From NCBI GenBank assembly GCA_017962745.1, contig JAGCUR010000018.1, forward strand, positions 127,088 through 191,087: a stretch of 64,000 nucleotides of DNA. Reading direction: 5' to 3'. The position numbers and the translations under genes are program-made. Under the pieces are notes generated by a model. It did not search any database. It saw nothing but the letters and a program-made list of their open reading frames with translations, and was not told where the DNA came from. The stretch is from Bacilli bacterium (GTDB taxonomy: Bacteria; Bacillota_I; Bacilli_A; ML615J-28; CAG-698). This document shows, piece after piece, positions 1 through 64,000 of the stretch (the stretch's first letter is position 1; each line of letters begins with the position of its first letter).

Positions 1-1017
1 ATCTTAGCTAAGCTAGAAGAAGTTGTAAAGATTGGAGCTAGTTATGATGAGGCTGTAATCAATGCAAGAGCTAGCATTGAGTTTGCGGAATTTTCAAAAA
101 TGTATTTATCAAAAGACCGTGACCTAGAACAGTTCTATACTTGGATTAATCCACGTACATTTGTTTTAGTTGGTAAAGATGATAATGTTAAATACGCATA
201 TGATGGTTTTGGTACTAATGATACTGATTATGCATTTAGTCATTTAAAAGAATCTATTAAAGAAGTTGCAAAACTAGCTCTAGAGTTATGTAGTGCTACA
301 ATGCCAACACCAGGTAAATATACAATCATTACTGATCCATCAATTACCGGCTTAATTGCTCATGAAGCATTTGGCCATGGAACAGAAATGGACCAATTCG
401 TTAAAGATAGAGCGATGGGCGCTGAATTTGTTGGTAAAAGAGTAGCAAGTAAACATGTAACAATGCATGATGGGGCAAAAGCTTGTGTATCTAGTGCATC
501 ATATTTCTTTGATGATGAAGGAACACTAGCTCAAGATACCGTAATCATTAGAAAAGGTATTTTAGAAAAAGGTATTTGTGATGCCGTATCAGCTTCAATT
601 TTAGGTGTTAAGCCAACAGGCAATGGCCGTCGTGAATCATATAAACATAAAGCTTATACAAGAATGACTAATACATTCTTTGATAAGAAGGATAAAACAT
701 TAGAAGAAATGATTGCAAGTGTAGAATATGGATACTATATCGCAATTACTAATAACGGTATGGAAGACCCTAAAAACTGGGGTATCCAATGTACTGCTCT
801 ATACGGTAGAGAAATCGTTAATGGTAAATTTAGCGGTAAGATTGTATCACCAGTTGTTATGAGTGGTTATGTAATCGATCTACTTGAATCTATTTCAATG
901 GTTGCTAAAGATACATTTGATATTATTGGATCCGGATCTTGCGGAAAAGGATACAAGGAATGGGTTAGAGTATCTGATGGTGGCGCTAGCATTAAAGCGG
1001 AGGTTAAAATAGGATAA
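1..1017 (+). CDS. tldD: TldD-family metallopeptidase, 5'-truncated by the window edge. The reading frame is open from base 1; the listed Met at 100 is internal.
   Basis: HEAFGHG zinc-binding motif and TldD/PmbA family sequence. No stop in frame between 1 and 100. Followed immediately by a PmbA-like paralogue. Confidence 0.75.
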   Translation: MLAKLEEVVKIGASYDEAVINARASIEFAEFSKMYLSKDRDLEQFYTWINPRTFVLVGKDDNVKYAYDGFGTNDTDYAFSHLKESIKEVAKLALELCSATMPTPGKYTIITDPSITGLIAHEAFGHGTEMDQFVKDRAMGAEFVGKRVASKHVTMHDGAKACVSSASYFFDDEGTLAQDTVIIRKGILEKGICDAVSASILGVKPTGNGRRESYKHKAYTRMTNTFFDKKDKTLEEMIASVEYGYYIAITNNGMEDPKNWGIQCTALYGREIVNGKFSGKIVSPVVMSGYVIDLLESISMVAKDTFDIIGSGSCGKGYKEWVRVSDGGASIKAEVKIG

Positions 1018-1018
1018 T

Positions 1019-2281
1019 ATGTCAAGAATTAATAAAATAATTAAATCGCTTAAGGCTAAAAATGTTAGCGAATATCGTATCATCGAAACAATCGAAGATG
1101 ATTATCAACAATTCTATGATTTACAAAAATTAGAAACCGTAAGAAGAGTATCTACAACCGAAGAGCAAGTTACAATTTATGTAAAGACAGCTGAAGATGG
1201 TAAAACCCTAATGGGTGAAGCTAGTTTTATTGTTAGCCATGAAGAATCAAAAGCTAACTTAGAAAAACTAATCGATCAAGCAATTTATGAAGCAAGCTTC
1301 ATTAAAAACCAAGAATATAGCTTAGTAAATGGTGATAAAAAGAAGAGCATGGCTTATAAGCCACTAGCAGAAGATCCATTCACAATCCTTACAAAGCTAG
1401 CTAAGATTTTCTTTAAAGAATCTAATGAAGTAGCTCGTTTTAATGCGTTAGAGTTATTCTTTAATGATGTGACTACCCATATTGTTAACTCAAATGGTGT
1501 TGATTACAAAAAGAGAACTTATGAAATTAATATTGAAGCTATTCCATCATTCTATGGTGAAGGTATAAAGACAGAACTTTACCGTATGTTTGAATATAAC
1601 GAACTAAATTACGATAAAGCTGCAAGTGATGCTAAAGAAGCAATTCTAGATGTTTATAACCGTGGTAAAGCTGTTAAGCTAGAAGGCGTAAACAAAGCAA
1701 ATATCATTTTACGCGATAAAGATTTATTCCAACTAGCATTTGAAGTAATCGATAGCTTACATTATGCTAGCGTTTATAACCATTCTAATCTTAAAAAAGT
1801 TGGTGAAGCACTAACTTCTAATAAGATTAATATTGGTCTAGATGCTAATACTAAATATGATTATTTTGATAATGATGGAGTTAGACTATCTAAATGCAGC
1901 GTAATTGAAGATGGTATCGTTAAATCATATTATGGTAATAACCGTTATGCTTGCTATATCGGCGAAAAACCTACTGGTAATTTAAATAAATTAACATTAT
2001 CAAAAGGTAAAAAGTCGGTAGAAGCATTTAAAACAAAACCATATTTAGAAATATACGATATGTCAGGCATTCAAGTAGATGCTTACCAAAACTACTTAGG
2101 TGGTGAAGTAAGATTAGCTTTATATTTTGATGGTAAAGATATTATTCCAGTTAGCGGCTTCTCATTTAGCGCTAACTTACAAGAAGCCATTGATAATATG
2201 TCTTTAAGTAAAGAAGTATCAAATATCAATAATTATAGCGGAGCAAAATTTGCTTTGATTAAAGATGTAGCAATTAACTAA
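1019..2281 (+). CDS. pmbA: TldD/PmbA-family protein (PmbA/TldE-like partner)
   Basis: 420 aa. Starts 1 nt after the tldD stop, as in the usual tldD-pmbA pair. C-terminal GxS..FS motifs typical of the family. Confidence 0.7.
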   Translation: MSRINKIIKSLKAKNVSEYRIIETIEDDYQQFYDLQKLETVRRVSTTEEQVTIYVKTAEDGKTLMGEASFIVSHEESKANLEKLIDQAIYEASFIKNQEYSLVNGDKKKSMAYKPLAEDPFTILTKLAKIFFKESNEVARFNALELFFNDVTTHIVNSNGVDYKKRTYEINIEAIPSFYGEGIKTELYRMFEYNELNYDKAASDAKEAILDVYNRGKAVKLEGVNKANIILRDKDLFQLAFEVIDSLHYASVYNHSNLKKVGEALTSNKINIGLDANTKYDYFDNDGVRLSKCSVIEDGIVKSYYGNNRYACYIGEKPTGNLNKLTLSKGKKSVEAFKTKPYLEIYDMSGIQVDAYQNYLGGEVRLALYFDGKDIIPVSGFSFSANLQEAIDNMSLSKEVSNINNYSGAKFALIKDVAIN

Positions 2282-2295
2282 AAACGGGAGAAGAA

Positions 2296-3576
2296 ATGAA
2301 AAAATTATTTAAAATATTAGGTATTATAATCGGATCAATCGTGATGATATTTTTAGTGTTAGCAATGTTAAATGTAATTTCTAGCTTAACACTTAAAAAT
2401 TACATTCGTACTTTTGATAAAGTAGAATATGCTAACCAATTAGTACCAGTAGTTGATGATGATGGTCATTATACATTTACTACTGATGGTGATTTTAGAA
2501 TTATGCAATTAAATGATTTGCATATTGCTGGAGGTCACTATTCACTTAAAAAAGATAAGAAAACAATCTATGAAGTAATGACTATGGTGCAAATTGAAAA
2601 ACCAGATTTAGTAATTCTAAATGGTGATAGTGTATTCTGTGTACCAGGACCACTTTTTGGTGGAGGTAGTAGTTTTAATAACAAAATGGCATCACGTAGA
2701 GTCCTAGATATTTTTGAAAAGCTAGGTGTATATTTTACTGTTGCCTTTGGTAATCACGATACAGAAGCATTTGATTATTATAACCGTGCCCAAATCGGTA
2801 AACTATATATGAAAGATAGATACCAATATTGTATATTCCAATCTGAATTTGATGGATATGGTGTTACTAACCAGTGTATTAAACTAGAAGATAGCGCTGG
2901 TAACTTAAGAAAAGCAATTATGGTATTTGATTCTAATGATTATATCGATACATCGCTAAAAGCATCAATGAACTGGTGGTATGATGTAATCCATGATGAA
3001 CAAGTACAGTGGGCAAAAGAAACTCTTCTTAGTTTAGGAGATGGCGTTAACCCTGCTAAATCATTATTCTTTTTCCATATCCCAACAGGTGAATTCGAAC
3101 AAGCATACCGTAACCTAGCTGCTAATAACTTCAACGATACAGCTGATACTAAATATATTAGCGGTGTATGGGATGAATTAGTTGACCCAGAAATGGGTGG
3201 AAGGATTTGGTATGGCGGCTGCCAAAAGAAAGATGTAGCGCCTAATGATAACGATAATTTATTTGAAGAATTAGGCCCAAGCGGTATTAATTCACTTGAA
3301 GCTATCTTTGTAGGTCATGACCACGTTAATAATGCGGTTGTGGAATACAAAGGAGTAATCCTTGCTTATGGTATGTCACTAGATAATACAGCATACAAAG
3401 ATATTAACTTATCAGGCCGCCAAAGAGGTGCCATGATTGTAACAGTTAAAAATGATAATACATTTACAATTGATCACAAAAATGCATATCTTGATTATGG
3501 CGTTGATGCTAATAAGTTTTATAATGTTTATTTAGATAAATATTTATATCCAGATTACGTTCCAACTAACAGGTAA
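2296..3576 (+). CDS. Membrane-anchored calcineurin-like metallophosphoesterase
   Basis: N-terminal TM helix. The GNHD/GNHE and VGHDH motifs of the metallophosphatase fold are present. Confidence 0.7.
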   Translation: MKKLFKILGIIIGSIVMIFLVLAMLNVISSLTLKNYIRTFDKVEYANQLVPVVDDDGHYTFTTDGDFRIMQLNDLHIAGGHYSLKKDKKTIYEVMTMVQIEKPDLVILNGDSVFCVPGPLFGGGSSFNNKMASRRVLDIFEKLGVYFTVAFGNHDTEAFDYYNRAQIGKLYMKDRYQYCIFQSEFDGYGVTNQCIKLEDSAGNLRKAIMVFDSNDYIDTSLKASMNWWYDVIHDEQVQWAKETLLSLGDGVNPAKSLFFFHIPTGEFEQAYRNLAANNFNDTADTKYISGVWDELVDPEMGGRIWYGGCQKKDVAPNDNDNLFEELGPSGINSLEAIFVGHDHVNNAVVEYKGVILAYGMSLDNTAYKDINLSGRQRGAMIVTVKNDNTFTIDHKNAYLDYGVDANKFYNVYLDKYLYPDYVPTNR

Positions 3577-3580
3577 TAAT

Positions 3581-6022
3581 ATGAAACAAATAATTTATGC
3601 ATCTAGCACTAAAGATATTAAAGAGCTAGAATTAGATAACCGAAAATTAGCGCTAGAGTGCGCAAAAGAAGCCATCGTTTTATTAAAAAATGATGGCATT
3701 TTGCCATTAAAGGATCAAAAAATTGCTTTGTTTGGAAGTGGTGCCAAAAAGACTATTAAAGGTGGCACCGGATCTGGTGAAGTAAATGAAAGATATAGTG
3801 TATCAATTTATAGTGGTTTACTAAATAAAGGCTTTATCATTACATCAAACAAATGGCTTGATGATTATGATTTAGAATATAGCGATGAACTAGCTATCTT
3901 CAATCATATGAAGATGAATCCATTCACGATCTTTAATGATGCAATCGGCCAGTTTTCATATCCATTTGGTAGAGAAATCAATGATACTGATATCGATGGT
4001 GAAACGGAAACTGCCATTTATGTAGCTAGCCGTCAAGCCGGTGAAGGTAAAGATAAAAGATTAGATAATGGTGATTATAATTTAGTTGATATTGAAATTA
4101 AGAATTTAGAATTCTTAAAGAAAAACTATAAATCAGTAATTCTTGTTATCAATTCAGGCTCAGGAATGGATTTATCGAATATTGAACACCTAGATTTAAA
4201 TGCCATTTTATATGTTAATGGTTTAGGTGAAGAAGGTGGAAATGCTTTTGCTAGCATTATTAAAGGGGAAGCATCGCCTTCTGGCCATTTATCATCTAGT
4301 TGGCCATTAAGTTATAAAGATATTCCAAACGGGGATGAATATAGTTATTTAGGTGATTTAGCTAAAGAAGAATATAAAGAAGATATTTATGTCGGGTACC
4401 GTTACTTTGATACTTTTAAAGTAAAAACTAGATATTGCTTTGGATACGGCTTATCTTACTCAGAATTTGAATGTAAATATCTTAACTTTAAAGTCGAAGG
4501 TGAGACAATCAGTTATGATTGCATGGTTAAGAATTTAGGACCATGTAAAGCTAAATACTTAGAGCAGTGCTATATCTCAATGCCAAATGGCAAACTTAAA
4601 AAAGAATATCGCCGACTCGTTGCTTTTAAAAAGACTAAAGAATTAGAAGTAGGCGAGCAAGACACTCTTCATTTAAGTTTTAATATTAAAGATGCAGCTT
4701 CATTTGACACATCTAAAGCAAGTTACATTTTGGAAAAAGGCTTATATTTAATTTGGAGCGGTAAAGATATCGATAACTCTAAGATAATTTATGGGGCTAA
4801 CTTAGATAAAACATATTATCCATATAAGTTAGCTAATCTAGTTAAACTAGAAGAAGATATTAAACTTTTAGAGCCAGAATTTAATAATGAATATAATATT
4901 CCTAGTAACCTAGAAATATTGAATATCAGTGGCGTAGAAGAAATTGAAGTAAGCTATGATTTACCAAAATATAAATTTAGTGAAGAAGTTAATAGATTAT
5001 TAGAAAAATTAACTACGAACGAAAAGATTGATTTATGTGTTGGTATGGGAATTAAAGGTATGATGGATTCAGCTGGTATTTATACCCCAGGTGCTGTTGG
5101 TAAAACAACAACTAGCCTATTTGATAAAGGTATTATTAATCTTAATCTATGCGATGGACCAGCGGGCTTGCGTATTTTAAGAGAATCAGCTTTAAATAAA
5201 AGACATAAATTAAAGATGGTTAAAGGAAACTGGCCAACTGGTATTATGGAAAGATTACCTGACTTTCTAGTTAAACCATTCTTAGCTAAAGAAAAAGATA
5301 ACCACTTATACCAATTTACAACGGCATTTCCGGTAGGAACTAGCCTTGCGCAAACATTTAATGAAGAGCTTTGCTGTGAAGTAGGTTATGCGATTTCTAA
5401 AGAGATGGCTGAATATGGCATTACTTACTTTTTAGGACCAGCTTTAAATATTCATCGTAATCCGCTGTGCGGAAGAAACTTTGAATATTATTCTGAAGAC
5501 CCAGTCTTAAGTGGCAAGATTGCAAGGTGCATAGTAGAAGGCATTACAAAAATTGAAGGTAACTATGCTACCATCAAGCATTTTGCTTGCAATAACGCCG
5601 AAGACAATCGTCAACATTCTAATAGTATAGTTTCAGAAAGAGCTTTAAGAGAAATATACTTAAAAGGATTTGAGATTTGTGTTAAAGGATCTAGGGTAGA
5701 TGCTTTAATGTCAAGCTATAATATTATAAATGGCGCTTATGCTGGTAATAGATATGATCTGAACCAACAAATCTTAAGATGCGAATGGGGCTATAGTGGA
5801 CTAGTTATGACTGACTGGTTTGAAACAGGAGGCGATAGGGCTAACGATGCAACTGCAATTGCAAGTGGCGTTGATCTAATCATGCCTGGTGCCAAAAGCG
5901 CTAAGAAGATGATTAAAAAAGGTCTAAAGAATGGTATGGTTAGTATTAATGATTTAAATAGGGCAGCAAGCTTAATCATTAAACAAATGTTAGAGTCTTT
6001 AGTTTATAAAAATATGGAGTAA
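3581..6022 (+). CDS. Glycoside hydrolase family 3 beta-glucosidase-like enzyme with permuted domain order
   Basis: The GEGKDKR...L motif of the GH3 C-terminal sandwich domain sits near aa 150. The KHF...GYSGLVMTDW nucleophile motif of the GH3 barrel is near the C-terminus. Confidence 0.75.
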   Translation: MKQIIYASSTKDIKELELDNRKLALECAKEAIVLLKNDGILPLKDQKIALFGSGAKKTIKGGTGSGEVNERYSVSIYSGLLNKGFIITSNKWLDDYDLEYSDELAIFNHMKMNPFTIFNDAIGQFSYPFGREINDTDIDGETETAIYVASRQAGEGKDKRLDNGDYNLVDIEIKNLEFLKKNYKSVILVINSGSGMDLSNIEHLDLNAILYVNGLGEEGGNAFASIIKGEASPSGHLSSSWPLSYKDIPNGDEYSYLGDLAKEEYKEDIYVGYRYFDTFKVKTRYCFGYGLSYSEFECKYLNFKVEGETISYDCMVKNLGPCKAKYLEQCYISMPNGKLKKEYRRLVAFKKTKELEVGEQDTLHLSFNIKDAASFDTSKASYILEKGLYLIWSGKDIDNSKIIYGANLDKTYYPYKLANLVKLEEDIKLLEPEFNNEYNIPSNLEILNISGVEEIEVSYDLPKYKFSEEVNRLLEKLTTNEKIDLCVGMGIKGMMDSAGIYTPGAVGKTTTSLFDKGIINLNLCDGPAGLRILRESALNKRHKLKMVKGNWPTGIMERLPDFLVKPFLAKEKDNHLYQFTTAFPVGTSLAQTFNEELCCEVGYAISKEMAEYGITYFLGPALNIHRNPLCGRNFEYYSEDPVLSGKIARCIVEGITKIEGNYATIKHFACNNAEDNRQHSNSIVSERALREIYLKGFEICVKGSRVDALMSSYNIINGAYAGNRYDLNQQILRCEWGYSGLVMTDWFETGGDRANDATAIASGVDLIMPGAKSAKKMIKKGLKNGMVSINDLNRAASLIIKQMLESLVYKNME

Positions 6023-6026
6023 TAAA

Positions 6027-6452
6027 ATGATTGAAAAGATAAAAGCAATAATTGATGATAAAATTCCACTAGTATCAAACTTATCAAATGTCAGCGCTAT
6101 TTTAAATGAAATGGAAGATATCAATTGGTGTGGTTTTTATTTAGCTAAAGATGAAACTTTATATTTAGGACCATTTCAAGGTGAAGTAGCCTGCACCACT
6201 ATTCCGTTTGGTAAAGGAGTGTGCGGCACGGCAGCCCAAACTAAAAAAACGCTAATCGTAGATAACGTATTAGAGTTTAAAGGTCATATCGCATGTTCGT
6301 CTAAATCGAGATCAGAAATTGTAACTCCAATCATTAAAGGAGACACAGTAGTTGGTGTAATTGATATTGATTCACCATCATTTTCTAGATTTAATAAAGA
6401 TGACCAAGATTTATTAGAAGAAGTAGCTAGAAAGTTAGCCATATTATTTTAA
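6027..6452 (+). CDS. GAF-domain protein, free methionine-(R)-sulfoxide reductase-like
   Basis: 141 aa single GAF domain with the conserved GKGVCG and Cys residues of the fRMsr/YebR family. Confidence 0.6.
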   Translation: MIEKIKAIIDDKIPLVSNLSNVSAILNEMEDINWCGFYLAKDETLYLGPFQGEVACTTIPFGKGVCGTAAQTKKTLIVDNVLEFKGHIACSSKSRSEIVTPIIKGDTVVGVIDIDSPSFSRFNKDDQDLLEEVARKLAILF

Positions 6453-6456
6453 AAAA

Positions 6457-6484
6457 GAAAGCTTCATTATGAAGCTTTCTTTTG
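6457..6484. terminator. Bidirectional rho-independent terminator between convergent genes
   Basis: Perfect hairpin gaaagcttca-tt-tgaagctttc flanked by A-run upstream and T-run downstream. Confidence 0.65.
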
Positions 6485-7252
6485 ATTTAAATATTTAATT
6501 AAATAAAATACGGAATAGAATATCGCACCATATACTACAAATGCTAATACAACTGTTATTGGATATAATATTTTATTACCATTAACCATATTATAGAATA
6601 TTACGTATGGTGTACCATCATGGTTGCGTAAGAACATATAATTGTAATCAATTATTTTATTAACTATCATGGCTAATAAAATAAATGTCATTAAGATACT
6701 TGCCACAATCCAAATGTTTTCTTTCTTTAAAGTAAGCATACCAGCTAATATGATGTATAAACCAGCAAAAGCGGAAATACAATGCGTTGTAGCACTAACC
6801 ATATTATCAAAAGCAAGTACTGGATAAGCATTATAGTTTTGGGCTGCACCGATTGTGCCCGCGATACCACCTAAAATACCAAATAAAGTAACAAAATCCA
6901 TCGCTGCTTCTTTAACTTTACCTTTAGTAAAAGCCGCAACTGGGATTGTAATTAACTGGATGCTACATAAAAACAAAGGTAAACTAGTTTTTAAACTTGC
7001 GATGCTATGCGCACGAGTGGCAAAGATAATTAGTTTGAAAATTTCAAAACCATCAATTAAAATAGCCGCCCAGATTAATACTTTGTTTTTAGTGGCATCA
7101 TCTTTGCTTCTGTTTCTTAAGCCTAAGAAAACGGCTAGGCCAATCATGATCGAAATCATAATCCCTGTATATAACAAGTGTTGCCAAGAATAAGCTCCTT
7201 CTGGAGTTCTAGTGTAGCCACCATAACCAAAAAATTCTTTTAAAACATTCAT
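6467..7252 (-). CDS. Integral membrane protein (YwaF-like), only minus-strand housekeeping-type gene in this block
   Basis: 261 aa with about 7 predicted TM helices. Convergent with the GAF gene and sharing a bidirectional hairpin terminator. Confidence 0.5.
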   Translation of the reverse strand: MNVLKEFFGYGGYTRTPEGAYSWQHLLYTGIMISIMIGLAVFLGLRNRSKDDATKNKVLIWAAILIDGFEIFKLIIFATRAHSIASLKTSLPLFLCSIQLITIPVAAFTKGKVKEAAMDFVTLFGILGGIAGTIGAAQNYNAYPVLAFDNMVSATTHCISAFAGLYIILAGMLTLKKENIWIVASILMTFILLAMIVNKIIDYNYMFLRNHDGTPYVIFYNMVNGNKILYPITVVLAFVVYGAIFYSVFYLIKYLNQKKAS

Positions 7253-7503
7253 TTTTATACCTCATTTAACAAACTATCAAGATTATACCATATATTAATT
7301 CTTTTGTCATTTTTATGCTTTGAAAGGCTCAATTGTAGCCTTAAATGAGGCTAAAATTAAGCCATAAATCTATTTGTCTACCTAGCGCGAATAATTAATG
7401 GGGTTTGAATAAAACCTATTTAATTAAATATTTCTTAAATGGTAAAAGTGGCATTGAGAATGAAATTTATTTATGTTATAATCGATTTTAGATAGAGGAT
7501 ATT

Positions 7504-8325
7504 ATGGGAAAATTATATTTAATACCAACACCGATTGGTAACTTAGATGATATGAATCTAAGGGCTTTAGAAGTCTTAAAAGAAGTAGATCATATTTATT
7601 GTGAAGATACAAGAAACACGAGGATCTTACTTAGTTATTATGATATTCATAAAGTTTTGAAGAGTTATCATATGTTTAATGAAGATAAAAAGAGCCAAGA
7701 GATTATAAAAGAATTAAAAGAAGGCTTAAATATAGCTCTTGTTAGCGATGCAGGATATCCTGGAATATCTGATCCTGGTTACTTAGTAGCTAAAAGAGCA
7801 ATTGAGGAAGGCTTGGAAGTTACTACGATTCCAGGGCCTACGGCAAGCCTTACTGCCCTAGTTACAAGTGGGATACCTTGTGATAAGTTTTATTTTTATG
7901 GCTTTTTAAATCATGATCTAAAGCAAAAGAAAAAAGAATTAGAAGAACTAGTTGATTTTAAAAATACGCTGATCTTTTATGAATCACCACACCGAATTGA
8001 GGAAACTTTAGAAGTATTACTTGAAATCTTTGGTAATAGATATATGTGTATAGCTAAAGACTTAACGAAAAAGTATGAAAAATACATTAGAGGTAATATA
8101 GCTGATATTATCGATATGCACTTAGAACTTAAAGGTGAGATGGTTTTAATTATAGAAGGGGCTAAAATAGATACAATTACTAATAATCTAAATAATTTAG
8201 ATATTGTAGATCATTATAAATATTATTTAGATCAAGGAATTGAATCAAAATTAGCGATGAAAAAAGTAGCAAGTGATAGAAACATTTCTAAAAGTGATGT
8301 ATATAGAGAAGTAATAAATAAATAG
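7504..8325 (+). CDS. rsmI: 16S rRNA (cytidine1402-2'-O)-methyltransferase
   Basis: N-terminal GKLYLIPTPIGNLDDM tetrapyrrole-methylase motif typical of RsmI. Good RBS, and an extended -10 (tgttataat) 20 bp upstream. Confidence 0.85.
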   Translation: MGKLYLIPTPIGNLDDMNLRALEVLKEVDHIYCEDTRNTRILLSYYDIHKVLKSYHMFNEDKKSQEIIKELKEGLNIALVSDAGYPGISDPGYLVAKRAIEEGLEVTTIPGPTASLTALVTSGIPCDKFYFYGFLNHDLKQKKKELEELVDFKNTLIFYESPHRIEETLEVLLEIFGNRYMCIAKDLTKKYEKYIRGNIADIIDMHLELKGEMVLIIEGAKIDTITNNLNNLDIVDHYKYYLDQGIESKLAMKKVASDRNISKSDVYREVINK

Positions 8326-8336
8326 GAGGATAAATT

Positions 8337-9269
8337 ATGTTATTTTTAGCTGATGAATTAGAAGGTGAAGTTGTAGAAGAGACTGTGGCAAGTGGTTATC
8401 AACTTAATGCCATTGATGAAATTTTTAATTTCGGCTTTATCCAACAAATTGAATCGCGAGGACTTCAAATCTTTTTAATCAAAGCGATGGAAGTTGTAGC
8501 GGTTTTAATCATTTTATTCATTTTATGTAAGATTGTCGACATCATTACTAAAACGATTAAAAGAAGAATGGAAAAGAAAGGCCGCGATAAAACAGTTACA
8601 AAGACTGTTTACCATTTAACTAATAAAGGTATTAAGATCTTATTAATCTTAGTAGCTGTAGGATGCTTAGGTATTGATACTACTAGTATTGTCGGTTTAT
8701 TTACGGCAGCTGGACTAGGTATAGGACTTGCTGTCCAAGGTGCTTTATCTAATTTTGCGGGTGGATTCTTAATTTTAATCATGAGACCATTTAGAGTTGA
8801 TGATTTTATTGAATGTCAAGGCGTAATGGGTAGAGTAGATGATATTCACCTATTCTATACAATGTTAGTAACTGTTGATAATAAAGAAATCATGATTCCA
8901 AATGGCGCTTTAATTGGCGGCAATGTAATTAACTATTCTAAGTTACCTACTAGAAGAGTAGATATCGACTTTTCAGTTGATTACAAAGCTGACTTTATGA
9001 AAGCTGAAGAAATCATTAAAGAAGTGGCTTCTAAACACGAACTTGTATTAAAAGATCCAGCTCCATTTGCACGTGTTACTGAATGGGGTGAATCACAATT
9101 AAAGGTTACTTGTAGAGTTTGGGTTAAAGGTGATGATTATTGGGGTGTTAGATTTGATCTAATCGAACAAGTTTATGCCGCATTTAAAGAAAATGGTATT
9201 AAAGTTCCATTTAAACAACTTGAAATTTCTTACCGTGAAGCATTAGCAGCTGAAAAAGCAGGTAAGTAA
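8337..9269 (+). CDS. Small-conductance mechanosensitive channel (MscS family)
   Basis: TM helices followed by the MscS beta-domain region (GxxxxIPN...V.NxS). Strong RBS aggagg. Confidence 0.8.
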   Translation: MLFLADELEGEVVEETVASGYQLNAIDEIFNFGFIQQIESRGLQIFLIKAMEVVAVLIILFILCKIVDIITKTIKRRMEKKGRDKTVTKTVYHLTNKGIKILLILVAVGCLGIDTTSIVGLFTAAGLGIGLAVQGALSNFAGGFLILIMRPFRVDDFIECQGVMGRVDDIHLFYTMLVTVDNKEIMIPNGALIGGNVINYSKLPTRRVDIDFSVDYKADFMKAEEIIKEVASKHELVLKDPAPFARVTEWGESQLKVTCRVWVKGDDYWGVRFDLIEQVYAAFKENGIKVPFKQLEISYREALAAEKAGK

Positions 9270-9285
9270 ATAATTATCATATAAA

Positions 9286-9314
9286 TTGAATTTGTAAATT
9301 TGTTAATGTATAAT
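9286..9314 (+). promoter_or_regulatory. Sigma-70-type promoter of fba
   Basis: TTGAAT -35, 17-nt spacer, extended -10 TGtTATAAT. Lies 45 bp upstream of the fba start. Confidence 0.5.
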
Positions 9315-9356
9315 GAAATAGTAGTGAATATTAATGAAGAAAAGAGGTAAATGATT

Positions 9357-10340
9357 ATGCCATTAGTAAACACAAAAGAAATGTTTGAAAAAGCTTATAA
9401 AGGCGGTTATGCCATTGGTGCATTCAATGTAAACAATATGGAAATCGTTCAAGCTATTACTGAAGCAGCAGGAAGCTTAAATGCCCCAGTAATTTTACAA
9501 GTATCAAGTGGAGCTAGAAAATATGCTAACTCTCGTTATTTAATTCATATGGTTAAGGCAGCTTGCGAAAACTTCCCTGACCTACCAATCGCTTTACACT
9601 TAGACCACGGCGATAGTTTTGAATTATGTAAAGCTTGTATTGATGATGGATTTACTTCAGTAATGATTGACTATTCTGGTCATCCATATGAAGAAAATGT
9701 GGAAGTAACTAAGAAAGTTTGTGAATACGCACATGACGTTAAAGCACGTGGACGCTATATTACAGTTGAAGCAGAACTAGGAACTCTAGCAGGGGTTGAA
9801 GATGATGTAAAAGTTGAATTTGGTAAATCAAGTTATACAGATCCTGAACAAGTTCAAGATTTCGTAACTAGAACTGGTGTAGATAGCTTAGCTATCGCCA
9901 TTGGAACTAGCCATGGTGCTTATAAATTCAAAGCTGAACAATGCACAAGAAATAAAGATGGTATCTTAGTACCGCCTGCACTAAGACTTGATATCTTAGA
10001 AGAAGTATCTAGAAGATTACCTGGATTCCCAATCGTTTTACACGGTTCATCTAGCGTTCCTCAAGAATACGTTAAGATCATTAACGAACATGGTGGAAAG
10101 ATGCCAGATGCAATTGGTATTCCAGAAGACCAATTAAGAGAAGCAGCTAGACGTAGTGTATGTAAGATTAACATCGACTCAGACTTACGTTTAGGAATGA
10201 CAGCTGCTATTAGAAAACATTTCGATGAACATCCAGATCATTTCGACCCTCGTCAATACTTATCAGATGGTAGAAATTATGTTCGTGAAACTGTTAAACA
10301 TAAGATCGTAGCAGTACTTGGTTGCGATAACAAAGCATAA
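9357..10340 (+). CDS. fba: Class II fructose-bisphosphate aldolase
   Basis: The MPLVNTKEMFEKA... N-terminus and the LHLDHG, GTSHG and VLHGSSS zinc/catalytic motifs are present. Start moved to the second ATG, which has proper RBS spacing. Confidence 0.9.
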   Translation: MPLVNTKEMFEKAYKGGYAIGAFNVNNMEIVQAITEAAGSLNAPVILQVSSGARKYANSRYLIHMVKAACENFPDLPIALHLDHGDSFELCKACIDDGFTSVMIDYSGHPYEENVEVTKKVCEYAHDVKARGRYITVEAELGTLAGVEDDVKVEFGKSSYTDPEQVQDFVTRTGVDSLAIAIGTSHGAYKFKAEQCTRNKDGILVPPALRLDILEEVSRRLPGFPIVLHGSSSVPQEYVKIINEHGGKMPDAIGIPEDQLREAARRSVCKINIDSDLRLGMTAAIRKHFDEHPDHFDPRQYLSDGRNYVRETVKHKIVAVLGCDNKA

Positions 10341-10353
10341 TAGAAAATACAAT

Positions 10354-10388
10354 AAGACATTCTTCGGAATGTCTTATAGTTTTAGGAG
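10354..10388 (+). terminator. Rho-independent terminator after fba
   Basis: aagacattc-ttcg-gaatgtctt hairpin followed by a T-rich tail. Confidence 0.6.
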
Positions 10389-10394
10389 GAAGTT

Positions 10395-11090
10395 ATGAAG
10401 TTTTATGGAATGGAAAAATTATCACTTGTTGATTTTGATGGCAAAATCACTTGCGTTTTGTTTTGCGGAGGGTGTAATTTCGCCTGCCCATTTTGCCATA
10501 ACTCTTCACTTGCTCTAAACCCATCTCTAAATCAAGAATTAGATTTTAGTGAAGTGATGGATTACTTAACTTTAAGGCGCAAAATGGTTGATGCGGTATG
10601 TATCACAGGTGGGGAACCTACTTTATATAAAGATTTAAAAGATTATTTTAAAATCTTTAAGGACATGGGCTTTATCACTAAACTTGATACTAATGGCACT
10701 AATCCAGATATGATAAGAGAGTTAGTAGAAGCTGGCTTAATTGATTATGTTGCCATGGACGTTAAGAATTCTTATACAAATTATTTTAAAACAATAGGAA
10801 AAGATGATCCTAAACTATTAGCTAAAGTAAAAGAAAGCATCGCTTATTTAATTGAAGGACATGTTGATTACGAATTTAGAACAACGATTGTAGAAGAATT
10901 ACATAAAGAAGAAGATTTCATCGAGTTAGCTAAAATGCTAAAAGGTGCTAAAAGGTATTTTCTTCAAAAATTCAAAAATTCTGAATACTGCATAGCTTCA
11001 GGTCTTCACGAGATAAAGATTGAAGATGCTAATAAATATTTAGAGATATTAAGAAAAGACTTAAATGATGTAAACTTGAGAGGTTATTAA
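10395..11090 (+). CDS. nrdG: Anaerobic ribonucleotide reductase activating protein (radical SAM, NrdG-like)
   Basis: 231 aa. Carries the CGGCNFACPFCHN cluster motif and the GGEPT glycine-rich SAM motif typical of small glycyl-radical activases. Confidence 0.75.
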   Translation: MKFYGMEKLSLVDFDGKITCVLFCGGCNFACPFCHNSSLALNPSLNQELDFSEVMDYLTLRRKMVDAVCITGGEPTLYKDLKDYFKIFKDMGFITKLDTNGTNPDMIRELVEAGLIDYVAMDVKNSYTNYFKTIGKDDPKLLAKVKESIAYLIEGHVDYEFRTTIVEELHKEEDFIELAKMLKGAKRYFLQKFKNSEYCIASGLHEIKIEDANKYLEILRKDLNDVNLRGY

Positions 11091-11091
11091 T

Positions 11092-12111
11092 ATGCATAAA
11101 TTTAGAAATGATTATTGCGAAATAGCACATGATGTAGTGCTAAAAGCATTAATTGATAATAAAGATTACCAGTTTAGCGGTTACGGGCTAGATGAGCATA
11201 GCCAAAACGCTGCTAAGCTTATTAAAGATTTATTTAAAGCACCAAGTGCAGATGTCCATTTTTTAGTTGGTGGAACACAAACTAATTTAACTTTTATATC
11301 TTATGTTTTAAAAGATTATGAAGCAGTGATTGCAGTAAAATCAGGTCACATCAATGTTCATGAAACCGGAGCAATTGAAGCTACTGGCCATAAAGTTTAT
11401 ACAGTGGATGGTGTAGATGGAAAGTTAACAGCTAGTGAATTAGAAAAAGCGGTTAAATACCACTGTGACGAACATATGGTAAAACCAAAATTAGCATACA
11501 TTTCTAATTCCACAGAAATTGGCACTATTTATCAAAAAGAAGAACTAACTAGTTTATATAATAAATGCCATGAGTTAGGTTTATACTTATTTATAGATGG
11601 GGCAAGGTTAGCATGTGCTCTTACAAGTGATGCCAATAATTTAGCACTAGATGATATTGCAAAAAACTGTGATGCTTTTTATTTAGGTGGAACAAAAAAT
11701 GGCCTTATGTTTGGCGAAGCTTTAGTAATTGTAAATAAAGAATTACAAGCTGATTTTAGATATCAAATAAAAAGTAAAGGCGCAATGCTAGCAAAAGGGT
11801 TTATTAGTGGTATTCAGTTTGAAGCAATTTTAAAAGATAATTTATATTTTAAGATTGCGAAAAGCGCTAATGATATGGCTAAGATATTATATGAAAGACT
11901 AGTTAGCCTAAACTTTGATGTTGATCCCGTTTATACTAATCAATTATTTGTAACTATCAAAAAGGATTTAGCATATAAACTAATTGAAGCTTTTGGCTGC
12001 GAACTATGGAAAGATTTAGGTGATAAATTAGTAATTAGATTTGTGACATCTTTTAATACAAAAGCAGAAGATATTGAAGAAGTATATAATTATTTAATAA
12101 ATATTAAATAA
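11092..12111 (+). CDS. ltaE: Low-specificity L-threonine aldolase (beta-eliminating lyase fold)
   Basis: Carries the FRNDY N-terminal motif and a PLP-lysine context (GGTKNG). About 340 aa. Confidence 0.7.
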   Translation: MHKFRNDYCEIAHDVVLKALIDNKDYQFSGYGLDEHSQNAAKLIKDLFKAPSADVHFLVGGTQTNLTFISYVLKDYEAVIAVKSGHINVHETGAIEATGHKVYTVDGVDGKLTASELEKAVKYHCDEHMVKPKLAYISNSTEIGTIYQKEELTSLYNKCHELGLYLFIDGARLACALTSDANNLALDDIAKNCDAFYLGGTKNGLMFGEALVIVNKELQADFRYQIKSKGAMLAKGFISGIQFEAILKDNLYFKIAKSANDMAKILYERLVSLNFDVDPVYTNQLFVTIKKDLAYKLIEAFGCELWKDLGDKLVIRFVTSFNTKAEDIEEVYNYLINIK

Positions 12112-12216
12112 TATAAGCAAAAAATATAAATCAATAAGAAATTAATTGTGTAAAGGTTAATTATATATATGATTGATCTTTATATGATTAATTTTTTTTA
12201 TGGGAAGGAGATAGTA

Positions 12217-13092
12217 ATGAAAGAAAATAATTATGAAGTTGTAAAGTTTAAAGATGAAGAAATTGAATTAGATGTTAATGTGAGCGCAAAAGAAGATACA
12301 GTGTGGTTAACAGTTGAGCAAATAGCTCAATTATTCGAAAGGGATAGAAGTGTAATCTCTAGACATATAAATAACATTTATACAGAAGGAGAACTTGATA
12401 AAAGGACTTCTGTGCATTTTTTGCACATAACTAATTTGAATCCTAAGAATAGGCCGCCTGAATTATATAATCTGGATGTTATTATATCAGTTGGATATAG
12501 AGTAAAATCAAAACGAGGTATTCTATTTAGAAAATGGGCAACAAATGTCTTAAAAGAATACTTATTAAAAGGCTATTCTATCAATGAAAATAGAGTAGTA
12601 GTATCTAATGAAAACTATATCGAGTTAAGAAATGAAGTAGTAAGTATAAATGATAGATTGTTAAAGATAGAAGATAAAGTGTTTGATAAAGAATATGGAT
12701 TAGATAAACTATTTTTTAATGGACAATTTTATGATGCATATACATTAATTCAAAATATCTTTGAAAAAGCTAAAGAAGAAATAATAATTATAGATAATTA
12801 TATAGATAGATCTATTTTAGATAGATTAGTAGTTAAAAAAAATGATGTTAGAGTAATTATATATAAAAATATAAATACATCTAAAATAAATGATATAGAT
12901 ATAAATACATTTAATAAACAATATAATAATTTAAAAATTATTAATACATTAAAAGTACATGATAGATATATAATTATAGACAAAATAAAATTATATCATT
13001 TAGGAGCATCAATTAAAGATTTGGGGAAGAAGATATTTTCAATAAGTGAATTAGATAAAAACTGGATAAATATGTTATTAAATAACCTATAA
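12217..13092 (+). CDS. RhuM-family (virulence RhuM/KilA-N-like) protein with an AT-rich C-terminal domain shared with the ORF6N protein at 51192
   Basis: Carries the LYNLDVIISVGYRVKS..ILFRKWATNVLKEYLLKGYSINENR RhuM core. The C-terminal 130 aa, IIIIDNYID...HDRYIIIDKIKLYHLGASIKDLG, are homologous to the tail of the 51192 gene. Start moved to the ATG with an AAGGAG RBS. Confidence 0.65.
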   Translation: MKENNYEVVKFKDEEIELDVNVSAKEDTVWLTVEQIAQLFERDRSVISRHINNIYTEGELDKRTSVHFLHITNLNPKNRPPELYNLDVIISVGYRVKSKRGILFRKWATNVLKEYLLKGYSINENRVVVSNENYIELRNEVVSINDRLLKIEDKVFDKEYGLDKLFFNGQFYDAYTLIQNIFEKAKEEIIIIDNYIDRSILDRLVVKKNDVRVIIYKNINTSKINDIDINTFNKQYNNLKIINTLKVHDRYIIIDKIKLYHLGASIKDLGKKIFSISELDKNWINMLLNNL

Positions 13093-13189
13093 AACTAATA
13101 GAAGATGATAAGAAAAACTTATGAAAAAATGAAAAAAATTTTATGAAAATGAATGAAAAAAATAGTCGTTAATAAAAGTAGCATTTTCC

Positions 13190-13218
13190 TTGATTTTAGG
13201 TTTTTAAATAGGTATAAT
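13190..13218 (+). promoter_or_regulatory. Sigma-70-type promoter of nrdD
   Basis: TTGATT-17-TATAAT, 25 bp upstream of the ATG chosen for nrdD. Preceded by phased A-tracts. Confidence 0.5.
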
Positions 13219-13242
13219 GCTAATTACAGGAGTGTGCGTGTT

Positions 13243-15603
13243 ATGTTAAATGTTAAGAAAAGAGATGGCAATATTGTACCATTCGATCTTAAGAAAATCG
13301 AAGGAGCAATCGAAAAAGCCTTTAAAGGATTAAACAAAAATTATTCTCAAGATATCATTGAGTTACTTGCTTTAAAAGTTACTGCTGATTTTAATAGCAA
13401 GGTAAAAGATGGCGTTATTGATGTGGAAGACATCCAAGATAGCGTAGAAGTAGTATTAATTCAATCGAGTTATGTTGATGTTGCTAAAGCATATATTTTA
13501 TATCGTAAGCAACATGAAAATATTCGTAATGTGAAGAATACTATTATTGACTATAAAGATACAGTTGATAACTATTTAAAGATTAATGACTGGCGTGTTA
13601 AAGAAAACTCGACTGTTACATATTCTGTTGGTGGCTTAATCTTATCAAATTCAGGTGCAGTTACAGCTAACTACTGGCTATCTGAAGTATATGATACAGA
13701 AATTGAACAAGCTCATCGTAATGCCGATATTCATATCCATGACTTATCTATGCTTACAGGATATTGTGCTGGATGGAGTTTAAAACAATTAATTCAAGAA
13801 GGCCTTGGCGGCGTTCCTGGAAAGATTACATCAACACCTGCTTCACACTTATCAACTTTATGTAACCAAATGACTAACTTTTTAGGTATTATGCAAAATG
13901 AATGGGCTGGCGCTCAAGCATTCTCATCATTTGATACATACCTAGCTCCATTTGTTAAGGTTGATAACTTATCATATAAAGAAGTAAAACAATGCATCCA
14001 ATCATTCGTATATGGTGTTAACACACCTTCACGTTGGGGAACTCAAGCTCCATTTACAAATATTACGCTTGACTGGGTAGTTCCAAATGACTTAGCAGAA
14101 CTTAATGCAATCGTTGGTGGAGTTGAACAAAACTTCAAGTACAAAGATTGCGTTAAAGAAATGGCTATGGTTAACAAAGCATTTATCGAAATCATGATTG
14201 AAGGTGATGCTAACGGAAGAGGTTTCCAATACCCTATCCCTACATATTCAATCACTCGTGATTTTGATTGGAGTGAAACTGAAAACAATAAGTTATTATT
14301 CGAAATGACAGCTAAATATGGTACTCCATATTTCTCTAACTACATCAATTCTGATATGGAACCAAGTGATGTTAGAAGTATGTGCTGCAGGTTACGACTT
14401 GACTTAAGAGAATTAAGAAAGAAATCAGGTGGTTTCTTTGGTAGTGGTGAATCAACTGGTTCAGTTGGTGTAGTTACTATCAATATGCCAAGACTTGCAT
14501 ACCTTGCTGAAAACGAAGCTGATTTCTTCAATCGTCTAGAAAAGATGATGGATTTATCAGCTAGATCTCTAAAGATTAAAAGAAATGTTATTACTAAACT
14601 TTTAGATGCCGGACTTTATCCATACACTAAAAAGTATTTAGGAACATTCAATAACCATTTCTCTACAATCGGATTAGTTGGTATGAATGAAGCTTGCTTA
14701 AATGCTAAGTGGATTGGTAAAGATTTAACTCATAAAGAAAGTATTGAATTCACTAAGAAAACTCTAAACTTTATGAGAGAAAAATTATCTGATTACCAAG
14801 AATTATATGGTGATTTATATAACTTAGAAGCAACTCCAGCTGAATCAACGGCTTATAGACTTGCAAAACATGATAAGAAGCGTTATCCAAATATCATCAC
14901 TGCTAGCGAAGGTAATAATACTCCTTATTACACTAACTCAAGTCATTTACCAGTTGGTTATACTGAAGATATCTTCAAAGCATTAGATATCCAAGATGAA
15001 CTTCAGACATTATATACATCAGGAACTGTTTTCCATGCCTTCCTTGGTCAAAAATTACCATCTTGGCAAGCTTGTGCTAAGCTAGTTAGAACAATCGCCG
15101 AAAACTACAAACTTCCATACTATACAATGTCACCTACATATTCTGTTTGTGCAAAACATGGATATATCGAAGGTGAAGAATATGTATGTCCTATTTGTGG
15201 GGAAAGAACTGAAGTATATTCAAGAATTACTGGTTACTATCGTCCTGTTCAAAACTGGAATGAAGGTAAGACTGAAGAATTCAAGAATCGTAAGACTTAT
15301 GATATCGATAATTCACATCTTTCTAAGAAAGAAGAAAAATGCGAATGCGAATGTAAGGCTGCTCCAGCTGTAAAAGAAATGATGCTTTTCACTACAAAGA
15401 CATGTCCAAATTGTAAGATGGCTAAGATGTTACTAGAAAAAGCTGGTATCAAATACAAGATGATTGACGCTGAAGATGAAAAAGATGTAACACTTCAATA
15501 TGGTGTTAGAAAAGCCCCTACATTACTAGTACCTAATGGCGATTCATTCGATCGTTATGAAAATGCTAGTGAAATTAAAGGATTTATCGAAAGACAAAAA
15601 TAA
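13243..15603 (+). CDS. nrdD: Anaerobic (class III) ribonucleoside-triphosphate reductase with a C-terminal glutaredoxin/NrdH-like domain
   Basis: ATP-cone N-terminus (VKKRDGNIVPFDLKKIEGAIEKAF) and NrdD core. C-terminal zinc ribbon CPICGERTE plus glycyl-radical loop SRITGYYRP. A further 75 aa thioredoxin-fold segment with TCPNCKMAK is in frame. Start moved to the internal ATG with an AGGAG RBS. Confidence 0.85.
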   Translation: MLNVKKRDGNIVPFDLKKIEGAIEKAFKGLNKNYSQDIIELLALKVTADFNSKVKDGVIDVEDIQDSVEVVLIQSSYVDVAKAYILYRKQHENIRNVKNTIIDYKDTVDNYLKINDWRVKENSTVTYSVGGLILSNSGAVTANYWLSEVYDTEIEQAHRNADIHIHDLSMLTGYCAGWSLKQLIQEGLGGVPGKITSTPASHLSTLCNQMTNFLGIMQNEWAGAQAFSSFDTYLAPFVKVDNLSYKEVKQCIQSFVYGVNTPSRWGTQAPFTNITLDWVVPNDLAELNAIVGGVEQNFKYKDCVKEMAMVNKAFIEIMIEGDANGRGFQYPIPTYSITRDFDWSETENNKLLFEMTAKYGTPYFSNYINSDMEPSDVRSMCCRLRLDLRELRKKSGGFFGSGESTGSVGVVTINMPRLAYLAENEADFFNRLEKMMDLSARSLKIKRNVITKLLDAGLYPYTKKYLGTFNNHFSTIGLVGMNEACLNAKWIGKDLTHKESIEFTKKTLNFMREKLSDYQELYGDLYNLEATPAESTAYRLAKHDKKRYPNIITASEGNNTPYYTNSSHLPVGYTEDIFKALDIQDELQTLYTSGTVFHAFLGQKLPSWQACAKLVRTIAENYKLPYYTMSPTYSVCAKHGYIEGEEYVCPICGERTEVYSRITGYYRPVQNWNEGKTEEFKNRKTYDIDNSHLSKKEEKCECECKAAPAVKEMMLFTTKTCPNCKMAKMLLEKAGIKYKMIDAEDEKDVTLQYGVRKAPTLLVPNGDSFDRYENASEIKGFIERQK

Positions 15604-15606
15604 ATT

Positions 15607-16512
15607 ATGATAGATATTATTGTAATTGGTGGAGGCGCAGCTGGGATGACCGCTGCCCTTTATGCTTTAAGAAGTGGAAAAAGTGTTTTAGTTTTAGAAA
15701 AGGAAAACTTTGGAGGTCAAATTGCTAATTCACCTCGAGTTGAAAACTTTCCTTCAATAAAAGAAATCAGTGGTGTTGATTTATCTAGTAACATGTTCGA
15801 TCAAATTTGTAGTTTAGGGGCTGAATTTGAGTTAGAAGATGTAGTAAGCGTTGAAAAAGTAGATGATCATTTCGTAGTAACAACTGACTATAATGAGTAT
15901 CAATCATCTGCAGTAATCATTGCAAGTGGTGTACACCACCGCAAGATTGGTGTAGAGGGTGAAGATGAGTTGGTTGGTAAAGGTGTATCATATTGTGCCG
16001 TATGCGATGGTGCTTTTTATAAAGACCAAGATGTAGTTTTAATTGGTGATGCTAATACAGCACTTCAATATGCATTGTTACTATCAAATTATTGTAAATC
16101 AGTACACATTTGCACATTATTTGATCATTTCTTCGGAGAAGATATTTTAGTTAAACGTATTAAAGATAGAGTTAATATTAAAGTTACTCATAATTTGTCT
16201 CTACAAAAGTTTAATTATGGTGATAGCCTAGAATCTTTAGATTTTATGGATACGCAAACTAAAGAAATGATTAACATACCTTGCGCTGCTTGCTTTATTG
16301 CTATTGGCCAAGTACCAAATAATGAGCGTTTTGCTAACTTAGTTGAGTTAGATCACGGCTATATCGTAACTGATGATGCTTGTAAAACAGCTACAGCTGG
16401 CGTATTTGCGGCTGGAGACTGTAGAAGCAAGAAGATTAGACAACTTACTACCGCTGTAGCTGATGGCGCTATTGCGGCTGTAGAAGCGGTTAATTATATC
16501 GACCGCAAATAA
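15607..16512 (+). CDS. Thioredoxin-reductase-like flavoprotein lacking the canonical NADPH-binding signature (FFTR-like)
   Basis: Has the GGGAAG FAD motif and a CAVCDG redox-active disulfide. The second GGGNSA motif is degenerate (GDANTA) and the HRRxxxR arginines are replaced (CTLFDHFFGE). Confidence 0.7.
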   Translation: MIDIIVIGGGAAGMTAALYALRSGKSVLVLEKENFGGQIANSPRVENFPSIKEISGVDLSSNMFDQICSLGAEFELEDVVSVEKVDDHFVVTTDYNEYQSSAVIIASGVHHRKIGVEGEDELVGKGVSYCAVCDGAFYKDQDVVLIGDANTALQYALLLSNYCKSVHICTLFDHFFGEDILVKRIKDRVNIKVTHNLSLQKFNYGDSLESLDFMDTQTKEMINIPCAACFIAIGQVPNNERFANLVELDHGYIVTDDACKTATAGVFAAGDCRSKKIRQLTTAVADGAIAAVEAVNYIDRK

Positions 16513-16517
16513 TTATT

Positions 16518-16545
16518 AACCCCACAACTAGTGGGGTTTTTTCTT
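16518..16545 (+). terminator. Rho-independent terminator after the nrdD-trxR-like pair
   Basis: aacccca-caacta-gtggggtt hairpin followed by a TTTTT run. Confidence 0.65.
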
Positions 16546-16550
16546 TTGGA

Positions 16551-16579
16551 TTGTCAATATTTTATAAAAATAGTATAAT
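16551..16579 (+). promoter_or_regulatory. Sigma-70-type promoter of ftcD
   Basis: TTGTCA-17-TATAAT, about 18 bp upstream of the ftcD RBS. Confidence 0.5.
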
Positions 16580-16596
16580 GATATGAAGGTGTAAAA

Positions 16597-17505
16597 ATGA
16601 ATGGCTTAATTGAATGCATTCCAAATGTATCAGAGGGTAGAAATTTAGATATTGTTAACCATTTAGCTGAGGTTATAAAAATGGCTAAAGGCGTAATGCT
16701 ACTTGATTATAGTAGCGATGCGGATCATAACCGTAGCGTTTATACAATCGTTGGTGGCATCAAGGAAATGGAAGCTGCTATGTTTACCTTCATCAAGGAA
16801 GCGAGCTTGCTAATTGATTTAAACCATCACCAAGGCGTACACCCAAGAATGGGGGCAGTTGATGTTTGTCCATTTGTAAGCCTTGATGAAAAGTTAGCTG
16901 ATGAAGCCATCCAAATGAGCCGTAATTTAGCTAAAAGGGTAGCAAAAGATTTAAATATACCTACATATTTATACGAACTATCTTGTGTTAATCCATGCCA
17001 TAAGAATTTAGCTGATTTAAGAAGAGGCCAGTTTGAAGGCCTAGCTAAAAAACAACTAGATCCTAAATGGGCTCCTGACTATGGGATAGGTTTCCATAAG
17101 ACTGCTGGTGTAGTAGCAATAGGGGTAAGAAAGCCTTTAATTGCTTATAACATAATCCTTGATAGTAGCGATTTAGATGCTGCTAAAAGGATCGCATGCC
17201 AGATTCGTGAAAAGAATGGTGGCCTAAAGTCGGTTAAAGCGCTAGGTTTGTATTTGGAAACGACATCTAAAGTCCAAGTATCGATGAATTTATGTAATTA
17301 CTTAGATACGGGAATTATGGAAGTATTTAATGCAGTTAAAAAGTTAGCAGATAAAGAAGGTATAAACATTTTATATAGCGAACTAATCGGCTTAATGCCA
17401 AAAGATGCTACAAAAGACATTGATTTTGTAAAAATTAAGCTTAAAGATTTTGATTTAGATAAACAAGTAATTGAAAACCGAATCAAATCTTTGAAAGAAG
17501 GATAA
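16597..17505 (+). CDS. ftcD: Glutamate/glycine formimidoyltransferase (FtcD N-terminal formiminotransferase domain)
   Basis: MNGLIECIPNVSEGRN N-terminus and 300-aa two-subdomain formiminotransferase architecture. Confidence 0.8.
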   Translation: MNGLIECIPNVSEGRNLDIVNHLAEVIKMAKGVMLLDYSSDADHNRSVYTIVGGIKEMEAAMFTFIKEASLLIDLNHHQGVHPRMGAVDVCPFVSLDEKLADEAIQMSRNLAKRVAKDLNIPTYLYELSCVNPCHKNLADLRRGQFEGLAKKQLDPKWAPDYGIGFHKTAGVVAIGVRKPLIAYNIILDSSDLDAAKRIACQIREKNGGLKSVKALGLYLETTSKVQVSMNLCNYLDTGIMEVFNAVKKLADKEGINILYSELIGLMPKDATKDIDFVKIKLKDFDLDKQVIENRIKSLKEG

Positions 17506-17506
17506 T

Positions 17507-18379
17507 ATGAGTTTTGATAGAAATGGAGAATGTTGGTGCGGTTCTGGTAAGAAATATAAAAAATGCCATATGGCATTTGATGACAAACTAGAACTATTCA
17601 AAAAAAGAGGATATAAACTCCCAACAAAAGCGATGATTAAAACACCAGCCCAAATTGAAGGTATAAAAAAAGCAGCCGTTGTTAATAACGGGCTCCTTGA
17701 TTATATTGAGGAAAGAATTAAAGCTGGTGCAAGCACGGAAGATATCGATAAATGGGCAGTAGAATTTTTAGCTGCAAATAATGCGCATTCTGCTGACTTA
17801 AATTACCAAGGATATCCAAAAAGCATTTGTACATCAGTTAATGATGTCGTATGCCACGGAATCCCTTCGGAAAAAGTAATTTTAAAAGAAGGCGATATCG
17901 TAAATGTGGATGCTACAACTGAAGTTGATGGCTTTTATGCGGATGCATCGAGGATGTATATAATTGGCAATGCAAGTGATGATGCTAAAAGGTTAGTAGA
18001 AGAAACAAAAAAATGTTTAGAAATTGGTATTGCCCAAGTTAAGCCTTGGGAAAGCGTCATCGGTGATATCGGTAAAGCGATTGAAGCATATGCGCATAAA
18101 TGCGGATATAGCGTTGTAGAAGAGTTTTGTGGACATGGGGTTGGCTTAAAGATGCATGAAAACCCATATGTTTACCACTTTAATCCCAACGAAAAAACGG
18201 AGTTAATCGTTCCGGGAATGGTATTTACCATTGAACCAATGATTAACCAAGGTAGAAAAGATATATTCATTGATGCTAAGAATGGTTGGGAAGTTAAAAC
18301 TAAAGACCATAAATTATCAGCTCAATGGGAACATACATTGCTAGTAACTGAGACTGGCTGCGAAATTCTTTCTAAATAA
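17507..18379 (+). CDS. map: Type I methionine aminopeptidase with N-terminal SEC-C zinc finger
   Basis: CWCGSGKKYKKCH SEC-C motif followed by the MetAP pita-bread motifs (D..D..H..E..E). Confidence 0.9.
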   Translation: MSFDRNGECWCGSGKKYKKCHMAFDDKLELFKKRGYKLPTKAMIKTPAQIEGIKKAAVVNNGLLDYIEERIKAGASTEDIDKWAVEFLAANNAHSADLNYQGYPKSICTSVNDVVCHGIPSEKVILKEGDIVNVDATTEVDGFYADASRMYIIGNASDDAKRLVEETKKCLEIGIAQVKPWESVIGDIGKAIEAYAHKCGYSVVEEFCGHGVGLKMHENPYVYHFNPNEKTELIVPGMVFTIEPMINQGRKDIFIDAKNGWEVKTKDHKLSAQWEHTLLVTETGCEILSK

Positions 18380-18404
18380 TTAGTATAAGAAAGGAGGGAA
18401 AACA

Positions 18405-19700
18405 ATGTTTGACTACAACATGAAGTTGACAGATGAACAATTAGAAATTCTAAATGGTGCCCAAGGTGCCACAATGGCTAAAGTTATGCAAACTTTAGTT
18501 ATGTTTGGCGAATTTCAAGGAGCAACTGAACTAGTGCCAATTACGCATTTAAATGGTCATCTATCGACTAGTTTTGGTATTGGTACGCTAAAACCTCTAT
18601 TTGAAGTTATGGAAAAACTAACTGATGATGAGATTAAAACTGTAGCCCCATTTACCGTTAACCCTCGTCCACTTGATTATACTAATGTGAAATGTAATTT
18701 CTTTGAACGAATTGTCTTTGATAAATACTTATACAATAAACAATCATTATACGAATCACAACTACTAAAACTAGGCTTAAAAGATAAAAATGCTTTTACT
18801 TGCACTAATTTCTTAGATGAAGTAGGCAACAGGCCTAAATATGGTGATATTTTATCTTGGGCAGAATCAAGTAGTGTCATCTATGCAAACTCGGTAATTG
18901 GTGCTAGATCAAATAGAAATAGTACGATGATTGAACTATTTGGTAATATTTTAGGATTAGTACCAAATTATGGATTATTACTTGATGAAGAAAGATTAGC
19001 AAGTACAAAAATAGTATTTAGACTTTCTCGATTATTTGATGCGCAAGCAATTGGCTTAGTAGTAGCAAAAGTAGCTAAAGATGAAATTGTTTATATTTCG
19101 GGACTTGATAAACATTTAGGAAAAGAATTAAGCGAAAAAGTTAAATCATATTTAAAAGACTTTGGGGCTAGCTTATCAGCAGTTAGCGATACGGGTTTAT
19201 ACCATATCGATAACATTACTCCTGAAGCTAAGAAGTTTGGTAACAAATTACTTAAAAAAGATTATAAGACAGTTGTTATCGATGATGAAGCTGTCCAAAA
19301 AGCGATTAAAGAAATTCCTGTTTTATGGAAAGATGAAAATGCGACTCCTAATCTATGCTTTATCGGTTGTCCACATTTATCACTTTTTCAACTAAATGAA
19401 TGGACTAAAAGGATAATTGACGGCTTAAAAGCTACTGAACATAAAAAAGTAGTAGTAAAGACAGTCTTGCTAGCAAGCCCTGATGTAATTACTAAATTTG
19501 AAGATACAGTTAATTATGATTTATTAATTAATGCCGGGGTAAAACTATCTAGTATTTGTCCGATTATGTTTACTAATAATCCAAAGACTAAGAAGAGATT
19601 AATAATTACCAATAGTAATAAATGTAGATACTTTTCTTCAAGCCGTTATTATACAAACGAAGATATTATTAATATCATCGTGGGGAAGGTGCAATCATGA
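18405..19700 (+). CDS. Aconitase X catalytic subunit (DUF521/AcnX large subunit)
   Basis: 431 aa with the DUF521 family signature (N-terminal helical region, central Cys/Ser-rich segment). Overlaps the start of the next gene. Confidence 0.65.
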   Translation: MFDYNMKLTDEQLEILNGAQGATMAKVMQTLVMFGEFQGATELVPITHLNGHLSTSFGIGTLKPLFEVMEKLTDDEIKTVAPFTVNPRPLDYTNVKCNFFERIVFDKYLYNKQSLYESQLLKLGLKDKNAFTCTNFLDEVGNRPKYGDILSWAESSSVIYANSVIGARSNRNSTMIELFGNILGLVPNYGLLLDEERLASTKIVFRLSRLFDAQAIGLVVAKVAKDEIVYISGLDKHLGKELSEKVKSYLKDFGASLSAVSDTGLYHIDNITPEAKKFGNKLLKKDYKTVVIDDEAVQKAIKEIPVLWKDENATPNLCFIGCPHLSLFQLNEWTKRIIDGLKATEHKKVVVKTVLLASPDVITKFEDTVNYDLLINAGVKLSSICPIMFTNNPKTKKRLIITNSNKCRYFSSSRYYTNEDIINIIVGKVQS

Positions 19701-20152
19701 AAGAATTTAAAGGTCGTGTCATTACCCCAGGTGAATGGATGGGTAAAGCCATCGTTACTAAAGAAGTCGTTAATATGATGGATACTTTCTACACTAGTGC
19801 TTACAAGAAAAGTAAGCAAGCAGTAGGAGGAGATCCTAAAAATAGCGATTTATATGGTAAAGTATTAACTGGTAATGCTTTATGCTTACCACACTCAAAA
19901 GCATCAGCAATCACTGGCTTAGTAATTCAAACGATATGTGAGATGAAAATATCACCAGCCGCCTATCTATTTAGTAATTCAATTGATGAAGTAGCTGCTA
20001 GCGGCATCATCTTAGCTAAGATTTGGGAAGATAGCGAAGTAATTTGTATTGATAACTTAGGATCTGACTTCTTAGATGCCATTAAAACTGATGATGAAAT
20101 AAAAATTGAGTATGATGGAACCGTAAAAATAATTGATAAAGATGATAAATAA
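19697..20152 (+). CDS. Aconitase X swivel-domain subunit (DUF126/AcnX small subunit)
   Basis: 151 aa, GxxLxGNALCLPHSKAS-type swivel domain. 4-bp overlap with the large subunit (ATGA coupling). Confidence 0.6.
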   Translation: MKEFKGRVITPGEWMGKAIVTKEVVNMMDTFYTSAYKKSKQAVGGDPKNSDLYGKVLTGNALCLPHSKASAITGLVIQTICEMKISPAAYLFSNSIDEVAASGIILAKIWEDSEVICIDNLGSDFLDAIKTDDEIKIEYDGTVKIIDKDDK

Positions 20153-20182
20153 AATGCTTTTCTTGCGAAAAGCATTTTTTTA
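20153..20182 (+). terminator. Rho-independent terminator after the AcnX pair
   Basis: atgcttttc-ttgc-gaaaagcat hairpin followed by T7. Confidence 0.65.
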
Positions 20183-20239
20183 ATGAAAAGAAAAATGTTT
20201 AATCTTTAAAAACGATTTGTTTTGTGCTAATATGGATAT

Positions 20240-22300
20240 ATGAAATATTATGAATTTGAGACAACTGAATATCCAATTAGTTATTATCTAGCCAAAGAAG
20301 AATACTTGCTTACTAAAAATGAGGAAGCATTTTTTATTTGGAACAATAAACCCGGTATCGTTATTGGTAAAAACCAAGTTTTAGATGATGAAGTAAATGT
20401 AGCGAAAGCTAAAGAAGATAATATCCCAATTTACAGACGTAAGAGTGGAGGCGGAGCTGTATATGCGGATAGCGGCTGCTTTATGTTTACTTTTATTGTT
20501 AAGAAAGATGTAATTTCAAACATTTATGCATCTTGCTTACGCAAGATTTATAAAGTTTTAAAACTAGCTGGTGTTAAATGCGAAATTGGGGAAAGAAATG
20601 ATATTTTAGTCGATGGCGCAAAAATATCAGGTAATGCCATTTACCTAAAGAGTAATTATGCGATCATGCACGGTAGCATTTTGTATGATTCTAAGCTTGA
20701 TGATATGGCTAAATATCTTACTCCTTCTAAAGAAAAACTAGCTAAAAATAAAGTAGCTAGTGTTAAAAGTAGGGTAACTAACTTAAAAGGTAAAACTGAT
20801 TATACTAAACTAGGCTTAATGAATTTCTTCCAAAAGTCAATTGGTACAACCAAAGGAAGACTATTTGATAGTGAAGAAAAAGTAATTGAAAGATTAGCGC
20901 AAAAATATGAAGAAGAAGCATGGCTAAGAGGTAAAAGAATTGAAACTAATTATAAAGTTAGTAAACGATTCCCTTGCGGTCAAATTACTTTTAATGCAAA
21001 ACTTGTTAAAAATGTTATTGAAGAAGTAATTATAAATGGTGATTTCTTTGAAAATTATGATATTCGTACCCTTGAACATAATTTCTTAGGGGCAAGAGTA
21101 TTTGAAATCGGCAAAGTTATCGATAAATTAACTATTTCTAAATTTATTTATGGCATAACTAATGATGAGTTTAAATCATTATTTATGGCTGTGGAGGAAA
21201 AGAAGAAAGATATGTTAGAAAAGAGAACATGTTTATATAAAAACCATATTAGACATAACGCTAAGATGGTCGAATTCGGTGGTTTCTTAATGCCACTAGA
21301 ATACACAAGCATTAGCGAAGAACATTTCGCGGTTAGAAATGATGCTGGTGTCTTTGACTGTTCACATATGGGTCAAATTAAAGTGTCAGGTGCTGATACG
21401 ATGGATTTCTTAAACTACATCTTAACATGTGATGTTAAGAGTGCACAAGTTAATCATATGGTATATGGTATGATGCTTTATCAAGATGGGACTGTTGTAG
21501 ATGACTTAATGGTTTATAAATATAAAGAAGATGAGTGCATGTTAGTAGTTAACGCATCTAATACCGATAAAGATTACGCTAATATCAATAAATATGCACC
21601 AAAGTTTAATGTAAAGATTGAAAACTTATCGGATGAATGCGGAGAACTAGCTTTACAAGGTCCAAAGGCTATAAATTATTTCTATAATTTCACAAGATAT
21701 AATCTTGATTCATTAAAGTTCTTCACCTTTGATTATTTTGAAATAGATGGGACTTTCTTCAACGTATCGCGTAGTGGATATACGGGATCTGATGGTTTTG
21801 AAATCTATGGTAAAAATAAAGATATCGTAAAATTATTTGAAGACTTAATAGAAAGCGGAGTTACTCCTTGTGGACTAGGCTGTAGAGATACACTAAGATT
21901 TGAAGCTGCTATGCCTTTATATGGCCATGAAATTAGTGAACAAACTACACCGCTTGAAGCGGGCTTAAATTATGCAGTTAGTTTTGATAAAGGCAATTTT
22001 ATCGGCCGCGAAGTTTTAGTTAAACAAAAAGAAGCAGGCGTCAAGAAAAAACTAGTAGGCCTTGAATTAAAAGAAAGAGGAATTGCTAGAAGCGGTTATA
22101 AACTATTCAAAGATGGTAAAGAAATTGGTTATATTACAACTGGTTATATGATTCCGGGTACCCAAAATTCATATGCTTTAGGTTATGTTACTAGAAAGAA
22201 TGCGAAGATTGGGACTGAAGTTGAAGTGCAAATTAGAAATAGATTAGTTAAAATGGAAGTAAGAGATAAGAAATTCTTGAAGAAAGAATACGTTAAGTAA
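20240..22300 (+). CDS. gcvT: In-frame fusion of lipoate-protein ligase (LplA) and glycine-cleavage aminomethyltransferase (GcvT)
   Basis: Residues 1-320 are LplA-like (RRKSGGGAVYADSGC, GNAIY...HGS). Residues 330-686 are GcvT (KRTCLYKNH..KMVEFGGFLMPLEY, GYTGSDGFEI). A single ORF with no stop between the two parts. Confidence 0.75.
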   Translation: MKYYEFETTEYPISYYLAKEEYLLTKNEEAFFIWNNKPGIVIGKNQVLDDEVNVAKAKEDNIPIYRRKSGGGAVYADSGCFMFTFIVKKDVISNIYASCLRKIYKVLKLAGVKCEIGERNDILVDGAKISGNAIYLKSNYAIMHGSILYDSKLDDMAKYLTPSKEKLAKNKVASVKSRVTNLKGKTDYTKLGLMNFFQKSIGTTKGRLFDSEEKVIERLAQKYEEEAWLRGKRIETNYKVSKRFPCGQITFNAKLVKNVIEEVIINGDFFENYDIRTLEHNFLGARVFEIGKVIDKLTISKFIYGITNDEFKSLFMAVEEKKKDMLEKRTCLYKNHIRHNAKMVEFGGFLMPLEYTSISEEHFAVRNDAGVFDCSHMGQIKVSGADTMDFLNYILTCDVKSAQVNHMVYGMMLYQDGTVVDDLMVYKYKEDECMLVVNASNTDKDYANINKYAPKFNVKIENLSDECGELALQGPKAINYFYNFTRYNLDSLKFFTFDYFEIDGTFFNVSRSGYTGSDGFEIYGKNKDIVKLFEDLIESGVTPCGLGCRDTLRFEAAMPLYGHEISEQTTPLEAGLNYAVSFDKGNFIGREVLVKQKEAGVKKKLVGLELKERGIARSGYKLFKDGKEIGYITTGYMIPGTQNSYALGYVTRKNAKIGTEVEVQIRNRLVKMEVRDKKFLKKEYVK

Positions 22301-22310
22301 GGAGAAAGTT

Positions 22311-22688
22311 ATGTATAAAGTATTAGAAAACTTAAAATATTCAAAGACTCATGAATGGGTAAGCGTTGATGGCGATGTTGCCACAATCGGTATTACTGAT
22401 TATGCCCAAGCTAGCCTTGGTACTGTTGTGTATGTAGAAGGGTATGAAATTGGGGAACACGTTGATCAAGGAGCTGAATGTGGAGCGGTTGAAAGCGTAA
22501 AAGCAGCTAGTGATATTATGGCTCCAGTAAGTGGTGATATCATTGATATCAACGATGATGTTATTAACGATCCAGAATTACTTAATAAAGATCCTTATGC
22601 TAATTGGATTTTAAAGATTAGAATGGATAATGAAGCTGAACTTGATAACTTACTCGATTCAGCTAGTTATAAGGATGAACAGAAATAA
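22311..22688 (+). CDS. gcvH: Glycine cleavage system H protein
   Basis: 125 aa with the lipoyl-lysine motif ESVKAASD and a strong RBS. Confidence 0.85.
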   Translation: MYKVLENLKYSKTHEWVSVDGDVATIGITDYAQASLGTVVYVEGYEIGEHVDQGAECGAVESVKAASDIMAPVSGDIIDINDDVINDPELLNKDPYANWILKIRMDNEAELDNLLDSASYKDEQK

Positions 22689-23986
22689 TGTTTAAATATT
22701 TTCCTCATACATTAAATGATGAAAAAGAAATGTTAGCTAAAATTAACTTATCCGAGTTAGATCAACTATTTAGTGATGTACCAGATCAAGTTAAAGTAAA
22801 AGAAGTTAACATTCCTTCATCTTTATCAGAAATTGAATTAAGGAATAAAGCAAACAAACTAGCATCAATTAACAAACAGCTAGTTTGTTTTGCTGGAGCG
22901 GGCAGTTATGATTGTTATACTCCTAGCGTAGTTAATGCTATTACCTCTCGCCAAGAGTTCTTAACATCATATACGCCATATCAAGCAGAAATTAGTCAAG
23001 GCACATTACAATATATCTTTGAATATCAAACAATGATTTGTAATTTAACCGGAATGGATGTTGCTAATGCATCTAATTATGATGGCGCAACTGCTGCTAT
23101 GGAAGCAATGCTTATGGCAGTTAACCAAACTAGAAAAAATACATTCATTTTACCACTTGATGTTAATCCTCGTGTAGCGGATGTTGTTAAGACATTAGCT
23201 AAGATGCATGGAATTAAGATTATTGAATGTAGCGTTAATGAAATCAATAATAATTTAAATGATGATTTAGCAGGCGTATTACTTGCTAATCCAAATTACT
23301 TTGGCGAAATTAATGATTATACTGGTCTAATTAGTAATATTCACGAAAACTCTAAAGCGATAGTAGCAATGTATACTGACCCATCAACATTAGCGATATT
23401 AAAATCACCTGGGGAAATGGGTGCTGATATTGCTTGTGGAGAAGCACAAAGTTTAGGAATTCCACTAAGCTTTGGTGGACCATATTTAGGCTTTATTGCT
23501 TCAACTGCTAAATTAATGCGTAAACTTCCAGGTAGAATCGTTGGTATGACGAAAGATACGGAAGGTAAAAGAGGCTATGTATTAACATTACAAGCTCGTG
23601 AACAACATATTAGAAGAGAAAAAGCAAATTCTAATATTTGCTCTAACCAATCATTAATGGCTTTACACGCTTTAGTGTATGTTGCCTTAATGGGTGGAGA
23701 TGGGCTAAAAGATGTGGCTAAAAGAGCATACAATAATGCTCACTATTTAGCTGAAACTTTAGCTAAATCAAGTAAAGTAAAAGTAAGCGATAAACCATTC
23801 TTTAAGGAATTTGTTGTTGAGACAAAATTTAATAGTGATGAATTCTTAAAATATATGGAAGATAATGGCATCCTTGCTGGTGTGAAAATCGATAATAATC
23901 ATTTACTAGTTTGTGCTAGCGAAGTTAGAACAAAAGACGAAATTGATTGTTATGTTAAGTTAGTGGAGGCATATGATGTACGATAA
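22688..23986 (+). CDS. gcvPA: Glycine dehydrogenase (decarboxylating) subunit 1
   Basis: 432 aa P-protein N-terminal half. TAATG overlap with gcvH. Confidence 0.85.
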   Translation: MFKYFPHTLNDEKEMLAKINLSELDQLFSDVPDQVKVKEVNIPSSLSEIELRNKANKLASINKQLVCFAGAGSYDCYTPSVVNAITSRQEFLTSYTPYQAEISQGTLQYIFEYQTMICNLTGMDVANASNYDGATAAMEAMLMAVNQTRKNTFILPLDVNPRVADVVKTLAKMHGIKIIECSVNEINNNLNDDLAGVLLANPNYFGEINDYTGLISNIHENSKAIVAMYTDPSTLAILKSPGEMGADIACGEAQSLGIPLSFGGPYLGFIASTAKLMRKLPGRIVGMTKDTEGKRGYVLTLQAREQHIRREKANSNICSNQSLMALHALVYVALMGGDGLKDVAKRAYNNAHYLAETLAKSSKVKVSDKPFFKEFVVETKFNSDEFLKYMEDNGILAGVKIDNNHLLVCASEVRTKDEIDCYVKLVEAYDVR

Positions 23987-25421
23987 ACTAATTTACGAAT
24001 TATCTAAACCAGCTAGAATTGCTTATTCTTTACCAAAAAGTGAAGTTAAAGAATATAAAATTGATAAAGATTTGACTAGATCAACTAGTTTAGATCTAGC
24101 AAGTGTAAGTGAACTTGATGTAGTTAGACACTACACTAAGTTATCGCTTAAGAATTTTGGTGTTGATCAAGGATTTTATCCACTTGGCTCATGCACAATG
24201 AAATATAATCCAAAGATTAATGAAGAAATTGCTAACCTTCCTAACTTTAAAAATATTCATCCACTTCAAAGTGAAGATAGTTCCCAAGGTTTAATGCAAA
24301 TATATTATGAAACATCAAAGATGTTAGCCGAAATTACAGGTATGGCTGAATTCTCATTTAATCCATTTGCTGGGGCACATGGCGAGTTAACTGGATTGAT
24401 GATTATGAAGCAATATCACTTAAATAGAGGTGACACTAAACGTACTAAAGTAATCGTACCTGATTCAGCTCATGGCACAAACCCAGCTAGTAGTGCTTTA
24501 TGTGGATTCGAAGTAGTACAAGTAGCATCTAAAGCAAATGGTACGGTTGATATTGAAGCACTTAAACCATTGCTTGATGATACAGTAGCTGGTATTATGA
24601 TGACTAATCCTAATACCGTAGGTATTTTTGAATCAGAAATCTTAGAAATTGCTAAGCTAATGCGTGAAAATGGCAGCTTACTTTATTATGATGGCGCTAA
24701 CCTAAATGCTATTTTAGGCGTAGCAAAACCAGCATTAATGGGCTTTGATATTATGCATATCAATCTTCATAAGACTTTCTCAACTCCTCATGGTGGCGGT
24801 GGTCCAGGAAGTGGGGCGGTTGGCGTAAAAGCTAGCTTAGTAGATTTACTACCTAATCCAAGAATTAAATTAGAAAATGGTAAATATCATTTTGTAAGTA
24901 CGAGCCCACTAAGAGTATCAGGATTTTATGGAAATGCCAATGTAGTTATTAAAGCATGGTGCTATATTTTATCTTTAGGTAAAGAAAATATAGCAAGTGT
25001 TGCTAAATACGCTGTTTTAAATGCTAACTACATTAAAGAAAGTCTAAAAGATTATTATAAATTACCAATTGCTAATATTTGTAAGCATGAAGTAGTATTT
25101 GATGGCCTAATTAGTGAAAAAGCAACTACCCTAGATGTTGCTAAGAGACTGCTTGATTATGGATATCATCCACCAACAATCTATTTCCCACTATTATTCC
25201 ATCAAGCATTGATGATTGAACCAACGGAAAATGAATCTAAAGAAACTTTAGATGAATTTATTGAGTGCTTAATTAAGATTGCTAAGGAAGCAGAAGAGAA
25301 TCCAGAGATCTTACACAACGCTCCACATACTACAATAGTTAAAAGACTCGATGATGTTCTTGCCGCAAGGCGCCCAATTCTAACTTACAAAGATTATTTA
25401 CAAAATAAAGATACATTTTAG
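23973..25421 (+). CDS. gcvPB: Glycine dehydrogenase (decarboxylating) subunit 2
   Basis: 482 aa with a PLP-lysine region (HINLHKTFSTPHGGGGPG). Overlaps gcvPA. Confidence 0.85.
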   Translation: MMYDKLIYELSKPARIAYSLPKSEVKEYKIDKDLTRSTSLDLASVSELDVVRHYTKLSLKNFGVDQGFYPLGSCTMKYNPKINEEIANLPNFKNIHPLQSEDSSQGLMQIYYETSKMLAEITGMAEFSFNPFAGAHGELTGLMIMKQYHLNRGDTKRTKVIVPDSAHGTNPASSALCGFEVVQVASKANGTVDIEALKPLLDDTVAGIMMTNPNTVGIFESEILEIAKLMRENGSLLYYDGANLNAILGVAKPALMGFDIMHINLHKTFSTPHGGGGPGSGAVGVKASLVDLLPNPRIKLENGKYHFVSTSPLRVSGFYGNANVVIKAWCYILSLGKENIASVAKYAVLNANYIKESLKDYYKLPIANICKHEVVFDGLISEKATTLDVAKRLLDYGYHPPTIYFPLLFHQALMIEPTENESKETLDEFIECLIKIAKEAEENPEILHNAPHTTIVKRLDDVLAARRPILTYKDYLQNKDTF

Positions 25422-25429
25422 GATATTTT

Positions 25430-26761
25430 ATGGAAAAACTATTTAAAGATTTAGTAATAATTGGTGCTGGTCCTGGCGGATACGAACTTGCTAGTATGGC
25501 AAGTAGTGCTGGACTTGATGTAGCCCTATTTGAAAAAAGCGAATTAGGGGGAACATGCCTAAACTGCGGCTGTATCCCAACTAAAACATATTTTCAATAT
25601 GCAAAAGTTAGGGAACAAGCAAATAAACTATATGCTAAAGAATTAGATTTTGAATTTATTGATTTATTTAATTCTAAAAATGATACCGTTAATGTCTTAA
25701 AGCAAGGAATTAAAGCTTCTTTAGCTAAAGTTCAAATAATTAGCGAAGAAGCAAAAATAGTTAAAACTGATGATAAAGTATTAGTTAGTAGTGAAAACTA
25801 TTTGATTGATGCCAAAAATATAGTTATCGCAACAGGATCAACTGATGCATCAATTAAAGCTAAAGGCATTAAGTATGCGGTTAATTCTAAGCAGTTATTA
25901 GAATTAGACCACTTGCCAACTTCAATTAACATCATTGGTGGTGGCGTAATTGGTATGGAAGTAGCATCAATTTACAATGCTTTAGGCGTTAAAGTTAATG
26001 TCTTTGAATATGCACCAATGATCTTGCCACGATTTGATAAAGAAGTATCTAGAAGACTTACTAATATCTTAAAAGCTAAAGGCATTAATATTTATAATAA
26101 TGCAGGCGTCACAGAAATTAAGAAAGTTAAAGGTGGATATAAAGTAATTGCTAGCGTTAAAGATAAGATTATTGAAGAAGAAGCTGAGATTGTTTTATGC
26201 GCTACTGGAAGAATTGCTAATACATCTAACCTTGGTTTAAGGGAAGCCGGCATTAGATTTGATAAAAAAGGTATCAAAGTAAATAAGAATTTGCAAACTA
26301 AAAATGTTAATGTTTATGCAATCGGGGATTGCATCGGTGGCATTATGCTAGCTCATAAAGCAAGTTTTGATGCAAAAGTTGTATTAAATCAAATACTTGG
26401 TAATAAATATAAAGTTAATTATGACTTAATACCTGCTTGTTGCTTTACATTACCTGAAGTCTCTAGTATTGGCCTAACTGAAGATGAGGCAAAAGAAAAA
26501 TATGGTGAAATTAAAGTAGTAAAAGAGTTATATAGAGCTAATGGTAAAGCCCAAGCTATTAAAGAAACTGATGGCTTTGTAAAACTAATTATTAAAAATG
26601 ATTTAATAATTGGTGCTAGTATCATTGGGGAAGAAGCTAACCTTTTAATTCATGAAGTGGTAGCGCTAATGAATGCTAAAGTTAAAGCAAGTGAAGCTAA
26701 AAAGTATATTCATGCGCATCCTACTTTATCAGAAATCATTCAAGGCTGCCTACAAAAATAA
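25430..26761 (+). CDS. lpdA: Dihydrolipoyl dehydrogenase (L-protein of glycine cleavage)
   Basis: GAGPGG FAD motif, GGTCLNCGCIPTK redox-active disulfide and a C-terminal HAHPTLSE dimerisation motif. Confidence 0.8.
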   Translation: MEKLFKDLVIIGAGPGGYELASMASSAGLDVALFEKSELGGTCLNCGCIPTKTYFQYAKVREQANKLYAKELDFEFIDLFNSKNDTVNVLKQGIKASLAKVQIISEEAKIVKTDDKVLVSSENYLIDAKNIVIATGSTDASIKAKGIKYAVNSKQLLELDHLPTSINIIGGGVIGMEVASIYNALGVKVNVFEYAPMILPRFDKEVSRRLTNILKAKGINIYNNAGVTEIKKVKGGYKVIASVKDKIIEEEAEIVLCATGRIANTSNLGLREAGIRFDKKGIKVNKNLQTKNVNVYAIGDCIGGIMLAHKASFDAKVVLNQILGNKYKVNYDLIPACCFTLPEVSSIGLTEDEAKEKYGEIKVVKELYRANGKAQAIKETDGFVKLIIKNDLIIGASIIGEEANLLIHEVVALMNAKVKASEAKKYIHAHPTLSEIIQGCLQK

Positions 26762-26775
26762 TATTTTTAATAATT

Positions 26776-28425
26776 ATTTAGACTACGTATGAACAGAGGC
26801 GCTATCAAATAACTGGGGGTTTTGATAAATAACCCTATAAAATAAGTGGGGGTCAAAAACACCTATAAAATTGATGGGGGTCGAAATAAGCCCGTTTCCA
26901 AATTAGGAAACGGGCTTTTTGTCAACCATTATAACTCATTTATGATAATTTCTAATTGGTGTATCCTTGTTTACAGCAAACATACACCTATTTCTAAATC
27001 TATCAAAGTTTTTATATCCATTGGCTGATTTAAGTATTATTTTAAGACGAGAATTGCAGCTTTCTATTTTTCCATTGGACAATCTTTTGCCTTTAACAAA
27101 CACGAATGAATTTTTGATTTCGTATTTCCATCTAATAATCATTTTTGTGAATTCATAGAATTCTGGTATACCTGAATTTGAGAATTTATATATTAAATCC
27201 TCAAAATCTTCCTCAAAATTATTGATATCGCAGTAATAATTAAACTCGCGATAATCTTCGGCTAAATTATATGCTTTTGTTAACTCTCCATCTATGGCTT
27301 TCAAGTATCCCAAAATTGTAAGTTTGTCCCATTTTGTTCTAATCTTATTAACGTTCCAAAGTTTATCTTCGAGTTTTGCATATGGTGTTTTAAAAAAGAA
27401 GTGAAACTTTTTAAGCATATAATAATACATATCAGCATTTTCTAATTTCGAATGACCCTTATCAAACTTTTTCATTGTTCTCAGTCTTACCATATCGACA
27501 GCTATGTTAAGGTGTTGTAAAACGTGAAATGAATCAACAGCAACTAATGCGTTTGGAAAAAGATCATTAGCAACTCTTTTATAAGAGTCCCACATATCCA
27601 TAACGATGTACTTAACGTTTTTTCGCTCATTTAAAGGTATTCTATATAAATTTTGAAGTAATGATAAATAATGCCTAGTTGGATAGATGTCAATAATATT
27701 ACCATTAAAGAAGTTAAGAAGAACACAGATATATTTATCCGGTTTCATATTCTTAGTATATATTTCATCCATGCATATTACTTCAGAAAGGGGCAATCTT
27801 TTACAGCTAACGTACTTATCGAATATATTAATGACAGATTGCGATGTAATTGAAAATAGTTTCGCAACACTAATGAAAGTAGCAGTATGGCTTCTAAGTT
27901 TTTCTAGTACTAGTAGATCGGTTTGCAAAGATACTTTTTCATCTTTTTGGCAAAACGGATTATTTTCATAGAAAATAGAGCCACACATCTTACATTTAAA
28001 TCTTCGAGATTTATATTTTAAAATACAAGGTTTATCTATTAATAAAGAATGCTTAATAGATTTAATTCTATAATCGTGTATGCAACAATCAGTACATCCA
28101 CATTTTGGGCAAGTAGCAATATTGTTCTTTAATACGACATAATAAATAATGGTATTGTTTTCCTTAATGAGCGTAGATTTATCTAAATCTATATTATAAG
28201 TTTCTAAATTTAGCAATTTTATGATATCATAATTCATGAAGACCTCCTTTTTTTTAATTGGTTGACACTCAATTATATCAAAAAAAGGTCTTCCTTTTTT
28301 TTACAAAAAAAGAGGCTATCAAGAGATGGGGGTCACCCCCAAGAAATTGATAGCCTATGCTTGACCCCCAAGAAATTTATATAACCTGAACAGTTAAGTG
28401 CTCGTTTATACGTAGTTTTTATTTG
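26776..28425 (-). mobile_element. ISL3-family insertion sequence. Ends are approximate: inner inverted repeats GGC(G)CTATCAA...TGGGGGT and outer ACTACGTAT are both seen.
   Basis: Single 433-aa ISL3 transposase ORF flanked by inverted sequence. Left end gaggcgctatcaaataactgggggtt (26794-26819); right end tgacccccaagaaattgatagcc (28337-28360) read on the other strand. Further outer ACTACGTAT/ATACGTAGT inverted pair at 26783-26791 and 28404-28412. Confidence 0.5.
26936..28237 (-). CDS. ISL3-family transposase
   Basis: N-terminal zf-ISL3 (CPKCGCTDCC...CKMCG) followed by the DDE region typical of IS204/IS1001/IS1165-type transposases, about 430 aa. Confidence 0.8.
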   Translation of the reverse strand: MNYDIIKLLNLETYNIDLDKSTLIKENNTIIYYVVLKNNIATCPKCGCTDCCIHDYRIKSIKHSLLIDKPCILKYKSRRFKCKMCGSIFYENNPFCQKDEKVSLQTDLLVLEKLRSHTATFISVAKLFSITSQSVINIFDKYVSCKRLPLSEVICMDEIYTKNMKPDKYICVLLNFFNGNIIDIYPTRHYLSLLQNLYRIPLNERKNVKYIVMDMWDSYKRVANDLFPNALVAVDSFHVLQHLNIAVDMVRLRTMKKFDKGHSKLENADMYYYMLKKFHFFFKTPYAKLEDKLWNVNKIRTKWDKLTILGYLKAIDGELTKAYNLAEDYREFNYYCDINNFEEDFEDLIYKFSNSGIPEFYEFTKMIIRWKYEIKNSFVFVKGKRLSNGKIESCNSRLKIILKSANGYKNFDRFRNRCMFAVNKDTPIRNYHK

Positions 28426-28510
28426 AATATAACTTATCCAATTGTAAAAAAATTACTTGCAAATTATGTGCAAACGAAGTAAAATTAAATTGTAAGAGGA
28501 GGATACAATT

Positions 28511-28786
28511 ATGGCAAATGTAAATGTAACCATTAGAATGGATGAAAATTTAAGGAAAGAAGCAGCTTTATTGTTTGATGATTTAGGAATTGGTCTTAAT
28601 CAAGCAATGACTCTTTTTGTTAAGCAGGCTGTAAGGGAGCAAAGAATCCCATTTGAAATTACGCGAAATATTCCAAATAAAGAGACATTAGATGCATTTA
28701 AAGAAATAGAATTAATGAAAGCTGGAAAGATTCCTTTTAAGGCATACGATAATGTAGATGAATTGTTCGAGGATGCCTTGAAATGA
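28511..28786 (+). CDS. dinJ: RelB/DinJ-family antitoxin (ribbon-helix-helix)
   Basis: 91 aa, MANVNVTIRMDENLRKEAALLFDDLGIGLNQAMTLFVKQ typical of DinJ. Promoter with TTGCAA/TAAAAT upstream. Confidence 0.75.
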   Translation: MANVNVTIRMDENLRKEAALLFDDLGIGLNQAMTLFVKQAVREQRIPFEITRNIPNKETLDAFKEIELMKAGKIPFKAYDNVDELFEDALK

Positions 28787-29058
28787 AATATAAAGTAGTA
28801 ATGTCTTCTAGGTTTTCAAAGGACCTAAAAATAATTGCTAGACGTGGATATGACTTGAATAAAATAAAGTACGTGATTAGTGAACTAGCAAATGGCAATA
28901 CACTTGATCCAAAATATAAAGATCACCAATTACAAGGAGATTATACTGGAAAAAGAGAGTGCCATATTTTACCTGACTGGTTATTGATATATGAAATAAG
29001 AGATAATGAGTTGTTGCTTTATTTAGCAAGAACCGGCTCTCATTCAGATTTGTTCTAA
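28783..29058 (+). CDS. yafQ: YafQ/RelE-family mRNA interferase toxin
   Basis: 91 aa, 4-bp overlap with the antitoxin. Conserved HxLxGxxxGxRExHI motif (DHQLQGDYTGKRECHI). Confidence 0.75.
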   Translation: MKYKVVMSSRFSKDLKIIARRGYDLNKIKYVISELANGNTLDPKYKDHQLQGDYTGKRECHILPDWLLIYEIRDNELLLYLARTGSHSDLF

Positions 29059-29074
29059 TAGCGAAGGTAATAAT

Positions 29075-30778
29075 ATGTTGTATATTTTTTATGATGTTTT
29101 ATTTGCTATATCTATAATTCTAACGTTATTTTATATAATGATATGGCATAAGCATTTTGATGTTCACATTACCTTAATATTTATATTAGTACCAATTGAG
29201 ACATTAGGCTATTTCTTATTAACCCACTGCGAAACGATAGAAGCAGCAATTGTTGTTAATAAATTAACATATTTTGGTGGGTGCTATTTAGGACTAGTTA
29301 TTTTATTTGCGGTATGTAGTTTGTGTGACATTAAAATTAATAAATGGGTAAAACTAGGATTATTATTAGCATCAACTATTGCTTACCTTTCAGCTTTGAC
29401 AGTAGGATATTTAGATATTTTCTATAAATCAATAACGATGGAAAGAATAAATGGGGTAAATGTATTTACTAAAGAATACAATTACATGCATACTTTCTTT
29501 TATGTAGTTGTAATAGTAGATTTTTTATTAAGCTTAGCGGCAATGATTTATGCAAATATCAAGAAAAAACAAATATCAAATAGAGTCATTAGACTTCTAT
29601 ATTTTCCGGCAGTCGTATCAGTGCTTGCTTTCTTTGGCGGTAGAAGAATAATTAAGAATTTAGAATTGTTGCCACTTGCTTATGTATTTGCACAAGTTAT
29701 CTATTTATTTATTATTTATAGATTACGTTTATATGATATTACCGATTCAGCAATTGACTCTTTAGTCAACAAAGGTGATACGGGCTTTGCTTCATTCGAT
29801 TTTAAATATCGTTATTTAGGCTCTAATCAAACAGCTAAAGATATATTTGATAGTCTAAATCAAATGCCAGTAGATAAGCCTCTTGATAATAATAATGTTT
29901 TTGATCAAAATGTTCTTAACTGGTTAGAAGATTTTAAAAATGATGAGGGGAAATCAGTCGTATATTATTCAGTAAACGATCATATTTATGAAGTGCAAAT
30001 AACTTATTTATATGATGGTAAACGTAAAAGAGGATATCAACTATTCATAACTGATGATACAAAGAACCAACAATACATTAAATTAATCAATTCGTTCAAC
30101 GAAGAGCTAACTAAAGAAGTAGAAATTAAAACAGCTAACCTTGTTAAGATGCACAATAAATTTATATTGGGCATGGCAACAATGGTTGAAAGTAGAGATA
30201 ACTCAACAGGTGGTCACATCAAGCGAACTAGTGAGGGCGTTCGAATATTGCTCGATGAAATGAGAACTGATCCTAACAATAATATTGATGATAAATTTTA
30301 TTTCAATATGATTAAAGCAGCGCCAATGCATGATTTAGGTAAGATTGCTGTTGATGATGTAGTTTTAAGAAAACCAGGCAAGTTTACACCTGAAGAATTT
30401 GAGATAATGAAGACCCATTCGGAAAAAGGAGTTGGTATTATTAGACAAATACTAGCTGATACTGATGATGATTATTTCAAAGGGATCGCAGAAAATGTTG
30501 CCCATTATCATCACGAAAGATGGGATGGATCGGGTTATCCTCATCATTTAGTAGGAGATGAAATTCCAATCGAAGCCATAATCATGGCAGTAGCTGATGT
30601 ATATGATGCATTAGTTAGTAAAAGAGTATACAAAGATTCGATGAGTTTTAGCGAAGCAGATAAAATAATGATGGAAAGTTTTGGCAAACATTTTGACCCA
30701 GAATTGCAAAAATATTATGTAGCTGCCCGTCCAAAACTAGAAGAATATTATATGAAAGAAGATAAACAAAACTTGTAG
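29075..30778 (+). CDS. Membrane-bound HD-GYP domain phosphodiesterase (c-di-GMP signalling)
   Basis: About 7 N-terminal TM helices (7TMR-like), then an HD domain with HDLGK and the HHERWDGSGYP HD-GYP signature. Confidence 0.8.
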   Translation: MLYIFYDVLFAISIILTLFYIMIWHKHFDVHITLIFILVPIETLGYFLLTHCETIEAAIVVNKLTYFGGCYLGLVILFAVCSLCDIKINKWVKLGLLLASTIAYLSALTVGYLDIFYKSITMERINGVNVFTKEYNYMHTFFYVVVIVDFLLSLAAMIYANIKKKQISNRVIRLLYFPAVVSVLAFFGGRRIIKNLELLPLAYVFAQVIYLFIIYRLRLYDITDSAIDSLVNKGDTGFASFDFKYRYLGSNQTAKDIFDSLNQMPVDKPLDNNNVFDQNVLNWLEDFKNDEGKSVVYYSVNDHIYEVQITYLYDGKRKRGYQLFITDDTKNQQYIKLINSFNEELTKEVEIKTANLVKMHNKFILGMATMVESRDNSTGGHIKRTSEGVRILLDEMRTDPNNNIDDKFYFNMIKAAPMHDLGKIAVDDVVLRKPGKFTPEEFEIMKTHSEKGVGIIRQILADTDDDYFKGIAENVAHYHHERWDGSGYPHHLVGDEIPIEAIIMAVADVYDALVSKRVYKDSMSFSEADKIMMESFGKHFDPELQKYYVAARPKLEEYYMKEDKQNL

Positions 30779-30798
30779 TTTCTCTACAAGTTTTTTTT
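30770..30798 (+). terminator. Rho-independent terminator after the HD-GYP gene
   Basis: cttgtag-tttct-ctacaag hairpin followed by T8. Confidence 0.6.
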
Positions 30799-30838
30799 AT
30801 AAATATTAAAAATATCTTAAAAAAATGATGTTAACCTA

Positions 30839-30866
30839 TTGCAAAATAATAATAACGTTGTATAAT
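30839..30866 (+). promoter_or_regulatory. Sigma-70-type promoter of clpB
   Basis: TTGCAA-16-TATAAT immediately upstream of the CIRCE element. Confidence 0.5.
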
Positions 30867-30877
30867 GGTATTGTAGA

Positions 30878-30904
30878 TTAGCACTCGGGGTGTTAGAGTG
30901 CTAA
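30878..30904 (+). promoter_or_regulatory. CIRCE operator (HrcA binding site)
   Basis: Perfect TTAGCACTC-N9-GAGTGCTAA inverted repeat between the promoter and the clpB RBS. Confidence 0.8.
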
Positions 30905-30931
30905 ATATTAACGATAAGGAGGAGAACTATA

Positions 30932-33049
30932 ATGGAAATGCAAGATTATAGCAAGGATGAAAACATTCTTGAAAAGTTTGGTCGTGATGTAACTGATGCA
31001 GTTAAAGCCGGCAAAATTGATCCTGTTATTGGTCGTGAAGACGAAATCTTAAGAATCATTAAAATTCTCGCCAGAAAGACTAAGAACAACCCAATCTTAA
31101 TCGGTTTACCAGGTGTTGGTAAAACTGCTATTATTGAAGGCTTAGCAACCCGAATTGTGAAAGAAGATGTACCAGCTAATTTGAAAGGTTGTCATATTTA
31201 CGAACTAGATATGGCTTCACTTGTTGCTGGGGCTAAGTTTAGGGGTGAATTTGAGGAAAGATTTAAAGCTGTCCTTAAAAAGATTCAAGAGAGTAACGGA
31301 AATATCATCATGTTTATTGATGAGATTCACTTAATTGTAGGGGCTGGTCAAGCAGAAGGAGCAATTGATGCTGGTAATATGTTAAAGCCAATGCTAGCTC
31401 GTGGTGAACTTCATTGTATCGGTGCTACTACATTAAATGAATATCGTAAATATATTGAAAAAGATACTGCGCTTGAACGTCGTTTCCAAAAAGTAATGAT
31501 TAATGAACCAAGTGTAGAAGATACTATTAGTATCTTAAGAGGTTTAAAGGAAAGATTTGAATTGTTCCATGGAGTAAGAATTTCTGATTCGGCTATTATT
31601 GCTGCTGCGACACTATCTAATAGATACATAACTGATAGATTCTTACCAGATAAAGCCATCGACTTAATCGATGAAGCTTGTGCTTCAATTAGAACACAGC
31701 TCGATAGTAAACCAACGGAACTTGATAATATCGACCGTCATATCATGCAACTTGAAATCGAAGCAGCATCTTTGAAGAAAGAAACTGATCCTTTAAGTAA
31801 ACAAAGATTAGCTAAAATCAATGAAGAACTAGATGCTAAGAAGAAAGAATCAAAAGAACTAGAAGCTAAGTGGCATCAAGAAAAGAAAGATATTGATTCT
31901 ATCAATGAAAAACAAAAGAAACTTGACACTCTTCGTAACGACTATGAAGTTGCTTTAAAGAACTGTGATTATAACAAAGCTAGTGAGATTTATTATAAAT
32001 CAATTCCTGCTCTAGAAGCAGAATTAAACGAAGCTAAGAAAGAATCAGACAAATTACTTAGTGAAGTAGTAACCGAAAATGATATTGCTAATATCATTTC
32101 AGCTAGTACTAATATCCCAGTAGCAAAACTAGTTAAAGGGGATAAAGAGAAATTATTAGGTCTAGAAGATACTTTGCGTAAAAGAGTAATCGGTCAAGAT
32201 TACGCATTAAGCGTTGTAGCTGATGCAATTATTAGACAAAGAGCTGGTATTAAGGATGAAAGAAGACCAATAGGATCATTCTTATTCTTAGGTCCAACTG
32301 GTGTTGGTAAGACTGAAGTATGTAAAAGCTTAGCTGAAGCTTTGTTTGATAGTGAGTCTCATATCGTAAGATTCGATATGAGTGAATATATGGAACCACA
32401 TTCGGTAGCTAAGTTAATTGGAGCCCCTCCAGGATATGTAGGCTATGATGAAGGTGGACAGTTAACTGAAGCTGTTAGAAGAAAACCATATTCAATTGTA
32501 TTGTTTGATGAAATAGAAAAAGCTCATCATGATGTATTTAATATTTTACTTCAATTACTTGATGATGGTAGAATTACTGATTCACAAGGAAGAACTGTTG
32601 ACTTTAAGAATACAGTTATCATTATGACATCAAATATTGGTAGTGAATACTTATTAAAAGGATCAGATAAAGCAACATACGATAAAGTAATGGATTTAGT
32701 TAGAGCTAACTTTAAACCAGAACTATTAAATCGTATCGATGAAATAGTTATGTTTAATGCTTTAGGAAAAGACGTTCAAGTTAAGATTGTGGATAAGATG
32801 TTAGATGACTTACGTGCAAGACTTGATAATAATCATATTAAGATGGACTATTCATCTAGACTTAAAGATTATGTCATTGATAATAGTTATTCACCAGAAT
32901 ATGGTGCCCGTCCAATCAAACGTTTTATTCAACATAACCTAGAAACTTATGTTGCGAAAGCGATTATTGAAGGTAGATTAATCCCTGGTAAATCATATTT
33001 ACTAGATTATGATGGGGAAATTAAAATTATAGAGAGTAGAAGTAATTAA
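30932..33049 (+). CDS. clpB: Chaperone ClpB lacking the N-terminal Clp_N domain
   Basis: Two AAA+ modules (GLPGVGKT and GPTGVGKT Walker A) separated by a long coiled-coil M-domain. 705 aa, starting directly at NBD1 as in Mollicutes-type ClpB. Confidence 0.9.
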
Positions 33050-33060
33050 AGGAGAACCAA

Positions 33061-34977
33061 ATGGCAGAAACAATAAAGTTTAAAACCGAATCGAAAAAGA
33101 TATTAGAATTAATGATTAATTCTATTTATACCAATAAAGATGTATTCTTAAGAGAATTAATATCTAATGCATCTGATGCAATCGATAAATATCATTATTT
33201 ATCATTAACTGGTAAAGACTTACCACGTAAAAATGATTATGAAATTGATATTGAAATCGATAAGAAGAATAGACTTTTAAAGATATCTGATAATGGTATA
33301 GGTATGACACATGAAGAATTAATTGAATCCCTTGGTACTATTGCTAAGAGTGGATCAAAAGATTTCATGGAAAAGATCGCTAAACTTAAAGGCGAAGAAG
33401 CAAAAGATATCGATATTATCGGTCAGTTTGGTGTCGGCTTCTATTCCGCTTTCATGGTAGCTAGTGAAATTGAAGTCAATACGCGTAGCTTATTTGATAC
33501 TAAAGGCTATAAGTTTACATCTAAAGGTGAAGATTCTTATACAATTGAAGAAATTGAAAAAGAAGAATCAGGAACCGAAGTTATCATTCACTTAAGAAAG
33601 AAAACAGATGAATTTGACTTTGATAAATATTTAGAAGAATGGCAAATCAAAGATTTAGTTAAACAATATTCTGATTACATCCGTTATCCAATTAAGATGG
33701 AAACTACTAAGAGGGAAAAGACACCTGATTCAACTGATGAAGATCCAAAGTATGAAGATGTTAAGAGTGTTGAGACTCTTAACAGTATGATGCCTATTTG
33801 GAAGAAGAATAAAAATGATGTAACTGAAGAAGAATATAATGAGTTTTATCATAATAAGTTTTATGATTATAAAGACCCAGCTATGCATATGCTAGTTAAT
33901 ATTGAAGGTAAACTAGAATATACAGCCCTACTTTATATTCCAAGTGCAGCTCCATATGATTTATATTCAGAAAAGTATGAAAAAGGATTACAACTTTATT
34001 CTAAAGGCGTCTTCATCATGGATAAGTGTAAAGAATTAATCCCTGATTACTTAAAGTTTGTTAAGGGGTTAGTGGACTCAAGCGACTTAGATTTAAACAT
34101 CTCGCGTGAGATGTTACAAAAGTCTAAAGTTTTACACGAAATTGAAGAAAACTTAGAGAAGAAGATTGTAGCAAAGCTTGAAAGTCTTAAAAAAGATGAT
34201 TTTGATAAGTATGTAGAGTTCTTTAAGAACTTTGGCTTACACCTAAAATTTGGTATTTATGAAAGTTATGGGTTAAAGAAAGACTTACTTAAAGATTTAA
34301 TTATCTATTCTTCAATCAATGAAGAAAAGATGATTGGCTTTAAAGAGTATGTAGAGAAGATGCCTAAAGATCAAGAGTATATTTACTATGCATCTGGTAA
34401 GAGCAAAGATGCGATCCTTGCAATGCCACAAATGGATTTAGTTAAAAAACATGGTTATGATGTTTTAATTCTAAATGATAATGTGGATGAATTCTTGATG
34501 AATATCTTAATGGATTACGATGGTAAGAAGTTTAAATCAATTAATCAAGGTGATCTTGATATCCTTGATAAGGATGAAGCTAAAAAAATCGAAGAATTAA
34601 ATGAAACTAAGAAACCATTCTTAGAGGCAATGAAGAATGCTTTAGCTAGTAAAGTTAGCGATGTAAGATTATCAAAGAGACTTACAGATAGCGCATGTTG
34701 TCTAGTATCAAGTGATGGAATTAGTTTTGAAATGGAAAAAGTCTTAGCTGAAAATCCAGCGGGAAGCGATGCTAAAGCGGAAAAGATTTTGGAATTAAAT
34801 CCAAATCATGATTTATTTAAAGCTTTAGAGAAACTTTATTATGATTCTCCTTTAGAGATTAATGAATATGCTGACTTACTTTATGATCAGGCATTATTGA
34901 TGGAAGGATTTAATCTAGATAATCCAGTTGAGTTTTCAAATAAGATGACAAGTTTAATGATTAAAGCATTAAAATAA
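33061..34977 (+). CDS. htpG: Molecular chaperone HtpG (Hsp90)
   Basis: Carries the ELISNASDALDK GHKL ATPase motif and GQFGVGFYS. 638 aa, 11 bp after clpB in the same operon. Confidence 0.9.
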   Translation: MAETIKFKTESKKILELMINSIYTNKDVFLRELISNASDAIDKYHYLSLTGKDLPRKNDYEIDIEIDKKNRLLKISDNGIGMTHEELIESLGTIAKSGSKDFMEKIAKLKGEEAKDIDIIGQFGVGFYSAFMVASEIEVNTRSLFDTKGYKFTSKGEDSYTIEEIEKEESGTEVIIHLRKKTDEFDFDKYLEEWQIKDLVKQYSDYIRYPIKMETTKREKTPDSTDEDPKYEDVKSVETLNSMMPIWKKNKNDVTEEEYNEFYHNKFYDYKDPAMHMLVNIEGKLEYTALLYIPSAAPYDLYSEKYEKGLQLYSKGVFIMDKCKELIPDYLKFVKGLVDSSDLDLNISREMLQKSKVLHEIEENLEKKIVAKLESLKKDDFDKYVEFFKNFGLHLKFGIYESYGLKKDLLKDLIIYSSINEEKMIGFKEYVEKMPKDQEYIYYASGKSKDAILAMPQMDLVKKHGYDVLILNDNVDEFLMNILMDYDGKKFKSINQGDLDILDKDEAKKIEELNETKKPFLEAMKNALASKVSDVRLSKRLTDSACCLVSSDGISFEMEKVLAENPAGSDAKAEKILELNPNHDLFKALEKLYYDSPLEINEYADLLYDQALLMEGFNLDNPVEFSNKMTSLMIKALK

Positions 34978-34986
34978 AAATAAATG

Positions 34987-35015
34987 GTGCACTTAAAAAA
35001 AGTGCATCATTTTTT
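34987..35015 (+). terminator. Rho-independent terminator after htpG
   Basis: gtgcactt-aaaaa-aagtgcat hairpin followed by T5. Confidence 0.5.
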
Positions 35016-35031
35016 AGTTAATAGTAGTTTA

Positions 35032-35060
35032 TTGACAGGAATAATTGGTTTTAATATAAT
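35032..35060 (+). promoter_or_regulatory. Sigma-70-type promoter inside the annotated 5' end of ORF 34984, implying a later start for that gene
   Basis: TTGACA-17-TATAAT followed by a GGAGG RBS 8 nt before the ATG at 35095. Confidence 0.5.
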
Positions 35061-35094
35061 GGGGTTAGTAAATGATGTCTTGTGGAGGAAACTA

Positions 35095-35634
35095 ATGAAA
35101 ACTGCATCGACTGTTTTTAGCTGGCTGGGAGCAATAACTAGTTCCATTTTGTCAATTTATTTATTTAATAGAGGAACGTATAATATTAGTCCTGTATTGT
35201 TTTGGATTTTATTCGTTGTGATATCATTAATTAGATTTATTATATTGGTTTGTAGGAACAGTGAAATTGAAGCTGGGAATAAGGTTAGATGCGGTGTATG
35301 GACATTACTATTTGTAAGTACCATTGGTGGCATTATGACATTTTGTATTCCTGATGAACATAGAAGTTATAACCGCGGCAATTCACCTGATGATATGACA
35401 CCATTAGAGAGGCTATCTAAGATTACTAAGTATGAAAACCAACTAAGCAATGGTGAAATCAGTATGGAAGTGTACAAACAAAAAATGTCACTTCTAGATG
35501 GCAGCGCTCAATATGATACAAAACAACTAACCGAGCAAGAAAAAATAAATATAATTAGGCAATATAAGGAATTGCTAGATGATGGATTAATAACTGAAGA
35601 AGAATTTAATAATAAGAAGAAAGAAATATTATGA
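35095..35634 (+). CDS. Membrane protein with C-terminal SHOCT domains
   Basis: Three TM helices, then two short SHOCT-like repeats (ISMEVYKQKMSLL; GLITEEEFNNKKKEIL). Start chosen downstream of the internal promoter. Confidence 0.55.
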   Translation: MKTASTVFSWLGAITSSILSIYLFNRGTYNISPVLFWILFVVISLIRFIILVCRNSEIEAGNKVRCGVWTLLFVSTIGGIMTFCIPDEHRSYNRGNSPDDMTPLERLSKITKYENQLSNGEISMEVYKQKMSLLDGSAQYDTKQLTEQEKINIIRQYKELLDDGLITEEEFNNKKKEIL

Positions 35635-35699
35635 TTCATTTATAAAAATGAATCATTTTTTATTTACATTATTTAAATAATCATTTATAATGAACTAAA

Positions 35700-35964
35700 C
35701 TGATGAGAAAGAAATTAAACTAGTGATTATTTTATAGAGATTTAGGGATGGTGGAAACCTAATAAATGTAACTAGCAAGTGGGCTTTCAAGGGCGAACAG
35801 AAAAAGATATTATTCTTTAGTATGGGTGACGTGTTGTTTACGTTATAAAACAAGAAAAGTGATTGCTTTTCGTAAATGAGAGAAAGAAAACATTTGTTTT
35901 CTTTAATAAAGGTGGCACCGCAGGTTTATGACTTGTCCTTTAGATTTAGGATAGGTCTTTTTTT
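35700..35964 (+). promoter_or_regulatory. T-box leader (tRNA-sensing riboswitch) with terminator, upstream of trpB
   Basis: Conserved T-box sequence aaaGGTGGcACCgCagg at 35908-35924. This is followed by the terminator hairpin gacttgtcc-N10-ggataggtc plus T7 at 35930-35964. The 5' extent is approximate. Confidence 0.5.
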
Positions 35965-35991
35965 ATTGGCCTATCAAGAAGGAGGAAAATT

Positions 35992-37218
35992 ATGAAGATT
36001 AATGACGTTGATTTTGAGACTTACTTGAAAAATTATCCGACGAAGGATGGCTATTTTGGCAAGTATGGTGGCAGTTTTATTAGTGATGATTTAAAGAAAG
36101 CTTTTAAAGAGATTAATGATGCTTATTTAACAATCTGTAAATCAGCTAAGTTTATTAGCGAACTACGTAGAATTAGAAAGGAATTTCAAGGTAGACCGAC
36201 ACCTTTATACCATTGTGAACGCTTATCACAAAGCGTAGGCAGTGGTAAAGTACAAATCTATCTAAAAAGAGAAGATCTTAATCATACTGGTGCGCATAAG
36301 CTTAACCATTGTATGGGTGAAGGATTACTGGCTAAATATTTAGGCAAGAAAAAGATAATCGCCGAAACTGGGGCTGGTCAACACGGGGTTGCTTTAGCTA
36401 CAGCTGCAGCATACTTTGGGCTTGAATGTGAAATTCATATGGGAATAGTGGATGTTAGGAAACAAGCACCAAATGTAGCGCGTATGAAAGTATTAGGAGC
36501 AAAGGTTATAGAAGTAACTGATGGGGAAGGTACGCTTAAAGAAGCAGTTGATTCCGCATTCATCAGTTATTCTAAGCAATATAAAGATGCAATTTATTGT
36601 ATAGGTTCCGTAGTAGGGCCTCATCCATTCCCAATGATTGTTAGGGATTTCCAAAGCGTTGTAGGCATTGAAGCTAGAGAACAATTCTTAGAAATGACTG
36701 GAGAACTACCGGATGTGATTACAGCATGTGTAGGTGGAGGCAGCAATAGTGCGGGTTTATTTATCCCATTTTTGAATGATCCAGTTAAGATTGTTGGCGT
36801 AGAAGCCTTTGGTAAAGGTAAAGATGCCAATTCCGCAAGCATTACTTATGGATCTGAAGGGGTACTTCATGGCTTTAACTCAATTATGCTTAAAGATGAA
36901 AAAGGTAATCCAGGATTAGCTTACTCAATTGCTAGTGGCCTAGATTATCCATCAGTTGGCCCTGAACATGCTTTCTTATATGATATTGGTAGAATTAGTT
37001 ATGAAGGCATAACTGATGAAGAAGCAATTGATGCTTTCTTCAAGCTTTCACGCCTTGAAGGAATTATTCCAGCATTAGAGAGTTCACATGCGGTAGCATA
37101 TGCAATTAAACTAGCAGGGCAAATGGATCACGGCTCAATTTTAGTCAACTTGTCAGGTAGAGGTGACAAAGATTTAGATTATGTTATTGAAAAATATGGA
37201 AAAAAATATATAATGTAA
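35992..37218 (+). CDS. trpB: Tryptophan synthase beta chain, stand-alone (no trpA adjacent)
   Basis: PLP-lysine motif [15 protein letters not shown] and GGGSNSAG. 408 aa. Not followed by trpA. Confidence 0.85.
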
Positions 37219-37228
37219 TAGTACGGGT

Positions 37229-37311
37229 GGGGCTATGGCGAAACTGGTAGACGCGTTACTCTCAGACGGTAATGTTTTAACGTGTGAGTTCGACTCTCAC
37301 TAGCCCCACCA
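37229..37311 (+). tRNA. tRNA-Leu (anticodon CAG) with long variable arm, CCA encoded
   Basis: Acceptor stem GGGGCTA/TAGCCCC, 3-bp D stem, anticodon stem TTACT/GGTAA with loop CTCAGAC, T arm GTGAG-TTCGACT-CTCAC, and a long variable arm. Confidence 0.7.
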
Positions 37312-37317
37312 AAATAA

Positions 37318-37391
37318 GCAGGTATGGTTTAATGGTAGAACATCTGCTTCCCAAGCAGAGGGTGCGGGTTCGATTCCCGTTACTTGCTCCA
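37318..37391 (+). tRNA. tRNA-Gly (anticodon CCC as folded by eye), CCA encoded
   Basis: Acceptor GCAGGTA/TACTTGC, anticodon stem TCTGC/GCAGA with loop TTCCCAA, T arm GCGGG-TTCGATT-CCCGT. Confidence 0.65.
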
Positions 37392-37400
37392 ATGATTTTA

Positions 37401-37432
37401 TTACGGTTGTTATTTTTAACCGTATTTTTTTT
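37401..37432 (+). terminator. Rho-independent terminator after the trpB-tRNA unit
   Basis: acggtt-N9-aaccgt hairpin followed by T9. Confidence 0.55.
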
Positions 37433-37866
37433 AAAAACCACGTATGATTCTTACAAGCAAGTAGCAAATCATGAGTACGTTTTCATAAAATATTCATTTA
37501 AAAATTAATGAAAATGGTGTAAAATGTTAATAACATAATGAATAAAAACATTATGTAGACAAAACAAAGTCTTTAAAACTCCAGACTACATATAAATATA
37601 GATCTGTATTATGTGGAAAGGAAGTGTTTAACTATGAAGTTCTTATATGAATTATTCAAAACAATGGCTGACGTTTTAATCATTTGTAACGTAAATATAT
37701 CTGATCCTAAATGTTAATAATGTCAGTTAATAAAAGCATAATTGTTTAAAGCGACAATTATGCTTTTTTGTATCTTTTTTAAGCGGAGAATGCGGCATCG
37801 ATATTGGTTACCTAGCGAGCTAAACTTGAAGGCATTTTGTAATAGTTGCCAAATGTCTTTTGTAAT

Positions 37867-37966
37867 TGTTGTTTGTTATTAATGCTTTTTTTGCTGTATC
37901 ATTTAAGTATAAGTAGTAAAAAGGAGAAAAGAAATGTTTAATCGCCTGAAATTTGATGAGAAAAAA
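37867..37966 (+). repeat. Direct repeat copy A (about 95 bp, about 90% identical to 39438-39534), a duplicated promoter-RBS-start region of the decarboxylase gene
   Basis: ttgtttgttatta..gcttttttgctgtatcatttaagtataa.ta.taaaaaggagaaaagaaatgttt.atcgcct.aaatt.gat.agaaaaa is shared by both copies. Confidence 0.8.
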
Positions 37967-38035
37967 GTTCATTTATTCTCTCATTTGGTATTCAGTTTTA
38001 CGAGAAAGATTGTAAAAACGAGAGAATCTATATAA
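37934..38035 (+). pseudogene. Truncated duplicate of the 5' end of the decarboxylase gene (33-codon ORF)
   Basis: MFNRLKFDEKK matches the MFDRLKFDKKN start of the 39503 gene. Homology then ends and a stop follows after 33 codons. Confidence 0.45.
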
Positions 38036-38123
38036 TAAATTATAAGCAAACAGGCGCAAATAATTGTTTTTTCTCACCAAAGGTGATATAATTGGTGCGT
38101 AAATAATAAGGATGGTGAGCAAA

Positions 38124-39170
38124 ATGAAGAAATTTAACTACTCAAACTTAAAAAATAAAACTTGGGATATCAAGATAATTAATTATTTGACTCAAATCCA
38201 TGAAGAAAAAGGTAAACAACAATTGTTTTTAAAACAAAAGCCTGAAGAATTAGAAAAGTTAGTTATTATTGCAAAAATACAAAGTACTGAATCATCTAAT
38301 GAAATTGAGGGTATTAGGACAACTAATACTAGACTAAAACAATTAGTGAATGAAAAAACAGCTCCTAAAAATAGAGCTGAAGAAGAAATTGCAGGATATA
38401 GAGATGCACTAAACATTGTACATGAAAATTTTGATTCGATACCTATTACCCCTAATTTTATTCTTCAATTACATAAAGTATTGTTATCTCATACATCAAC
38501 TTCATATGGTGGAAAATATAAGAATGTCCAAAATTATATTAGTGCGACAAATGAAAATGGAAAACCATGTACTTTATTCACTCCATTATCACCATTTGAG
38601 ACACCAATCGCAATGCAAGAATTATGCGATGAATACAATAGAGCTCTTGGTGAAGGAGTAGTAGATCCACTTATTTTAATTCCGCTGTTCATTCATGACT
38701 TTTTATGTATCCACCCTTTTATTGATGGAAACGGAAGAATGTCAAGATTATTAACGACACTGCTTCTATATCGTTCTGGTTATTATGTAGGAAAGTATAT
38801 ATCACTTGAAGCTAAGATAGCTAAGAATAAAGATTTATATTATGATGCATTATATGATTCTCAAATTGGATGGCACGAAAATGAAGATGACGCTACTCCA
38901 TTTATTAAGTATTTGTTAAGTACAATTGTTAGTGCATATAATGATTTTGAAGAAAGAGTAGAATTAGTGTCAGACAAGAGGTCTAGTATTGAAGTGGTAA
39001 GAATGGCAGTTAATTCTAAACTGGGAAAATTCACAAAGAGGGATATACTAGAACTAGTGCCTTCATTATCATCAACTAGTATTGAAAGAAGTTTAAAAGA
39101 ATTATGTGATTCAGGCGAAATAAGAAAAGAAGGCGTTGGTAAGTCAACATTTTATATTAGATTAAAATAA
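38124..39170 (+). CDS. Fic-family protein (AMPylator/adenylyltransferase fold)
   Basis: Canonical Fic motif HPFIDGNGRMSRLL, about 350 aa, C-terminal winged-helix-like region. Start set at the second ATG, which has better RBS spacing (38112 is possible). Confidence 0.8.
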   Translation: MKKFNYSNLKNKTWDIKIINYLTQIHEEKGKQQLFLKQKPEELEKLVIIAKIQSTESSNEIEGIRTTNTRLKQLVNEKTAPKNRAEEEIAGYRDALNIVHENFDSIPITPNFILQLHKVLLSHTSTSYGGKYKNVQNYISATNENGKPCTLFTPLSPFETPIAMQELCDEYNRALGEGVVDPLILIPLFIHDFLCIHPFIDGNGRMSRLLTTLLLYRSGYYVGKYISLEAKIAKNKDLYYDALYDSQIGWHENEDDATPFIKYLLSTIVSAYNDFEERVELVSDKRSSIEVVRMAVNSKLGKFTKRDILELVPSLSSTSIERSLKELCDSGEIRKEGVGKSTFYIRLK

Positions 39171-39371
39171 CATTCTTAACTTGGCTTTGAATCAAACCTG
39201 TTTTTAAAAACTTTTGTTGTATAAAATATGCATATCATACCTAAGTGTCACGTTTGTCACGCCAGTCACGTGTAACATAGCGTATATATCTAGAAATATG
39301 GCTTTAAGGGTGCACCTTCATCTATAAAAGGTGCATTGTGTTAACAAAACTTATTTTTCACATAATTAATT

Positions 39372-39400
39372 GACATCCTAGATTTTAGGATGTCTTTTTT
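39372..39400 (+). terminator. Rho-independent terminator after the Fic gene region
   Basis: gacatcctag-attt-taggatgtc hairpin followed by T6. Confidence 0.6.
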
Positions 39401-39437
39401 CAATAAATTTTAATAAATAATTTTACTAAAACTCATT

Positions 39438-39534
39438 ATTGTTTGTTATTAGGGCTTTTTTGCTGTATCATTTAAGTATAAATACTAAAAAGGAGAAAAG
39501 AAATGTTTGATCGCCTAAAATTCGATAAGAAAAA
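39438..39534 (+). repeat. Direct repeat copy B (functional promoter/RBS/start of the decarboxylase gene)
   Basis: See copy A. This copy continues into a full-length ORF. Confidence 0.8.
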
Positions 39535-40957
39535 CGAAGAAGAACGTCAAAGACAACTTGAATCATTACAAAATCGTTTATATGATGCAATTGCTGCTCA
39601 TAGTAAAATTAGAGAAACACCAATCTTTACGCTTCCGAATGAAGAAGACATCATGGAAATTGAAAAAATACAAATACCTGAAGAAGGGCGTAATGCTATT
39701 GAGGTTGAAGAAGAATTAATGAAATATGTTTTTTCAAAACAAGCCCTTCTTCAACATCCTCGTTTCTTTTCTTTTGTATGTTCGGCTGTCTCACCTTACT
39801 CAATTGCGGGATCGATCTTAACTGACCTTTATAACCCTAATGCTGGTTCATATAGCTTATGTCCTGGTGCTGGAATAATAGAAGAAAAGTTATGCAAATG
39901 GATGGGATCATGTGCAGGATACCCAGAAGATACATGCTCTGGTATATTCTTATCCGGTGGATCCATTTCTACCATGTCAGCTATCATCACTGCTCGAACT
40001 AATAAGCTAGGCGAATACGATTATCCAAAAGCGATGGCCTACCTTTCTGATCAAGCCCATAGCTCGGTAAGAAAAGCTTTAAGAATGTTAGGCTTTAGAA
40101 CTGACCAAATCGCGATACTACCATCAGATAGTGAATTTAAGATGGATGTAGAGAAGTTAGAAGAAGCGATTTTTAAAGATAGGTGTGATGGTAAAATCCC
40201 ATTTTTAGTTGTAGGTACCCTTGGTACAACTAATACAGGTACTATAGATCCACTTTCTAAAATTGGTGATATTGCTAAAAAATACAATTTATGGTTCCAT
40301 GTAGATGGAGCATATGGAGCATCATCACTAATATCACCAATTTACAGAAATGTATCAGCTGGTATCGAAAAATCCGATTCACTTACTTGGGATACTCATA
40401 AATGGTTAATGCAAACATATTCTTGCTCAACTCTTTTAGTAAAAGATAAACAAACGTTAGTTGATGCGTTTGTAGAACACCCAGAGTATTTAGAAGATGT
40501 GTCATCTACGGATCATATTGATGGCTGGGATAAAGGCCCAGAGATGAGTAGACCGCACCGCGCAATAAAACTATGGTTTACAGTTCAAGCTACAGGTACT
40601 CACTTGCTTGAAGAAATGATTGAATATTCATTCTATAATGCGAAAATTGTCTTACACGAGTTAGAGAAAAGAGATAATTGGCAAATTATCTCTAAACCTA
40701 GTTGCGGAACGATTAACTTTAGATATGCTCCAAGTGGCTTGTCACTAGAACAGTTAAATGAACTTAATCTAAATATTACTAAAGAAATCAATAAGACTGG
40801 TTTTGCCTATATTGTAACTACGACTTTAAATGAAATGAAAACTATTAGAATGTGTATGATTAATGCTAACTCTACAACTGAAGATATAATTGAAACAGTA
40901 GAGTTACTAGATAAAATAGCTAAAGAGTTATATATAGAAGTATTAAATAATAAATAA
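39503..40957 (+). CDS. Group II pyridoxal-dependent amino-acid decarboxylase (aromatic-amino-acid/tyrosine/DABA decarboxylase family)
   Basis: 484 aa with PLP-lysine in S..WDTHKWL and the fold-type I decarboxylase motifs (HVDGAYG). Confidence 0.75.
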   Translation: MFDRLKFDKKNEEERQRQLESLQNRLYDAIAAHSKIRETPIFTLPNEEDIMEIEKIQIPEEGRNAIEVEEELMKYVFSKQALLQHPRFFSFVCSAVSPYSIAGSILTDLYNPNAGSYSLCPGAGIIEEKLCKWMGSCAGYPEDTCSGIFLSGGSISTMSAIITARTNKLGEYDYPKAMAYLSDQAHSSVRKALRMLGFRTDQIAILPSDSEFKMDVEKLEEAIFKDRCDGKIPFLVVGTLGTTNTGTIDPLSKIGDIAKKYNLWFHVDGAYGASSLISPIYRNVSAGIEKSDSLTWDTHKWLMQTYSCSTLLVKDKQTLVDAFVEHPEYLEDVSSTDHIDGWDKGPEMSRPHRAIKLWFTVQATGTHLLEEMIEYSFYNAKIVLHELEKRDNWQIISKPSCGTINFRYAPSGLSLEQLNELNLNITKEINKTGFAYIVTTTLNEMKTIRMCMINANSTTEDIIETVELLDKIAKELYIEVLNNK

Positions 40958-40968
40958 AGGAGAAAGAA

Positions 40969-41637
40969 ATGTTTAAATTTTGGGGAGATGGCTCTGATTT
41001 TTCAAAAGAGTTAATTAGAAACATTGTTGTTAGAAGTACAGAAAACTTTAATTGGACTTTTATTTTTATTCTTGCAGTTGTATTTTATGTATACTGGTCA
41101 GAAATTCATAAAAAGAGATATGAAGTAGTCTTTGCGGGACTAGCTTTATATGGCGTACACTGGTTATATGAAATAGCTAACGCTATTATTGCTAAGATTA
41201 CCGGTTACCCTTTATGGGCAGTATCAAATGAATCAACTACATTTATTTTATTAATTGGTGTATGTTGGGAATTATCAATGATGTTTTCACTTGCTGGTAT
41301 CATTTCATTTAAAATGTTACCAGAAGATAGAAACAAAAGATATTTTGCTAAGGGTAAATTCAAAGGAATTAGTTGTAAATTAGTTGGTGCTATTGAAATG
41401 GCCTTACTATTTGCTTTATTTGAATCATTTTTAGCGGGAACTTCAAATCATTCATTCATTTGGGTATATAAATGGTGGGGTGTAATTCCAGTATTCTTTA
41501 CAACTTATATACCATTCTTCTTAGCTAGTAACTATGTACCTGATATGGATCCAAAGAAGAGAAAAATCTTCTTGATTGTAGAATGGGGATTAGTAGCATT
41601 ATTACTCGCAATTCTAATTCCACTAGGTATAATTTAA
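40969..41637 (+). CDS. Hypothetical membrane protein
   Basis: 222 aa, about 6 TM helices, strong RBS, follows the decarboxylase by 11 bp. Confidence 0.45.
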   Translation: MFKFWGDGSDFSKELIRNIVVRSTENFNWTFIFILAVVFYVYWSEIHKKRYEVVFAGLALYGVHWLYEIANAIIAKITGYPLWAVSNESTTFILLIGVCWELSMMFSLAGIISFKMLPEDRNKRYFAKGKFKGISCKLVGAIEMALLFALFESFLAGTSNHSFIWVYKWWGVIPVFFTTYIPFFLASNYVPDMDPKKRKIFLIVEWGLVALLLAILIPLGII

Positions 41638-41640
41638 TTT

Positions 41641-42168
41641 ATGAAAGTATTTAGATTAGTAAAACTAGCAAGTTATGTGATATTTGCGATTCTCATCTTT
41701 ATTTTTCGAGAATTCTTTGTTACTAACTTGAGATATTTCATCGGTGGTTTAATGATCTTATATGGTTCTTTAGCAATTCTAGAAATTGCTTTAGAAAAGA
41801 TTAAACCAATATATGATGGTCACGGCTTCTTATTTAACTCAATTGAAATATTACTAGGTTTAGTTATTTTAATTCTAATCAAAGAATATGCTACCGTTTG
41901 TGTAATGTGGGCGGTATGGTCAATCTTTAGAGAATCAATTGAATTAAGAGAAATATTAGCCAAGAAGCTACATTCCGTATTAGCCTTAATAAGTTTTATA
42001 GAATCATTAGCAGTAATTGTTTTATCAATACTATTATTAATGGAACCAGGTGAACATCATGCTTTAATTCATACATATTTACTATGTATAGAATTAATAC
42101 TAACAGCATCCATTCCCGTTTGTAATGGTTATATATTTAAAGATGAAAAAGAAGCTTTGGAAGAATAA
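41641..42168 (+). CDS. Hypothetical membrane protein
   Basis: 175 aa, about 5 TM helices, 3 bp after the previous gene. Confidence 0.45.
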   Translation: MKVFRLVKLASYVIFAILIFIFREFFVTNLRYFIGGLMILYGSLAILEIALEKIKPIYDGHGFLFNSIEILLGLVILILIKEYATVCVMWAVWSIFRESIELREILAKKLHSVLALISFIESLAVIVLSILLLMEPGEHHALIHTYLLCIELILTASIPVCNGYIFKDEKEALEE

Positions 42169-42279
42169 TCCAAAGCTTTTAATTATAAATATTATTTATC
42201 AACCTAAAAATAAAAATAAGTTTAAATAATTTATAAAAAAAGGTATAATCTAAATAGATAGTATTATATAAGGGAAAGT

Positions 42280-43581
42280 ATGCAAACTGATAATAAAAAA
42301 TCGCTAAAGGAATATTTTCATAATTATTTTAAAACTAAAAAAGAAGAAATAAGAAATTATGGAAAAGCTAACTTGATTAAAAGACTAATTACGATTGGGG
42401 TTACATTAGTACTTGCCGTTCTATTCATTGTAATCTTTGGTAAAACTACCTATTATAAAAATGAATATACCATTATCATGAATGAAACATATGGTATTTA
42501 TGGTAAACTAATTAAAGCTAAAGTAACTTCAATTGATGATATTTATTACCCGAGTGAAGATGAAAGATTAGATTATACAATTAGAATTACCTTTACTGCG
42601 GAAATCTTAAAAGGTGATAAAAAAGGTCAGTCAGTAGAAGTAATGCAATATTTAAATGATTATACTAGTCATTTTTATAAACAAGTAAAAGATGGTAAAA
42701 GAATATATATCGTAGAAGAAAATACAGCCGAAAATGGGGAACCAACATATTACTTTGCGGGGGACTCATTAAGCTATAACCACTGGGGTGGTATTATCGC
42801 TTTAGTTTCGATATTAATAATTTTATTATTAATAATATCGAAGAGTAAAGGCTTGTTAACGATTATATCGTTAGCCTTAACGGCATTAGTAATTGTATTT
42901 GTATTACTGCCATCAATTATTAACGGTATTAATATTTATTTATTAGTATTAATCTGTGCTATTTATGTAATAGCGGTAACGTTTATATTAGTAGTTGGCA
43001 TAAACAAAAAATGTTTATGTGCAAGCCTTGGTTGTTTTAGTGGTTTACTTTTAAGCGGATTACTTGCCTTAATTACTTTAAGAATCATTAATGCAACTGG
43101 ATATTATTACCAAGAAGGCGTAGAAGATGTAGTAATGTTATTCCAAACATCATATAACGCCGATATTATCATTGATCTTAAGGGCTTAGTATTTGCTTCC
43201 ACTATCATCGGTGCCTTAGGCGCCGTAATGGATGTTAGCTTATCACTATCTAGTGCTTTAAAAGAAGTATATGATAATAGTAAAGAGACATCCTTAATCA
43301 ATACAATCAAAAGTGGTTTTACGATTGGTAAAGATATGATTGGTACGATGGTTAATACGCTAATACTTGCGTATGTGGCATCCGACTTAACGTTTATTTT
43401 ATGGATAATGGAACATAGAAGTAACGGCTTCATTTTCCAAAGTGAATATATCGCAGTTGCCATTGCCCAAGCGTTAGTTGGCGCTATTGCGATGGTACTT
43501 ACTATCCCACTAACATCAATCATTTGTGCATTTGTTTACAATAAAAAAAATAAAAATAAAGAATTATTGGAGGAGGAGTAA
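42280..43581 (+). CDS. YibE/F-like polytopic membrane protein
   Basis: N-terminal TM helix, about 110-aa extracytoplasmic domain, then about 7 TM helices. This architecture is typical of YibE/F, but the family call is tentative. Confidence 0.4.
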   Translation: MQTDNKKSLKEYFHNYFKTKKEEIRNYGKANLIKRLITIGVTLVLAVLFIVIFGKTTYYKNEYTIIMNETYGIYGKLIKAKVTSIDDIYYPSEDERLDYTIRITFTAEILKGDKKGQSVEVMQYLNDYTSHFYKQVKDGKRIYIVEENTAENGEPTYYFAGDSLSYNHWGGIIALVSILIILLLIISKSKGLLTIISLALTALVIVFVLLPSIINGINIYLLVLICAIYVIAVTFILVVGINKKCLCASLGCFSGLLLSGLLALITLRIINATGYYYQEGVEDVVMLFQTSYNADIIIDLKGLVFASTIIGALGAVMDVSLSLSSALKEVYDNSKETSLINTIKSGFTIGKDMIGTMVNTLILAYVASDLTFILWIMEHRSNGFIFQSEYIAVAIAQALVGAIAMVLTIPLTSIICAFVYNKKNKNKELLEEE

Positions 43582-45882
43582 ATGAAAAAATTTCCTAGAG
43601 TTATGAAGCGAATAATGATTTTCACTCTTTTCGCTACATTATTTGCTTCATTAGTTGTGTTTGGCTTTGGCGTCAAAGCTGCAAACATTGACATTAAAGG
43701 TGTTGACATTATTTATAGCAATCCTGGTGAGGACTGCTCAACACAAATTACTATTTCATGGCATGCAAAATCTAGGTATTCTACTTTAATTTATACATTA
43801 AAGAGCGACCCTACTTATGCCTTCGCTACTAGTATGCTAGTAACTGGTATTTATGATGAATCATCATTCTTCCACTATGATGTGGCAAAATTCTATAAAT
43901 GTACAGTTCCACTAAAGGATTTAGATCCTGATACTGAATACATTTATAAGATTAGATGTGATGACTATACATCTGAACAATACACATTTAGAACAGCTGG
44001 TGCATCAGAATTCACATTTGCTTACATGAGCGATATTCATGCAATTCCATATGATGACCTAGAACTAGGTATGACAGCTGTTAAGAAACTTAAAACTGTG
44101 CAAACATTATTAGAAAAAGCAGAAGATGTAAATGATACAAGACTTTCATTTATCATTACGACTGGGGACGAAACTTGGAGAGGTAGCCAATACTCTAACT
44201 GGCTAGAATGGAGTAAGACACAATTTACTTCTGCTCGTAAAGATTATTTATGGTTATCTTGCCCTGGTAACCACGAATACTATACGCAAACAACCAACTC
44301 AATTTGGAATTATTATCCAGATAAGTATTCATCTAACCCAAGTGCCATTTATGATGATCCAGAATATTTCTATAATACATATTTTAATTCGGTAAAAGCA
44401 GTACCAAAGAATGGTCCTGAAGGTATCCCATCAAGTTATTATACGCTTTATAATAATATTTTATTCATCTGTATCGATAGTATGCAAGTTGGTGACTACG
44501 GCAAACTTAACGAAACTCGTGCTTGGTTTGAAAGAGTAATGCAGAAGAACGAAGGTAAATACCAATACATTATCGTTTACCAACACTATCCATGGTATGA
44601 TTTCGTAACTGGCGAAGATAAATATGCTTATAGATGGCGTGATTTATTCGATAAATATGGTGTAGACTTAGCATTAAGTGGCCACATGCATGGCTATTTA
44701 AGAACTAAGACTTTATATGATGGTAAAGTTACAACTGAAGAAAAGAAAGGTACAGTTTATGTAGTATCACCTCAAATCGGTGATAGACCAAAAGTAACTT
44801 CAGGCGATCAAAACAAAAACTTAATCGCTTACCGTGAATCAACTAAAACTTGGACAGACTATTCTGCCATCTCTACAATCACAGTTACAAATGAAGGCCT
44901 AACTTATAAACTAATCGATGTAGATGGAAAAGTAAGAGATACATTTACAATTGAAGCAAGACGTGCATCAACTATTTCTGAAAGCCACAAAAATAGCATC
45001 ATTGATAGCCTGACTTTCTCTGGAACACCTGATTCAATCGTTTGTGATTTCAAGAGTTCTTATAGCTTATATGTAAAGAACATTAAAGTAGAAGCAGGTG
45101 GCAAGAGCGGCGAAGTTAACCCATCTGAACAAAAAACAGGCTACGTTGCTGCTAAAGGTTTAGCTAATAACACATTATATGATGCAAAAGTAACAATTAC
45201 ATTCATCGATGATTCTACATACACTACTTCAGCTAGCGTAGTAACTAGCGGTACATTTGGTTTAATCAATAACTTAAAAGCAAATGTAGTTAACGATAAG
45301 ATGAATATCAACTGGAATGTAAGCGATGCAAGCTTAGTAGATCAATATAAGATTTATATTAACGATGAGCTTGAAGGTACATCGACTACTAACTCTTATG
45401 AAATTGATAAGAGTAGAGTAGAATTTAGCACTAAATATACTCTAGAAGCTTACAAAGATAATAAGTTATTATTCCATAAAGATTTCTATTACGGCGTATA
45501 TGGTGATGTTAACCTAGATGGTAGCATTAACGATAACGACGTTAAGAAATTAATTGAATTAATCTTTGCGGGCTACGTTTTTAATAGCGGAGCTATTAAA
45601 TTACTAGATAACAATAACGATGGAATCGTTGATATCGGCGATGCATTTAAGATTTTAGCTTACCAAAATGAACGCGTTGAACATTTAGTTTATAACGAAT
45701 ATGAAGTTACATTTGTTGGCTACTCAGGTAATGCTTTAGCTAGAGTAAAAGTGCTAGAAGGTGAAGATGCGGTAGCCCCTGAAGCACCAACTATTACTGG
45801 TTATACATTTGTTGGCTGGAGCGTATCTTATACAAACGTAAATTCTAACTTAATCGTTAGAGCAATTTATGAGGCTAATTAG
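43582..45882 (+). CDS. Secreted purple-acid-phosphatase-like metallophosphoesterase with dockerin and Listeria-Bacteroides repeat domains
   Basis: Signal peptide, FN3-like N-domain and metallophosphatase motifs (GDETW, GNHEY, GHMHGY). A dockerin duplicated Ca-binding segment (DVNLDGSINDNDVKKL / LDNNNDGIVDIGDAFKIL) and a C-terminal flg_new repeat (YEVTFVGYSG...ITGYTFVGW) are also present. Confidence 0.7.
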   Translation: MKKFPRVMKRIMIFTLFATLFASLVVFGFGVKAANIDIKGVDIIYSNPGEDCSTQITISWHAKSRYSTLIYTLKSDPTYAFATSMLVTGIYDESSFFHYDVAKFYKCTVPLKDLDPDTEYIYKIRCDDYTSEQYTFRTAGASEFTFAYMSDIHAIPYDDLELGMTAVKKLKTVQTLLEKAEDVNDTRLSFIITTGDETWRGSQYSNWLEWSKTQFTSARKDYLWLSCPGNHEYYTQTTNSIWNYYPDKYSSNPSAIYDDPEYFYNTYFNSVKAVPKNGPEGIPSSYYTLYNNILFICIDSMQVGDYGKLNETRAWFERVMQKNEGKYQYIIVYQHYPWYDFVTGEDKYAYRWRDLFDKYGVDLALSGHMHGYLRTKTLYDGKVTTEEKKGTVYVVSPQIGDRPKVTSGDQNKNLIAYRESTKTWTDYSAISTITVTNEGLTYKLIDVDGKVRDTFTIEARRASTISESHKNSIIDSLTFSGTPDSIVCDFKSSYSLYVKNIKVEAGGKSGEVNPSEQKTGYVAAKGLANNTLYDAKVTITFIDDSTYTTSASVVTSGTFGLINNLKANVVNDKMNINWNVSDASLVDQYKIYINDELEGTSTTNSYEIDKSRVEFSTKYTLEAYKDNKLLFHKDFYYGVYGDVNLDGSINDNDVKKLIELIFAGYVFNSGAIKLLDNNNDGIVDIGDAFKILAYQNERVEHLVYNEYEVTFVGYSGNALARVKVLEGEDAVAPEAPTITGYTFVGWSVSYTNVNSNLIVRAIYEAN

Positions 45883-45891
45883 GAGGATAAC

Positions 45892-46668
45892 ATGAGAAAA
45901 ATTAAACTTGTTCTTGTTTTTATTCTAGCTATTTTTAGTCTTGGCTTAATTGCTTGTGGAGAAGGTGGAAATACTGAAATTGATTGGAGTAAAAAGACCG
46001 TAAGTGGTATTTCTCCAGTTAAAGAAACATTTTATGCTAAATACGAATATGATGAATTTGAACTATCAATGCTTAAGATTCATGTAGAATATACTGATGG
46101 AACTAGTAGAGATATACCAGTTACTGAAGAAATGCTAGATGAAAAAGATATTCGTAAACTTAAAACAGTTGGTAAACCACGTATTACAATTTATTATGAT
46201 GCATTTGATCTACAAATGTCAGTAAATATCATTGACTCAAGTAGACTTGATGAAAACTTAAACCCAGATGGTGAATATGCTTGTGTAATTAAAGCCATCC
46301 GTGATCAAGAAGCAGGTATCATCAACTTCATATTTGAAGGTAATGAAAACTATGATGTTTGTGCAATGAGCTTTGCATATAGCTATGATAATAGCTTAAT
46401 GCAACTTAGCAATGCTAAGATGAATGAAGCATTAACTGGTATTGGTGATGTGCAAGTAGTAGATGGTAAAGTAATGTTTGCTTACACTGAATCAGGGACT
46501 GCTTTAGAAGGCGAAATTATATTATTTACAGTTAACTATACTGGTGACTTCCGTAACAGTAAGTTAGGAGCAGCAGAAGACTTTAATAATGTAGTTTACC
46601 TTGCAAACTTCACTGATTTCTCTACTACCCTTGCTGATAATGTTTTATATCATGCATCAGTAAAATAA
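45892..46668 (+). CDS. Lipoprotein (possible cohesin-like partner of the upstream dockerin protein)
   Basis: Lipobox LGLIAC, 258 aa, beta-rich C-terminal 140 aa. Starts 9 bp after the dockerin protein with a strong RBS. Confidence 0.5.
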   Translation: MRKIKLVLVFILAIFSLGLIACGEGGNTEIDWSKKTVSGISPVKETFYAKYEYDEFELSMLKIHVEYTDGTSRDIPVTEEMLDEKDIRKLKTVGKPRITIYYDAFDLQMSVNIIDSSRLDENLNPDGEYACVIKAIRDQEAGIINFIFEGNENYDVCAMSFAYSYDNSLMQLSNAKMNEALTGIGDVQVVDGKVMFAYTESGTALEGEIILFTVNYTGDFRNSKLGAAEDFNNVVYLANFTDFSTTLADNVLYHASVK

Positions 46669-46685
46669 ATACTTATAAAAAAATA

Positions 46686-46730
46686 AAGTTCTAGATTATG
46701 AAAGTCTTTCATAATTTAGAACTTTTTTAT
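46686..46730 (+). terminator. Rho-independent terminator (20-bp stem)
   Basis: aaagttctagattatgaaag / ctttcataatttagaacttt near-perfect hairpin followed by T6. Confidence 0.7.
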
Positions 46731-46764
46731 ATAATGTATATAGTTAGTTTTAAATGGAGTATTT

Positions 46765-47631
46765 ATGGAAAAAGTATTGATCATTTATTTTAGTGGTATG
46801 GGTAATACTAAACTACTTGCTAATATGGCTAAGGATGAATTCCTCGCTAAAGGCTATGATACAAAAGTGGTAGATGTATGTAGCGATGAAGTGGTTGAAA
46901 TTAATGACTATAACTATCTAGTTGTAGCATACCCAATATATGCCTTTAATGCTCCAGGGCCTATTATTAGTTATATTAAGAAATTTAATAAAATTAATAA
47001 TGATCTTAAATGTTTAATTTTAAAAGATTCCGGTGAATACCTTTTCTGGAACAATGCTTCAAGTTTGCAACTTACTAGCATTTTAAAGAGAAAAGGAATA
47101 AAGATATTTAGTGAATATCATTATTTATTACCTTATTCATTTGTTTTTAGACATACAGACTATATGGCATATAAAATGCTATATACGCTTAAATATTTAC
47201 TGCCTTTAGATATTGATGATTTTCTAGGCGGTAAATATCATAAGCTTGATAGGTTTTTCTTAGATAGGCCCTTTAGTTTTGTTTTTAGAATCCAACGCTT
47301 TGGGGGTAGACTTAACGGTAGATTTTATAAAGTAGATCAAGAAAAGTGTATTAAGTGCAATAAATGCATTAATAACTGTCCAGCTAATAACATTAAAATC
47401 AAAGATGATAAATTTATTTTTGGTGGAAAATGCTTAATGTGTCAACGTTGCGTTGTAAACTGTCCGCATACTGCTATTAAAGCCGGCTTCTTTAAAAGGT
47501 GGATGGTTGGTGGCGCTTACTCGTTTAGAGAAACAACAGAGTTTGAAGTAGAAAAGAAACCAAAATACTGTGCAAAAAGTTATAAGAAATATTTTGAAGA
47601 AAGTGTAAAGCGAGGTAACAAAATTGTCTAA
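46765..47631 (+). CDS. Flavodoxin-like domain fused to a 2x[4Fe-4S] ferredoxin domain (EFR1-type)
   Basis: N-terminal flavodoxin fold (KVLIIYFSGMGNTK). C-terminal CIKCNKCINNCP and CLMCQRCVVNCP ferredoxin motifs. Confidence 0.65.
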   Translation: MEKVLIIYFSGMGNTKLLANMAKDEFLAKGYDTKVVDVCSDEVVEINDYNYLVVAYPIYAFNAPGPIISYIKKFNKINNDLKCLILKDSGEYLFWNNASSLQLTSILKRKGIKIFSEYHYLLPYSFVFRHTDYMAYKMLYTLKYLLPLDIDDFLGGKYHKLDRFFLDRPFSFVFRIQRFGGRLNGRFYKVDQEKCIKCNKCINNCPANNIKIKDDKFIFGGKCLMCQRCVVNCPHTAIKAGFFKRWMVGGAYSFRETTEFEVEKKPKYCAKSYKKYFEESVKRGNKIV

Positions 47632-48067
47632 ATTATTTATTTATTATTCAAATACTGGTAGTGGTGATGCAGTAGCAAGCAAATTAGCTACTTTAGGATA
47701 TGAAATAAGAAAAGTTACTCCTAAAAAAGATTTACCAAAAGCATTCTTTTTTAAAGTAATGAGCGGTGGCTTTTTAGCTAGTCTAAATGCTAAAGCTAAA
47801 CTTAACGAATTTGATGCAAATATTGAAGGTTACGAAGAAGTTGTAATTGGTTCCCCTATTTGGAATGGAAGACTTTCTACACCTATTAATACAGTATTAT
47901 CTCTTTTAGATTTAAATGGTAAAAATGTATCATTTATACTGTATGCAGGAAGTGGTGCTGCCAAGGCTGCACCAAAACAAATCAAAAAATTTGTAAGTGA
48001 AGCTAAGATTACTATCCTGAAAGAACCTAAGAAATATCCAGAAGAATTAGAAAAGATTGGTGAATAA
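47624..48067 (+). CDS. Short-chain flavodoxin-like protein (TTG start)
   Basis: 147 aa, flavodoxin-type N-terminus (KLFIYYSNTGSGDAVASKLA). TTG start with GAGGT RBS, overlapping the previous gene by 8 bp. Confidence 0.55.
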   Translation: MSKLFIYYSNTGSGDAVASKLATLGYEIRKVTPKKDLPKAFFFKVMSGGFLASLNAKAKLNEFDANIEGYEEVVIGSPIWNGRLSTPINTVLSLLDLNGKNVSFILYAGSGAAKAAPKQIKKFVSEAKITILKEPKKYPEELEKIGE

Positions 48068-49438
48068 ATGTATAAAAAAGTAAAAGATTATATCGAAACA
48101 ATAGATGGCATATCTCATACTACCTTTGATCCGCACGGACCAGGAGTAGTAAGGATTCACCTAGTACCACCCGAAAAGATTAAACTCGGTTTAGCTTGGA
48201 CCATTATTTTAAATGGTCAAGATGTAATACCTATTACCTTTGGTTGGGCAGTATTACTGCGTGAATTTATTAATGCTGTTAACAAAAGAAGTGGCGTAGC
48301 TTTAGAAGATGAAGAAATTGCCCATATCATTAATGAAGCAATTGAAGCTGCTAGTAAAGTATTTGATAAGACTAACAAAAAGACCCTTCGTGCCGATTTA
48401 AAACAAATCGTAGAAACATTAACTAAGATTGCAAGAAAAGAAAAGATATCTGAGATAATAGAATATGCACCTTTATCTACATATGCTAAATACATGGCTG
48501 CTCCGCACAGAATGGATTTAATGATTTCCGCCATGAGCAAAAATGGGGCTTGGCATTGTAATCAAAAATGTTTAAATTGTTATGCGGCAGGGCAGATTCA
48601 AGCAAATGTAGAAGAAATTGATACTGAAAGTTGGAAGAAAATTATTGATAAATGCAAAGCTTCCATGATTCCTCAATTAACATTTACTGGTGGAGAGCCT
48701 ACACTAAGATCAGATTTAGTAGAACTTGTTAATTATTCACAGTGGTTTGTAACCCGCCTTAATACTAATGGGCAGCTATTATCTAAAGAGTTATGTGCTA
48801 AGTTATATGAAGCAAGCCTTGATAGTGTTCAAGTAACACTATATTCACATAAAAAAGAAATTCATAACTTTCTAGTTGGCGCCGATGGTTTTGATAAAAC
48901 CATTGAGGGCATTAAAAATGCGATTGATGCTAGGTTAAATGTTAGCATCAATACACCATTATGTGATCTAAATAAAGATTATGTGGATATGGTTAAATAT
49001 GCTCATGAAGTGCTAGGTGTTAATTATTTCACATGTTCTGGTTTAATTTTAACTGGTAATGCTACGGATACTGCTAATTCTAGATTATCTAAAGCAGAAA
49101 TCTTAAATGTTTTAAAAGAAGCTAAAGCGTATACTGATTCAAATAATTGCGAATTATCATTTACATCGCCTGGTTGGATTGATAGCGATATTTTAAGAAA
49201 GATGAAAATGATGGTGCCTTCTTGTGGAGCATGTTCATCAAATATGGCTATTACGCCAAATGGCATGGTAGTACCTTGCCAAAGTTGGCTTTCAGATACC
49301 CCACTTGGTAACATGCTAACTGATGAATGGAAAAAGATTTGGAATAGTAGAAGATGTGTAAAGTTAAGAAAAGAAAATTCTAAAGCTAATGATTTATGTC
49401 CATTAAGCGGTAGAATTGAGGGTGAAGTAAATGAGTAA
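48068..49438 (+). CDS. Radical SAM enzyme with C-terminal SPASM/twitch domain and a 160-aa N-terminal extension
   Basis: CNQKCLNCY (CX3CX2C) at aa about 164 and a GGEPTL SAM motif. The C-terminal Cys-rich region (CSGLIL...SCGACSS...VPCQSW...CVKL...CPLSG) is typical of SPASM auxiliary clusters. Confidence 0.75.
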   Translation: MYKKVKDYIETIDGISHTTFDPHGPGVVRIHLVPPEKIKLGLAWTIILNGQDVIPITFGWAVLLREFINAVNKRSGVALEDEEIAHIINEAIEAASKVFDKTNKKTLRADLKQIVETLTKIARKEKISEIIEYAPLSTYAKYMAAPHRMDLMISAMSKNGAWHCNQKCLNCYAAGQIQANVEEIDTESWKKIIDKCKASMIPQLTFTGGEPTLRSDLVELVNYSQWFVTRLNTNGQLLSKELCAKLYEASLDSVQVTLYSHKKEIHNFLVGADGFDKTIEGIKNAIDARLNVSINTPLCDLNKDYVDMVKYAHEVLGVNYFTCSGLILTGNATDTANSRLSKAEILNVLKEAKAYTDSNNCELSFTSPGWIDSDILRKMKMMVPSCGACSSNMAITPNGMVVPCQSWLSDTPLGNMLTDEWKKIWNSRRCVKLRKENSKANDLCPLSGRIEGEVNE

Positions 49439-50471
49439 TATTAAGAAGTTATTGGTATTTATCATTCTTTCCTTAAGCTTAGTTTTTGCTTTCTCATTTA
49501 GTAAAGTTAAAGCATATAATGATTTAGATCATATTGAATTATATGAGATTAAAGTAACACCCGTTAAAGATGATGGTAGCCTAAATATTGAAATCCATAT
49601 TATTTGGGAAGTATTAGATAGTTATACTGATGGTCCATTAGAATGGATTAAAGTAGGTATACCTAATTACCATGCGAAGGACATTAAAGCATTAAGTGGT
49701 GGAATTAGAAAGATAAAGTATTATTCAGATAGTGGATCATACATTAGAATTGATTTTTCTAATAGCCATTATGAAGGTGAAAAGATTGATATTCGCTTTA
49801 GTTATAATCAATCATACATGTATCATCTAAATGAAGAATATGTGGTTTATGATTATCATCCTGGTTGGTTTGATGATATCAAAGTAGATATGTGTAATCT
49901 TTATTGGGCTAAAGATGGTGTAGATCAAATAGCAGATGGCATAACTACTGCAAGTGGTGTAACATTTAGCGAAGAAGATGGTTATTATAAACTATCTAGT
50001 CCACTAAATTATGGTGGAACGATAAAAATGAGGCTTCGCTATGCTAATAATTACTTTAGTGAACTTGATCCAAAGAAAGAATATACTGATAAATATGTTA
50101 AACCAGTAACTATTATTTTAATTGTAGCAGCAATTGTTACCTTTTTAGCAATAGTAATTGCTCTATATTACTATCAAAAGAATAATCAAGATCCATATAT
50201 GAATGAAAGAGGATTTTGTACAGGTTATTACCATTGGTATTTATTTGGTAGACCTCACCATTATTATGGAAAAACAGTTAATAGTAAAGGTGCAAGAATC
50301 GTAAATCCATCTTCTAGCAGTGGAAGCCATGGTGGATTTAGCGGTGGTGGCGGCTGTGCTTGTGCATGTGCTTGCGCATGCGCTGGTGGCGGAAGAGCTG
50401 GATGCTCGAAAAAAGACTTTTACAATACTAACTTGTCAAGCGAAAAAGTATTAAAAGAGTTAGAAAAGTAA
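49431..50471 (+). CDS. DUF2207-like membrane protein with cytoplasmic Gly/Cys-Ala repeat tail
   Basis: Signal peptide, extracytoplasmic beta-rich domain and one TM helix. Cytoplasmic tail ...SSSSGSHGGFSGGGGCACACACACAGGGRAGCS. Overlaps the rSAM gene by 8 bp. Confidence 0.5.
   Translation: MSNIKKLLVFIILSLSLVFAFSFSKVKAYNDLDHIELYEIKVTPVKDDGSLNIEIHIIWEVLDSYTDGPLEWIKVGIPNYHAKDIKALSGGIRKIKYYSDSGSYIRIDFSNSHYEGEKIDIRFSYNQSYMYHLNEEYVVYDYHPGWFDDIKVDMCNLYWAKDGVDQIADGITTASGVTFSEEDGYYKLSSPLNYGGTIKMRLRYANNYFSELDPKKEYTDKYVKPVTIILIVAAIVTFLAIVIALYYYQKNNQDPYMNERGFCTGYYHWYLFGRPHHYYGKTVNSKGARIVNPSSSSGSHGGFSGGGGCACACACACAGGGRAGCSKKDFYNTNLSSEKVLKELEK
50355..50384 (+). repeat. Hexanucleotide (TGY-GCW)x5 in-frame microsatellite encoding (Cys-Ala)5
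   Basis: The sequence tgtgcttgtgcatgtgcttgcgcatgcgct lies within the 49431 ORF. Confidence 0.8.
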
Positions 50472-50488
50472 AGAATTATTCTTAAATG

Positions 50489-50513
50489 AGGAGCCCTAGG
50501 CTCCTTTTTTTTT
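50489..50513 (+). terminator. Rho-independent terminator
   Basis: aggagcc-ctag-ggctcct hairpin followed by T9. Confidence 0.7.
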
Positions 50514-50682
50514 GAAAACGAAAGAAAATGTTTTCTTATTATTGTTTATATCTTTTTAACTAAACATATATTTAGTAGTTCTTATATCCATTATTTATTA
50601 ATTAATAGTTTATAAACACTAAACATATATTTTCATAACCTCTATTTTTACTATGTTATAATTATTAAATATTATTAATATA

Positions 50683-50857
50683 TTTCCAGAAAGATATAGA
50701 TTTCAAATGAATGTGGATGAAATAGAATATTTATCGAGGTCAAAAAATTTGACCTCGATAATGCAAACAACTGGTATAAAGGGTGGCCGTGTTTATTTGC
50801 CATATGCTTTTACTGAACAAGGTATTTATATGTTGAAGAGAGGGGAAGAGAATAATG
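50683..50857 (+). pseudogene. 5'-truncated ORF6N-domain gene copy (first unit of tandem array)
   Basis: Translates as FPERYRFQ...GGRVYLPYAFTEQGIYMLKRGEENNG*, matching the C-terminal half of the next two ORF6N genes. No upstream start. Confidence 0.55.
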
Positions 50858-51199
50858 GATAATAAAGATATAGAAATCATAGAATTAAACAATGAATCAA
50901 TTGAGAAAATGATTTATGTTATTAGGGGCAAGAAAGTAATGCTAGATTTTGATTTAGCTAGAATATATGGTTTTGACACTAAAAGATTAAATGAGCAAGT
51001 AAAAAGAAATATAAGTAAGTTTCCAGAAAGATATAGGTTTCAGCTGACATTATACGAAGTGGATTATTTGGTGAGGTCGCAAAATGCGACCTCACGAATT
51101 TGGCCAATGACTAATGAAGGTGGCAGAAGATATTTGCCATATGCATTTACAGAACAAGGTATTTATATGTTGAAGAGAGGAGAAGAGAATAATGGATAA
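50855..51199 (+). CDS. ORF6N-domain protein (short copy, ORF6N domain only)
   Basis: VMLDFDLARIYG...NEQVKRN..FPERYRF...RYLPYAFTEQG is typical of the ORF6N/KilA-N-like family. About 97% DNA identity with the start of the next gene over about 170 bp. Confidence 0.6.
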   Translation: MDNKDIEIIELNNESIEKMIYVIRGKKVMLDFDLARIYGFDTKRLNEQVKRNISKFPERYRFQLTLYEVDYLVRSQNATSRIWPMTNEGGRRYLPYAFTEQGIYMLKRGEENNG

Positions 51200-52130
51200 T
51201 AAAGAAATAGAAATCATAGAATTAAACAATGAATCAATTGAGAAAATGATTTATGTTATTAGAGACAAGAAAGTAATGCTAGATTTTGATTTAGCTAGAA
51301 TATATGGATATGAAACAAGAAGATTTAATGAACAAGTAAAAAGAAATATTGATAAATTTCCAGAACGATATCGATTTAAGTTGAACCAATTCGAGATTGA
51401 TTCAATCTTGAAGTCGCATTTTGCGACATCAAGTTGGGGCGGCACTAGAAAGCTTCCTTATGCATTCACAGAACAAGGTATTTATATGTTAATGACTGTA
51501 TTAAAAGGAGATTTAGCCACTAAACAATCTATTGCATTAATTGATGCTTTTAAAAATATGAAAGATTATATTATTGAAAACAATGGATTACTATTAAATA
51601 CTAATACTTATATAGAATCAAAGTTTGCTTCATATGATAAAAGATTTGAAGTAATTGAAAATAAAATAGATATAGTTATGGATAACTTTATAGATCCATC
51701 TAGTTATAAACATTATTTAATACTAAATGGTCAAAGGATTGAATCAGATATTGCTTGTCAATCTATTTATAAATTAGCTAAATATTCTTTAATAATAATT
51801 GATAATTATATAGATATAAAAACATTACAGTTATTAAAAGTATGTAATAAAGATATAAATATAATAATTATAAGTGATAATGTATTAAGACTAGGTAATA
51901 GTTTTATTAATGATTTTAAAAAAGATACTAATATTAATATAATAATAAAACCAAATAATAATTTATTTCATGATAGATATATTATTATAGACTATGATAA
52001 TAATGATAATTATCAAATATATCATTGTGGATCATCTAGTAAAGATGGAGGGAATAAGATATCTACTATTATGAAAATAGAAGATAAGATGATGTATAAA
52101 AAGATCATTGATAAAATGATAATTATATAA
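51192..52130 (+). CDS. ORF6N-domain protein with C-terminal domain shared with the RhuM protein at 12217 (HxR-x4-D PLD-like motif)
   Basis: N-terminal ORF6N domain. The C-terminal 140 aa, LIIIDNYID...HDRYIIIDYDNNDNYQIYHCGSSSKDGG, are homologous to the RhuM gene tail. Extremely AT-rich 3' half. Confidence 0.65.
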   Translation: MDNKEIEIIELNNESIEKMIYVIRDKKVMLDFDLARIYGYETRRFNEQVKRNIDKFPERYRFKLNQFEIDSILKSHFATSSWGGTRKLPYAFTEQGIYMLMTVLKGDLATKQSIALIDAFKNMKDYIIENNGLLLNTNTYIESKFASYDKRFEVIENKIDIVMDNFIDPSSYKHYLILNGQRIESDIACQSIYKLAKYSLIIIDNYIDIKTLQLLKVCNKDINIIIISDNVLRLGNSFINDFKKDTNINIIIKPNNNLFHDRYIIIDYDNNDNYQIYHCGSSSKDGGNKISTIMKIEDKMMYKKIIDKMIII

Positions 52131-52223
52131 TAGGCGAAGAATAATTTATAATGTCATATTAATTGCTATCTTTTGTATTTTATTATATACTCTAATAGGA
52201 ATAAATATAAAGGAGGCCTTATT

Positions 52224-53801
52224 ATGGCAAAGAAACCAATTTTATTAGTTGTTATGGATGGTGTTGGCTTTTCCAAAACTGGCTTAGGCGATGCAGTTAG
52301 TTTAGCTAATACTCCTACACTTGATTATTTGCTTGCAAATTATCCAAATGTTAGATTAAAAGCACATGGTAGTGCTGTTGGTCTACCTAGTGATGATGAT
52401 ATGGGAAATAGTGAAGTTGGACATAATGCTATTGGATGTGGACAAATATATTCACAAGGTGCAAAACTAGTAAATGAATCAATCGAAAGTGGTAAGATGT
52501 TTAAATCTAACGCTTGGGCTGAAGTTGTAAATAACGTTAAAGAACATGATTCTACATTACACTTTATCGGTTTACTATCTGATGGTAATGTTCATTCAAA
52601 CATTTCTCATTTAATTGCGATGCTCAAAGCAGCTAAAAATGATGGTGTTAAAGAAGTAAGAATTCATATTTTACTTGATGGTAGAGATGTTCCGGCTACA
52701 TCTGCTCTAATTTATGTAGATCAATTAGAAAATGCTTTAAAAGAATTAAATGATTCTTCATTTAATGGCTTAATTGCATCAGGTGGCGGTAGAATGAAGA
52801 TCACTATGGACCGTTATCAAGCAAATTGGAAGATGGTTGAAGAAGGCTGGAAAACTCATGTACAAGGCGAGGGTAGATTCTTTCCTTCTGCTACATCAGC
52901 TATAACTACATACCGTGAAGAAAATCCTGGTGTTATTGACCAAGATTTACCAGCATTTGTCATTGGCAAAGAAAATGCCCCAGTTGGTAAGATGCATGAT
53001 AATGATTCAGTAATCTTATTTAACTTTAGAGGTGACCGTGCAATTGAGTTATCAATGGCATTTGATCAAGATGGCTTTAATAAATTTAATAAAGCATATA
53101 ATCCTAAAGTTGTTTATGCTGGATTACTTCAATACGATGGTGATTTACAATTACCTAAACGTTTCTTAGTAGCTCCACCAGAAATCCATAATACTCTAAC
53201 CGAAGTAATGGTTGAAAATGGTGTTAATGAATTCGCTATTAGCGAAACGCAAAAATATGGTCATGTAACATATTTCTGGAATGGTAATAGAACCGAAAAG
53301 TTTAGCCAAGAACTTGAAACTTATGTAGAGATACCATCAGATAAAGTATCATTTGATGAAAGACCTTGGATGAAATCAGCAGAAATCACTGATAGATTAA
53401 TTGAAGAATTAAAGAGTCATAAATATGGTTTCTTAAGAGTTAATTTCCCTAATGGTGATATGGTTGGTCATACTGGTAGCTTACCAGCTACTATTTGCTC
53501 AATGGAAGCACTAGATTTAGCTTTAGCAAGATTACTTGCGGTTGCTAAAAAAGAAGGTTATACGATGTTAGTTACAGCCGATCATGGTAATGCGGATGAA
53601 ATGTTAGAAAAGAACAAAAAAGGTGAAATCACAGTTAGAACTGCACATTCACTAAACCCTGTTCCATTTATTATTGTGGATGATGATAATAAATATGAAT
53701 TTGTAGAAGGTAATTACGGCCTAGCTAACATCGCTCCAACTGTTGTTAAGATGATGGGATTTAAGATTCCAGCTTCTTGGGAAAAACCAATGATTAAATA
53801 A
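52224..53801 (+). CDS. gpmI: 2,3-bisphosphoglycerate-independent phosphoglycerate mutase
   Basis: KKPILLVVMDGVG start and metal-binding motifs (DGRD, ADHGN). Start moved to the ATG after the AAAGGAGG RBS. Confidence 0.9.
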   Translation: MAKKPILLVVMDGVGFSKTGLGDAVSLANTPTLDYLLANYPNVRLKAHGSAVGLPSDDDMGNSEVGHNAIGCGQIYSQGAKLVNESIESGKMFKSNAWAEVVNNVKEHDSTLHFIGLLSDGNVHSNISHLIAMLKAAKNDGVKEVRIHILLDGRDVPATSALIYVDQLENALKELNDSSFNGLIASGGGRMKITMDRYQANWKMVEEGWKTHVQGEGRFFPSATSAITTYREENPGVIDQDLPAFVIGKENAPVGKMHDNDSVILFNFRGDRAIELSMAFDQDGFNKFNKAYNPKVVYAGLLQYDGDLQLPKRFLVAPPEIHNTLTEVMVENGVNEFAISETQKYGHVTYFWNGNRTEKFSQELETYVEIPSDKVSFDERPWMKSAEITDRLIEELKSHKYGFLRVNFPNGDMVGHTGSLPATICSMEALDLALARLLAVAKKEGYTMLVTADHGNADEMLEKNKKGEITVRTAHSLNPVPFIIVDDDNKYEFVEGNYGLANIAPTVVKMMGFKIPASWEKPMIK

Positions 53802-53810
53802 ATAAAGTAA

Positions 53811-53841
53811 AGCATTAATGAAATCATTAATGCTTTTTTTA
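53811..53841 (+). terminator. Rho-independent terminator after gpmI
   Basis: agcattaatg-aaat-cattaatgct perfect 10-bp hairpin followed by T7. Confidence 0.7.
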
Positions 53842-53898
53842 TTTTCTATTTTAAAAAATCATTTATATTGTATAATGATATTATAGATGGAGGAAATT

Positions 53899-54411
53899 AT
53901 GGATTTTTTAGAGTTGGCTAAAAGTAGATATAGCTGTAGAAGATTTAGTGATAGACAAGTAGAAGATGAAAAGATTGAAAAATTATTAGAAGCAGCCCGC
54001 TTAGCGCCAACTGCTGTTAATTTTCAACCTCAAAGAATTATTGTAGTTAAAAGTGATGAAGCATTAAATAAACTAAAAAAGGGTATTAGTCCTAATCTTA
54101 ACCCAACGCTAGCCTTTATCATCAGTTATGATAAAAATGCTTGTTGGGTTAGAGAATATGATGGGGCATCTAGCGGTGAAGTTGATGCTTCGATTGTTGC
54201 GACACATGTTATGTTAGAAGCAGCAAACCTTGGTCTTGGTTCTACATGGGTTATGCATTTTAATCCTTTTGTTGTTGAAGAAGAATTTGAGCTAGAAGAT
54301 AACATTATCCCTGTTGTGGTGTTAGTTATGGGTTACCCGGCAGTTGATGCAGCCCCATCTGCTAATCACACTAAAAGAAAAGATATAAATGAGATATCAA
54401 AAATATTATAA
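53899..54411 (+). CDS. Nitroreductase-family flavoprotein
   Basis: RYSCRRF..R motif and LAPTAVNFQP typical of the NfsB/NADH-oxidase nitroreductase fold. Start set after the GGAGG RBS. Confidence 0.7.
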   Translation: MDFLELAKSRYSCRRFSDRQVEDEKIEKLLEAARLAPTAVNFQPQRIIVVKSDEALNKLKKGISPNLNPTLAFIISYDKNACWVREYDGASSGEVDASIVATHVMLEAANLGLGSTWVMHFNPFVVEEEFELEDNIIPVVVLVMGYPAVDAAPSANHTKRKDINEISKIL

Positions 54412-54438
54412 AGATGAATCAAGTGATTCATCTTTTTT
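54412..54438 (+). terminator. Rho-independent terminator
   Basis: agatgaatc-aagt-gattcatct hairpin followed by T6. Confidence 0.65.
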
Positions 54439-54521
54439 AATTTACAACTAGTTTAATGGTGTATAGTATTAATAAAAGTGATAGATATTTGATTAAAAAA
54501 AGAGTATAATGTTTATAGAGT

Positions 54522-55220
54522 GTGCAAGAAATGAGTAAAGGAAAACGCAAATCTAAAGGTTATTTCAAAAAATACTTATTTTATGATATTCATAAAGTAT
54601 TGTATCTATTTCCTTGGTTACTATATTATCGACCTAAAAAATTACTTATTAGCGATAAAGCAACAAAGAATATTAAAGGTGGAGCATTAGTTTGCTTAAA
54701 CCACCAAAGCACAGCTGATATTCCGCGCATCCAAGCGATTAACCCTTGGAGGCGTAATCATATCATTGCCGGGGAGATTGCTTTTACTAGTAAAATAGGT
54801 TCGTTTTTCTTAAAACTTTTTTTAGCAGTGCCAATCGACCGTGAGGCATTTTCTTATGGTCAGTTTAGAGATATTGTAAATTTACTAAAAGATGGTAGAC
54901 TTGTTAATATTTTTTGTGAAGGACATATGAATTATGTCCCTCACACAATCGATGAGGTTAAAGAGGGACCAATTCTAATGGCTCTAAGTGCTAAAGTGCC
55001 CGTTTATCCCGTTTATATCTTACCTAAACATAGTCGCATTGAAAGGTTAAGAATAGCATACGGGGAAGCTATTGACTTTACTGCTTTAGGGTATGATCGT
55101 CATCACCTTCAAGAAGCAGCCGCTTACTTAAGGGCAAGACTAGAAGAATTGATGCATCTAGCTGAGGCTGATTATCAAAAAACAAGAAGTTATAAAAGAA
55201 GAAAGAAGGATAATTTATAA
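54522..55220 (+). CDS. plsC: 1-acyl-sn-glycerol-3-phosphate acyltransferase
   Basis: NHQSTAD (HX4D) acyltransferase motif and a FCEGH motif III-like region. 232 aa. Confidence 0.75.
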   Translation: MQEMSKGKRKSKGYFKKYLFYDIHKVLYLFPWLLYYRPKKLLISDKATKNIKGGALVCLNHQSTADIPRIQAINPWRRNHIIAGEIAFTSKIGSFFLKLFLAVPIDREAFSYGQFRDIVNLLKDGRLVNIFCEGHMNYVPHTIDEVKEGPILMALSAKVPVYPVYILPKHSRIERLRIAYGEAIDFTALGYDRHHLQEAAAYLRARLEELMHLAEADYQKTRSYKRRKKDNL

Positions 55221-56161
55221 TGAAAGATTTCAAAATTGTATCAGATACTACCTGTGATTTATCAAAAGAAGTATTAAATGACTTTAATATTGAAATGATT
55301 AAAGCTCATTTCATGGATAAAGATGGTGTTGATAAATATTCATTCACGGATTGGAGTGAATGTGATTATTATGCTTCAAGTAATGATTTTTATAAAGCGT
55401 TGAAAGCAAATCCGAGCGCATTTGCTTCATCTGCTCCTAATATTGAAGAAATCAAAAACTTCATGATTGATATCATTAAAGATGGCACAGGCTGCCTTGC
55501 TATTGCTATGAGTGGAGCAATGAGTGGATCTTATAATAATTATTTAAATGCGAAAAAAGAAGTATTAAAAGAATATCCTGATGCTCATATCGAAGTCTTT
55601 GATAGTCTTAGATTTGGTGCTGGCCTTGGTTTAATGTTAGTATGGGCTTCAATTTTAAGAAGTGAAGGTAAATCTTTAGATGAAGTTATTGCTTTCTTAA
55701 AAGAAAATAGAGATTGTTTCCACCAAATGGGTTGGTTAGATGATTTAAGCTTTGTAGCTAAAAAAGGTAGAATCACCCATGCGAAAGCATTCTTTGGCAC
55801 ATTAATTGGTATTAAACCATTAGGTGATTTTGACCAAAACGGTATGACTACCGTTTTAGGTAAAGCTAAAGGTGAAAAAGCAGCATATGAAGCTATTATT
55901 GAATATATTAAACAAACAGTAGTTGATCCAGAAAACCAAATTATGTTTGTTAGCCATTCTAATCGTGAAAAGTGTGCTTTAATCTTAAAAGATATGGTTG
56001 AAAAAGAGTTTAAACCTAAGAAGTTATACTTTATTGAAACTGGTCCTAGCTGCGGAATAAATGTAGGTCCTGGCTTAAATGCTGTATATTATTTTGGCGC
56101 TAAAGCTAGTAAAGATTTAGTTCAAGAAAAAGAATTAATGGAAAAGATTTTAGTAAAATAG
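55220..56161 (+). CDS. DegV-family fatty-acid-binding protein (FakB-like)
   Basis: MKDFKIVSDTTCDL start typical of DegV. 313 aa. Confidence 0.8.
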   Translation: MKDFKIVSDTTCDLSKEVLNDFNIEMIKAHFMDKDGVDKYSFTDWSECDYYASSNDFYKALKANPSAFASSAPNIEEIKNFMIDIIKDGTGCLAIAMSGAMSGSYNNYLNAKKEVLKEYPDAHIEVFDSLRFGAGLGLMLVWASILRSEGKSLDEVIAFLKENRDCFHQMGWLDDLSFVAKKGRITHAKAFFGTLIGIKPLGDFDQNGMTTVLGKAKGEKAAYEAIIEYIKQTVVDPENQIMFVSHSNREKCALILKDMVEKEFKPKKLYFIETGPSCGINVGPGLNAVYYFGAKASKDLVQEKELMEKILVK

Positions 56162-56171
56162 AAGATAGTCT

Positions 56172-57812
56172 ATGAAAGTTAAGAGAGTTGATGGTGTTTT
56201 GTTTGAGAAGATGTTAGTCAATGGACTTAACTATCTAAAACAAAACGAAGCAAAAATAAATGAAATGAATGTATTCCCAGTACCTGATGGTGATACTGGC
56301 TCAAACATGCGTATGACGTTAGAAAACGGCTTACGCAGTGCTAAAGTTAACAACAATGTCGGGGAATATGCTAACGAGCTTGCTAGCGGTATGCTAATGG
56401 GGGCTAGAGGTAACTCAGGGGTAATCTTGTCCCAAATCTTCAAAGGTTTCTTTGAAGACATCAGAAGATGCTCGATTTTAGATGCTAGGGAATTCATGGA
56501 AGGTTTTGTAGCTGGTTATAAGTGCGCATATGATGCGGTCATTAGACCAGTAGAAGGAACCATTTTAACAGTTGCGAGAGAAGGTATTGAACACATTCGC
56601 GGTCAAATTAACCGTGGAATGTATATCGATTCATTCTTTAGTATTTATGTAGCGGAAATGAAAAAATCGCTAGAAGGTACTCCTAACCTACTTCCTTGCT
56701 TAAAAGAAGCAGGTGTACTAGATAGCGGTGGCGCCGGCTACATCTTAATCATTGAAGGAATGCTTAAATATCTTCAAGATGAAATCGTTGATGGAGAAGC
56801 AATAGTAACTAAAGATAATAATGTAATTGATACTACTAAATTTGATGAATATTCTAATTTTGATTATGGTTATTGTTTAGAATTCATTTTACAATTAATG
56901 GTTTCTAAAACTGATATCAATAAATTTAATCAAAAATTATTCATTAAAGATTTAGAGGGATTAGGTGAATCGCTAGTAGTCGTAAAAGATGGAACAAAAG
57001 TAAAAGTACATATTCATACAAAGCTACCTGCTCATGTAATTACATATGCACAAACCTATGGTGAATTTGTTGCTTTTAAGTTAGAAAATATGGCGCTTCA
57101 ACATTCTTCCCTTCACCAAGAAGAAGCGGATGAAGAAAAGCTTCCCCATGTTGATCTAGCTAAGATTGCTATTGTTAATGGTGAAGAATTAAAACAAATT
57201 TATACTGAGTTAGGTTGCCATATCGTCCTAGATGGTGGCAAGACGATGAACACTTCATCAGAAGAGATCATCAAAGCGATTAAAAAGTGTGATGCTGACC
57301 GCATTGTTATCTTTACGAACAATAAAAATATCGAGCTTGCATGCTTGCAAGCAATCGATGTTTTAAGGCAAGATAACATTCACATGATTAAAAGCAAAAA
57401 TAGTTTAAGAGGCTATTACGCTTTAGCGATGGATGAAGCTGATAACGATAATCTCGATTATCGTATCAAGCAAATGGAAGCAGGCGTAGATGCTATTAAA
57501 ACAATTACTTTATTTAATGCATCACGTGATTGTAATTTAAATCATATTGAAGTTAAAAAAGATAATATTGTTGCTTGTGATGAAGAAAAGATATTAGCAA
57601 GCTCAGATGATGTTTATTACATCATTAAAAAGAGTTTAGAACAGATTAATGATATAAGTGATAAAACAATGTGTATCATATTAAAAGGTAAAAACTTTAA
57701 TTACGATACAGAATTATTAGAAAAAGCAATTAATGAAGCTAATCCATATTTAGAAATAAATTATATGGATGGTGGATTAGAAATTTATGATGCTATTATT
57801 GGTTTAGTTTAG
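56172..57812 (+). CDS. yloV: DAK2-domain protein fused to DegV-like domain (YloV family)
   Basis: N-terminal DhaL/DAK2 helical domain (PDGDTGSNM) and C-terminal DegV-like domain. 546 aa. Confidence 0.8.
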   Translation: MKVKRVDGVLFEKMLVNGLNYLKQNEAKINEMNVFPVPDGDTGSNMRMTLENGLRSAKVNNNVGEYANELASGMLMGARGNSGVILSQIFKGFFEDIRRCSILDAREFMEGFVAGYKCAYDAVIRPVEGTILTVAREGIEHIRGQINRGMYIDSFFSIYVAEMKKSLEGTPNLLPCLKEAGVLDSGGAGYILIIEGMLKYLQDEIVDGEAIVTKDNNVIDTTKFDEYSNFDYGYCLEFILQLMVSKTDINKFNQKLFIKDLEGLGESLVVVKDGTKVKVHIHTKLPAHVITYAQTYGEFVAFKLENMALQHSSLHQEEADEEKLPHVDLAKIAIVNGEELKQIYTELGCHIVLDGGKTMNTSSEEIIKAIKKCDADRIVIFTNNKNIELACLQAIDVLRQDNIHMIKSKNSLRGYYALAMDEADNDNLDYRIKQMEAGVDAIKTITLFNASRDCNLNHIEVKKDNIVACDEEKILASSDDVYYIIKKSLEQINDISDKTMCIILKGKNFNYDTELLEKAINEANPYLEINYMDGGLEIYDAIIGLV

Positions 57813-57822
57813 GAGGTAGGCT

Positions 57823-58767
57823 ATGCCTTGGTGGGGATGGTTATTACTTGGTATATTCTTTTTAGTGTTAGCACCTGGTTTCTTTTTTCAAATGTTACTG
57901 GCTAGATCACTTTATTTTAGATATCTAGTTAGAGGAAAGAAAGAAAGCTGGGAAAGAGAACCTAAAACAGATGACCCAGAAACTATAAAAATATATGAAA
58001 TTGGTGATAAAGAGTTTTATCAGCCCAATAAACACTTAGCAAAAGAAGTAAGCGTTACAAGCTGTGGCTTCAAGCTAGCGGGGGAATTTTATGACTTTGG
58101 TCATAAAAAAACAGCTATCATTGTAGCCGGTAGAAGTGAAGCTCTAACTTATAGTTATTATTTTGCAATTCCTTACCAAAAGTTAGGCTTTAACATTTTA
58201 GTTATTGACAATAGAGGCCATGGCTATTCTGAAGGTAAGATTAATGCAGTAGGATTAAAAGAATGGCCAGATATTCTAGCTTGGGTAAAGATGCTTCATG
58301 ATGATTTTGGTCAAGAAGAAATCATTTCACATGGTGTATGTATTGGCTCAGCTACAACTCTATATGCTCTTACAAGCGAAGACTGTCCAGACTACTACAA
58401 AGGTATGGTAGCTGATGGAATGTATCAAAACTTCCCATTATCGTTTATTAATCATGCGTATGAAGCGGGATATCCTAAACATTTCGTTTATGAATTCTTC
58501 TTTATGTGGTTTAAACATTATGCAAAAGTTGATCCGTTCTACGGACCAATCGATTGCATCGATAAAATAAAAGTCCCAATTTTATTTATTTATAGTAAAG
58601 AAGATCGATATTCTACTCCTGATAAAGGTTTAGAATTATATGAAAAATGTAATGGTCCAAAAGAGATTGCTTGGTTTGATAAAGGTAGACATTCTTACGT
58701 TAGAATCAATAACCAGGAAGGTTATGATAAAGCAATCGAACAATTCATCAATAAATATAATTTATAA
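57823..58767 (+). CDS. Alpha/beta-fold hydrolase with apparent Cys nucleophile
   Basis: N-terminal TM/signal. Nucleophile elbow HGVCIGSA (GxCxG rather than GxSxG), then candidate Asp (DRYSTPD) and His (GRHSY). Confidence 0.55.
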   Translation: MPWWGWLLLGIFFLVLAPGFFFQMLLARSLYFRYLVRGKKESWEREPKTDDPETIKIYEIGDKEFYQPNKHLAKEVSVTSCGFKLAGEFYDFGHKKTAIIVAGRSEALTYSYYFAIPYQKLGFNILVIDNRGHGYSEGKINAVGLKEWPDILAWVKMLHDDFGQEEIISHGVCIGSATTLYALTSEDCPDYYKGMVADGMYQNFPLSFINHAYEAGYPKHFVYEFFFMWFKHYAKVDPFYGPIDCIDKIKVPILFIYSKEDRYSTPDKGLELYEKCNGPKEIAWFDKGRHSYVRINNQEGYDKAIEQFINKYNL

Positions 58768-58779
58768 TTTGGAGGAAAT

Positions 58780-60258
58780 ATGAAAAAGTTAACTAAAAGA
58801 CAATTAACTTGGTATGGTATAGCAGGTTTAGGCCCAAATATGCTCAACCTTATGGTTGGCGCATATTTATGCGATGCTCTAATGACTGAAGGTTTTGGAG
58901 AAAACATTGAGCATTGGACATATTTAAATAAAACTCTAATCGTAATTGTTGTTTGGAGTATCTTTGTTACCATCGCTAAAATCATCGATGGTGTAATCGA
59001 TGTGCCACTTGGTGCTCTTACTGATAACCTTAAATCTAAATGGGGTAAAAGAAGACCATCAATGTTTGTTGGTATCATTGTTATGTTACTAGCTTACCTT
59101 ATGTTTTTAATCGTACCAAAGAATGCGGAAAACAGTATTGGTAATACTATTTGGTTCTTTGCATGGTTATGTGTATTCTATTCGGCCTACACTCTAACGA
59201 TGGTTACATATTATGCAACATTTTCTGAAGTAACTGATAATCAAGCTGATCGAGTATATTTATCAAATGTTAAATCAACAGTTGATATTATCTATTTCGT
59301 ATTAGGTTATGCGGCAATTCCGGCAATGATTGGTTTAGCTAACATTAGAGTACTAGCGCTAGCAGTACTAATAATGATGCCATCAATGATCATTCCATTT
59401 GTATTATTAAAAGAAAGATCAACTAAACCAGAAGATGTTGCTAAATACAAAGAAGAACATCCAGAAGAATTTATGGATGGCGCAGTAGAAGAAAAAGAAC
59501 CAAGTATGATGGAATCTATTAAATATACATTTAAGAACAAAGATTTCATCGTTTGGATGATTATCTATTCAGCTTTACAATTTGGTTTACAAATGTTTTT
59601 AACTGGCTTTAATGTATATTATAGTGGAACAGTTGGTTTTAGTGGTATGAAAGTAATGTTATGTAATGTAGCTGCTTTTGGACCAGTACCATTTACATTA
59701 ATTTTATATAACTGGTTAAATAAGAAAAAAGGATTCAAGTTTAGCTTACAATATACACTAATTATCTTTAGTATTGGTATGATCTGCGCAGTATTCTGCC
59801 GTCCATCAGTATTTCCTAATGAGACAGTAAGATTAGTTGCTATTATGGTATCTAATGCTATATGCTCATTTGCTATTGGTACATTCTTCTCAGTAAGTTA
59901 TACTGTACCAAGCCAAATCGCCGCTGATGAAAAAGCTAAAACTGGTGTTAGCCATCCAGCAATGTATTTTGCTATTCAAGGTTTATTCGGTGCTGGTGTA
60001 ACAGCAATATCAACTGGCCTTGTATGGATTAACATTAAGAAGATCGCTGCAAACCCTAATAGTTTCTTCTTTGCACCAGTAGAAAAGCTAAACGCAGTAA
60101 CTGGTCTAATGGAACTAGTTGGTGGTGGAGGCGCAGGATTGTTAACTTTAATGGTTGCAATAAGCTGCTTAGTAGCATTTGGCCTAAGTTTCTTACTTCC
60201 AAAATCATTAGTAAATGTTGGAAGAATTGAAAACCCAGAACCAGTTGATGCAAAATAA
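58780..60258 (+). CDS. MFS/GPH-family sugar(glycoside):cation symporter-like transporter
   Basis: 492 aa, 12 predicted TM helices, glycine-rich C-terminal loop. Confidence 0.6.
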   Translation: MKKLTKRQLTWYGIAGLGPNMLNLMVGAYLCDALMTEGFGENIEHWTYLNKTLIVIVVWSIFVTIAKIIDGVIDVPLGALTDNLKSKWGKRRPSMFVGIIVMLLAYLMFLIVPKNAENSIGNTIWFFAWLCVFYSAYTLTMVTYYATFSEVTDNQADRVYLSNVKSTVDIIYFVLGYAAIPAMIGLANIRVLALAVLIMMPSMIIPFVLLKERSTKPEDVAKYKEEHPEEFMDGAVEEKEPSMMESIKYTFKNKDFIVWMIIYSALQFGLQMFLTGFNVYYSGTVGFSGMKVMLCNVAAFGPVPFTLILYNWLNKKKGFKFSLQYTLIIFSIGMICAVFCRPSVFPNETVRLVAIMVSNAICSFAIGTFFSVSYTVPSQIAADEKAKTGVSHPAMYFAIQGLFGAGVTAISTGLVWINIKKIAANPNSFFFAPVEKLNAVTGLMELVGGGGAGLLTLMVAISCLVAFGLSFLLPKSLVNVGRIENPEPVDAK

Positions 60259-60318
60259 AACATTAAAAGTGCGCTACCTGTAGCGCACTTTAAAAAACGA
60301 AATAGAAAGGAATTAATA

Positions 60319-60795
60319 ATGAATATAAGTAAAAGAGATTCAATAATTATTGCTCTAATGAGTATTGTAGTAGGCATTCTATTTATAATTCTAAAAAGCG
60401 ATGTCATTGGCATCGCCATGACAGTGCTTGGCGTATTATTAATAGTTAATGGTATTATCCATTTAGTTGGTGATACTGATAAAGTATATGGTATTATTTT
60501 AATCTGTGTTGGTGCCCTAATTATTGTAGCTGGTTGGTTAATTGCTACCATCGTTTTATACATAATTGCCGTATTATTTATAATTTATGGAGCACTTATG
60601 ATTTATGCTTTCTTTAAAGCAGGTCATGCAAGTATCATTAACCTAATCGCGCCAATCCTAATGATCGTAGCCGGTGTGTTACTTTTCTTAAATCAAAAAG
60701 GAACAGTTGACTGGGTATTTATTGTAGAAGGAATTATATTAGTTATTGAAGGTGCTATCAATTTAGTTGCAGCACTAGTTACAAAGAATCAATGA
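60319..60795 (+). CDS. Small membrane protein (HdeD/DUF308-like, repeated GxxxG helices)
   Basis: 158 aa, 5-6 TM helices with internal repeat structure. Confidence 0.4.
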   Translation: MNISKRDSIIIALMSIVVGILFIILKSDVIGIAMTVLGVLLIVNGIIHLVGDTDKVYGIILICVGALIIVAGWLIATIVLYIIAVLFIIYGALMIYAFFKAGHASIINLIAPILMIVAGVLLFLNQKGTVDWVFIVEGIILVIEGAINLVAALVTKNQ

Positions 60796-60810
60796 GAATT
60801 GATTCTTTTT
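60786..60810 (+). terminator. Rho-independent terminator
   Basis: gaatcaat-gaga-attgattc hairpin followed by T5, overlapping the stop codon. Confidence 0.6.
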
Positions 60811-60921
60811 ATTAATAAATAAATAGGAATTATTCGCGTGATAATATTTATTATTAGTGTACGTATTTATATAGATTCCAAAATATGGTATAATCGTTTT
60901 AGCAACTAGTGAGGTAGTATT

Positions 60922-61629
60922 ATGGATAAAATCACTTACAATGAAAAGTATTACGTTAAATCTTCAGAAGTAGATATTTCTCAAGAATTAAAACCTTCAT
61001 CACTTCTAAAGATTTTACAAGATTTAGCAACCGAAGGTTCTAAAATCGTAGATGCAGGAACAGATAAAACTTTAGATAAAGGCTATCTATGGGTATTCTC
61101 TAAATTAGATCTTAGCATTAATAGAATGCCAAGATATCAAGAAACTATCAATCTATCTACTTATCCAAATGAAATGATGCATTTCATTTATCCTAGAACT
61201 TATTTATTTAAAGATTTAAATGATAATTTATTAATTAAAGCAACTTCAATTTGGTGCTTAATTGATGCTAAGACGCGTAAGGTATTATTACCTAGTGAAA
61301 CCGGAATCGGTGTTGCATCACCGATTAAAGCTGATCCAATCTCTAGAATTGAGAAAAAAGAAGTAGAGCTAAAAGAATCAAGAACTGTAAAATATACAGA
61401 TATTGATCTTAATAAACATCTAAACAATACTAAATATTTAGATTACATTTGTGATTTATATGATTCTAGTTTTTTTTATATTAACCATATCAAAAAAATA
61501 ACAATCGCCTTTCATAATGAAGTAAAAGAAGGCGAAACGATAGATATCTATGCATCAAGCGATAACTCTTACTTTTTATTTAAAGTAAATGAAAAGATAG
61601 TATTTGAATGTAATATCGAATATAAATAA
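60922..61629 (+). CDS. Acyl-ACP thioesterase (FatA/B-like, short form)
   Basis: Two hot-dog repeats, with an N-terminal YxVxSSEVD motif and a C-terminal NxHLNN-like motif (NKHLNNTKYLD). Confidence 0.65.
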   Translation: MDKITYNEKYYVKSSEVDISQELKPSSLLKILQDLATEGSKIVDAGTDKTLDKGYLWVFSKLDLSINRMPRYQETINLSTYPNEMMHFIYPRTYLFKDLNDNLLIKATSIWCLIDAKTRKVLLPSETGIGVASPIKADPISRIEKKEVELKESRTVKYTDIDLNKHLNNTKYLDYICDLYDSSFFYINHIKKITIAFHNEVKEGETIDIYASSDNSYFLFKVNEKIVFECNIEYK

Positions 61630-61640
61630 AATGATTATTT

Positions 61641-61678
61641 AAAGTCAAAATGATGATTATCATCAGTTTGACTTTTTT
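61641..61678 (+). terminator. Rho-independent terminator
   Basis: aaagtcaaa...tttgacttt long hairpin followed by T6. Confidence 0.65.
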
Positions 61679-61890
61679 GTGTTAGCGCCTTGATGATTAA
61701 ATTTTTGTTGATAAGTGATTTGTTCTATCTTTAAAGGCGTGGTTTTTGTTGCGTTTTAGGCATTTAAAATGCATAAAAAAAATAACGCTTTCATTTTGTT
61801 AATAAAGTTTACAAAATATATTGCAACGCATATATGTTTGTTGTATAATGTTATTAGATAAATTAGGAAAATTTTATACGTGAGGAAAAA

Positions 61891-62526
61891 ATGGGAAAGA
61901 AAGAATCGTTATTTAAGCCAAGTCCTTTATATCGCGAATTAGCATTGCTAAATGCTATTAGCGATAACCCTAATGCGACTCAACGAGATATCGCACTAAT
62001 TGCTGATGTATCAGCTACGATGATCAATAAGTATTTAGATAAATATGAAGCTGAAGGCTTAATTACTAAAAACTATTCTTCAAGTAAAACAATTGAATAT
62101 TTCATTACTAAAAAAGGAATTGAGCGCAGAAAACTTCTCGCCATTCAGTTTTTAGAGTCATCTTTAGATATTTATAACTTAGCTAAAGATCAATGTTCTA
62201 ATTTCTTAAAAGAAATAGTTAATAAGAACTATCAAAATGTATTGTTCTATGGCGCCGGAGAAGTAGCAGAGATTATGGTATATGTTATTACTAATACGCC
62301 TGATCTTGATGTTAATGTATTAGCCATCATCGATGATGATGAATCTAAAATTGGCACAAAATTAGTTAATATTCCAATTATTAGTAGTGCTGATATTTCG
62401 AAATATAGTTATGATGGAATTTTGGTTTCTTCATATGGACATTCAAAGACTATTTTGAGCAAACTGAAAGAACTAGGTGTCCCAAAAGAAAAAACTCTTA
62501 AATTTTTTGAGGGGGCAAATATATGA
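61891..62526 (+). CDS. Rex-like winged-helix plus Rossmann (NAD/CoA-binding) transcriptional regulator
   Basis: N-terminal wHTH (PLYRELALLNAI..TQRDIALIADVSATMINKYL). C-terminal LFYGAGEVAE...IIDDDESKIGTKLVNIPIIS resembles Rex GxGxxG...FDxxxxKIG. 4-bp overlap with galE. Confidence 0.5.
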   Translation: MGKKESLFKPSPLYRELALLNAISDNPNATQRDIALIADVSATMINKYLDKYEAEGLITKNYSSSKTIEYFITKKGIERRKLLAIQFLESSLDIYNLAKDQCSNFLKEIVNKNYQNVLFYGAGEVAEIMVYVITNTPDLDVNVLAIIDDDESKIGTKLVNIPIISSADISKYSYDGILVSSYGHSKTILSKLKELGVPKEKTLKFFEGANI

Positions 62527-63554
62527 TATTAGTTACAGGTGGCTTAGGTTATATTGGGTCACATACTCTAGTAGAATTACTTAATGCAGGTTACGATGTA
62601 TGTGTAATTGATAACTTAGCAAACACTACAATTGATGTTAAAGATAAAATTAAAAAGATTACTGGTAAAGATTTTAAAGTATATATTGGCGATATATTAG
62701 ATGAAAAATTGGAAAATCAAATCTTTGAAGAAAACAAAATTGATGCTGTTATCCATTTTGCTGGCTTAAAAGCAGTTGGAGAGTCTAGCGTGATACCGTT
62801 AGAGTATTATAGAAATAATGTGGAAGGGACACTTCATTTACTTGAAGTTATGAAAAAACATGATTGTAAATCAATTGTTTTTTCTTCGTCTGCTACAGTA
62901 TATGGCTCTCAAGAGGTGCAACCTCTAAAAGAAGACGCACCATTAATGGATGCAACTAATCCTTATGGTAGAACTAAAAGGTTTATTGAAGATATCTTAA
63001 AAGACTTATATAAATCTGATAATAGTTGGCATATTATATTACTTAGATATTTTAATCCAATTGGTGCTCATGAATCTGGCTTAATTGGGGAAAAACCAAA
63101 TGGTATTCCTAATAATTTAATGCCATATATTACTCAGACTGCGATTGGAGCTAGAGAATATTTAAATGTATTTGGATCCGATTATAAAACTCATGATGGA
63201 ACAGGAGTTAGAGATTATATCCATGTTTGTGATCTAGCTCATGGTCACTTGCTTGCTTTAAGAAAGATTGAAAAAGATAAAGAAAGAAATATTGCAAAAT
63301 TAGATATTTATAATCTAGGGACAGGAAATGGATATTCAGTTTTAGATATTGTTAATACTTTTATGAAAGTAAATAATATTAATGTTCCATATAGAATTGT
63401 AGATAGAAGACCTGGTGATATTGATTGTTGCTATGCTGATGCTACAAAAGCTCATAATGAATTAGGCTTTAAATGCGAAAAGAACTTAGCTGACATGTGT
63501 AAAGACTCGTGGAATTTCCAAAAAAATATTAAGGATGATGGAGGGCAAAACTAA
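62523..63554 (+). CDS. galE: UDP-glucose 4-epimerase
   Basis: ILVTGGLGYIGSHT NAD-binding motif, SSSATVYG and YxxxK catalytic motif. 343 aa. Confidence 0.9.
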   Translation: MILVTGGLGYIGSHTLVELLNAGYDVCVIDNLANTTIDVKDKIKKITGKDFKVYIGDILDEKLENQIFEENKIDAVIHFAGLKAVGESSVIPLEYYRNNVEGTLHLLEVMKKHDCKSIVFSSSATVYGSQEVQPLKEDAPLMDATNPYGRTKRFIEDILKDLYKSDNSWHIILLRYFNPIGAHESGLIGEKPNGIPNNLMPYITQTAIGAREYLNVFGSDYKTHDGTGVRDYIHVCDLAHGHLLALRKIEKDKERNIAKLDIYNLGTGNGYSVLDIVNTFMKVNNINVPYRIVDRRPGDIDCCYADATKAHNELGFKCEKNLADMCKDSWNFQKNIKDDGGQN

Positions 63555-64000
63555 TGCCAGAAGAAATTAAAGTTAATGAACAAAAAGATGAATCATTAGC
63601 TAATAGTAAAAAGATAGACTTATACATCAATAATAATGATAGCGTTGATGCAGGTGGTATTAGCATCATGAATGTTTTCTCATTCATGAAGCAACGTTTC
63701 CACATTTTCATTTTCATTATTATAATTACATTTATTTTAGGATTACTAATCCCAATTACAATGTATTTATTTAAAGATAAAGAAGATGAAGCAGTTGCAA
63801 TCATCGGGCTAGATTATAATGGAGCTGAAAGTGGTCTTGCTCCTAATGGATCAGCTTTAGATATTTCTTATCTAAAATCTTCATACATCATTCAAAATGC
63901 TTTGAATAATGTAACTTTATCTAAAAATGTTAGTGTTGCTTTAATTCAATCAAACTTAACTATTACGGGTGTTTTAACTGATGAAACAAAGCAACAAAAA
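63554..64000 (+). CDS. Wzz/CpsC-like polysaccharide chain-length determinant (3'-truncated by the window edge)
   Basis: Cytoplasmic N-terminus, TM helix (FIFIIIITFILGLLIPI), then a periplasmic Wzz-type segment. TAATG overlap with galE. The ORF is open to the end of the window. Confidence 0.55.
   Translation, partial: MPEEIKVNEQKDESLANSKKIDLYINNNDSVDAGGISIMNVFSFMKQRFHIFIFIIIITFILGLLIPITMYLFKDKEDEAVAIIGLDYNGAESGLAPNGSALDISYLKSSYIIQNALNNVTLSKNVSVALIQSNLTITGVLTDETKQQK

Follow-up and report, generated by a model that had tools for sequence, protein, structure and literature searches.

Two adjacent genes in the window, the 64-kb stretch of DNA from a Bacilli bacterium analysed here, probably encode a surface-tethering module in which a dockerin-bearing enzyme (ORF1) is held by a cohesin lipoprotein (ORF2) (Table 1). 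A minimal cohesin-dockerin pair had been put forward as plausible in a preliminary description of this DNA, and that proposal is supported by the cohesin and dockerin folds reported below and by the pairing of the two genes in 12 of 13 distinct loci. As had been described, the lipoprotein gene follows the enzyme gene at a distance of 9 bp (45883-45891); the coordinates of both ORFs and of this spacer were confirmed, and both genes are in the same reading frame. Because the stop codon of ORF1 (TAG, 45880-45882) overlaps the ribosome-binding site of ORF2, translation of the two genes is predicted to be coupled. On its 5' side, ORF1 abuts the gene for a YibE/F-like membrane protein, which ends at 43581, and the two may be co-transcribed.

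Table 1. Features of the ORF1/ORF2 locus (positions in the window; aa, residues of the respective protein)
Feature	Position	Strand	Description
YibE/F-like membrane protein gene	42280-43581	+	Pfam YibE_F, 207 bits; context, not core of the module
ORF1	43582-45882	+	766 aa, PAP-type metallophosphoesterase with predicted signal peptide and dockerin; public record MBP5551635.1 'metallophosphoesterase'
Sec-type signal peptide (predicted)	43582-43680	+	aa 1-33; basic N-region, hydrophobic helix, VKA/A; read from sequence, cleavage site inferred
Catalytic unit	43723-44976	+	FN3-like PAP domain (aa 48-138) and metallophosphatase domain; fold to ~aa 465
Two Ig/FN3-like beta-sandwich spacers	44977-45489	+	aa 466-636; AlphaFold2 strand pattern
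Dockerin module	45499-45672	+	aa 640-697; repeat 1 GDVNLDGSINDNDVKKLIELI, repeat 2 LDNNNDGIVDIGDAFKILAY
Listeria-Bacteroides repeat (Flg_new) domain	45688-45879	+	aa 703-766, C-terminal, after dockerin; four strands in model
Shine-Dalgarno AGGAGG of ORF2	45881-45886	+	5 nt upstream of ATG 45892; read from sequence
ORF2	45892-46668	+	258 aa lipoprotein with predicted cohesin domain; public record MBP5551636.1 'hypothetical protein'
Lipoprotein signal peptide	45892-45957	+	ends in lipobox L-I-A-C22; read from sequence
Ig-like (Big_3-like) stalk	45988-46245	+	aa 33-118; confident beta domain in model
Cohesin domain, type-I-like (predicted)	46261-46665	+	aa 124-258; all beta-strand, no helix
Terminator-like hairpin	46685-46735	+	19-bp stem, 3-nt loop, T-run; 17 nt past ORF2 stop; a consensus match only; the region has 2 such matches, with 1.9 expected by chance

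A PAP-type phosphoesterase with an internal dockerin

The catalytic part of ORF1 has the architecture of the purple acid phosphatases (PAPs), i.e. an N-terminal FN3-like domain (Pfam Pur_ac_phosph_N, 36.2 bits) followed by a metallophosphatase alpha/beta sandwich (Metallophos, aa 145-372, 61.3 bits). The AlphaFold2 model of ORF1 (pLDDT 88.8, pTM 0.83) begins with a helix (aa 4-28) and a low-confidence linker (aa 27-32), and the top Foldseek matches are the plant PAPs 1xzw and kidney-bean PAP (E 3e-22, target TM 0.73). The metal-ligand motifs D151-x-H153, G-D196, G-N230-H-E, H335 and G-H368-x-H370 are invariant across 32 ORF1 homologues. PAPs such as those of kidney bean and sweet potato and the wheat PAP phytase share the fold, and their GNHE, H and GHxH motifs align with those of ORF1; for the wheat enzyme (6git), H335 and the GHxH motif were aligned by phmmer. 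However, motif I of ORF1 is DxH, like that of general metallophosphoesterases and unlike that of PAPs, and the complete set of seven PAP ligands, which includes an Fe(III)-binding tyrosine, is not found: N230, H335, H368 and H370 are present, while the tyrosine of the PAP motif GDxxY is replaced by Trp199 (G-D196-E-T-W199) at a position that varies in relatives (Ser in L003). Because this tyrosine ligand is absent, the earlier label of a purple-acid-phosphatase-like enzyme holds for the fold detected by Foldseek and Pfam, but 'purple' is not strictly applicable.

Compared with PAPs, ORF1 carries ~300 additional C-terminal residues comprising Ig-like, dockerin and Flg_new modules. Faint Pfam matches of the spacer region are to Big_7, DUF4625 and Ybfg_C, and precomputed fn3 matches exist for some homologues; the second Ig-like spacer joins the dockerin without a linker. 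The Listeria-Bacteroides repeat previously noted on the enzyme lies just above the Pfam cut-off (Flg_new, aa 707-747, 27.5 bits against 27), and the PDB matches of this domain (E 0.17-1) are to the repeat region of internalin B.

The dockerin module consists of two tandem ~22-residue repeats, each with the 12-residue loop D-x-[DN]-x-[DN]-G-x-[IV]-x-x-x-D and the helix by which dockerins are recognised. Its two calcium loops, DVNLDGSINDND (aa 642-653) and DNNNDGIVDIGD (aa 676-687), are 34 residues apart and constitute the sole such pair in a six-frame scan of the 64 kb. With single-sequence searches of the PDB, the best match of the segment is the dockerin 2y3n_B (E 0.0017), and a 9-sequence profile of the segment matches the ScaH dockerin 8ajy_B (E 8e-7) as well as 1daq, 4fl4_A, 2mte, 5m2s_B, 2ccl_B, 2vn6_B and others across both repeats. 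In the AlphaFold2 model, the segment has a three-helix layout (aa 651-662, 669-675 and 685-695; pLDDT about 88-95). The Pfam profile Dockerin_1 (PF00404) matches aa 640-688 with 12.6 bits (E 0.16), below the cut-off of 22.9, and recorded PF00404 matches are present in nine of 32 full-length ORF1 homologues. Thus, the module is a two-repeat dockerin by profile, relatives and fold, but to call it a textbook dockerin, as had been done, slightly overstates a case in which the HMM score is below the cut-off.

At positions 10-11, which usually serve in recognition, one repeat has D-N and the other I-G. This difference suggests that binding would occur in a single mode via the second, conserved repeat and would not be dual. 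The position of the dockerin is atypical in that the module is internal, with an Ig-like domain before it and the Flg_new domain after it, and these neighbours could occlude or alter the binding face.

A lipoprotein with a predicted cohesin domain

ORF2 starts with MRKIKLVLVFILAIFSLGLIAC and conforms to the lipobox pattern [LVI][ASTVI][GAS]C (MRKIKLVLVFILAIFSLGLIA-C22), from which lipidation is predicted. In agreement with the earlier assignment of the next gene as encoding a lipobox lipoprotein, Cys22 is invariant in 34 of 34 ORF2 homologues and in all locus copies. For the Ig-like stalk, Pfam Big_3 is matched by 12 of the 34 homologues (best E 4e-4), and the ORF2 family profile matches the Big_3-type domain 2l7y_A with E 0.11.

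The C-terminal ~140 residues had been described as beta-rich, and in the confident AlphaFold2 model of ORF2 (pLDDT 87.7) the ~135 residues from aa 124 to 258 are indeed wholly beta-strand. The predicted fold is the flattened jelly-roll sandwich of nine beta-strands and about 140 residues that is characteristic of cohesins, and all of the top 24 Foldseek matches of ORF2 are cohesins. ORF2 itself scores 13.2 bits against Pfam Cohesin (PF00963), below the cut-off of 24.1. Among the 34 homologues, 16 match this profile at E <0.1; P0018 (25.6 bits) is the sole one over the curated cut-off, and the others score 16-19 bits. Searches with phmmer using ORF2, the 34-sequence profile or P0018 gave no link to solved cohesins and returned only weak matches to the Big_3-type 2l7y or noise. 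The assignment as a predicted cohesin therefore rests on the Pfam profile matches of the homologues together with the predicted fold. The motifs IKAIR, YTGDFRNSKL and VLYHASVK are the most conserved parts of this domain. The preliminary description had made its proposal depend on a cohesin-like fold in this region, and such a fold was found by Foldseek and, in homologues, by Pfam.

An alternative reading is that the dockerin-like segment is a structural EF-hand-type calcium element and that the lipoprotein is an unrelated beta-sandwich, e.g. an adhesin or a substrate-binding protein, with a likeness to cohesins at the level of the fold only. We consider this very unlikely. EF-hand proteins match one loop or part of the dockerin segment only, while the full-length profile matches are dockerins and the model has three helices; a degenerate EF-hand of other function, against which the preliminary description had cautioned, is not borne out. 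The Pfam Cohesin matches among the homologues of ORF2 are matches at the level of sequence.

Conservation of the enzyme-lipoprotein pair

The lipoprotein family is tiny, with 40 clusters in 5.8 billion proteins, and is co-extensive with the clade of dockerin-bearing enzymes. In 12 of the 13 distinct loci, which are from metagenome-assembled genomes of rumen and gut Bacilli, the enzyme and the lipoprotein are paired (the window, L001, L003, L005, L007-L013 and L015; L014 is unpaired). In every paired locus, the dockerin-bearing enzyme is encoded directly upstream of the family lipoprotein with a gap of 1-13 bp, although the enzymes are down to about 30% identical and the flanking genes differ. 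The dockerin is kept in all 12 partner enzymes and both repeats are kept in 11; in L009, the regular expression finds the second repeat only, the first being degenerate. Seven further enzyme-lipoprotein pairs are suggested by contigs of identical length. Some genomes have two to three paralogous pairs, and within one genome every paralogous lipoprotein is next to an enzyme of its own (L008/L010 in Tb.RUG.122; L009/L011/L013 in JAZLLM01).

These observations bear on the possibility that ORF1 and ORF2 are genuine dockerin and cohesin proteins that are not each other's partners, such that ORF1 would bind a scaffoldin encoded elsewhere or ORF2 would capture other dockerins, and adjacency would reflect co-regulation. 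Several findings fit this reading: the contig is at least 227 kb long and the window covers 64 kb of it, which leaves room for more cohesin and dockerin genes elsewhere; for the distant family lipoprotein in L014, which is without an adjacent enzyme, a phosphatase was not found within 6 kb; and in L013 there is a second dockerin-type enzyme without a lipoprotein of its own, giving two dockerin-type enzymes by one lipoprotein. By contrast, the maintenance of the pair with its short gaps while the surroundings change, the retention of a separate enzyme by each paralogous lipoprotein, and the small size and matching distribution of the lipoprotein family all argue against it. Moreover, six-frame motif scans of the window and Pfam and NCBIfam scans of about 39 ORFs detected no further dockerin or cohesin, and the sole glycoside hydrolase in the window, a GH3 enzyme (3581-6022), is without a dockerin. 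The earlier remark that no other cellulosome genes are in view thus stands for the window. We therefore regard the non-partner explanation as unlikely and favor ORF1 and ORF2 as mutual partners. The arrangement is also distinct from a cellulosome, i.e. a scaffoldin with at least two cohesins plus dockerin-bearing glycoside hydrolases, in that there is one cohesin and the cargo is a phosphoesterase.

In a mirror-tree comparison of 11 pairs, the distances of all regions including the controls correlate (r 0.6-0.92), and the correlation between dockerin and cohesin (0.79) is the same as that between dockerin and Big_3 (0.79), with nothing specific over control regions.

The genomic neighborhood of the pair varies. 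The YibE/F-like gene is upstream of the pair in L001, L005, L007 and L008, and absent there in L003, L009-L013 and L015; its linkage is confined to one subclade. A functional link to the downstream genes for ferredoxin, flavodoxin, radical-SAM and membrane proteins was rejected, these genes being missing from most paired loci. No phosphate-regulon genes were found near the pair, and the genes of the window, which were inspected for signs of a wall-less organism, are housekeeping genes.

Proposed mechanism and comparison with known systems

In the model that we suggest, ORF1 would be exported via Sec and would act as a dinuclear metallophosphoesterase with the PAP fold. In the presence of calcium, its dockerin would bind to the C-terminal, type-I-like cohesin of ORF2. 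ORF2, in turn, would be lipid-anchored through Cys22 at the outer face of the cytoplasmic membrane with the Ig-like stalk spacing the cohesin off the membrane, and translational coupling would cause enzyme and anchor to be produced together. The cell-bound enzyme could then cleave extracellular phosphate esters beside the cell's own transporters. For the pair, we infer the binding, its calcium dependence and its stoichiometry as well as the surface location, the substrate and the role in phosphate scavenging.

Tight translational coupling is also typical of enzyme-immunity and chaperone pairs, and the lipoprotein might bind the enzyme by a cohesin-dockerin contact and yet assist in its export or folding as a chaperone, or keep it inactive at the membrane as an inhibitor, instead of serving as a display anchor. 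However, because two Ig-like domains separate the dockerin from the active site in the model, the cohesin is predicted to be far from the partner site of the catalytic domain. Moreover, known cohesin-dockerin pairs act as tethers. Finally, relatives of the catalytic core bear other surface or secretion modules in place of the dockerin, which suggests that localization is the role being swapped. We consider a chaperone or inhibitor function highly improbable and retain the tethering model.

If the tethering model is correct, it would add a lipoprotein as anchor and a hydrolase of phosphate esters as cargo to the known reach of cohesin-dockerin pairing, in uncultured rumen Bacilli about which little is known. 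Its confirmation would also assign a function to a family of hypothetical lipoproteins that is conserved and comprises about 40 clusters, show how these bacteria retain a phosphate-releasing enzyme on their surface in a habitat rich in phytate and nucleic acids, and yield small cohesin-dockerin pairs, divergent and possibly orthogonal, for the engineering of protein assemblies. Much more tentatively, we speculate that a private, translationally coupled 1:1 tether could be a general means of exoenzyme fixation in uncultured rumen and gut Bacilli, and that the paralogous pairs might have diverged to mutually orthogonal specificities; we would not as yet expect this generalization to hold. Were orthogonality true, these would represent a naturally occurring set of minimal cohesin-dockerin pairs that do not cross-react and that are attached to non-carbohydrate enzymes.

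Cohesin-dockerin pairing is known above all for holding cellulosomes together. In comparison with cellulosomal type I pairs, e.g. CipA-Xyn10B of C. thermocellum (1ohz) and the C. cellulolyticum pair (2vn5), ORF1/ORF2 is without a multi-cohesin scaffoldin, glycoside hydrolase cargo and SLH or sortase anchoring, and it scores below the Pfam thresholds for Cohesin and Dockerin_1. Cohesins and dockerins also function outside cellulosomes. For instance, there are solved cohesins of Archaeoglobus fulgidus (2xdh) and of the GH33 and GH84 enzymes of Clostridium perfringens (2vo8, 2w1n and 2o4e). In C. perfringens, both modules are carried by large glycoside hydrolases and toxins, which assemble with one another, whereas the conserved two-gene unit ORF1/ORF2 consists of one phosphoesterase and a small lipoprotein as its proposed dedicated anchor. 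Our literature search returned no paper joining dockerin, cohesin and metallophosphoesterase, and none that was relevant for dockerin together with 'purple acid phosphatase'.

A known system with a comparable layout is ClcC/ClcD of Cellulosilyticum lentocellum, in which one cohesin protein and one dockerin enzyme encoded by the neighboring genes Clole_2599/Clole_2598 are reported to form a heterodimer outside any multi-cohesin scaffoldin, with binding shown (PMC13487519). ORF1/ORF2 resembles this system in that adjacent genes encode one cohesin protein and one dockerin enzyme. However, the cargo in ClcC/ClcD is a GH5 cellulase and a CBM on the cohesin protein targets cellulose (PMC13487519), while in ORF1/ORF2, for which binding is predicted, the cargo is a PAP-type phosphoesterase, the dockerin is internal and the cohesin belongs to a membrane lipoprotein that also has an Ig-like stalk. 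Cohesin-dockerin pairs outside cellulosomes, among them minimal systems of one cohesin and one dockerin, are already established, and the present case is an extension of this theme to a new cargo and anchor and not a new mechanism.

The lipoprotein and its cohesin fold

The lipoprotein encoded by ORF2, the candidate cohesin anchor, begins MRKIKLVLVFILAIFSLGLIA-C22, and C22 is invariant in 34 of 34 aligned homologues as well as in every locus copy, in agreement with the lipobox noted in the preliminary description; lipidation at this residue is predicted from the sequence. ORF2 has no significant Pfam match, only faint ones to Cohesin (aa 155-201, 13.2 bits vs a cut-off of 24.1) and Big_3, and an NCBIfam scan added nothing further. 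Among 5.8 billion proteins, ORF2 has 36 homologues, all metagenomic and unnamed or 'hypothetical', and a broadened profile lifts this number to 40 and no further. When the 34 full-length family members were scanned individually, Cohesin was the commonest Pfam match (16/34, best E 1.6e-5), followed by Big_3 (12/34). One homologue, P0018, exceeds the curated Cohesin cut-off (25.6 vs 24.1 bits), while the other matching homologues score 16-19 bits.

The alignment-based AlphaFold2 model of ORF2 is confident (pLDDT 87.7). In it, a disordered linker (aa 18-27) connects the helical signal peptide to a beta domain (33-118), and an all-beta domain (124-258) accounts for the C-terminus previously described as beta-rich. 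In a Foldseek search of the PDB with this model, the top 24 matches are cohesins without exception (E 6e-6 to 1e-4, target TM 0.5-0.63), including 4ums, 1aoh, 4fl4_C, 6kgf, 4dh2, 2ccl_A and 1g1k. Thus, the lipoprotein does have a cohesin-like fold, the lack of which would have refuted the pairing proposed earlier. Next in the list are the non-cellulosomal cohesins of A. fulgidus (2xdh, 12.0) and C. perfringens (2vo8, 11.4); type II/III cohesins score ~10 and other beta-sandwiches at most 9.7. Neither phmmer nor a profile search of PDB sequences reached cohesins from the lipoprotein; ORF2 therefore belongs to a divergent family of cohesins, identified for the most part through the fold. Three motifs in the cohesin domain are near-invariant among the 34 homologues, i.e. 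IKAIR (aa 133-137), YTGDFRNSKL (216-225) and VLYHASVK (251-258); they may contribute to the dockerin-binding surface or lie on the sheet opposite to it.

The dockerin-bearing enzyme

The enzyme encoded by ORF1 starts with a typical Sec signal peptide (aa 1-33) and has Pfam matches to Pur_ac_phosph_N (aa 48-138, 36.2 bits) and Metallophos (aa 145-372, 61.3 bits); its AlphaFold2 model has a pLDDT of 88.8 and a pTM of 0.83. The fold of the catalytic half is that of plant purple acid phosphatases (PAPs; 1xzw, kidney-bean PAP and lupin PPD1, E ~3e-22, target TM 0.73), and wheat PAP phytase also matches (E ~1e-20). A weak sequence match to 6git (E 7e-6) aligns H335 and the G-H368-x-H370 motif, and D151, H153, D196, N230, H231, H335 and H370 are invariant across 32 homologues. 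Motif II is G-D-E-T-W. The earlier reading of a purple-acid-phosphatase-like enzyme thus holds for the fold and the weak sequence match but not for the tyrosine defining 'purple' PAPs, the position of which is occupied by Trp199 (Ser in locus L003). Because of this substitution and a motif I of the form D-x-H, we call ORF1 a PAP-fold dinuclear metallophosphoesterase. The catalytic domain contains a Tyr/Asn/Pro-rich insertion that follows the GNHE motif, precedes the next strand of the core and is modelled with low confidence (aa 235-275, pLDDT 52-70); 18 of its residues are missing from the L003 orthologue. The insertion may be a variable loop close to the active site and have a bearing on substrate choice.

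Shorter relatives (420-520 aa) in Bacteroidales and spirochaetes consist of the catalytic core alone and other relatives bear different C-terminal modules, which suggests that the C-terminal region serves to localise the enzyme and can be exchanged. In ORF1, this region includes two calcium-loop and helix repeats in the segment GDVNLDGSINDNDVKKLIELI...LDNNNDGIVDIGDAFKILAY; when the six frames of the 64 kb were searched with a regular expression, no second such pair was found. The dockerin had been described as 'textbook', which does not hold for the HMM score of this copy, since the Dockerin_1 match (aa 640-688, 12.6 bits, E 0.16) is below the Pfam cut-off of 22.9. Dockerin_1 matches are recorded for 9 of 32 full-length homologues. 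The best PDB match of the single segment is a dockerin (2y3n_B, E 0.0017) with both repeats aligned. The profile A3, made from the segments of nine partner enzymes, matches the R. flavefaciens ScaH dockerin 8ajy_B (E 8e-7) and aligns end to end with many further dockerins, including 1daq, 4fl4_A, 2mte, 5m2s_B, 2ccl_B and 2vn6_B; EF-hand proteins (SCaMC-1, secretagogin) also score, but their matches extend over a single loop or a portion of the segment. The dockerin helices (651-662, 669-675 and 685-695) are modelled with high confidence. Loop positions 10-11 are D-N in repeat 1, where they vary across relatives, and I-G in repeat 2, where they lie inside the conserved motif VDIGDA[FY]. Because the repeats differ at these positions, we infer that binding occurs in one mode, by way of the second repeat. 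Unusually, the dockerin is internal: an Ig-like domain runs directly into it, and it is followed by the Listeria-Bacteroides repeat recognised earlier (Flg_new, aa 707-747, 27.5 bits vs a cut-off of 27).

The gene pair in the window and at other loci

Both genes lie where they had originally been placed, 9 bp apart, and are publicly recorded as 'metallophosphoesterase' (MBP5551635.1) and 'hypothetical protein' (MBP5551636.1). The window has a G+C content of ~32%, with nearly all genes on the + strand, and promoter-like sites are not more frequent than expected by chance.

Features of the gene pair and other genes in the window
Feature	Position	Strand	Remark
Calcineurin-like metallophosphoesterase	2296-3576	+	426 aa; unrelated to ORF1, no dockerin
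GH3 glycosidase	3581-6022	+	directly downstream of the preceding gene; permuted, C-terminal domain first
ISL3-family transposase	26936-28237	-	DDE_Tnp_ISL3, E 2e-43; among few large minus-strand genes
Promoter-like site	42221-42249		5' of YibE/F gene; consensus match only
YibE/F-like membrane protein gene	42280-43581	+	stop at 43581, next ATG at 43582
ORF1	43582-45882	+	766 aa
Insertion, ORF1 aa 235-275	44284-44406
ORF1 stop codon TAG	45880-45882	+	overlaps AGGAGG
AGGAGG	45881-45886	+	5 nt before ORF2 ATG
ORF2	45892-46668	+	258 aa
IKAIR	46288-46302
YTGDFRNSKL	46537-46566
VLYHASVK	46642-46665
19-bp hairpin with T-run	46685-46735		just 3' of ORF2; consensus match only
Four-gene block	46765-50471	+	after the pair

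At 12 of 13 distinct loci inspected, the gene for a dockerin-bearing PAP-type enzyme (730-787 aa) is directly followed by that of a family lipoprotein, with gaps of 1-13 bp and enzyme identities to the window copy down to 29-34%. Besides the window, these are L001, L003, L005, L007-L011 (GTDB representative genomes, rumen 'Bacilli bacterium' and 'Bacillota bacterium' MAGs), L012 and L013 (lipoprotein membership by hhalign, probability 97.6% and 100%) and L015 (gap 3 bp). The flanking genes vary among loci, as in L003. Ten enzyme and lipoprotein homologue pairs, seven of them beyond the inspected loci, have longest contigs of identical size, and several pairs can occur in one MAG (L008 and L010 in Tb.RUG.122; L009, L011 and L013 in JAZLLM01). 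Two loci are exceptional. In L013, the cohesin lipoprotein is followed by a second PAP-type enzyme (9206-11383, + strand, 725 aa) with a degenerate second dockerin repeat GDNEFNLIDATIIN, a hairpin downstream and no lipoprotein gene of its own; therefore, one cohesin adjoins two dockerin-type enzymes. L014 holds the sole unpaired lipoprotein copy found, a distant family member (6001-6771, + strand, 28% identical, 457-kb contig) with the lipobox LIGC that retains the motifs YTGDFRNSGL and VYHVSRK and has no phosphatase within 6 kb. A mirror-tree comparison found no dockerin-cohesin-specific signal.

The YibE/F gene also abuts the enzyme gene in L001, L005, L007 and L008; more distant paired loci do not share this arrangement, i.e. 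the linkage is subclade-specific. The four-gene block recurs in L001 (8936-12637) and L007 (5304-8767); it encodes an EFR1-family ferredoxin/flavodoxin, a small flavodoxin, a radical-SAM/SPASM enzyme outside named subfamilies (best NirJ2, 107 bits vs a cut-off of 500) and a 346-aa membrane protein without family match and with the tail GGGGCACACACACAGGGRAGC, and may comprise a radical-SAM enzyme and its substrate protein.

A probable membrane tether and known cohesin-dockerin modules

The observed modules, folds, lipobox and synteny of the pair suggest a model in which the enzyme would be exported by Sec and the lipoprotein, translated together with it, would use its cohesin and calcium to capture the enzyme's dockerin. 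The lipoprotein would be anchored through Cys22, with its Ig-like stalk spacing the cohesin from the membrane, resulting in a cell-bound phosphoesterase. We consider this tether probable. Sequence, fold and synteny support the cohesin-dockerin pair originally proposed, whereas its function is predicted, as are the binding, its dependence on calcium and its stoichiometry, the location of the enzyme and its substrate. Phosphate scavenging in the rumen is a plausible role, with phytate, nucleic acids and phospholipid head groups as candidate substrates.

We found no report of a dockerin-bearing metallophosphoesterase or PAP in the searchable literature. Non-cellulosomal cohesin-dockerin modules are established. 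Their parent proteins are reported to be mostly non-catalytic (PMC13487519). In Cellulosilyticum lentocellum, a minimal pair with one cohesin and one dockerin, encoded by adjacent genes, has been demonstrated to assemble into a heterodimer (PMC13487519). By comparison with that pair and the known modules, the cargo here is a phosphoesterase, the anchor is a lipoprotein, the dockerin is internal, and the two genes form a conserved bicistronic module that is at times present in multiple copies.

What the first reader, a model, noticed from the sequence alone, without database searches (positions are those of the whole stretch)
46765..50471. Flavodoxin-ferredoxin fusion, flavodoxin and radical SAM/SPASM enzyme, translationally coupled to a membrane protein ending in a (Cys-Ala)5 repeat
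Four tightly packed genes with 8-bp overlaps at two junctions. The first is an EFR1-type flavodoxin with 2x[4Fe-4S] ferredoxin domains. The second is a small flavodoxin with a TTG start. The third is an rSAM enzyme (CX3CX2C at residue about 164) with a SPASM-type C-terminal Cys cluster and an uncharacterised 160-aa N-terminal extension that could act as a substrate-recognition element. The fourth is a DUF2207-like single-pass membrane protein whose cytoplasmic tail is GGFSGGGGCACACACACAGGGRAGCS.

Dedicated low-potential electron donors placed next to a SPASM enzyme suggest a post-translational modification system. SPASM enzymes act on Cys- or Ser-rich peptide or protein segments (thioether, formylglycine, crosslinks). 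The Cys-Ala repeat tail of the coupled downstream protein is an obvious candidate substrate, or a short unannotated precursor peptide could lie nearby.

The tail may alternatively be just a variant of the Gly-rich tail that DUF2207 proteins normally carry.
Basis: partly seen in the sequence, partly recalled or inferred. Interest (0 to 1): 0.6.

Follow-up and report, generated by a model that had tools for sequence, protein, structure and literature searches.

The report
Radical SAM enzyme paired with Cys-Ala-tailed membrane protein
A radical SAM enzyme and the membrane protein encoded right after it form a two-gene unit kept across many gut Firmicutes, and the protein's tail carries an almost unchanging Cys-Ala motif that is probably what the enzyme modifies, a pairing that no curated family or paper I could search describes.

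Summary
Four tightly packed + strand genes lie between two terminator-like hairpins: an EFR1-type flavodoxin/2x[4Fe-4S] protein, a small TTG-started flavodoxin, a radical SAM (rSAM) enzyme with a SPASM-type C-terminal domain, and a membrane protein ending in (Cys-Ala)5-GGGRAGCS.

The conserved unit is the last two genes only.
- In 74 of 80 genome loci found with the rSAM, the tail motif lies 0.8-1.3 kb downstream on the same strand. The other 6 loci end too early to show it.
- In 53 of 53 informative metagenome loci found with the tail motif, the rSAM is adjacent.
- The core CACACAGGGRAGC(S/T)xK is essentially invariant where the rest of the protein falls to about 26-30% identity. It is written in 133 different DNA versions, so selection acts on the peptide.

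The tail is predicted to be disordered and cytoplasmic. The enzyme's closest solved structures are SkfB and SuiB, peptide-modifying rSAM enzymes with a fused N-terminal substrate-recognition domain. Both align over its full length.

The flavodoxins travel with the pair only in close relatives (rSAM identity 74% or more). No short Cys-rich ORF exists nearby.

Best reading: an enzyme-substrate pair, most likely forming Cys thioether crosslinks. The chemistry is untested. No Pfam or NCBIfam model covers the membrane protein.

The parts
46685..46725 (+). Terminator-like hairpin after the upstream gene. It marks the 5' boundary of the operon. A promoter-like site (TTCATA-16-TATAAT) lies at 46708-46735.
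   Evidence: These are consensus matches only, and the region has no more such matches than shuffled sequence.
46765..47631 (+). EFR1-type protein: an N-terminal flavodoxin-like domain plus 2x[4Fe-4S] ferredoxin motifs (residues about 188-241). Proposed lineage-specific electron donor.
   Evidence: NF038196 scores 95.1 bits against a cutoff of 75. Fer4 family hits and a weak Flavodoxin_1 hit. Kept next to the rSAM only in relatives with 74% rSAM identity or more.
47624..48067 (+). Small flavodoxin with a TTG start, overlapping the previous gene by 8 bp.
   Evidence: PF12682 scores 33.8 bits against a cutoff of 24. GAGG lies 8-9 nt before the TTG. A homologue sits in the same position in L001, L081, L083 and L090.
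48068..49438 (+). Radical SAM enzyme, 456 aa, with three parts: a family-specific N-terminal domain, the rSAM core, and a C-terminal auxiliary-cluster (SPASM/Twitch-like) domain.
   Evidence: PF04055 69.1 bits and PF13186 42.5 bits. No NCBIfam model reaches its cutoff; the best is NirJ2 at 106.7 against 500. AF2 model pLDDT 87. Closest structures are SkfB and SuiB.
48068..48502 (+). N-terminal domain of the rSAM (residues 1-145): one helix, four beta strands, then three helices. Proposed substrate-recognition domain (RRE-like, i.e. like the RiPP recognition element).
   Evidence: Secondary structure. Foldseek aligns SkfB and SuiB over 436-464 columns, against 311-370 for enzymes lacking a fused recognition domain. 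The domain is as conserved as the catalytic part (64% mean column identity). It is found only at the N-terminus of this family (277 representatives). No sequence match to Pfam or PDB.
48557..48580 (+). C164-x3-C168-x2-C171, the SAM-binding [4Fe-4S] motif.
   Evidence: Invariant in 69 of 69 sequences.
49034..49399 (+). C-terminal auxiliary-cluster domain. C386, C404 and C444 are invariant and C323 is present in 67 of 69. C389 (67%) and C430 (52%) are variable.
   Evidence: The Pfam SPASM match covers residues 386-444.
49431..50471 (+). Membrane protein, 346 aa. Signal peptide or TM1 (residues 2-28), beta-sandwich ectodomain (33-205), TM2 (225-251), disordered cytoplasmic tail (260-333), short terminal helix.
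50355..50423 (+). Tail core motif: (Cys-Ala)5-GGGRAGCSKKDFY, residues 309-331. Proposed substrate site. Invariant in the 58-sequence alignment: C313 A C A C A G G G R A G C325, K328, D329.
50488..50506 (+). Terminator-like hairpin (GAGGAGCC-CTA-GGCTCCTT followed by T7), the 3' boundary of the operon.

Best explanation
The last two genes form a conserved enzyme-substrate cassette. The membrane protein is inserted with its beta-sandwich domain outside the cell and its roughly 95-residue disordered tail in the cytoplasm. The cytoplasmic rSAM enzyme binds that tail, probably through its N-terminal RRE-like domain. It then uses the 5'-deoxyadenosyl radical, together with a C-terminal auxiliary Fe-S cluster, to modify the invariant CACACAGGGRAGC(S/T)xK(D/N) segment covalently.

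The most likely chemistry is Cys-derived thioether crosslinking of the sactipeptide or ranthipeptide type. That would turn the flexible tail end into a small rigid crosslinked module that stays attached to the membrane protein.

In this window's Bacilli lineage, two flavodoxin-family proteins have been added at the front of the same operon. They would supply the low-potential electrons needed for reductive SAM cleavage.

Shown: the gene linkage, the motif conservation, the fold relationships and the predicted disorder of the tail.
Inferred: the cytoplasmic placement of the tail, that the tail is the substrate, the recognition role of the N-terminal domain, the electron-donor role of the flavodoxins, and the thioether chemistry. 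The chemistry is the weakest step, at roughly 0.35 on its own.
For: Linkage:
- 74 of 80 genome loci retrieved with the rSAM carry the motif on the same strand, 828-1272 nt after the rSAM stop. The other 6 loci end 570-1228 nt after it.
- Of 53 metagenome loci retrieved through the tail motif that have at least 1.5 kb upstream, 52 have the rSAM immediately upstream. The 53rd (L135) has it immediately downstream.
- No other neighbour is conserved.

Selection on the peptide:
- 120 of 120 membrane-protein homologues (36-88% identical overall) contain CACACA..GRAGC.
- The motif columns are invariant in a 58-sequence alignment whose mean column identity is 45%.
- 154 motif copies are written in 133 distinct DNA versions, using all synonymous codons, including all six Arg codons.
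- The Ala residues between the Cys are as invariant as the Cys, which is not expected of a plain metal-binding CxCxC site (inference).

Accessibility: the tail has pLDDT below 50 and follows TM2. Longer homologues carry a CxxC...CxxC zinc-ribbon-like insert between TM2 and the tail.

Enzyme type:
- Foldseek aligns SkfB and SuiB over nearly the whole 456 residues.
- The best PDB sequence hit is SkfB, E 2e-11.

Coupling: an 8-bp overlap with a ribosome-binding site upstream.

Chemistry leads:
- C325-S-K-K-D329 fits the CX3D donor-acceptor motif of PapB (PMC9413430). Oscillospiraceae versions have C-S-A-K-N.
- Ala, Arg, Lys and Asn are proven sactionine acceptors in RumC1 (PMC6760926).
Against: - No mass or chemical evidence exists for any modification.
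- The best HMM scores of the rSAM are to small-molecule enzymes (NirJ2, AhbD, MoaA). All are far below their cutoffs.
- The N-terminal domain has no sequence match to any known RRE.
- Only four C-terminal Cys are conserved and CX2CX5CX3C is missing, so the auxiliary-cluster content is unclear.
- Four conserved Cys spaced CxCxCx7C could instead simply bind a metal or an Fe-S cluster.
- The residue at the CX3D acceptor position becomes H, G, T or L in a few loci (L005, L157/L167, L165, L164).
- The Arg becomes G or A in L164-L166.
- One locus (L158) has the rSAM next to a membrane-protein gene that lacks the tail.
Confidence: 0.6

Rival explanations
1. The tail is not chemically modified. Its four conserved Cys bind a metal or an Fe-S cluster. 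The tail then serves as a partner of the rSAM: a membrane anchor, a cluster donor or acceptor, or a scaffold on which the rSAM builds or repairs a cluster. The true rSAM substrate would be something else, such as a small molecule or a lipid.
For: - The spacing CxCxCx7C has four conserved Cys.
- rSAM-plus-scaffold pairs exist (NifB, HydE/G with HydF; general knowledge).
- The best HMM scores are to the small-molecule enzymes NirJ2, AhbD and MoaA.
- GDGT-MAS, a lipid-modifying rSAM, is among the PDB sequence hits.
- Membrane-anchored Cys-rich tails exist as a family (PF12669, FeoB-associated), which shows up as a faint hit to TM2 in one homologue.
- No protease or exporter is conserved nearby.
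Against: - The Ala, Gly and Arg residues between and after the Cys are as invariant as the Cys, which is unusual for a simple ligand set.
- A conserved N-terminal domain lines up with the recognition domains of SkfB and SuiB.
- All HMM hits to small-molecule enzymes are 4-5 fold below their cutoffs.
Confidence: 0.22
2. The membrane protein is an unusually long precursor of a secreted or released modified peptide (a RiPP). After modification the tail is cleaved off and acts as a bacteriocin or signal.
For: - The enzyme resembles RiPP maturases.
- In one species the gene is split so that the tail is a separate 56-aa ORF, seen in 12 contigs.
Against: - Natural-product core peptides normally vary, whereas this one is invariant across Bacilli and Clostridia.
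- No protease, ABC exporter or immunity gene is conserved beside the pair.
- The tail is predicted to be cytoplasmic, and the remaining 250 residues (ectodomain and TM) are themselves conserved.
Confidence: 0.05
3. There is no functional link. The tail is only a Cys-containing variant of the Gly-rich tail of DUF2207-like proteins, and the adjacency is chance or local synteny.
For: - A Gly-rich stretch precedes the motif in many homologues.
- There is faint similarity to the DUF2207 N-terminal domain: 2 of 58 homologues at E below 0.01, and hhalign against YciQ gives E 0.005 with probability 7%.
Against: - Adjacency holds in 74 of 74 and 53 of 53 informative loci, while all outer neighbours change.
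- The motif is invariant in 133 DNA versions.
- YciQ has a Cys-free tail, and its neighbours are yciO and rluB, not an rSAM gene.
Confidence: 0.02

Closest known systems
SCIFF peptide with its rSAM/SPASM maturase (CteB/Tte1186 type) in Clostridia
   Different: SCIFF is a free peptide of about 45 aa. Here the Cys motif is the end of a 346-aa membrane protein. The motif sequence is unrelated. The enzyme lacks the full seven-Cys SPASM set and reaches no NCBIfam maturase cutoff.
SkfB/SkfA (sporulation killing factor sactisynthase, Twitch-type auxiliary domain)
   Different: Identity is only 21-22%, and the TIGR04403 score is 60.8 against a cutoff of 300. SkfA is a secreted, cleaved and cyclised peptide made by a multi-gene skf operon.
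PapB/freyrasin and other ranthipeptide or sactipeptide synthases (for example RumMc/RumC)
   Same: These form repeated Cys-donor thioether crosslinks. The tail contains C-x3-D (or C-x3-N), as in the PapB CX3D motif (PMC9413430). It also contains Ala, Arg, Lys and Asn, residues known as sactionine acceptors in RumC1 (PMC6760926).
   Different: No product has been characterised here. The Cys spacing of i, i+2, i+4 with invariant Ala in between is not that of any described sactipeptide or ranthipeptide that I know of.
QhpD acting on QhpC (quinohemoprotein amine dehydrogenase gamma subunit); from general knowledge, not tested here
   Same: An rSAM/SPASM enzyme that crosslinks Cys residues of a protein which remains a functional subunit, rather than making a natural product.
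   Different: QhpC is a small soluble periplasmic subunit that is exported after modification and carries a quinone cofactor. There is no membrane anchor and no Cys-Ala repeat.
Anaerobic sulfatase-maturating enzyme (anSME)
   Different: The tail has no C/S-x-P/A-x-R sulfatase motif. anSME has no N-terminal domain: Foldseek aligns about 323-370 columns, against 436-464 for SkfB and SuiB.
DUF2207 membrane proteins (for example E. coli YciQ)
   Same: An N-terminal extracytoplasmic beta-rich domain, membrane anchoring and a Gly-rich C-terminal region. There is faint N-terminal similarity at the same position. UniRef labels one Roseburia homologue DUF2207.
   Different: All hits are below the Pfam cutoff (best 15 bits against 24.4), and the window protein gets none. 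YciQ is 631 aa with several TM segments and a Cys-free GGGAGGG...W tail, and its neighbours are yciO and rluB, not an rSAM gene.

Membership tests
Radical SAM superfamily (PF04055) | A CX3CX2C motif binding the SAM-cleaving [4Fe-4S] cluster, within a partial TIM barrel. | tested here: met
   C164/C168/C171 are invariant in 69 of 69 sequences. PF04055 scores 69.1 bits against a cutoff of 29.5. The barrel superposes on many rSAM structures.
SPASM domain (PF13186 / TIGR04085) | HMM match to the C-terminal extension. | tested here: met
   PF13186 scores 42.5 bits against a cutoff of 21.5, over residues 386-444.
SPASM domain (canonical two-cluster type) | Seven conserved Cys: CX9-15GX4C ... CX2CX5CX3C ... 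C, ligating two auxiliary [4Fe-4S] clusters. | tested here: not met
   In the C-terminal domain only C323 (67 of 69), C386, C404 and C444 are conserved. C389 is 67% and C430 is 52% conserved. There is no CX2CX5CX3C. The pattern looks closer to a one-cluster, Twitch-like domain, as in SkfB; that is an inference.
RRE-dependent RiPP maturases (SkfB, SuiB, CteB type) | An N-terminal RiPP recognition element (PqqD-like winged helix: beta strands followed by three helices) that binds the substrate. | tested here: inconclusive
   The predicted topology is one helix, four strands and three helices. Alignment with SkfB and SuiB is full-length and colinear (436-464 columns). There is no Pfam PqqD hit or PDB sequence hit. 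Binding was not tested.
Sactipeptide / ranthipeptide systems | An enzyme-installed Cys S to C-alpha (or C-beta/gamma) thioether in the substrate. | not testable with these tools
   This needs mass spectrometry or NMR of the modified tail.
SCIFF system, or any named NCBIfam maturase family (SkfB, PqqE, MftC, WgkB, ScmE/F, ACGX, GeoRSP, StsB, KxxxW ...) | A score above the family's curated cutoff. | tested here: not met
   All 54 NCBIfam matches are far below their cutoffs. The best is NirJ2 at 106.7 against 500, and SkfB scores 60.8 against 300.
anSME (formylglycine-generating rSAM) | The substrate carries the C/S-x-P/A-x-R sulfatase motif. | tested here: not met
   The tail sequence CACACAGGGRAGCS contains no such motif.
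DUF2207 (PF09972) | A Pfam match above the gathering score. | tested here: not met
   The window protein has no hit even at E up to 10. Two of 58 homologues hit at E 0.008-0.025 with about 15 bits, against a cutoff of 24.4. hhalign against YciQ gives probability 7%. A distant relationship of the ectodomain is not excluded.
EFR1 family ferredoxin (NF038196) | A score above the curated cutoff, with a flavodoxin-like N-terminus and two 4Fe-4S motifs. | tested here: met
   95.1 bits against a cutoff of 75, covering residues 6-241. Two CxxCxxCxxxCP motifs are present.
Flavodoxin (PF12682 Flavodoxin_4) | A Pfam match above the gathering score. | tested here: met
   33.8 bits against a cutoff of 24, over residues 4-127. 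FMN binding was not tested.
Anti-phage defence systems (PADLOC), including prokaryotic viperins | A specific match to a defence-protein model. | tested here: not met
   There is only a generic rSAM-core match to pVip (51 bits, residues 163-304). The membrane protein and the small flavodoxin have no hit.

The most novel reading that the evidence does not exclude
This is an undescribed kind of radical-SAM-dependent protein modification. A dedicated rSAM enzyme permanently rewires the cytoplasmic tail of an integral membrane protein at an invariant Cys-Ala motif. The product would be a crosslinked module, a protein-derived cofactor or an unusual metal site. It would work together with the conserved extracellular domain, for example in transmembrane signalling, redox or metal handling, in many dominant gut Firmicutes (Faecalibacterium, Gemmiger, Roseburia, Lachnospiraceae, Oscillospiraceae and uncultured Bacilli).
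Probability: 0.45. Interest if true: 0.85.

Novelty: new variant of a known kind. Interest (0 to 1): 0.72.

Why it matters
rSAM/SPASM enzymes paired with Cys-rich peptides are a known theme: sactipeptides, ranthipeptides, SCIFF. In the cases I know, and from general knowledge rather than a test here, the substrates are short free peptides or small soluble subunits.

Here the apparent substrate is the tail of a conserved membrane protein. The motif is frozen across two classes of Firmicutes. That points to a housekeeping structural or cofactor role rather than an antibiotic.

The pair occurs in abundant human and rumen gut commensals. Sources name the two proteins only 'hypothetical protein' and 'radical SAM protein'.

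The prediction is directly testable with a roughly 90-residue tail construct and one enzyme. The window even supplies candidate physiological reductants, the two flavodoxins, which could help in vitro reconstitution.

A positive result would define a new protein family pair, a new rSAM substrate class and possibly new crosslink chemistry on the Cys-Ala-Cys-Ala-Cys-Ala segment.

Tried and rejected
- **Short precursor ORFs.** All six frames of 46.0-51.3 kb were scanned for ORFs of 15-90 aa with at least 3 Cys. The only one is a 39-aa antisense ORF inside the rSAM gene. Rejected.
- **Free peptides carrying the motif.** A database search with the tail alone returned only 43-83 aa entries. These are gene fragments, adapter-derived chimeras (MCIRDS...) or the split gene of one species. 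There is no evidence for a family of free peptides.
- **A third conserved gene.** Clustering all ORFs in 80 loci gave only lineage-specific synteny: PrfC, HPF, a SpoVK-like AAA ATPase, a MurJ-like protein and an S4-domain protein.
- **Flavodoxins as a conserved part.** They are present in L001, L081-L084 and L090 only, and absent from 79 other genome loci and 79 other metagenome loci.
- **Sequence detection of an RRE.** Pfam at E up to 10 and a profile search of PDB sequences found nothing meaningful.
- **DUF2207 membership.** Only sub-threshold matches.
- **Weak hit to 'YxzE-like putative bacteriocin'.** Five of 58 homologues hit PF25184. The match covers TM2 and the Tyr/Gly-rich juxtamembrane stretch, not the Cys motif, and scores 19 bits against a cutoff of 40. 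Not used.
- **Defence system.** PADLOC gives only a generic viperin-core match.
- **DNA-repeat artefact.** Rejected, because the motif is written in 133 different DNA versions.
- **Literature.** Eight full-text searches were run. Five looked for this pair: the motif strings, SPASM with membrane or Cys-rich tails, transmembrane precursors, and CxCxC with radical SAM. A sixth, on RRE-linked rSAM genome-neighbourhood surveys, led me to read two survey papers. None found a description of the pair. The nearest is a different CxCxCx4GxGxG precursor for StsB (PMC10288494). The other two searches were for EFR1 (nothing found) and PapB.
- **AFDB fold search.** This library was unavailable.

Full report
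**Observation.**
- EFR1-type protein: 46765-47631.
- Small flavodoxin with a TTG start: 47624-48067.
- rSAM enzyme: 48068-49438.
- Membrane protein: 49431-50471.

Two junctions overlap by 8 bp. At the third, the stop codon abuts the next start. GAGG-type ribosome-binding sites precede the TTG and the last ATG. A terminator-like hairpin closes the upstream gene (46685-46725). Another follows the membrane-protein stop (50488-50506). The four genes therefore look like one transcription unit (consensus matches only). The exact proteins are on record as 'radical SAM protein' and 'hypothetical protein' of an uncultured Bacilli bacterium.

**Classification.**
- Protein 1 passes the EFR1 ferredoxin model (95.1 bits against 75) and has two CxxCxxCxxxCP motifs.
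- Protein 2 passes Flavodoxin_4.
- Protein 3 passes Radical_SAM and SPASM in Pfam but reaches no NCBIfam cutoff. Its best match is NirJ2 at 106.7 against 500, and SkfB scores 60.8 against 300.
- Protein 4 matches nothing in Pfam or NCBIfam, even at E up to 10.
- PADLOC gives only a generic rSAM-core match.

**The conserved unit is rSAM plus membrane protein.** A scan of one genome per species with the rSAM returned 80 loci. Apart from one 86%-identical Bacilli relative (L001), the rSAM is 48-55% identical in them. By record title they come from Lachnospiraceae, Oscillospiraceae (Gemmiger, Faecalibacterium, Subdoligranulum, Vescimonas, Oscillibacter), Ruminococcus and Bacilli genome bins. A few bins are labelled Bacteroidaceae or Coriobacteriaceae, which may be binning errors.
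- In 74 loci the tail motif is on the same strand, 828-1272 nt past the rSAM stop. The other 6 loci end 570-1228 nt after the rSAM.
- In the reciprocal test, 80 metagenome loci were retrieved through the tail motif. All 53 with at least 1.5 kb upstream have the rSAM adjacent: 52 upstream and one (L135) downstream.
- This set includes distant members whose rSAM is only 30-43% identical (L164-L167). They still carry CACACAGGG(R/G/A)AGCSRK.
- No other gene family is conserved around the pair.

**The flavodoxins are an add-on.** They accompany the pair only in relatives whose rSAM is 74% identical or more (L001, L081-L084, L090). There they stay attached even when the outer neighbours differ. They are absent at 59% identity and below.

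**The motif.**
- All 120 listed membrane-protein homologues (36-88% identical overall) contain CACACA..GRAGC.
- In a 58-sequence alignment with 45% mean column identity, C313-A-C-A-C-A-G-G-G-R-A-G-C325, K328 and D329 are invariant.
- Across 154 copies there are 133 different DNA versions of the 16-codon core, and every synonymous codon is used. The constraint is therefore on the peptide and not on a DNA repeat.
- The upstream Cys-Ala or Cys-Ala-Ser-Ser units vary in number. The last three Cys-Ala pairs and GGGRAGC do not.
- The motif occurs once in the window, and no short Cys-rich ORF lies nearby.
- Database entries that look like free peptides with the motif are fragments or chimeras. The exception is one species in which the gene is split by a frame change into 265 aa plus a 56-aa tail ORF, seen in 12 contigs.

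**Structures: membrane protein.** The AF2 model (pLDDT 79) shows these parts.
- An N-terminal hydrophobic helix, which is a signal peptide or anchor.
- A confident beta-sandwich (residues 33-205, pLDDT above 90).
- One TM helix (225-251).
- A disordered tail (260-333).

**Structures: rSAM enzyme.** The AF2 model (pLDDT 87, pTM 0.87) has three parts: an N-terminal domain of one helix, four strands and three helices, then the barrel, then the C-terminal domain.
- Foldseek aligns SkfB and SuiB over 436-464 columns, nearly the whole protein. Enzymes without a fused recognition domain align over 311-370 columns.
- The N-terminal domain is as conserved as the catalytic core (64% against 65%).
- That domain occurs only at the N-terminus of this family. 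It has 277 representatives among 1.84 billion proteins, and the full-length ones are mostly 434-468 aa, with one of 602 aa.
- Conserved Cys are 164/168/171, then 243, 299 and 323 (97-99%), then 386, 404 and 444 (100%). The canonical SPASM CX2CX5CX3C is missing.

**Mechanism.** Three things are shown: a strict two-gene linkage, a protein-level invariant motif on a predicted-disordered tail, and an enzyme of the peptide-maturase structural type with a colinear N-terminal domain. That the tail lies in the cytoplasm is my inference from the topology.

I infer that the tail is the substrate. I also infer that it is recognised by the N-terminal domain and modified at the Cys-Ala/GGGRAGC segment.

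Thioether crosslinking is the most likely chemistry, for four reasons.
- The closest enzymes make such links.
- Cys is invariant.
- C325-x3-D329 (or Asn) matches the PapB CX3D donor-acceptor pattern (PMC9413430).
- Ala, Arg, Lys and Asn are proven sactionine acceptors (PMC6760926).

The invariance of the Ala residues argues against a plain metal-binding CxCxC site, but that rival is not excluded. In this lineage the flavodoxins plausibly deliver electrons to the rSAM cluster (inference).

**Comparison and novelty.** The nearest analogues are listed below.
- SCIFF with CteB: a Cys-rich substrate conserved across Clostridia, of unknown role.
- SkfB: the closest fold, with a reduced Cys set.
- PapB.
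- QhpD with QhpC: a protein substrate that stays functional after modification (general knowledge).

None has a membrane-protein tail as substrate or this motif. No curated HMM covers the membrane protein, and public names are uninformative. Eight full-text searches were run. The five aimed at this pair, and two survey papers read after a sixth, found no description of it. The library does not include most subscription journals, so prior description cannot be ruled out.

I rate the finding as a new variant of a known kind, with interest 0.72.

Noticed in passing
window 50660-52130: A 337-nt unit is tandemly repeated about 2.5 times (86% identity over 300 nt). This yields two truncated ORFs (50707-50862 and 50855-51199) followed by a full 312-aa ORF6N-domain gene (51192-52130). 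The full gene matches the PADLOC candidate defence family PDC-S05 over its whole length (329 bits).
   Followed up: partly
L087 3238-4171 (also L088, L089): In one species the membrane-protein gene is split by a one-base frame change just before the Cys motif. The result is a 265-aa ORF plus an overlapping 56-aa ORF that carries the whole tail motif. The same split appears in 12 contigs from different samples. It could be a pseudogene, a programmed frameshift, or a natural stand-alone substrate.
   Followed up: partly
L112 769-1946 and other long Lachnospiraceae homologues (410-470 aa): These versions carry a CxxC...CxxC zinc-ribbon-like insert in the cytoplasmic segment between TM2 and the Cys-Ala tail.
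   Followed up: no
L135 4001-6188; L158 4001-5000: Two exceptions to the usual layout. L135 has the order membrane protein then rSAM. L158 has the rSAM next to a membrane-protein gene whose ectodomain is fused to an unrelated C-terminus without TM2 or the tail.
   Followed up: partly
L164-L167 (environmental metagenomes): These are divergent members with rSAM identity of 30-43%. In L164-L166 the motif Arg is replaced by Gly or Ala (GGGGAGC, GGGAAGC). In L164-L167 the KDFY segment is replaced (RKLEH, RKTLH, RKPEH, RKGFD). The truly invariant core is therefore CACACAGGGxAGCSxK.
   Followed up: partly
window 43582-46668: Upstream of the operon lies a 766-aa secreted purple-acid-phosphatase-like protein with a Listeria-Bacteroides repeat. 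It is followed by a 258-aa lipoprotein-like protein with no family match. Both are syntenic only in the closest relatives (L001, L081).
   Followed up: no
Gemmiger formicilis homologue P0434 (L024): UniRef labels this membrane-protein homologue 'SipW-cognate class signal peptide', which hints that its N-terminal signal may be cleaved by a SipW-type signal peptidase. The window protein did not hit that model.
   Followed up: no

Follow-up and report, generated by a model that had tools for sequence, protein, structure and literature searches.

Orphan ORF6N heads upstream of a candidate anti-phage gene of the PDC-S05 family, with a palindrome at the centre of each head

The stretch of Bacilli bacterium DNA analysed here (64,000 nucleotides of contig JAGCUR010000018.1, referred to as the window) carries an array of three ORF6N units at positions 50683–52130. 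We interpret this array as a single working gene, belonging to the candidate anti-phage family PDC-S05, with two displaced orphan heads upstream of it, the variable heads having been moved by recombination, and we give this account as a whole a probability of roughly 0.6. Judged from sequence comparison, i) the same type of head is an orphan in one strain and fused to the C-terminal module in another, ii) arrays with 0, 1 or 2 orphans share one junction, and iii) the head cores are closer between strains than the flanking genes. A first-pass annotation had predicted both the swapping of heads on the C-terminal module and the expansion or contraction of the array, and this is supported by differences among strains at the same locus, that is, as variation between strains.

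The units, all on the forward strand, are arranged head to tail as that annotation proposed, with a period of 337 bp: a 5'-truncated unit, a complete ORF of 114 aa and a full gene of 312 aa. All three pass the gathering score of 27.8 bits for ORF6N (Pfam PF10543). Unit 1 (50683–50854), which starts at FPERYRF, continues into the junction and lacks an RBS of its own, retains only the 3' half of the domain, as had been claimed, since 50683–50862 matched the profile at positions 39–83 only (38 bits). It is probably part of the 5' leader and, from its palindrome on (see below), shares 87% identity with the tail-fused head of strain L002 (50732–50834 in the window, 367–469 in L002). Unit 2 (50855–51199) is intact, with a good RBS and a whole ORF6N domain (108.2 bits) and without the C-terminal module; its peptide ends in KRGEENNG, and its stop codon overlaps the next ATG in AATAATGGATAA, exactly as described before. 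Unit 3, the full gene (51192–52130), has the ORF6N domain at residues 19–103 (106.9 bits). The repeat search revealed a direct repeat of 300 nt (50782–51081 and 51119–51418; 86% identity, spacing 337) and families of three-copy repeats across the array, with spacings of 337/337 and 337/319. The divergence of the cores between the junctions was also borne out, with 16–19 of 30 positions identical in 30-nt windows. The cores are only 60–70% alike, and it is because of this divergence that the array was not reported by Tandem Repeats Finder.

The junction repeat is present in two forward-strand copies, 50795–50965 and 51132–51302, which are identical at 165 of 171 bases (96.5%), with a longest exact run of 56 nt. 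The figure of about 97% given in the first-pass annotation therefore stands, while its second interval was one base off. Each copy is made up of the conserved 3' end of the head (LPYAFTEQGIYML), the gene's own leader with the RBS (GAGGGGAAGAG) and the conserved first ~110 nt of the head. The same junction recurs in L001, L002, L128, L129 and L130 and, degraded, in L127. No fewer than 6 arrays, at no fewer than 3 chromosomal loci, share this one junction sequence, with the degraded copy at a fourth (L127). The arrays that carry the window's junction away from its locus are L130, L129 and L127.

Upstream of the array, an AT-rich leader or promoter region (50515–50682, forward strand) begins just past the terminator of the preceding gene (50488–50506) and contains a TGnTATAAT-like box near 50653–50661. 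The segment 50509–50700 shares 81% identity with the leader of the L130 array, which lies at another locus downstream of TrkH, the truncation point of unit 1 included. Two direct repeats had been reported in this region as 14 bp long; the repeat search confirmed their presence but as copies of 15 nt (ACTAAACATATATTT) at 50559–50573 and 50618–50632 on the forward strand, so both the length and the positions required correction. Each copy overlaps a TATATT hexamer resembling a -10 element. Since conservation in the homologous L130 leader does not extend to the second copy, a function for these repeats is unsupported. A promoter scan, which gave 25 promoters against 16 expected, was uninformative, such calls being unreliable in DNA this rich in AT.

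By profile match, the 312-aa protein is assigned to both ORF6N and PDC-S05, its residues 1–309 matching the PADLOC model PDLC04869 over its whole length (profile positions 2–300 of 306; E = 6.6e-99). It consists of an N-terminal ORF6N head, a KilA-N-like DNA-binding domain (aa 1–100), a helical linker (about aa 107–166) and a C-terminal domain (about aa 170–312) which, as modelled, has the PLD fold. This domain is probably a nuclease or phosphodiesterase acting as a dimer, and a putative effector. It contains the invariant motif H260-D-R262-x4-D267, with Arg in place of the Lys of the PLD motif, and the downstream S282-S283-K284-D285 is likewise invariant. The top structural matches of the domain, TrmB and FAM83, are non-catalytic. 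No match to the Pfam PLD families was obtained at E values up to 1, a search of PDB sequences with the family profile gave nothing meaningful, and in NCBIfam only a sub-threshold match to the VPA1262 N-domain was detected. In the family alignment, aa 71–80 form the least conserved 10-residue block (mean pairwise identity of 0.38), adjoining the most conserved one at aa 91–110 (0.96 and 0.91), and family-wide the pairwise breakpoints cluster at aa 81–100 and 151–160.

PDC-S05 is a heterogeneous candidate family without a described mechanism. In E. coli B, a representative with a RhuM domain reduced the plating of phages T7 and T5 about 1000-fold (bioRxiv 10.1101/2024.09.26.614923); this is the sole functional test we found, and it concerns a RhuM-domain rather than an ORF6N-headed member. 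We infer that the 312-aa protein also acts in phage defence and that its head sets its specificity. In the window, the full gene lies between housekeeping genes; elsewhere, relatives are found on viral contigs, on conjugative plasmids and beside AbiEii, and annotated phage records yielded only 4 matches, all unannotated. A second PDC-S05 paralogue is present in the window at 12169–13092, with a RhuM head on the same tail. In the literature searched, RhuM is mentioned only as a gene adjacent to Type I R-M inversions, and no description of orphan-head arrays or of the head palindrome was found.

Related strains were compared at this locus, defined by the gene order radical-SAM gene, 346-aa membrane protein, array and gpmI; all the sequences compared come from metagenome assemblies, and several of these break within arrays. 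The array is not invariant: L001, an independent assembly from another sample that is ~95% identical overall, has the same three units with SNPs of its own, whereas L002 to L006 and L128 differ. In L004, L005 and L006 there is one gene and no orphan; its head is of the window's unit 2 type and differs from it at 1 position in the last 220 nt of the head, compared to 5.5% divergence in the neighbouring radical-SAM gene. The core of unit 2 corresponds to the tail-fused head of P0004 in L004, a functional head from which it differs by no amino acid. In L128, the window's unit 3 head is found as a 105-aa orphan, again ending in KRGEENNG, and the full gene behind it has a head that is unit-1-like; the core of this orphan is 96.4% identical to that of the window, whereas the flanking radical-SAM gene is only 87.9% identical. 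L002 and L003 have a further type of orphan ahead of the unit-1-like-headed full gene of L128. The heads fused to the tail at this one locus are of the unit 3 type (window and L001), the unit 2 type (L004 to L006) or the unit-1-like type (L002 and L128). Between the window and L001, 8 of 1000 bases differ across the array (99.2% identity), against ~5% in the flanks. Five of the eight differences are clustered at 50878–50941, and at all five the window's unit 2 is the same as its unit 3, suggesting a gene-conversion patch. Since the array is structurally identical in these two strains, which are ~5% apart, its change is not rapid.

Two other junction types were found in independent arrays, L217 (2 orphans and a full gene) and L218 (1 orphan and a full gene), whose units are cut no more than 12 codons past the end of the head. 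The architecture has thus arisen repeatedly, at least 3 times. Different head classes were combined in every array examined. These independent arrays were detected only in close relatives, in assemblies of rumen or gut metagenomes. The 80 loci of other species that were inspected (genome contigs) included no array of orphan heads, and in the JGI metagenome contigs the junction DNA pattern had 0 matches, while a protein scan retrieved only the single-gene type and distant relatives.

We propose that the array was founded by an illegitimate fusion between the end of a head (...GIYML) and the leader and RBS of the gene itself. The variable core of each head (about aa 40–90) would as a result have been flanked by the same conserved segment of ~170 bp, and ordinary homologous recombination in these flanks would have moved cores between orphan and tail-fused positions and changed the number of units, by unequal crossing-over, by short gene-conversion tracts and by exchange with other strains and paralogous loci. 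The likely outcome would be an altered target of the PLD-fold domain. The orphans would be a by-product of this process which might also be used as a local reservoir of alternative heads. This recombination pathway is a putative one, as would be any expression of the orphans. No recombinase was found near the array or, in the window's relatives, within ~5 kb on either side, and no inverted repeats flanking the cassettes were detected near the array, where units and junctions are all direct repeats. These results, and the presence of the same array in a ~95% identical strain, argue for homologous recombination over evolutionary time and not for proven programmed switching.

It is possible, though rather unlikely, that the array is an operon kept for its short ORF6N proteins, which would be made and act alone, for instance as regulators or as competitors or partners restraining the full-length protein, and not as a reservoir for recombination. 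Unit 2 is intact in both the window and L001, has a strong RBS and a stop/start overlap that permits translational coupling, and encodes a core indistinguishable in amino acids from the functional L004 head. The cuts at no more than 12 codons past the head in all three independent junction types mean that the whole domain is always retained. Many ORF6N-only ORFs of 100–130 aa are also present in the database, but many of them are on contigs shorter than 1.5 kb and may have been cut by contig ends. However, unit 1 and the remnant in L127 are truncated and have no RBS, the single-gene strains have no orphan at the same locus, and the orphan classes differ from the fused head, so that there is no obvious competition for the same sites. 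In addition, an invariant glycine is replaced by Cys in the L128 orphan, whose palindrome is also damaged, and this looks like decay rather than a maintained reservoir.

We consider it more doubtful still that the orphans are inert, with no role as reservoir or protein, and are slowly decaying remains of allelic replacement at a defence gene that evolves fast. One unit is truncated, the L128 orphan has signs of decay, no dedicated recombination machinery accompanies the array, arrays are absent from the 80 loci of other species, and frameshifted or longer truncated relatives exist (P0152, P0157 and P0173), all of which speak for debris. On the other hand, the array is better conserved than its flanks between the window and L001, unit 2 has no disabling change, and the architecture arose at least 3 times. 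The finding of the same core fused in one strain and orphan in another further suggests that orphans or their relatives have re-entered service.

A programmed switch, by which phase variation would occur at high frequency within a clone as in the hsdS shufflons or pilE/pilS, is improbable, given the lack of an invertase or integrase, the direct rather than inverted orientation of the repeats and the stability of the array across ~5% genome divergence. Some contigs of independent assemblies stop within an array (at the same base in L002 and L003, and also in L217) and scaffold L129 contains a gap of Ns within one of its units, as heterogeneity of a population would cause, but co-existing strains and repeats explain these breaks equally well; the short conversion-like patch in unit 2 and the conserved palindrome in each core, which could serve as an initiator, are the other observations compatible with a switch. 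An assembly artefact from duplicated or collapsed reads, a concern raised in the first-pass annotation, can be set aside: although the source is a metagenome-assembled genome and the junction repeats are long (171 bp), the units are distinguishable, with no exact repeat longer than 56 nt and cores diverged by 30–40%, and L001, assembled independently from a different sample, shares the array but has its own SNPs, related arrays being present in other samples as well.

The first-pass annotation was silent on a palindrome that lies at the centre of each variable core. Palindrome 1 (50731–50761; TTATCGAGGTCAAA aaa TTTGACCTCGATAA) has 14 perfect pairs, palindrome 2 (51068–51098; TTGGTGAGGTCGCA aaa TGCGACCTCACGAA) has 11 perfect pairs, one mismatch and 2 more pairs, and palindrome 3 (51406–51431; TTGAAGTCGCA ttt TGCGACATCAA) has one A-A mismatch and is perfect in L001, where position 51412 is T. 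A Watson-Crick palindrome of 10–16 bp is central in 104 of the 106 family heads, across phyla, with the consensus CTTGAGGTCAAA-AAA-TTTGACCTCAAG; its conservation extends from Legionella plasmids to rumen Bacilli, and 12 of 14 pairs covary. In the protein, it falls on the 10 residues that vary most, and in a distant subfamily its reading frame is a different one. When the palindrome centre was chosen without bias, the mismatches comprised 12 G-T and 20 A-C, indicating no wobble preference. The palindrome was also found alone in some 5' leaders. The leader and intragenic palindromes of one locus are usually different sequences, which weakens a simple model of one protein and one operator.

A reading as an RNA hairpin or terminator is ranked below a DNA-level one, as the hairpins lack a following T-run on the sense strand and the wobble preference is absent. 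The Rfam covariance models gave no match with an E value below 0.9 in 50300–52300, i.e. chance-level matches only. A local operator elsewhere in the window is unsupported, since neither the three palindromes nor their half-sites have copies in the 64 kb beyond chance one-mismatch matches. Only tentatively, and with the odds against it, do we suggest that the palindrome is a DNA-level cis element in its own right and not a side effect of the protein sequence. As a cruciform or hairpin, it could induce breaks or template switching; exchange and the coordinated mutation of the specificity loop would then be driven by a built-in diversifier like the pilE G-quadruplex. It could also be the binding site of a dimeric ORF6N head, and the recognition loop would then be encoded by the very sequence that it recognises. 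In either role, the orphan arrays would be a visible product of the element.

Many single-gene defence candidates have no known mechanism. In the account proposed here, of a PDC-S05 gene with heads moved by recombination, natural variation marks the diversifying part, and the part under diversifying pressure would be the ~50-residue core of the ORF6N head. The different heads on one PLD-fold tail at one site amount to a natural head-swap set. As for the palindrome, it places a nucleotide-level constraint exactly on the most variable protein segment, which would open a link of DNA structure to targeted diversification, or to self-recognition, to a direct test.

In the rhs and cdiA systems, a displaced variable domain stays beside the gene as an orphan with a conserved stretch, and homologous recombination can restore it. 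The present array is similar to these orphan toxin/immunity cassettes in having displaced variable domains beside the gene, the number and content of which differ by strain. In rhs/cdiA, however, the variable part is C-terminal and the orphans are downstream, each with an immunity gene, whereas in this array it is the N-terminal DNA-binding head that varies and the orphans are upstream, between promoter and gene, with no partner gene. The orphan-cassette logic of Rhs, CdiA and HsdS would thereby be extended to an N-terminal DNA-binding domain without a recombinase.

Phase-variable Type I hsdS loci include pneumococcal SpnD39III/ivr and the Bacteroides and Mycoplasma shufflons. They too have spare DNA-recognition modules of a defence enzyme beside the expressed gene, and recombination determines which of them is expressed (PMC9881135). 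They differ in their inverted repeats, usually a dedicated site-specific recombinase and high-frequency switching, whereas in the array the repeats are direct, there is no recombinase and the change documented is between strains only, so that it does not qualify as an invertible shufflon.

At Neisseria pilE/pilS, partial silent copies donate variable segments, bounded by conserved ones, to the expressed gene, and a G-quadruplex near that gene is needed to start conversion. Like pilS copies, unit 1 (truncated and lacking an RBS) and unit 2 have the 171-bp junction in common with the full gene and, by sequence, would qualify as partial donors. Any non-reciprocal transfer from donor to expression site is visible only indirectly, in the five-site patch at which unit 2 equals unit 3 and in the cores that are orphan or fused in different strains. 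By analogy, the palindrome is a possible counterpart of the pilE G-quadruplex initiator, with the difference that it is inside every cassette, whereas the G-quadruplex is beside the expression site. Lastly, the 312-aa protein was compared with known PLD nucleases and their fusions (BfiI, NgoAVII, the SauUSI nuclease domain and Nuc/NucT). It has H-D-R-x4-D and the downstream S-S-K-D where PLD nucleases have H-x-K-x4-D...G-S-x-N, and it differs from the BfiI-type fusions in that its DNA-binding domain is ORF6N and N-terminal.

The ORF6N array of the window (50683-52130) consists of three head-to-tail units with a period of 337 bp, and a repeat search of the window detected it as a 300-nt repeat of 86% identity, plus three-copy sub-families in register. 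Unit 1 (50683-50862) starts abruptly at the FPERYRF codons and its match to the Pfam ORF6N profile is confined to the second half; unit 2 (50855-51199), an uninterrupted ORF of 114 aa, encodes the whole ORF6N domain, ending in ...GIYMLKRGEENNG and a stop; unit 3 (51192-52130) encodes a 312-aa protein, the N-terminal DNA-binding part (head) of which runs on as ...GIYMLMTVLKGD... into 200 more residues. The first-pass annotation correctly described a tandem ORF6N array with junction repeats: the junctions are identical at 165 of 171 bases, the first (50795-50965) lying exactly where it was placed and the second (51132-51302) 1 base away, and the cores between them share only about 55–65% identity. 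Each junction links the conserved 3' end of one head, through about 22 nt that include a ribosome-binding site, to the first 110 nt, also conserved, of the next head. The frame of the upstream head crosses this leader to a TAA stop overlapping the second and third codons of the next gene, an overlap placed there directly by the construction of the junction. The direct repeat reported upstream of the array is also real, with a length of 15 nt in the repeat search, but showed no conservation in the homologous leader of another array (L130).

An assembly artefact was ruled out, since the longest exact repeat in the array is 56 nt and a contig from another sample (L001), 95.4% identical over 9.8 kb, carries these three units too, with SNPs of its own. 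Contigs of independent assemblies begin inside arrays (position 1 of L002 and L003, at exactly the same base, and of L217), and the N gap of one scaffold (L129, about 680-690) falls within a unit; both would fit repeats or a mixture of array forms in the populations that were sampled.

More than 8000 proteins, each about 320 aa long, are related to the 312-aa protein, and the closest named one comes from a 'Bacilli bacterium' MAG. Their hosts include rumen, gut and oral Bacilli, Acholeplasmatales, Fibrobacter, Bacteroidales, Treponema and Lachnospiraceae, among others, and they are also carried by viral contigs and Legionella conjugative plasmids. The 312-aa protein is a full-length match to the PADLOC candidate defence family PDC-S05 (E 6.6e-99); one RhuM-domain member of PDC-S05 is reported to protect about 1000-fold against T7 and T5 (preprint, bioRxiv 10.1101/2024.09.26.614923). 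In the C-terminal PLD-fold domain (tail), the motifs H260-D-R262-x4-D267 and G280-x-S-S-K284-D show no variation among 21 relatives, Arg stands where the classical motif has Lys, and the best structural matches are non-catalytic; we regard the tail as a candidate nuclease of presumed activity. A PDC-S05 paralogue (12169-13092, + strand; PADLOC PDLC04879, E 2.8e-87) combines this same PLD-fold tail (VHDRYIIID...GASIKD) with a RhuM-type domain at its N-terminus (PF13310, E 2e-19).

The order of genes around the array is conserved in related strains: flavodoxin-like, radical-SAM/SPASM, 346-aa membrane protein, the ORF6N locus, gpmI, nitroreductase, acyltransferase and DegV. The membrane protein (ORF 49431-50471) has no Pfam match, and its C-terminal end is a Gly/Cys/Ala-rich tail, GGGGCACACACACAGGG, for which a TGTGCA-type microsatellite (50355-50388) codes. 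At this site, 1) L001 has the array of the window; 2) L004, L005 and L006 have a single 316-aa gene with its own short leader, the head of unit 2 and no orphan (a head without tail, upstream); 3) L002 and L003 have an orphan of a fourth type (partial, at the contig start), the junction, and a full gene whose head resembles unit 1; and 4) L128 has the leader and N-terminus of the L004 type, the unit-3 core as a 105-aa orphan ending in KRGEENNG, and a full gene of the L002 type. Unit 2 differs from the L004 head at 14 of 298 nt; 12 of these mismatches fall within the first 50 nt, and the last 220 nt contain just 1. The radical-SAM gene beside the array differs by 5.5% between the same two loci. 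Similarly, the unit-3 core is 96.4% identical between L128 and the window, and the flanking radical-SAM gene 87.9%. Comparison of these loci (L001-L006 and L128) indicates that one site holds three head types on the same tail. Two of the three are orphans in the window, and the active head of the window is an orphan in L128. The earlier proposal that heads might be swapped on a common C-terminal domain, or the array altered, is thus borne out as strain-to-strain variation.

The junction of the window was also found after trkH in L130, with the first unit truncated as in the window, then a 115-aa orphan and a full gene, and in L129, with an orphan followed by a unit broken by the assembly gap. 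In L127, located after metK, the full gene is preceded by a degraded junction and a shorter remnant of a head. The leaders of the window (50509-50700) and L130 (2330-2520) are 81% identical and share the truncation point of unit 1 at different chromosomal sites, from which leader plus array seem to have been transferred or copied as one block, although no mobility gene was seen.

Two more junction types exist among close relatives. In L217, a full gene follows two orphans, both of which end in MTVLKGD(F/I)D.I. before a leader of roughly 40 nt. L218, adjoining an AbiEii gene, has one orphan ending in LKGDN, and as the next gene starts (GTG) 2 nt after the orphan stop, the LKGD codons (AAAGGAGAT, 600-630) also act as its Shine-Dalgarno sequence (AAAGGAG). 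In L121 (1884-3555), two partial ORF6N heads lie ahead of a RhuM-PLD gene of 457 aa and are in part fused with it. Different head classes are combined in every array examined. No orphan-head array was found among 80 loci from other species. Three tandem ORF6N-PLD copies with all different heads are present in Fibrobacter (L021, 22-2830), two full-length and the first partial at the contig end. It is possible that orphans work as proteins, whole heads having been retained repeatedly across arrays; however, a Gly-to-Cys change at an invariant position of the L128 orphan argues that some, at least, decay.

Head cores of the window and L007-L130 are centred on a near-perfect palindrome with 10–16 bp arms and a 3-nt A/T centre, which falls on the protein's least conserved residues (aa 71–80). 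The window has one per unit (50731-50761, 51068-51098 and 51406-51431), differing in sequence from unit to unit while keeping the symmetry. When the centre was picked in an unbiased way, at least 8/12 Watson-Crick pairs were present in 104 of the 106 distinct heads of the family. Mean pairing is 10.9/12, compared with 7.4 when synonymous codons were resampled, and in 98 of the 106 the observed pairing was reached in at most 1 of 60 synonymous resamples; perfect stems extend up to 16 bp. In 59 aligned palindromes, selected for perfect stems, 12 of the 14 pairs changed on both sides (163 cells), and shuffled or slid controls came nowhere near this covariation, which extends across phyla. Amino acids change along with the pairing (R-S-K...L-T-S, R-C-K...C-T-S, M-S-K...T(ACA)-S). 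Non-Watson-Crick cells as a whole show no preference for G-T (12) relative to A-C (20), a result that speaks against an RNA helix and in favour of a DNA-level constraint or of templated repair.

Distant ORF6N proteins with other tails contain a palindrome of the same core. In two plasmid-borne genes whose products, about 185 aa long, have another tail, from Segatella copri (L135, 783-803, GTGGTCGAA aat TTCGACCAC, encoding VVENFDH) and Legionella geestiana (L136, 1059-1075, a similar palindrome encoding LVENFDR), the core GGTCGAA-AAT-TTCGACC is kept at the homologous place in another reading frame. In many ORF6N genes of the Bacteroides-phage type it is short (5–6 bp). Palindromes of this class also occur without other head sequence, 10–200 nt before the start codon, in at least 8 loci (L057 2961-2987, L074 2935-2961, L053 5571-5597, L087 2437-2463, L088 and L089 2423-2449, L106 2271-2297 and 2365-2391, and three copies in L013 at about 430-560), leader and intragenic copies at one locus usually differing in sequence. 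In the truncated unit 1, the palindrome comes about 70 nt after a TGnTATAAT-like box. The palindrome is also associated with rearrangement: several heads hold two or three copies of the motif, the stretch that unit 1 shares with the L002 head starts exactly at it, and heads of L111 and L121 are truncated within a few nucleotides after it, the first L121 head being cut 4 nt past its own palindrome, where a repeat of the leader follows. The palindrome, the most surprising and least explained element of the system, may bind a protein, be a hot spot of recombination or mutation, perpetuate itself by template switching, or combine some of these.

Several features point to continuing exchange. Only 8 of 1000 bases of the array (50446-51445) distinguish the window from L001, compared with about 5% in the flanks. 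Five of the 8 fall within 64 nt at the 5' end of unit 2, and at all 5 unit 2 of the window equals unit 3, a patch with the pattern of a short conversion tract, the direction of which needs an outgroup. At another difference (51412), the unit-3 palindrome is perfect in L001. Across the family, conservation is lowest at aa 71–80 (0.38) and highest at aa 91–110 (0.96 and 0.91), and strong pairwise breakpoints concentrate at aa 81–100 and 151–160, so that the head core and a segment of the linker behave like modules that can be exchanged. In family alignment A1, the helical linker (aa 128–160 of the 312-aa protein) is of at least three discrete types (LLLNTNTYIESKF..., SSINDVIKLTNQV... and LTTNETIKLTNLV...), shuffled independently of head type. 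The first event would have been an old illegitimate join of a head end to a leader, followed most likely by homologous recombination in the conserved flanks of the variable head core; no sign of a dedicated switch was seen at the locus. The system is a variation on the orphan-cassette theme, new as a variant, within an uncharacterised candidate defence family.
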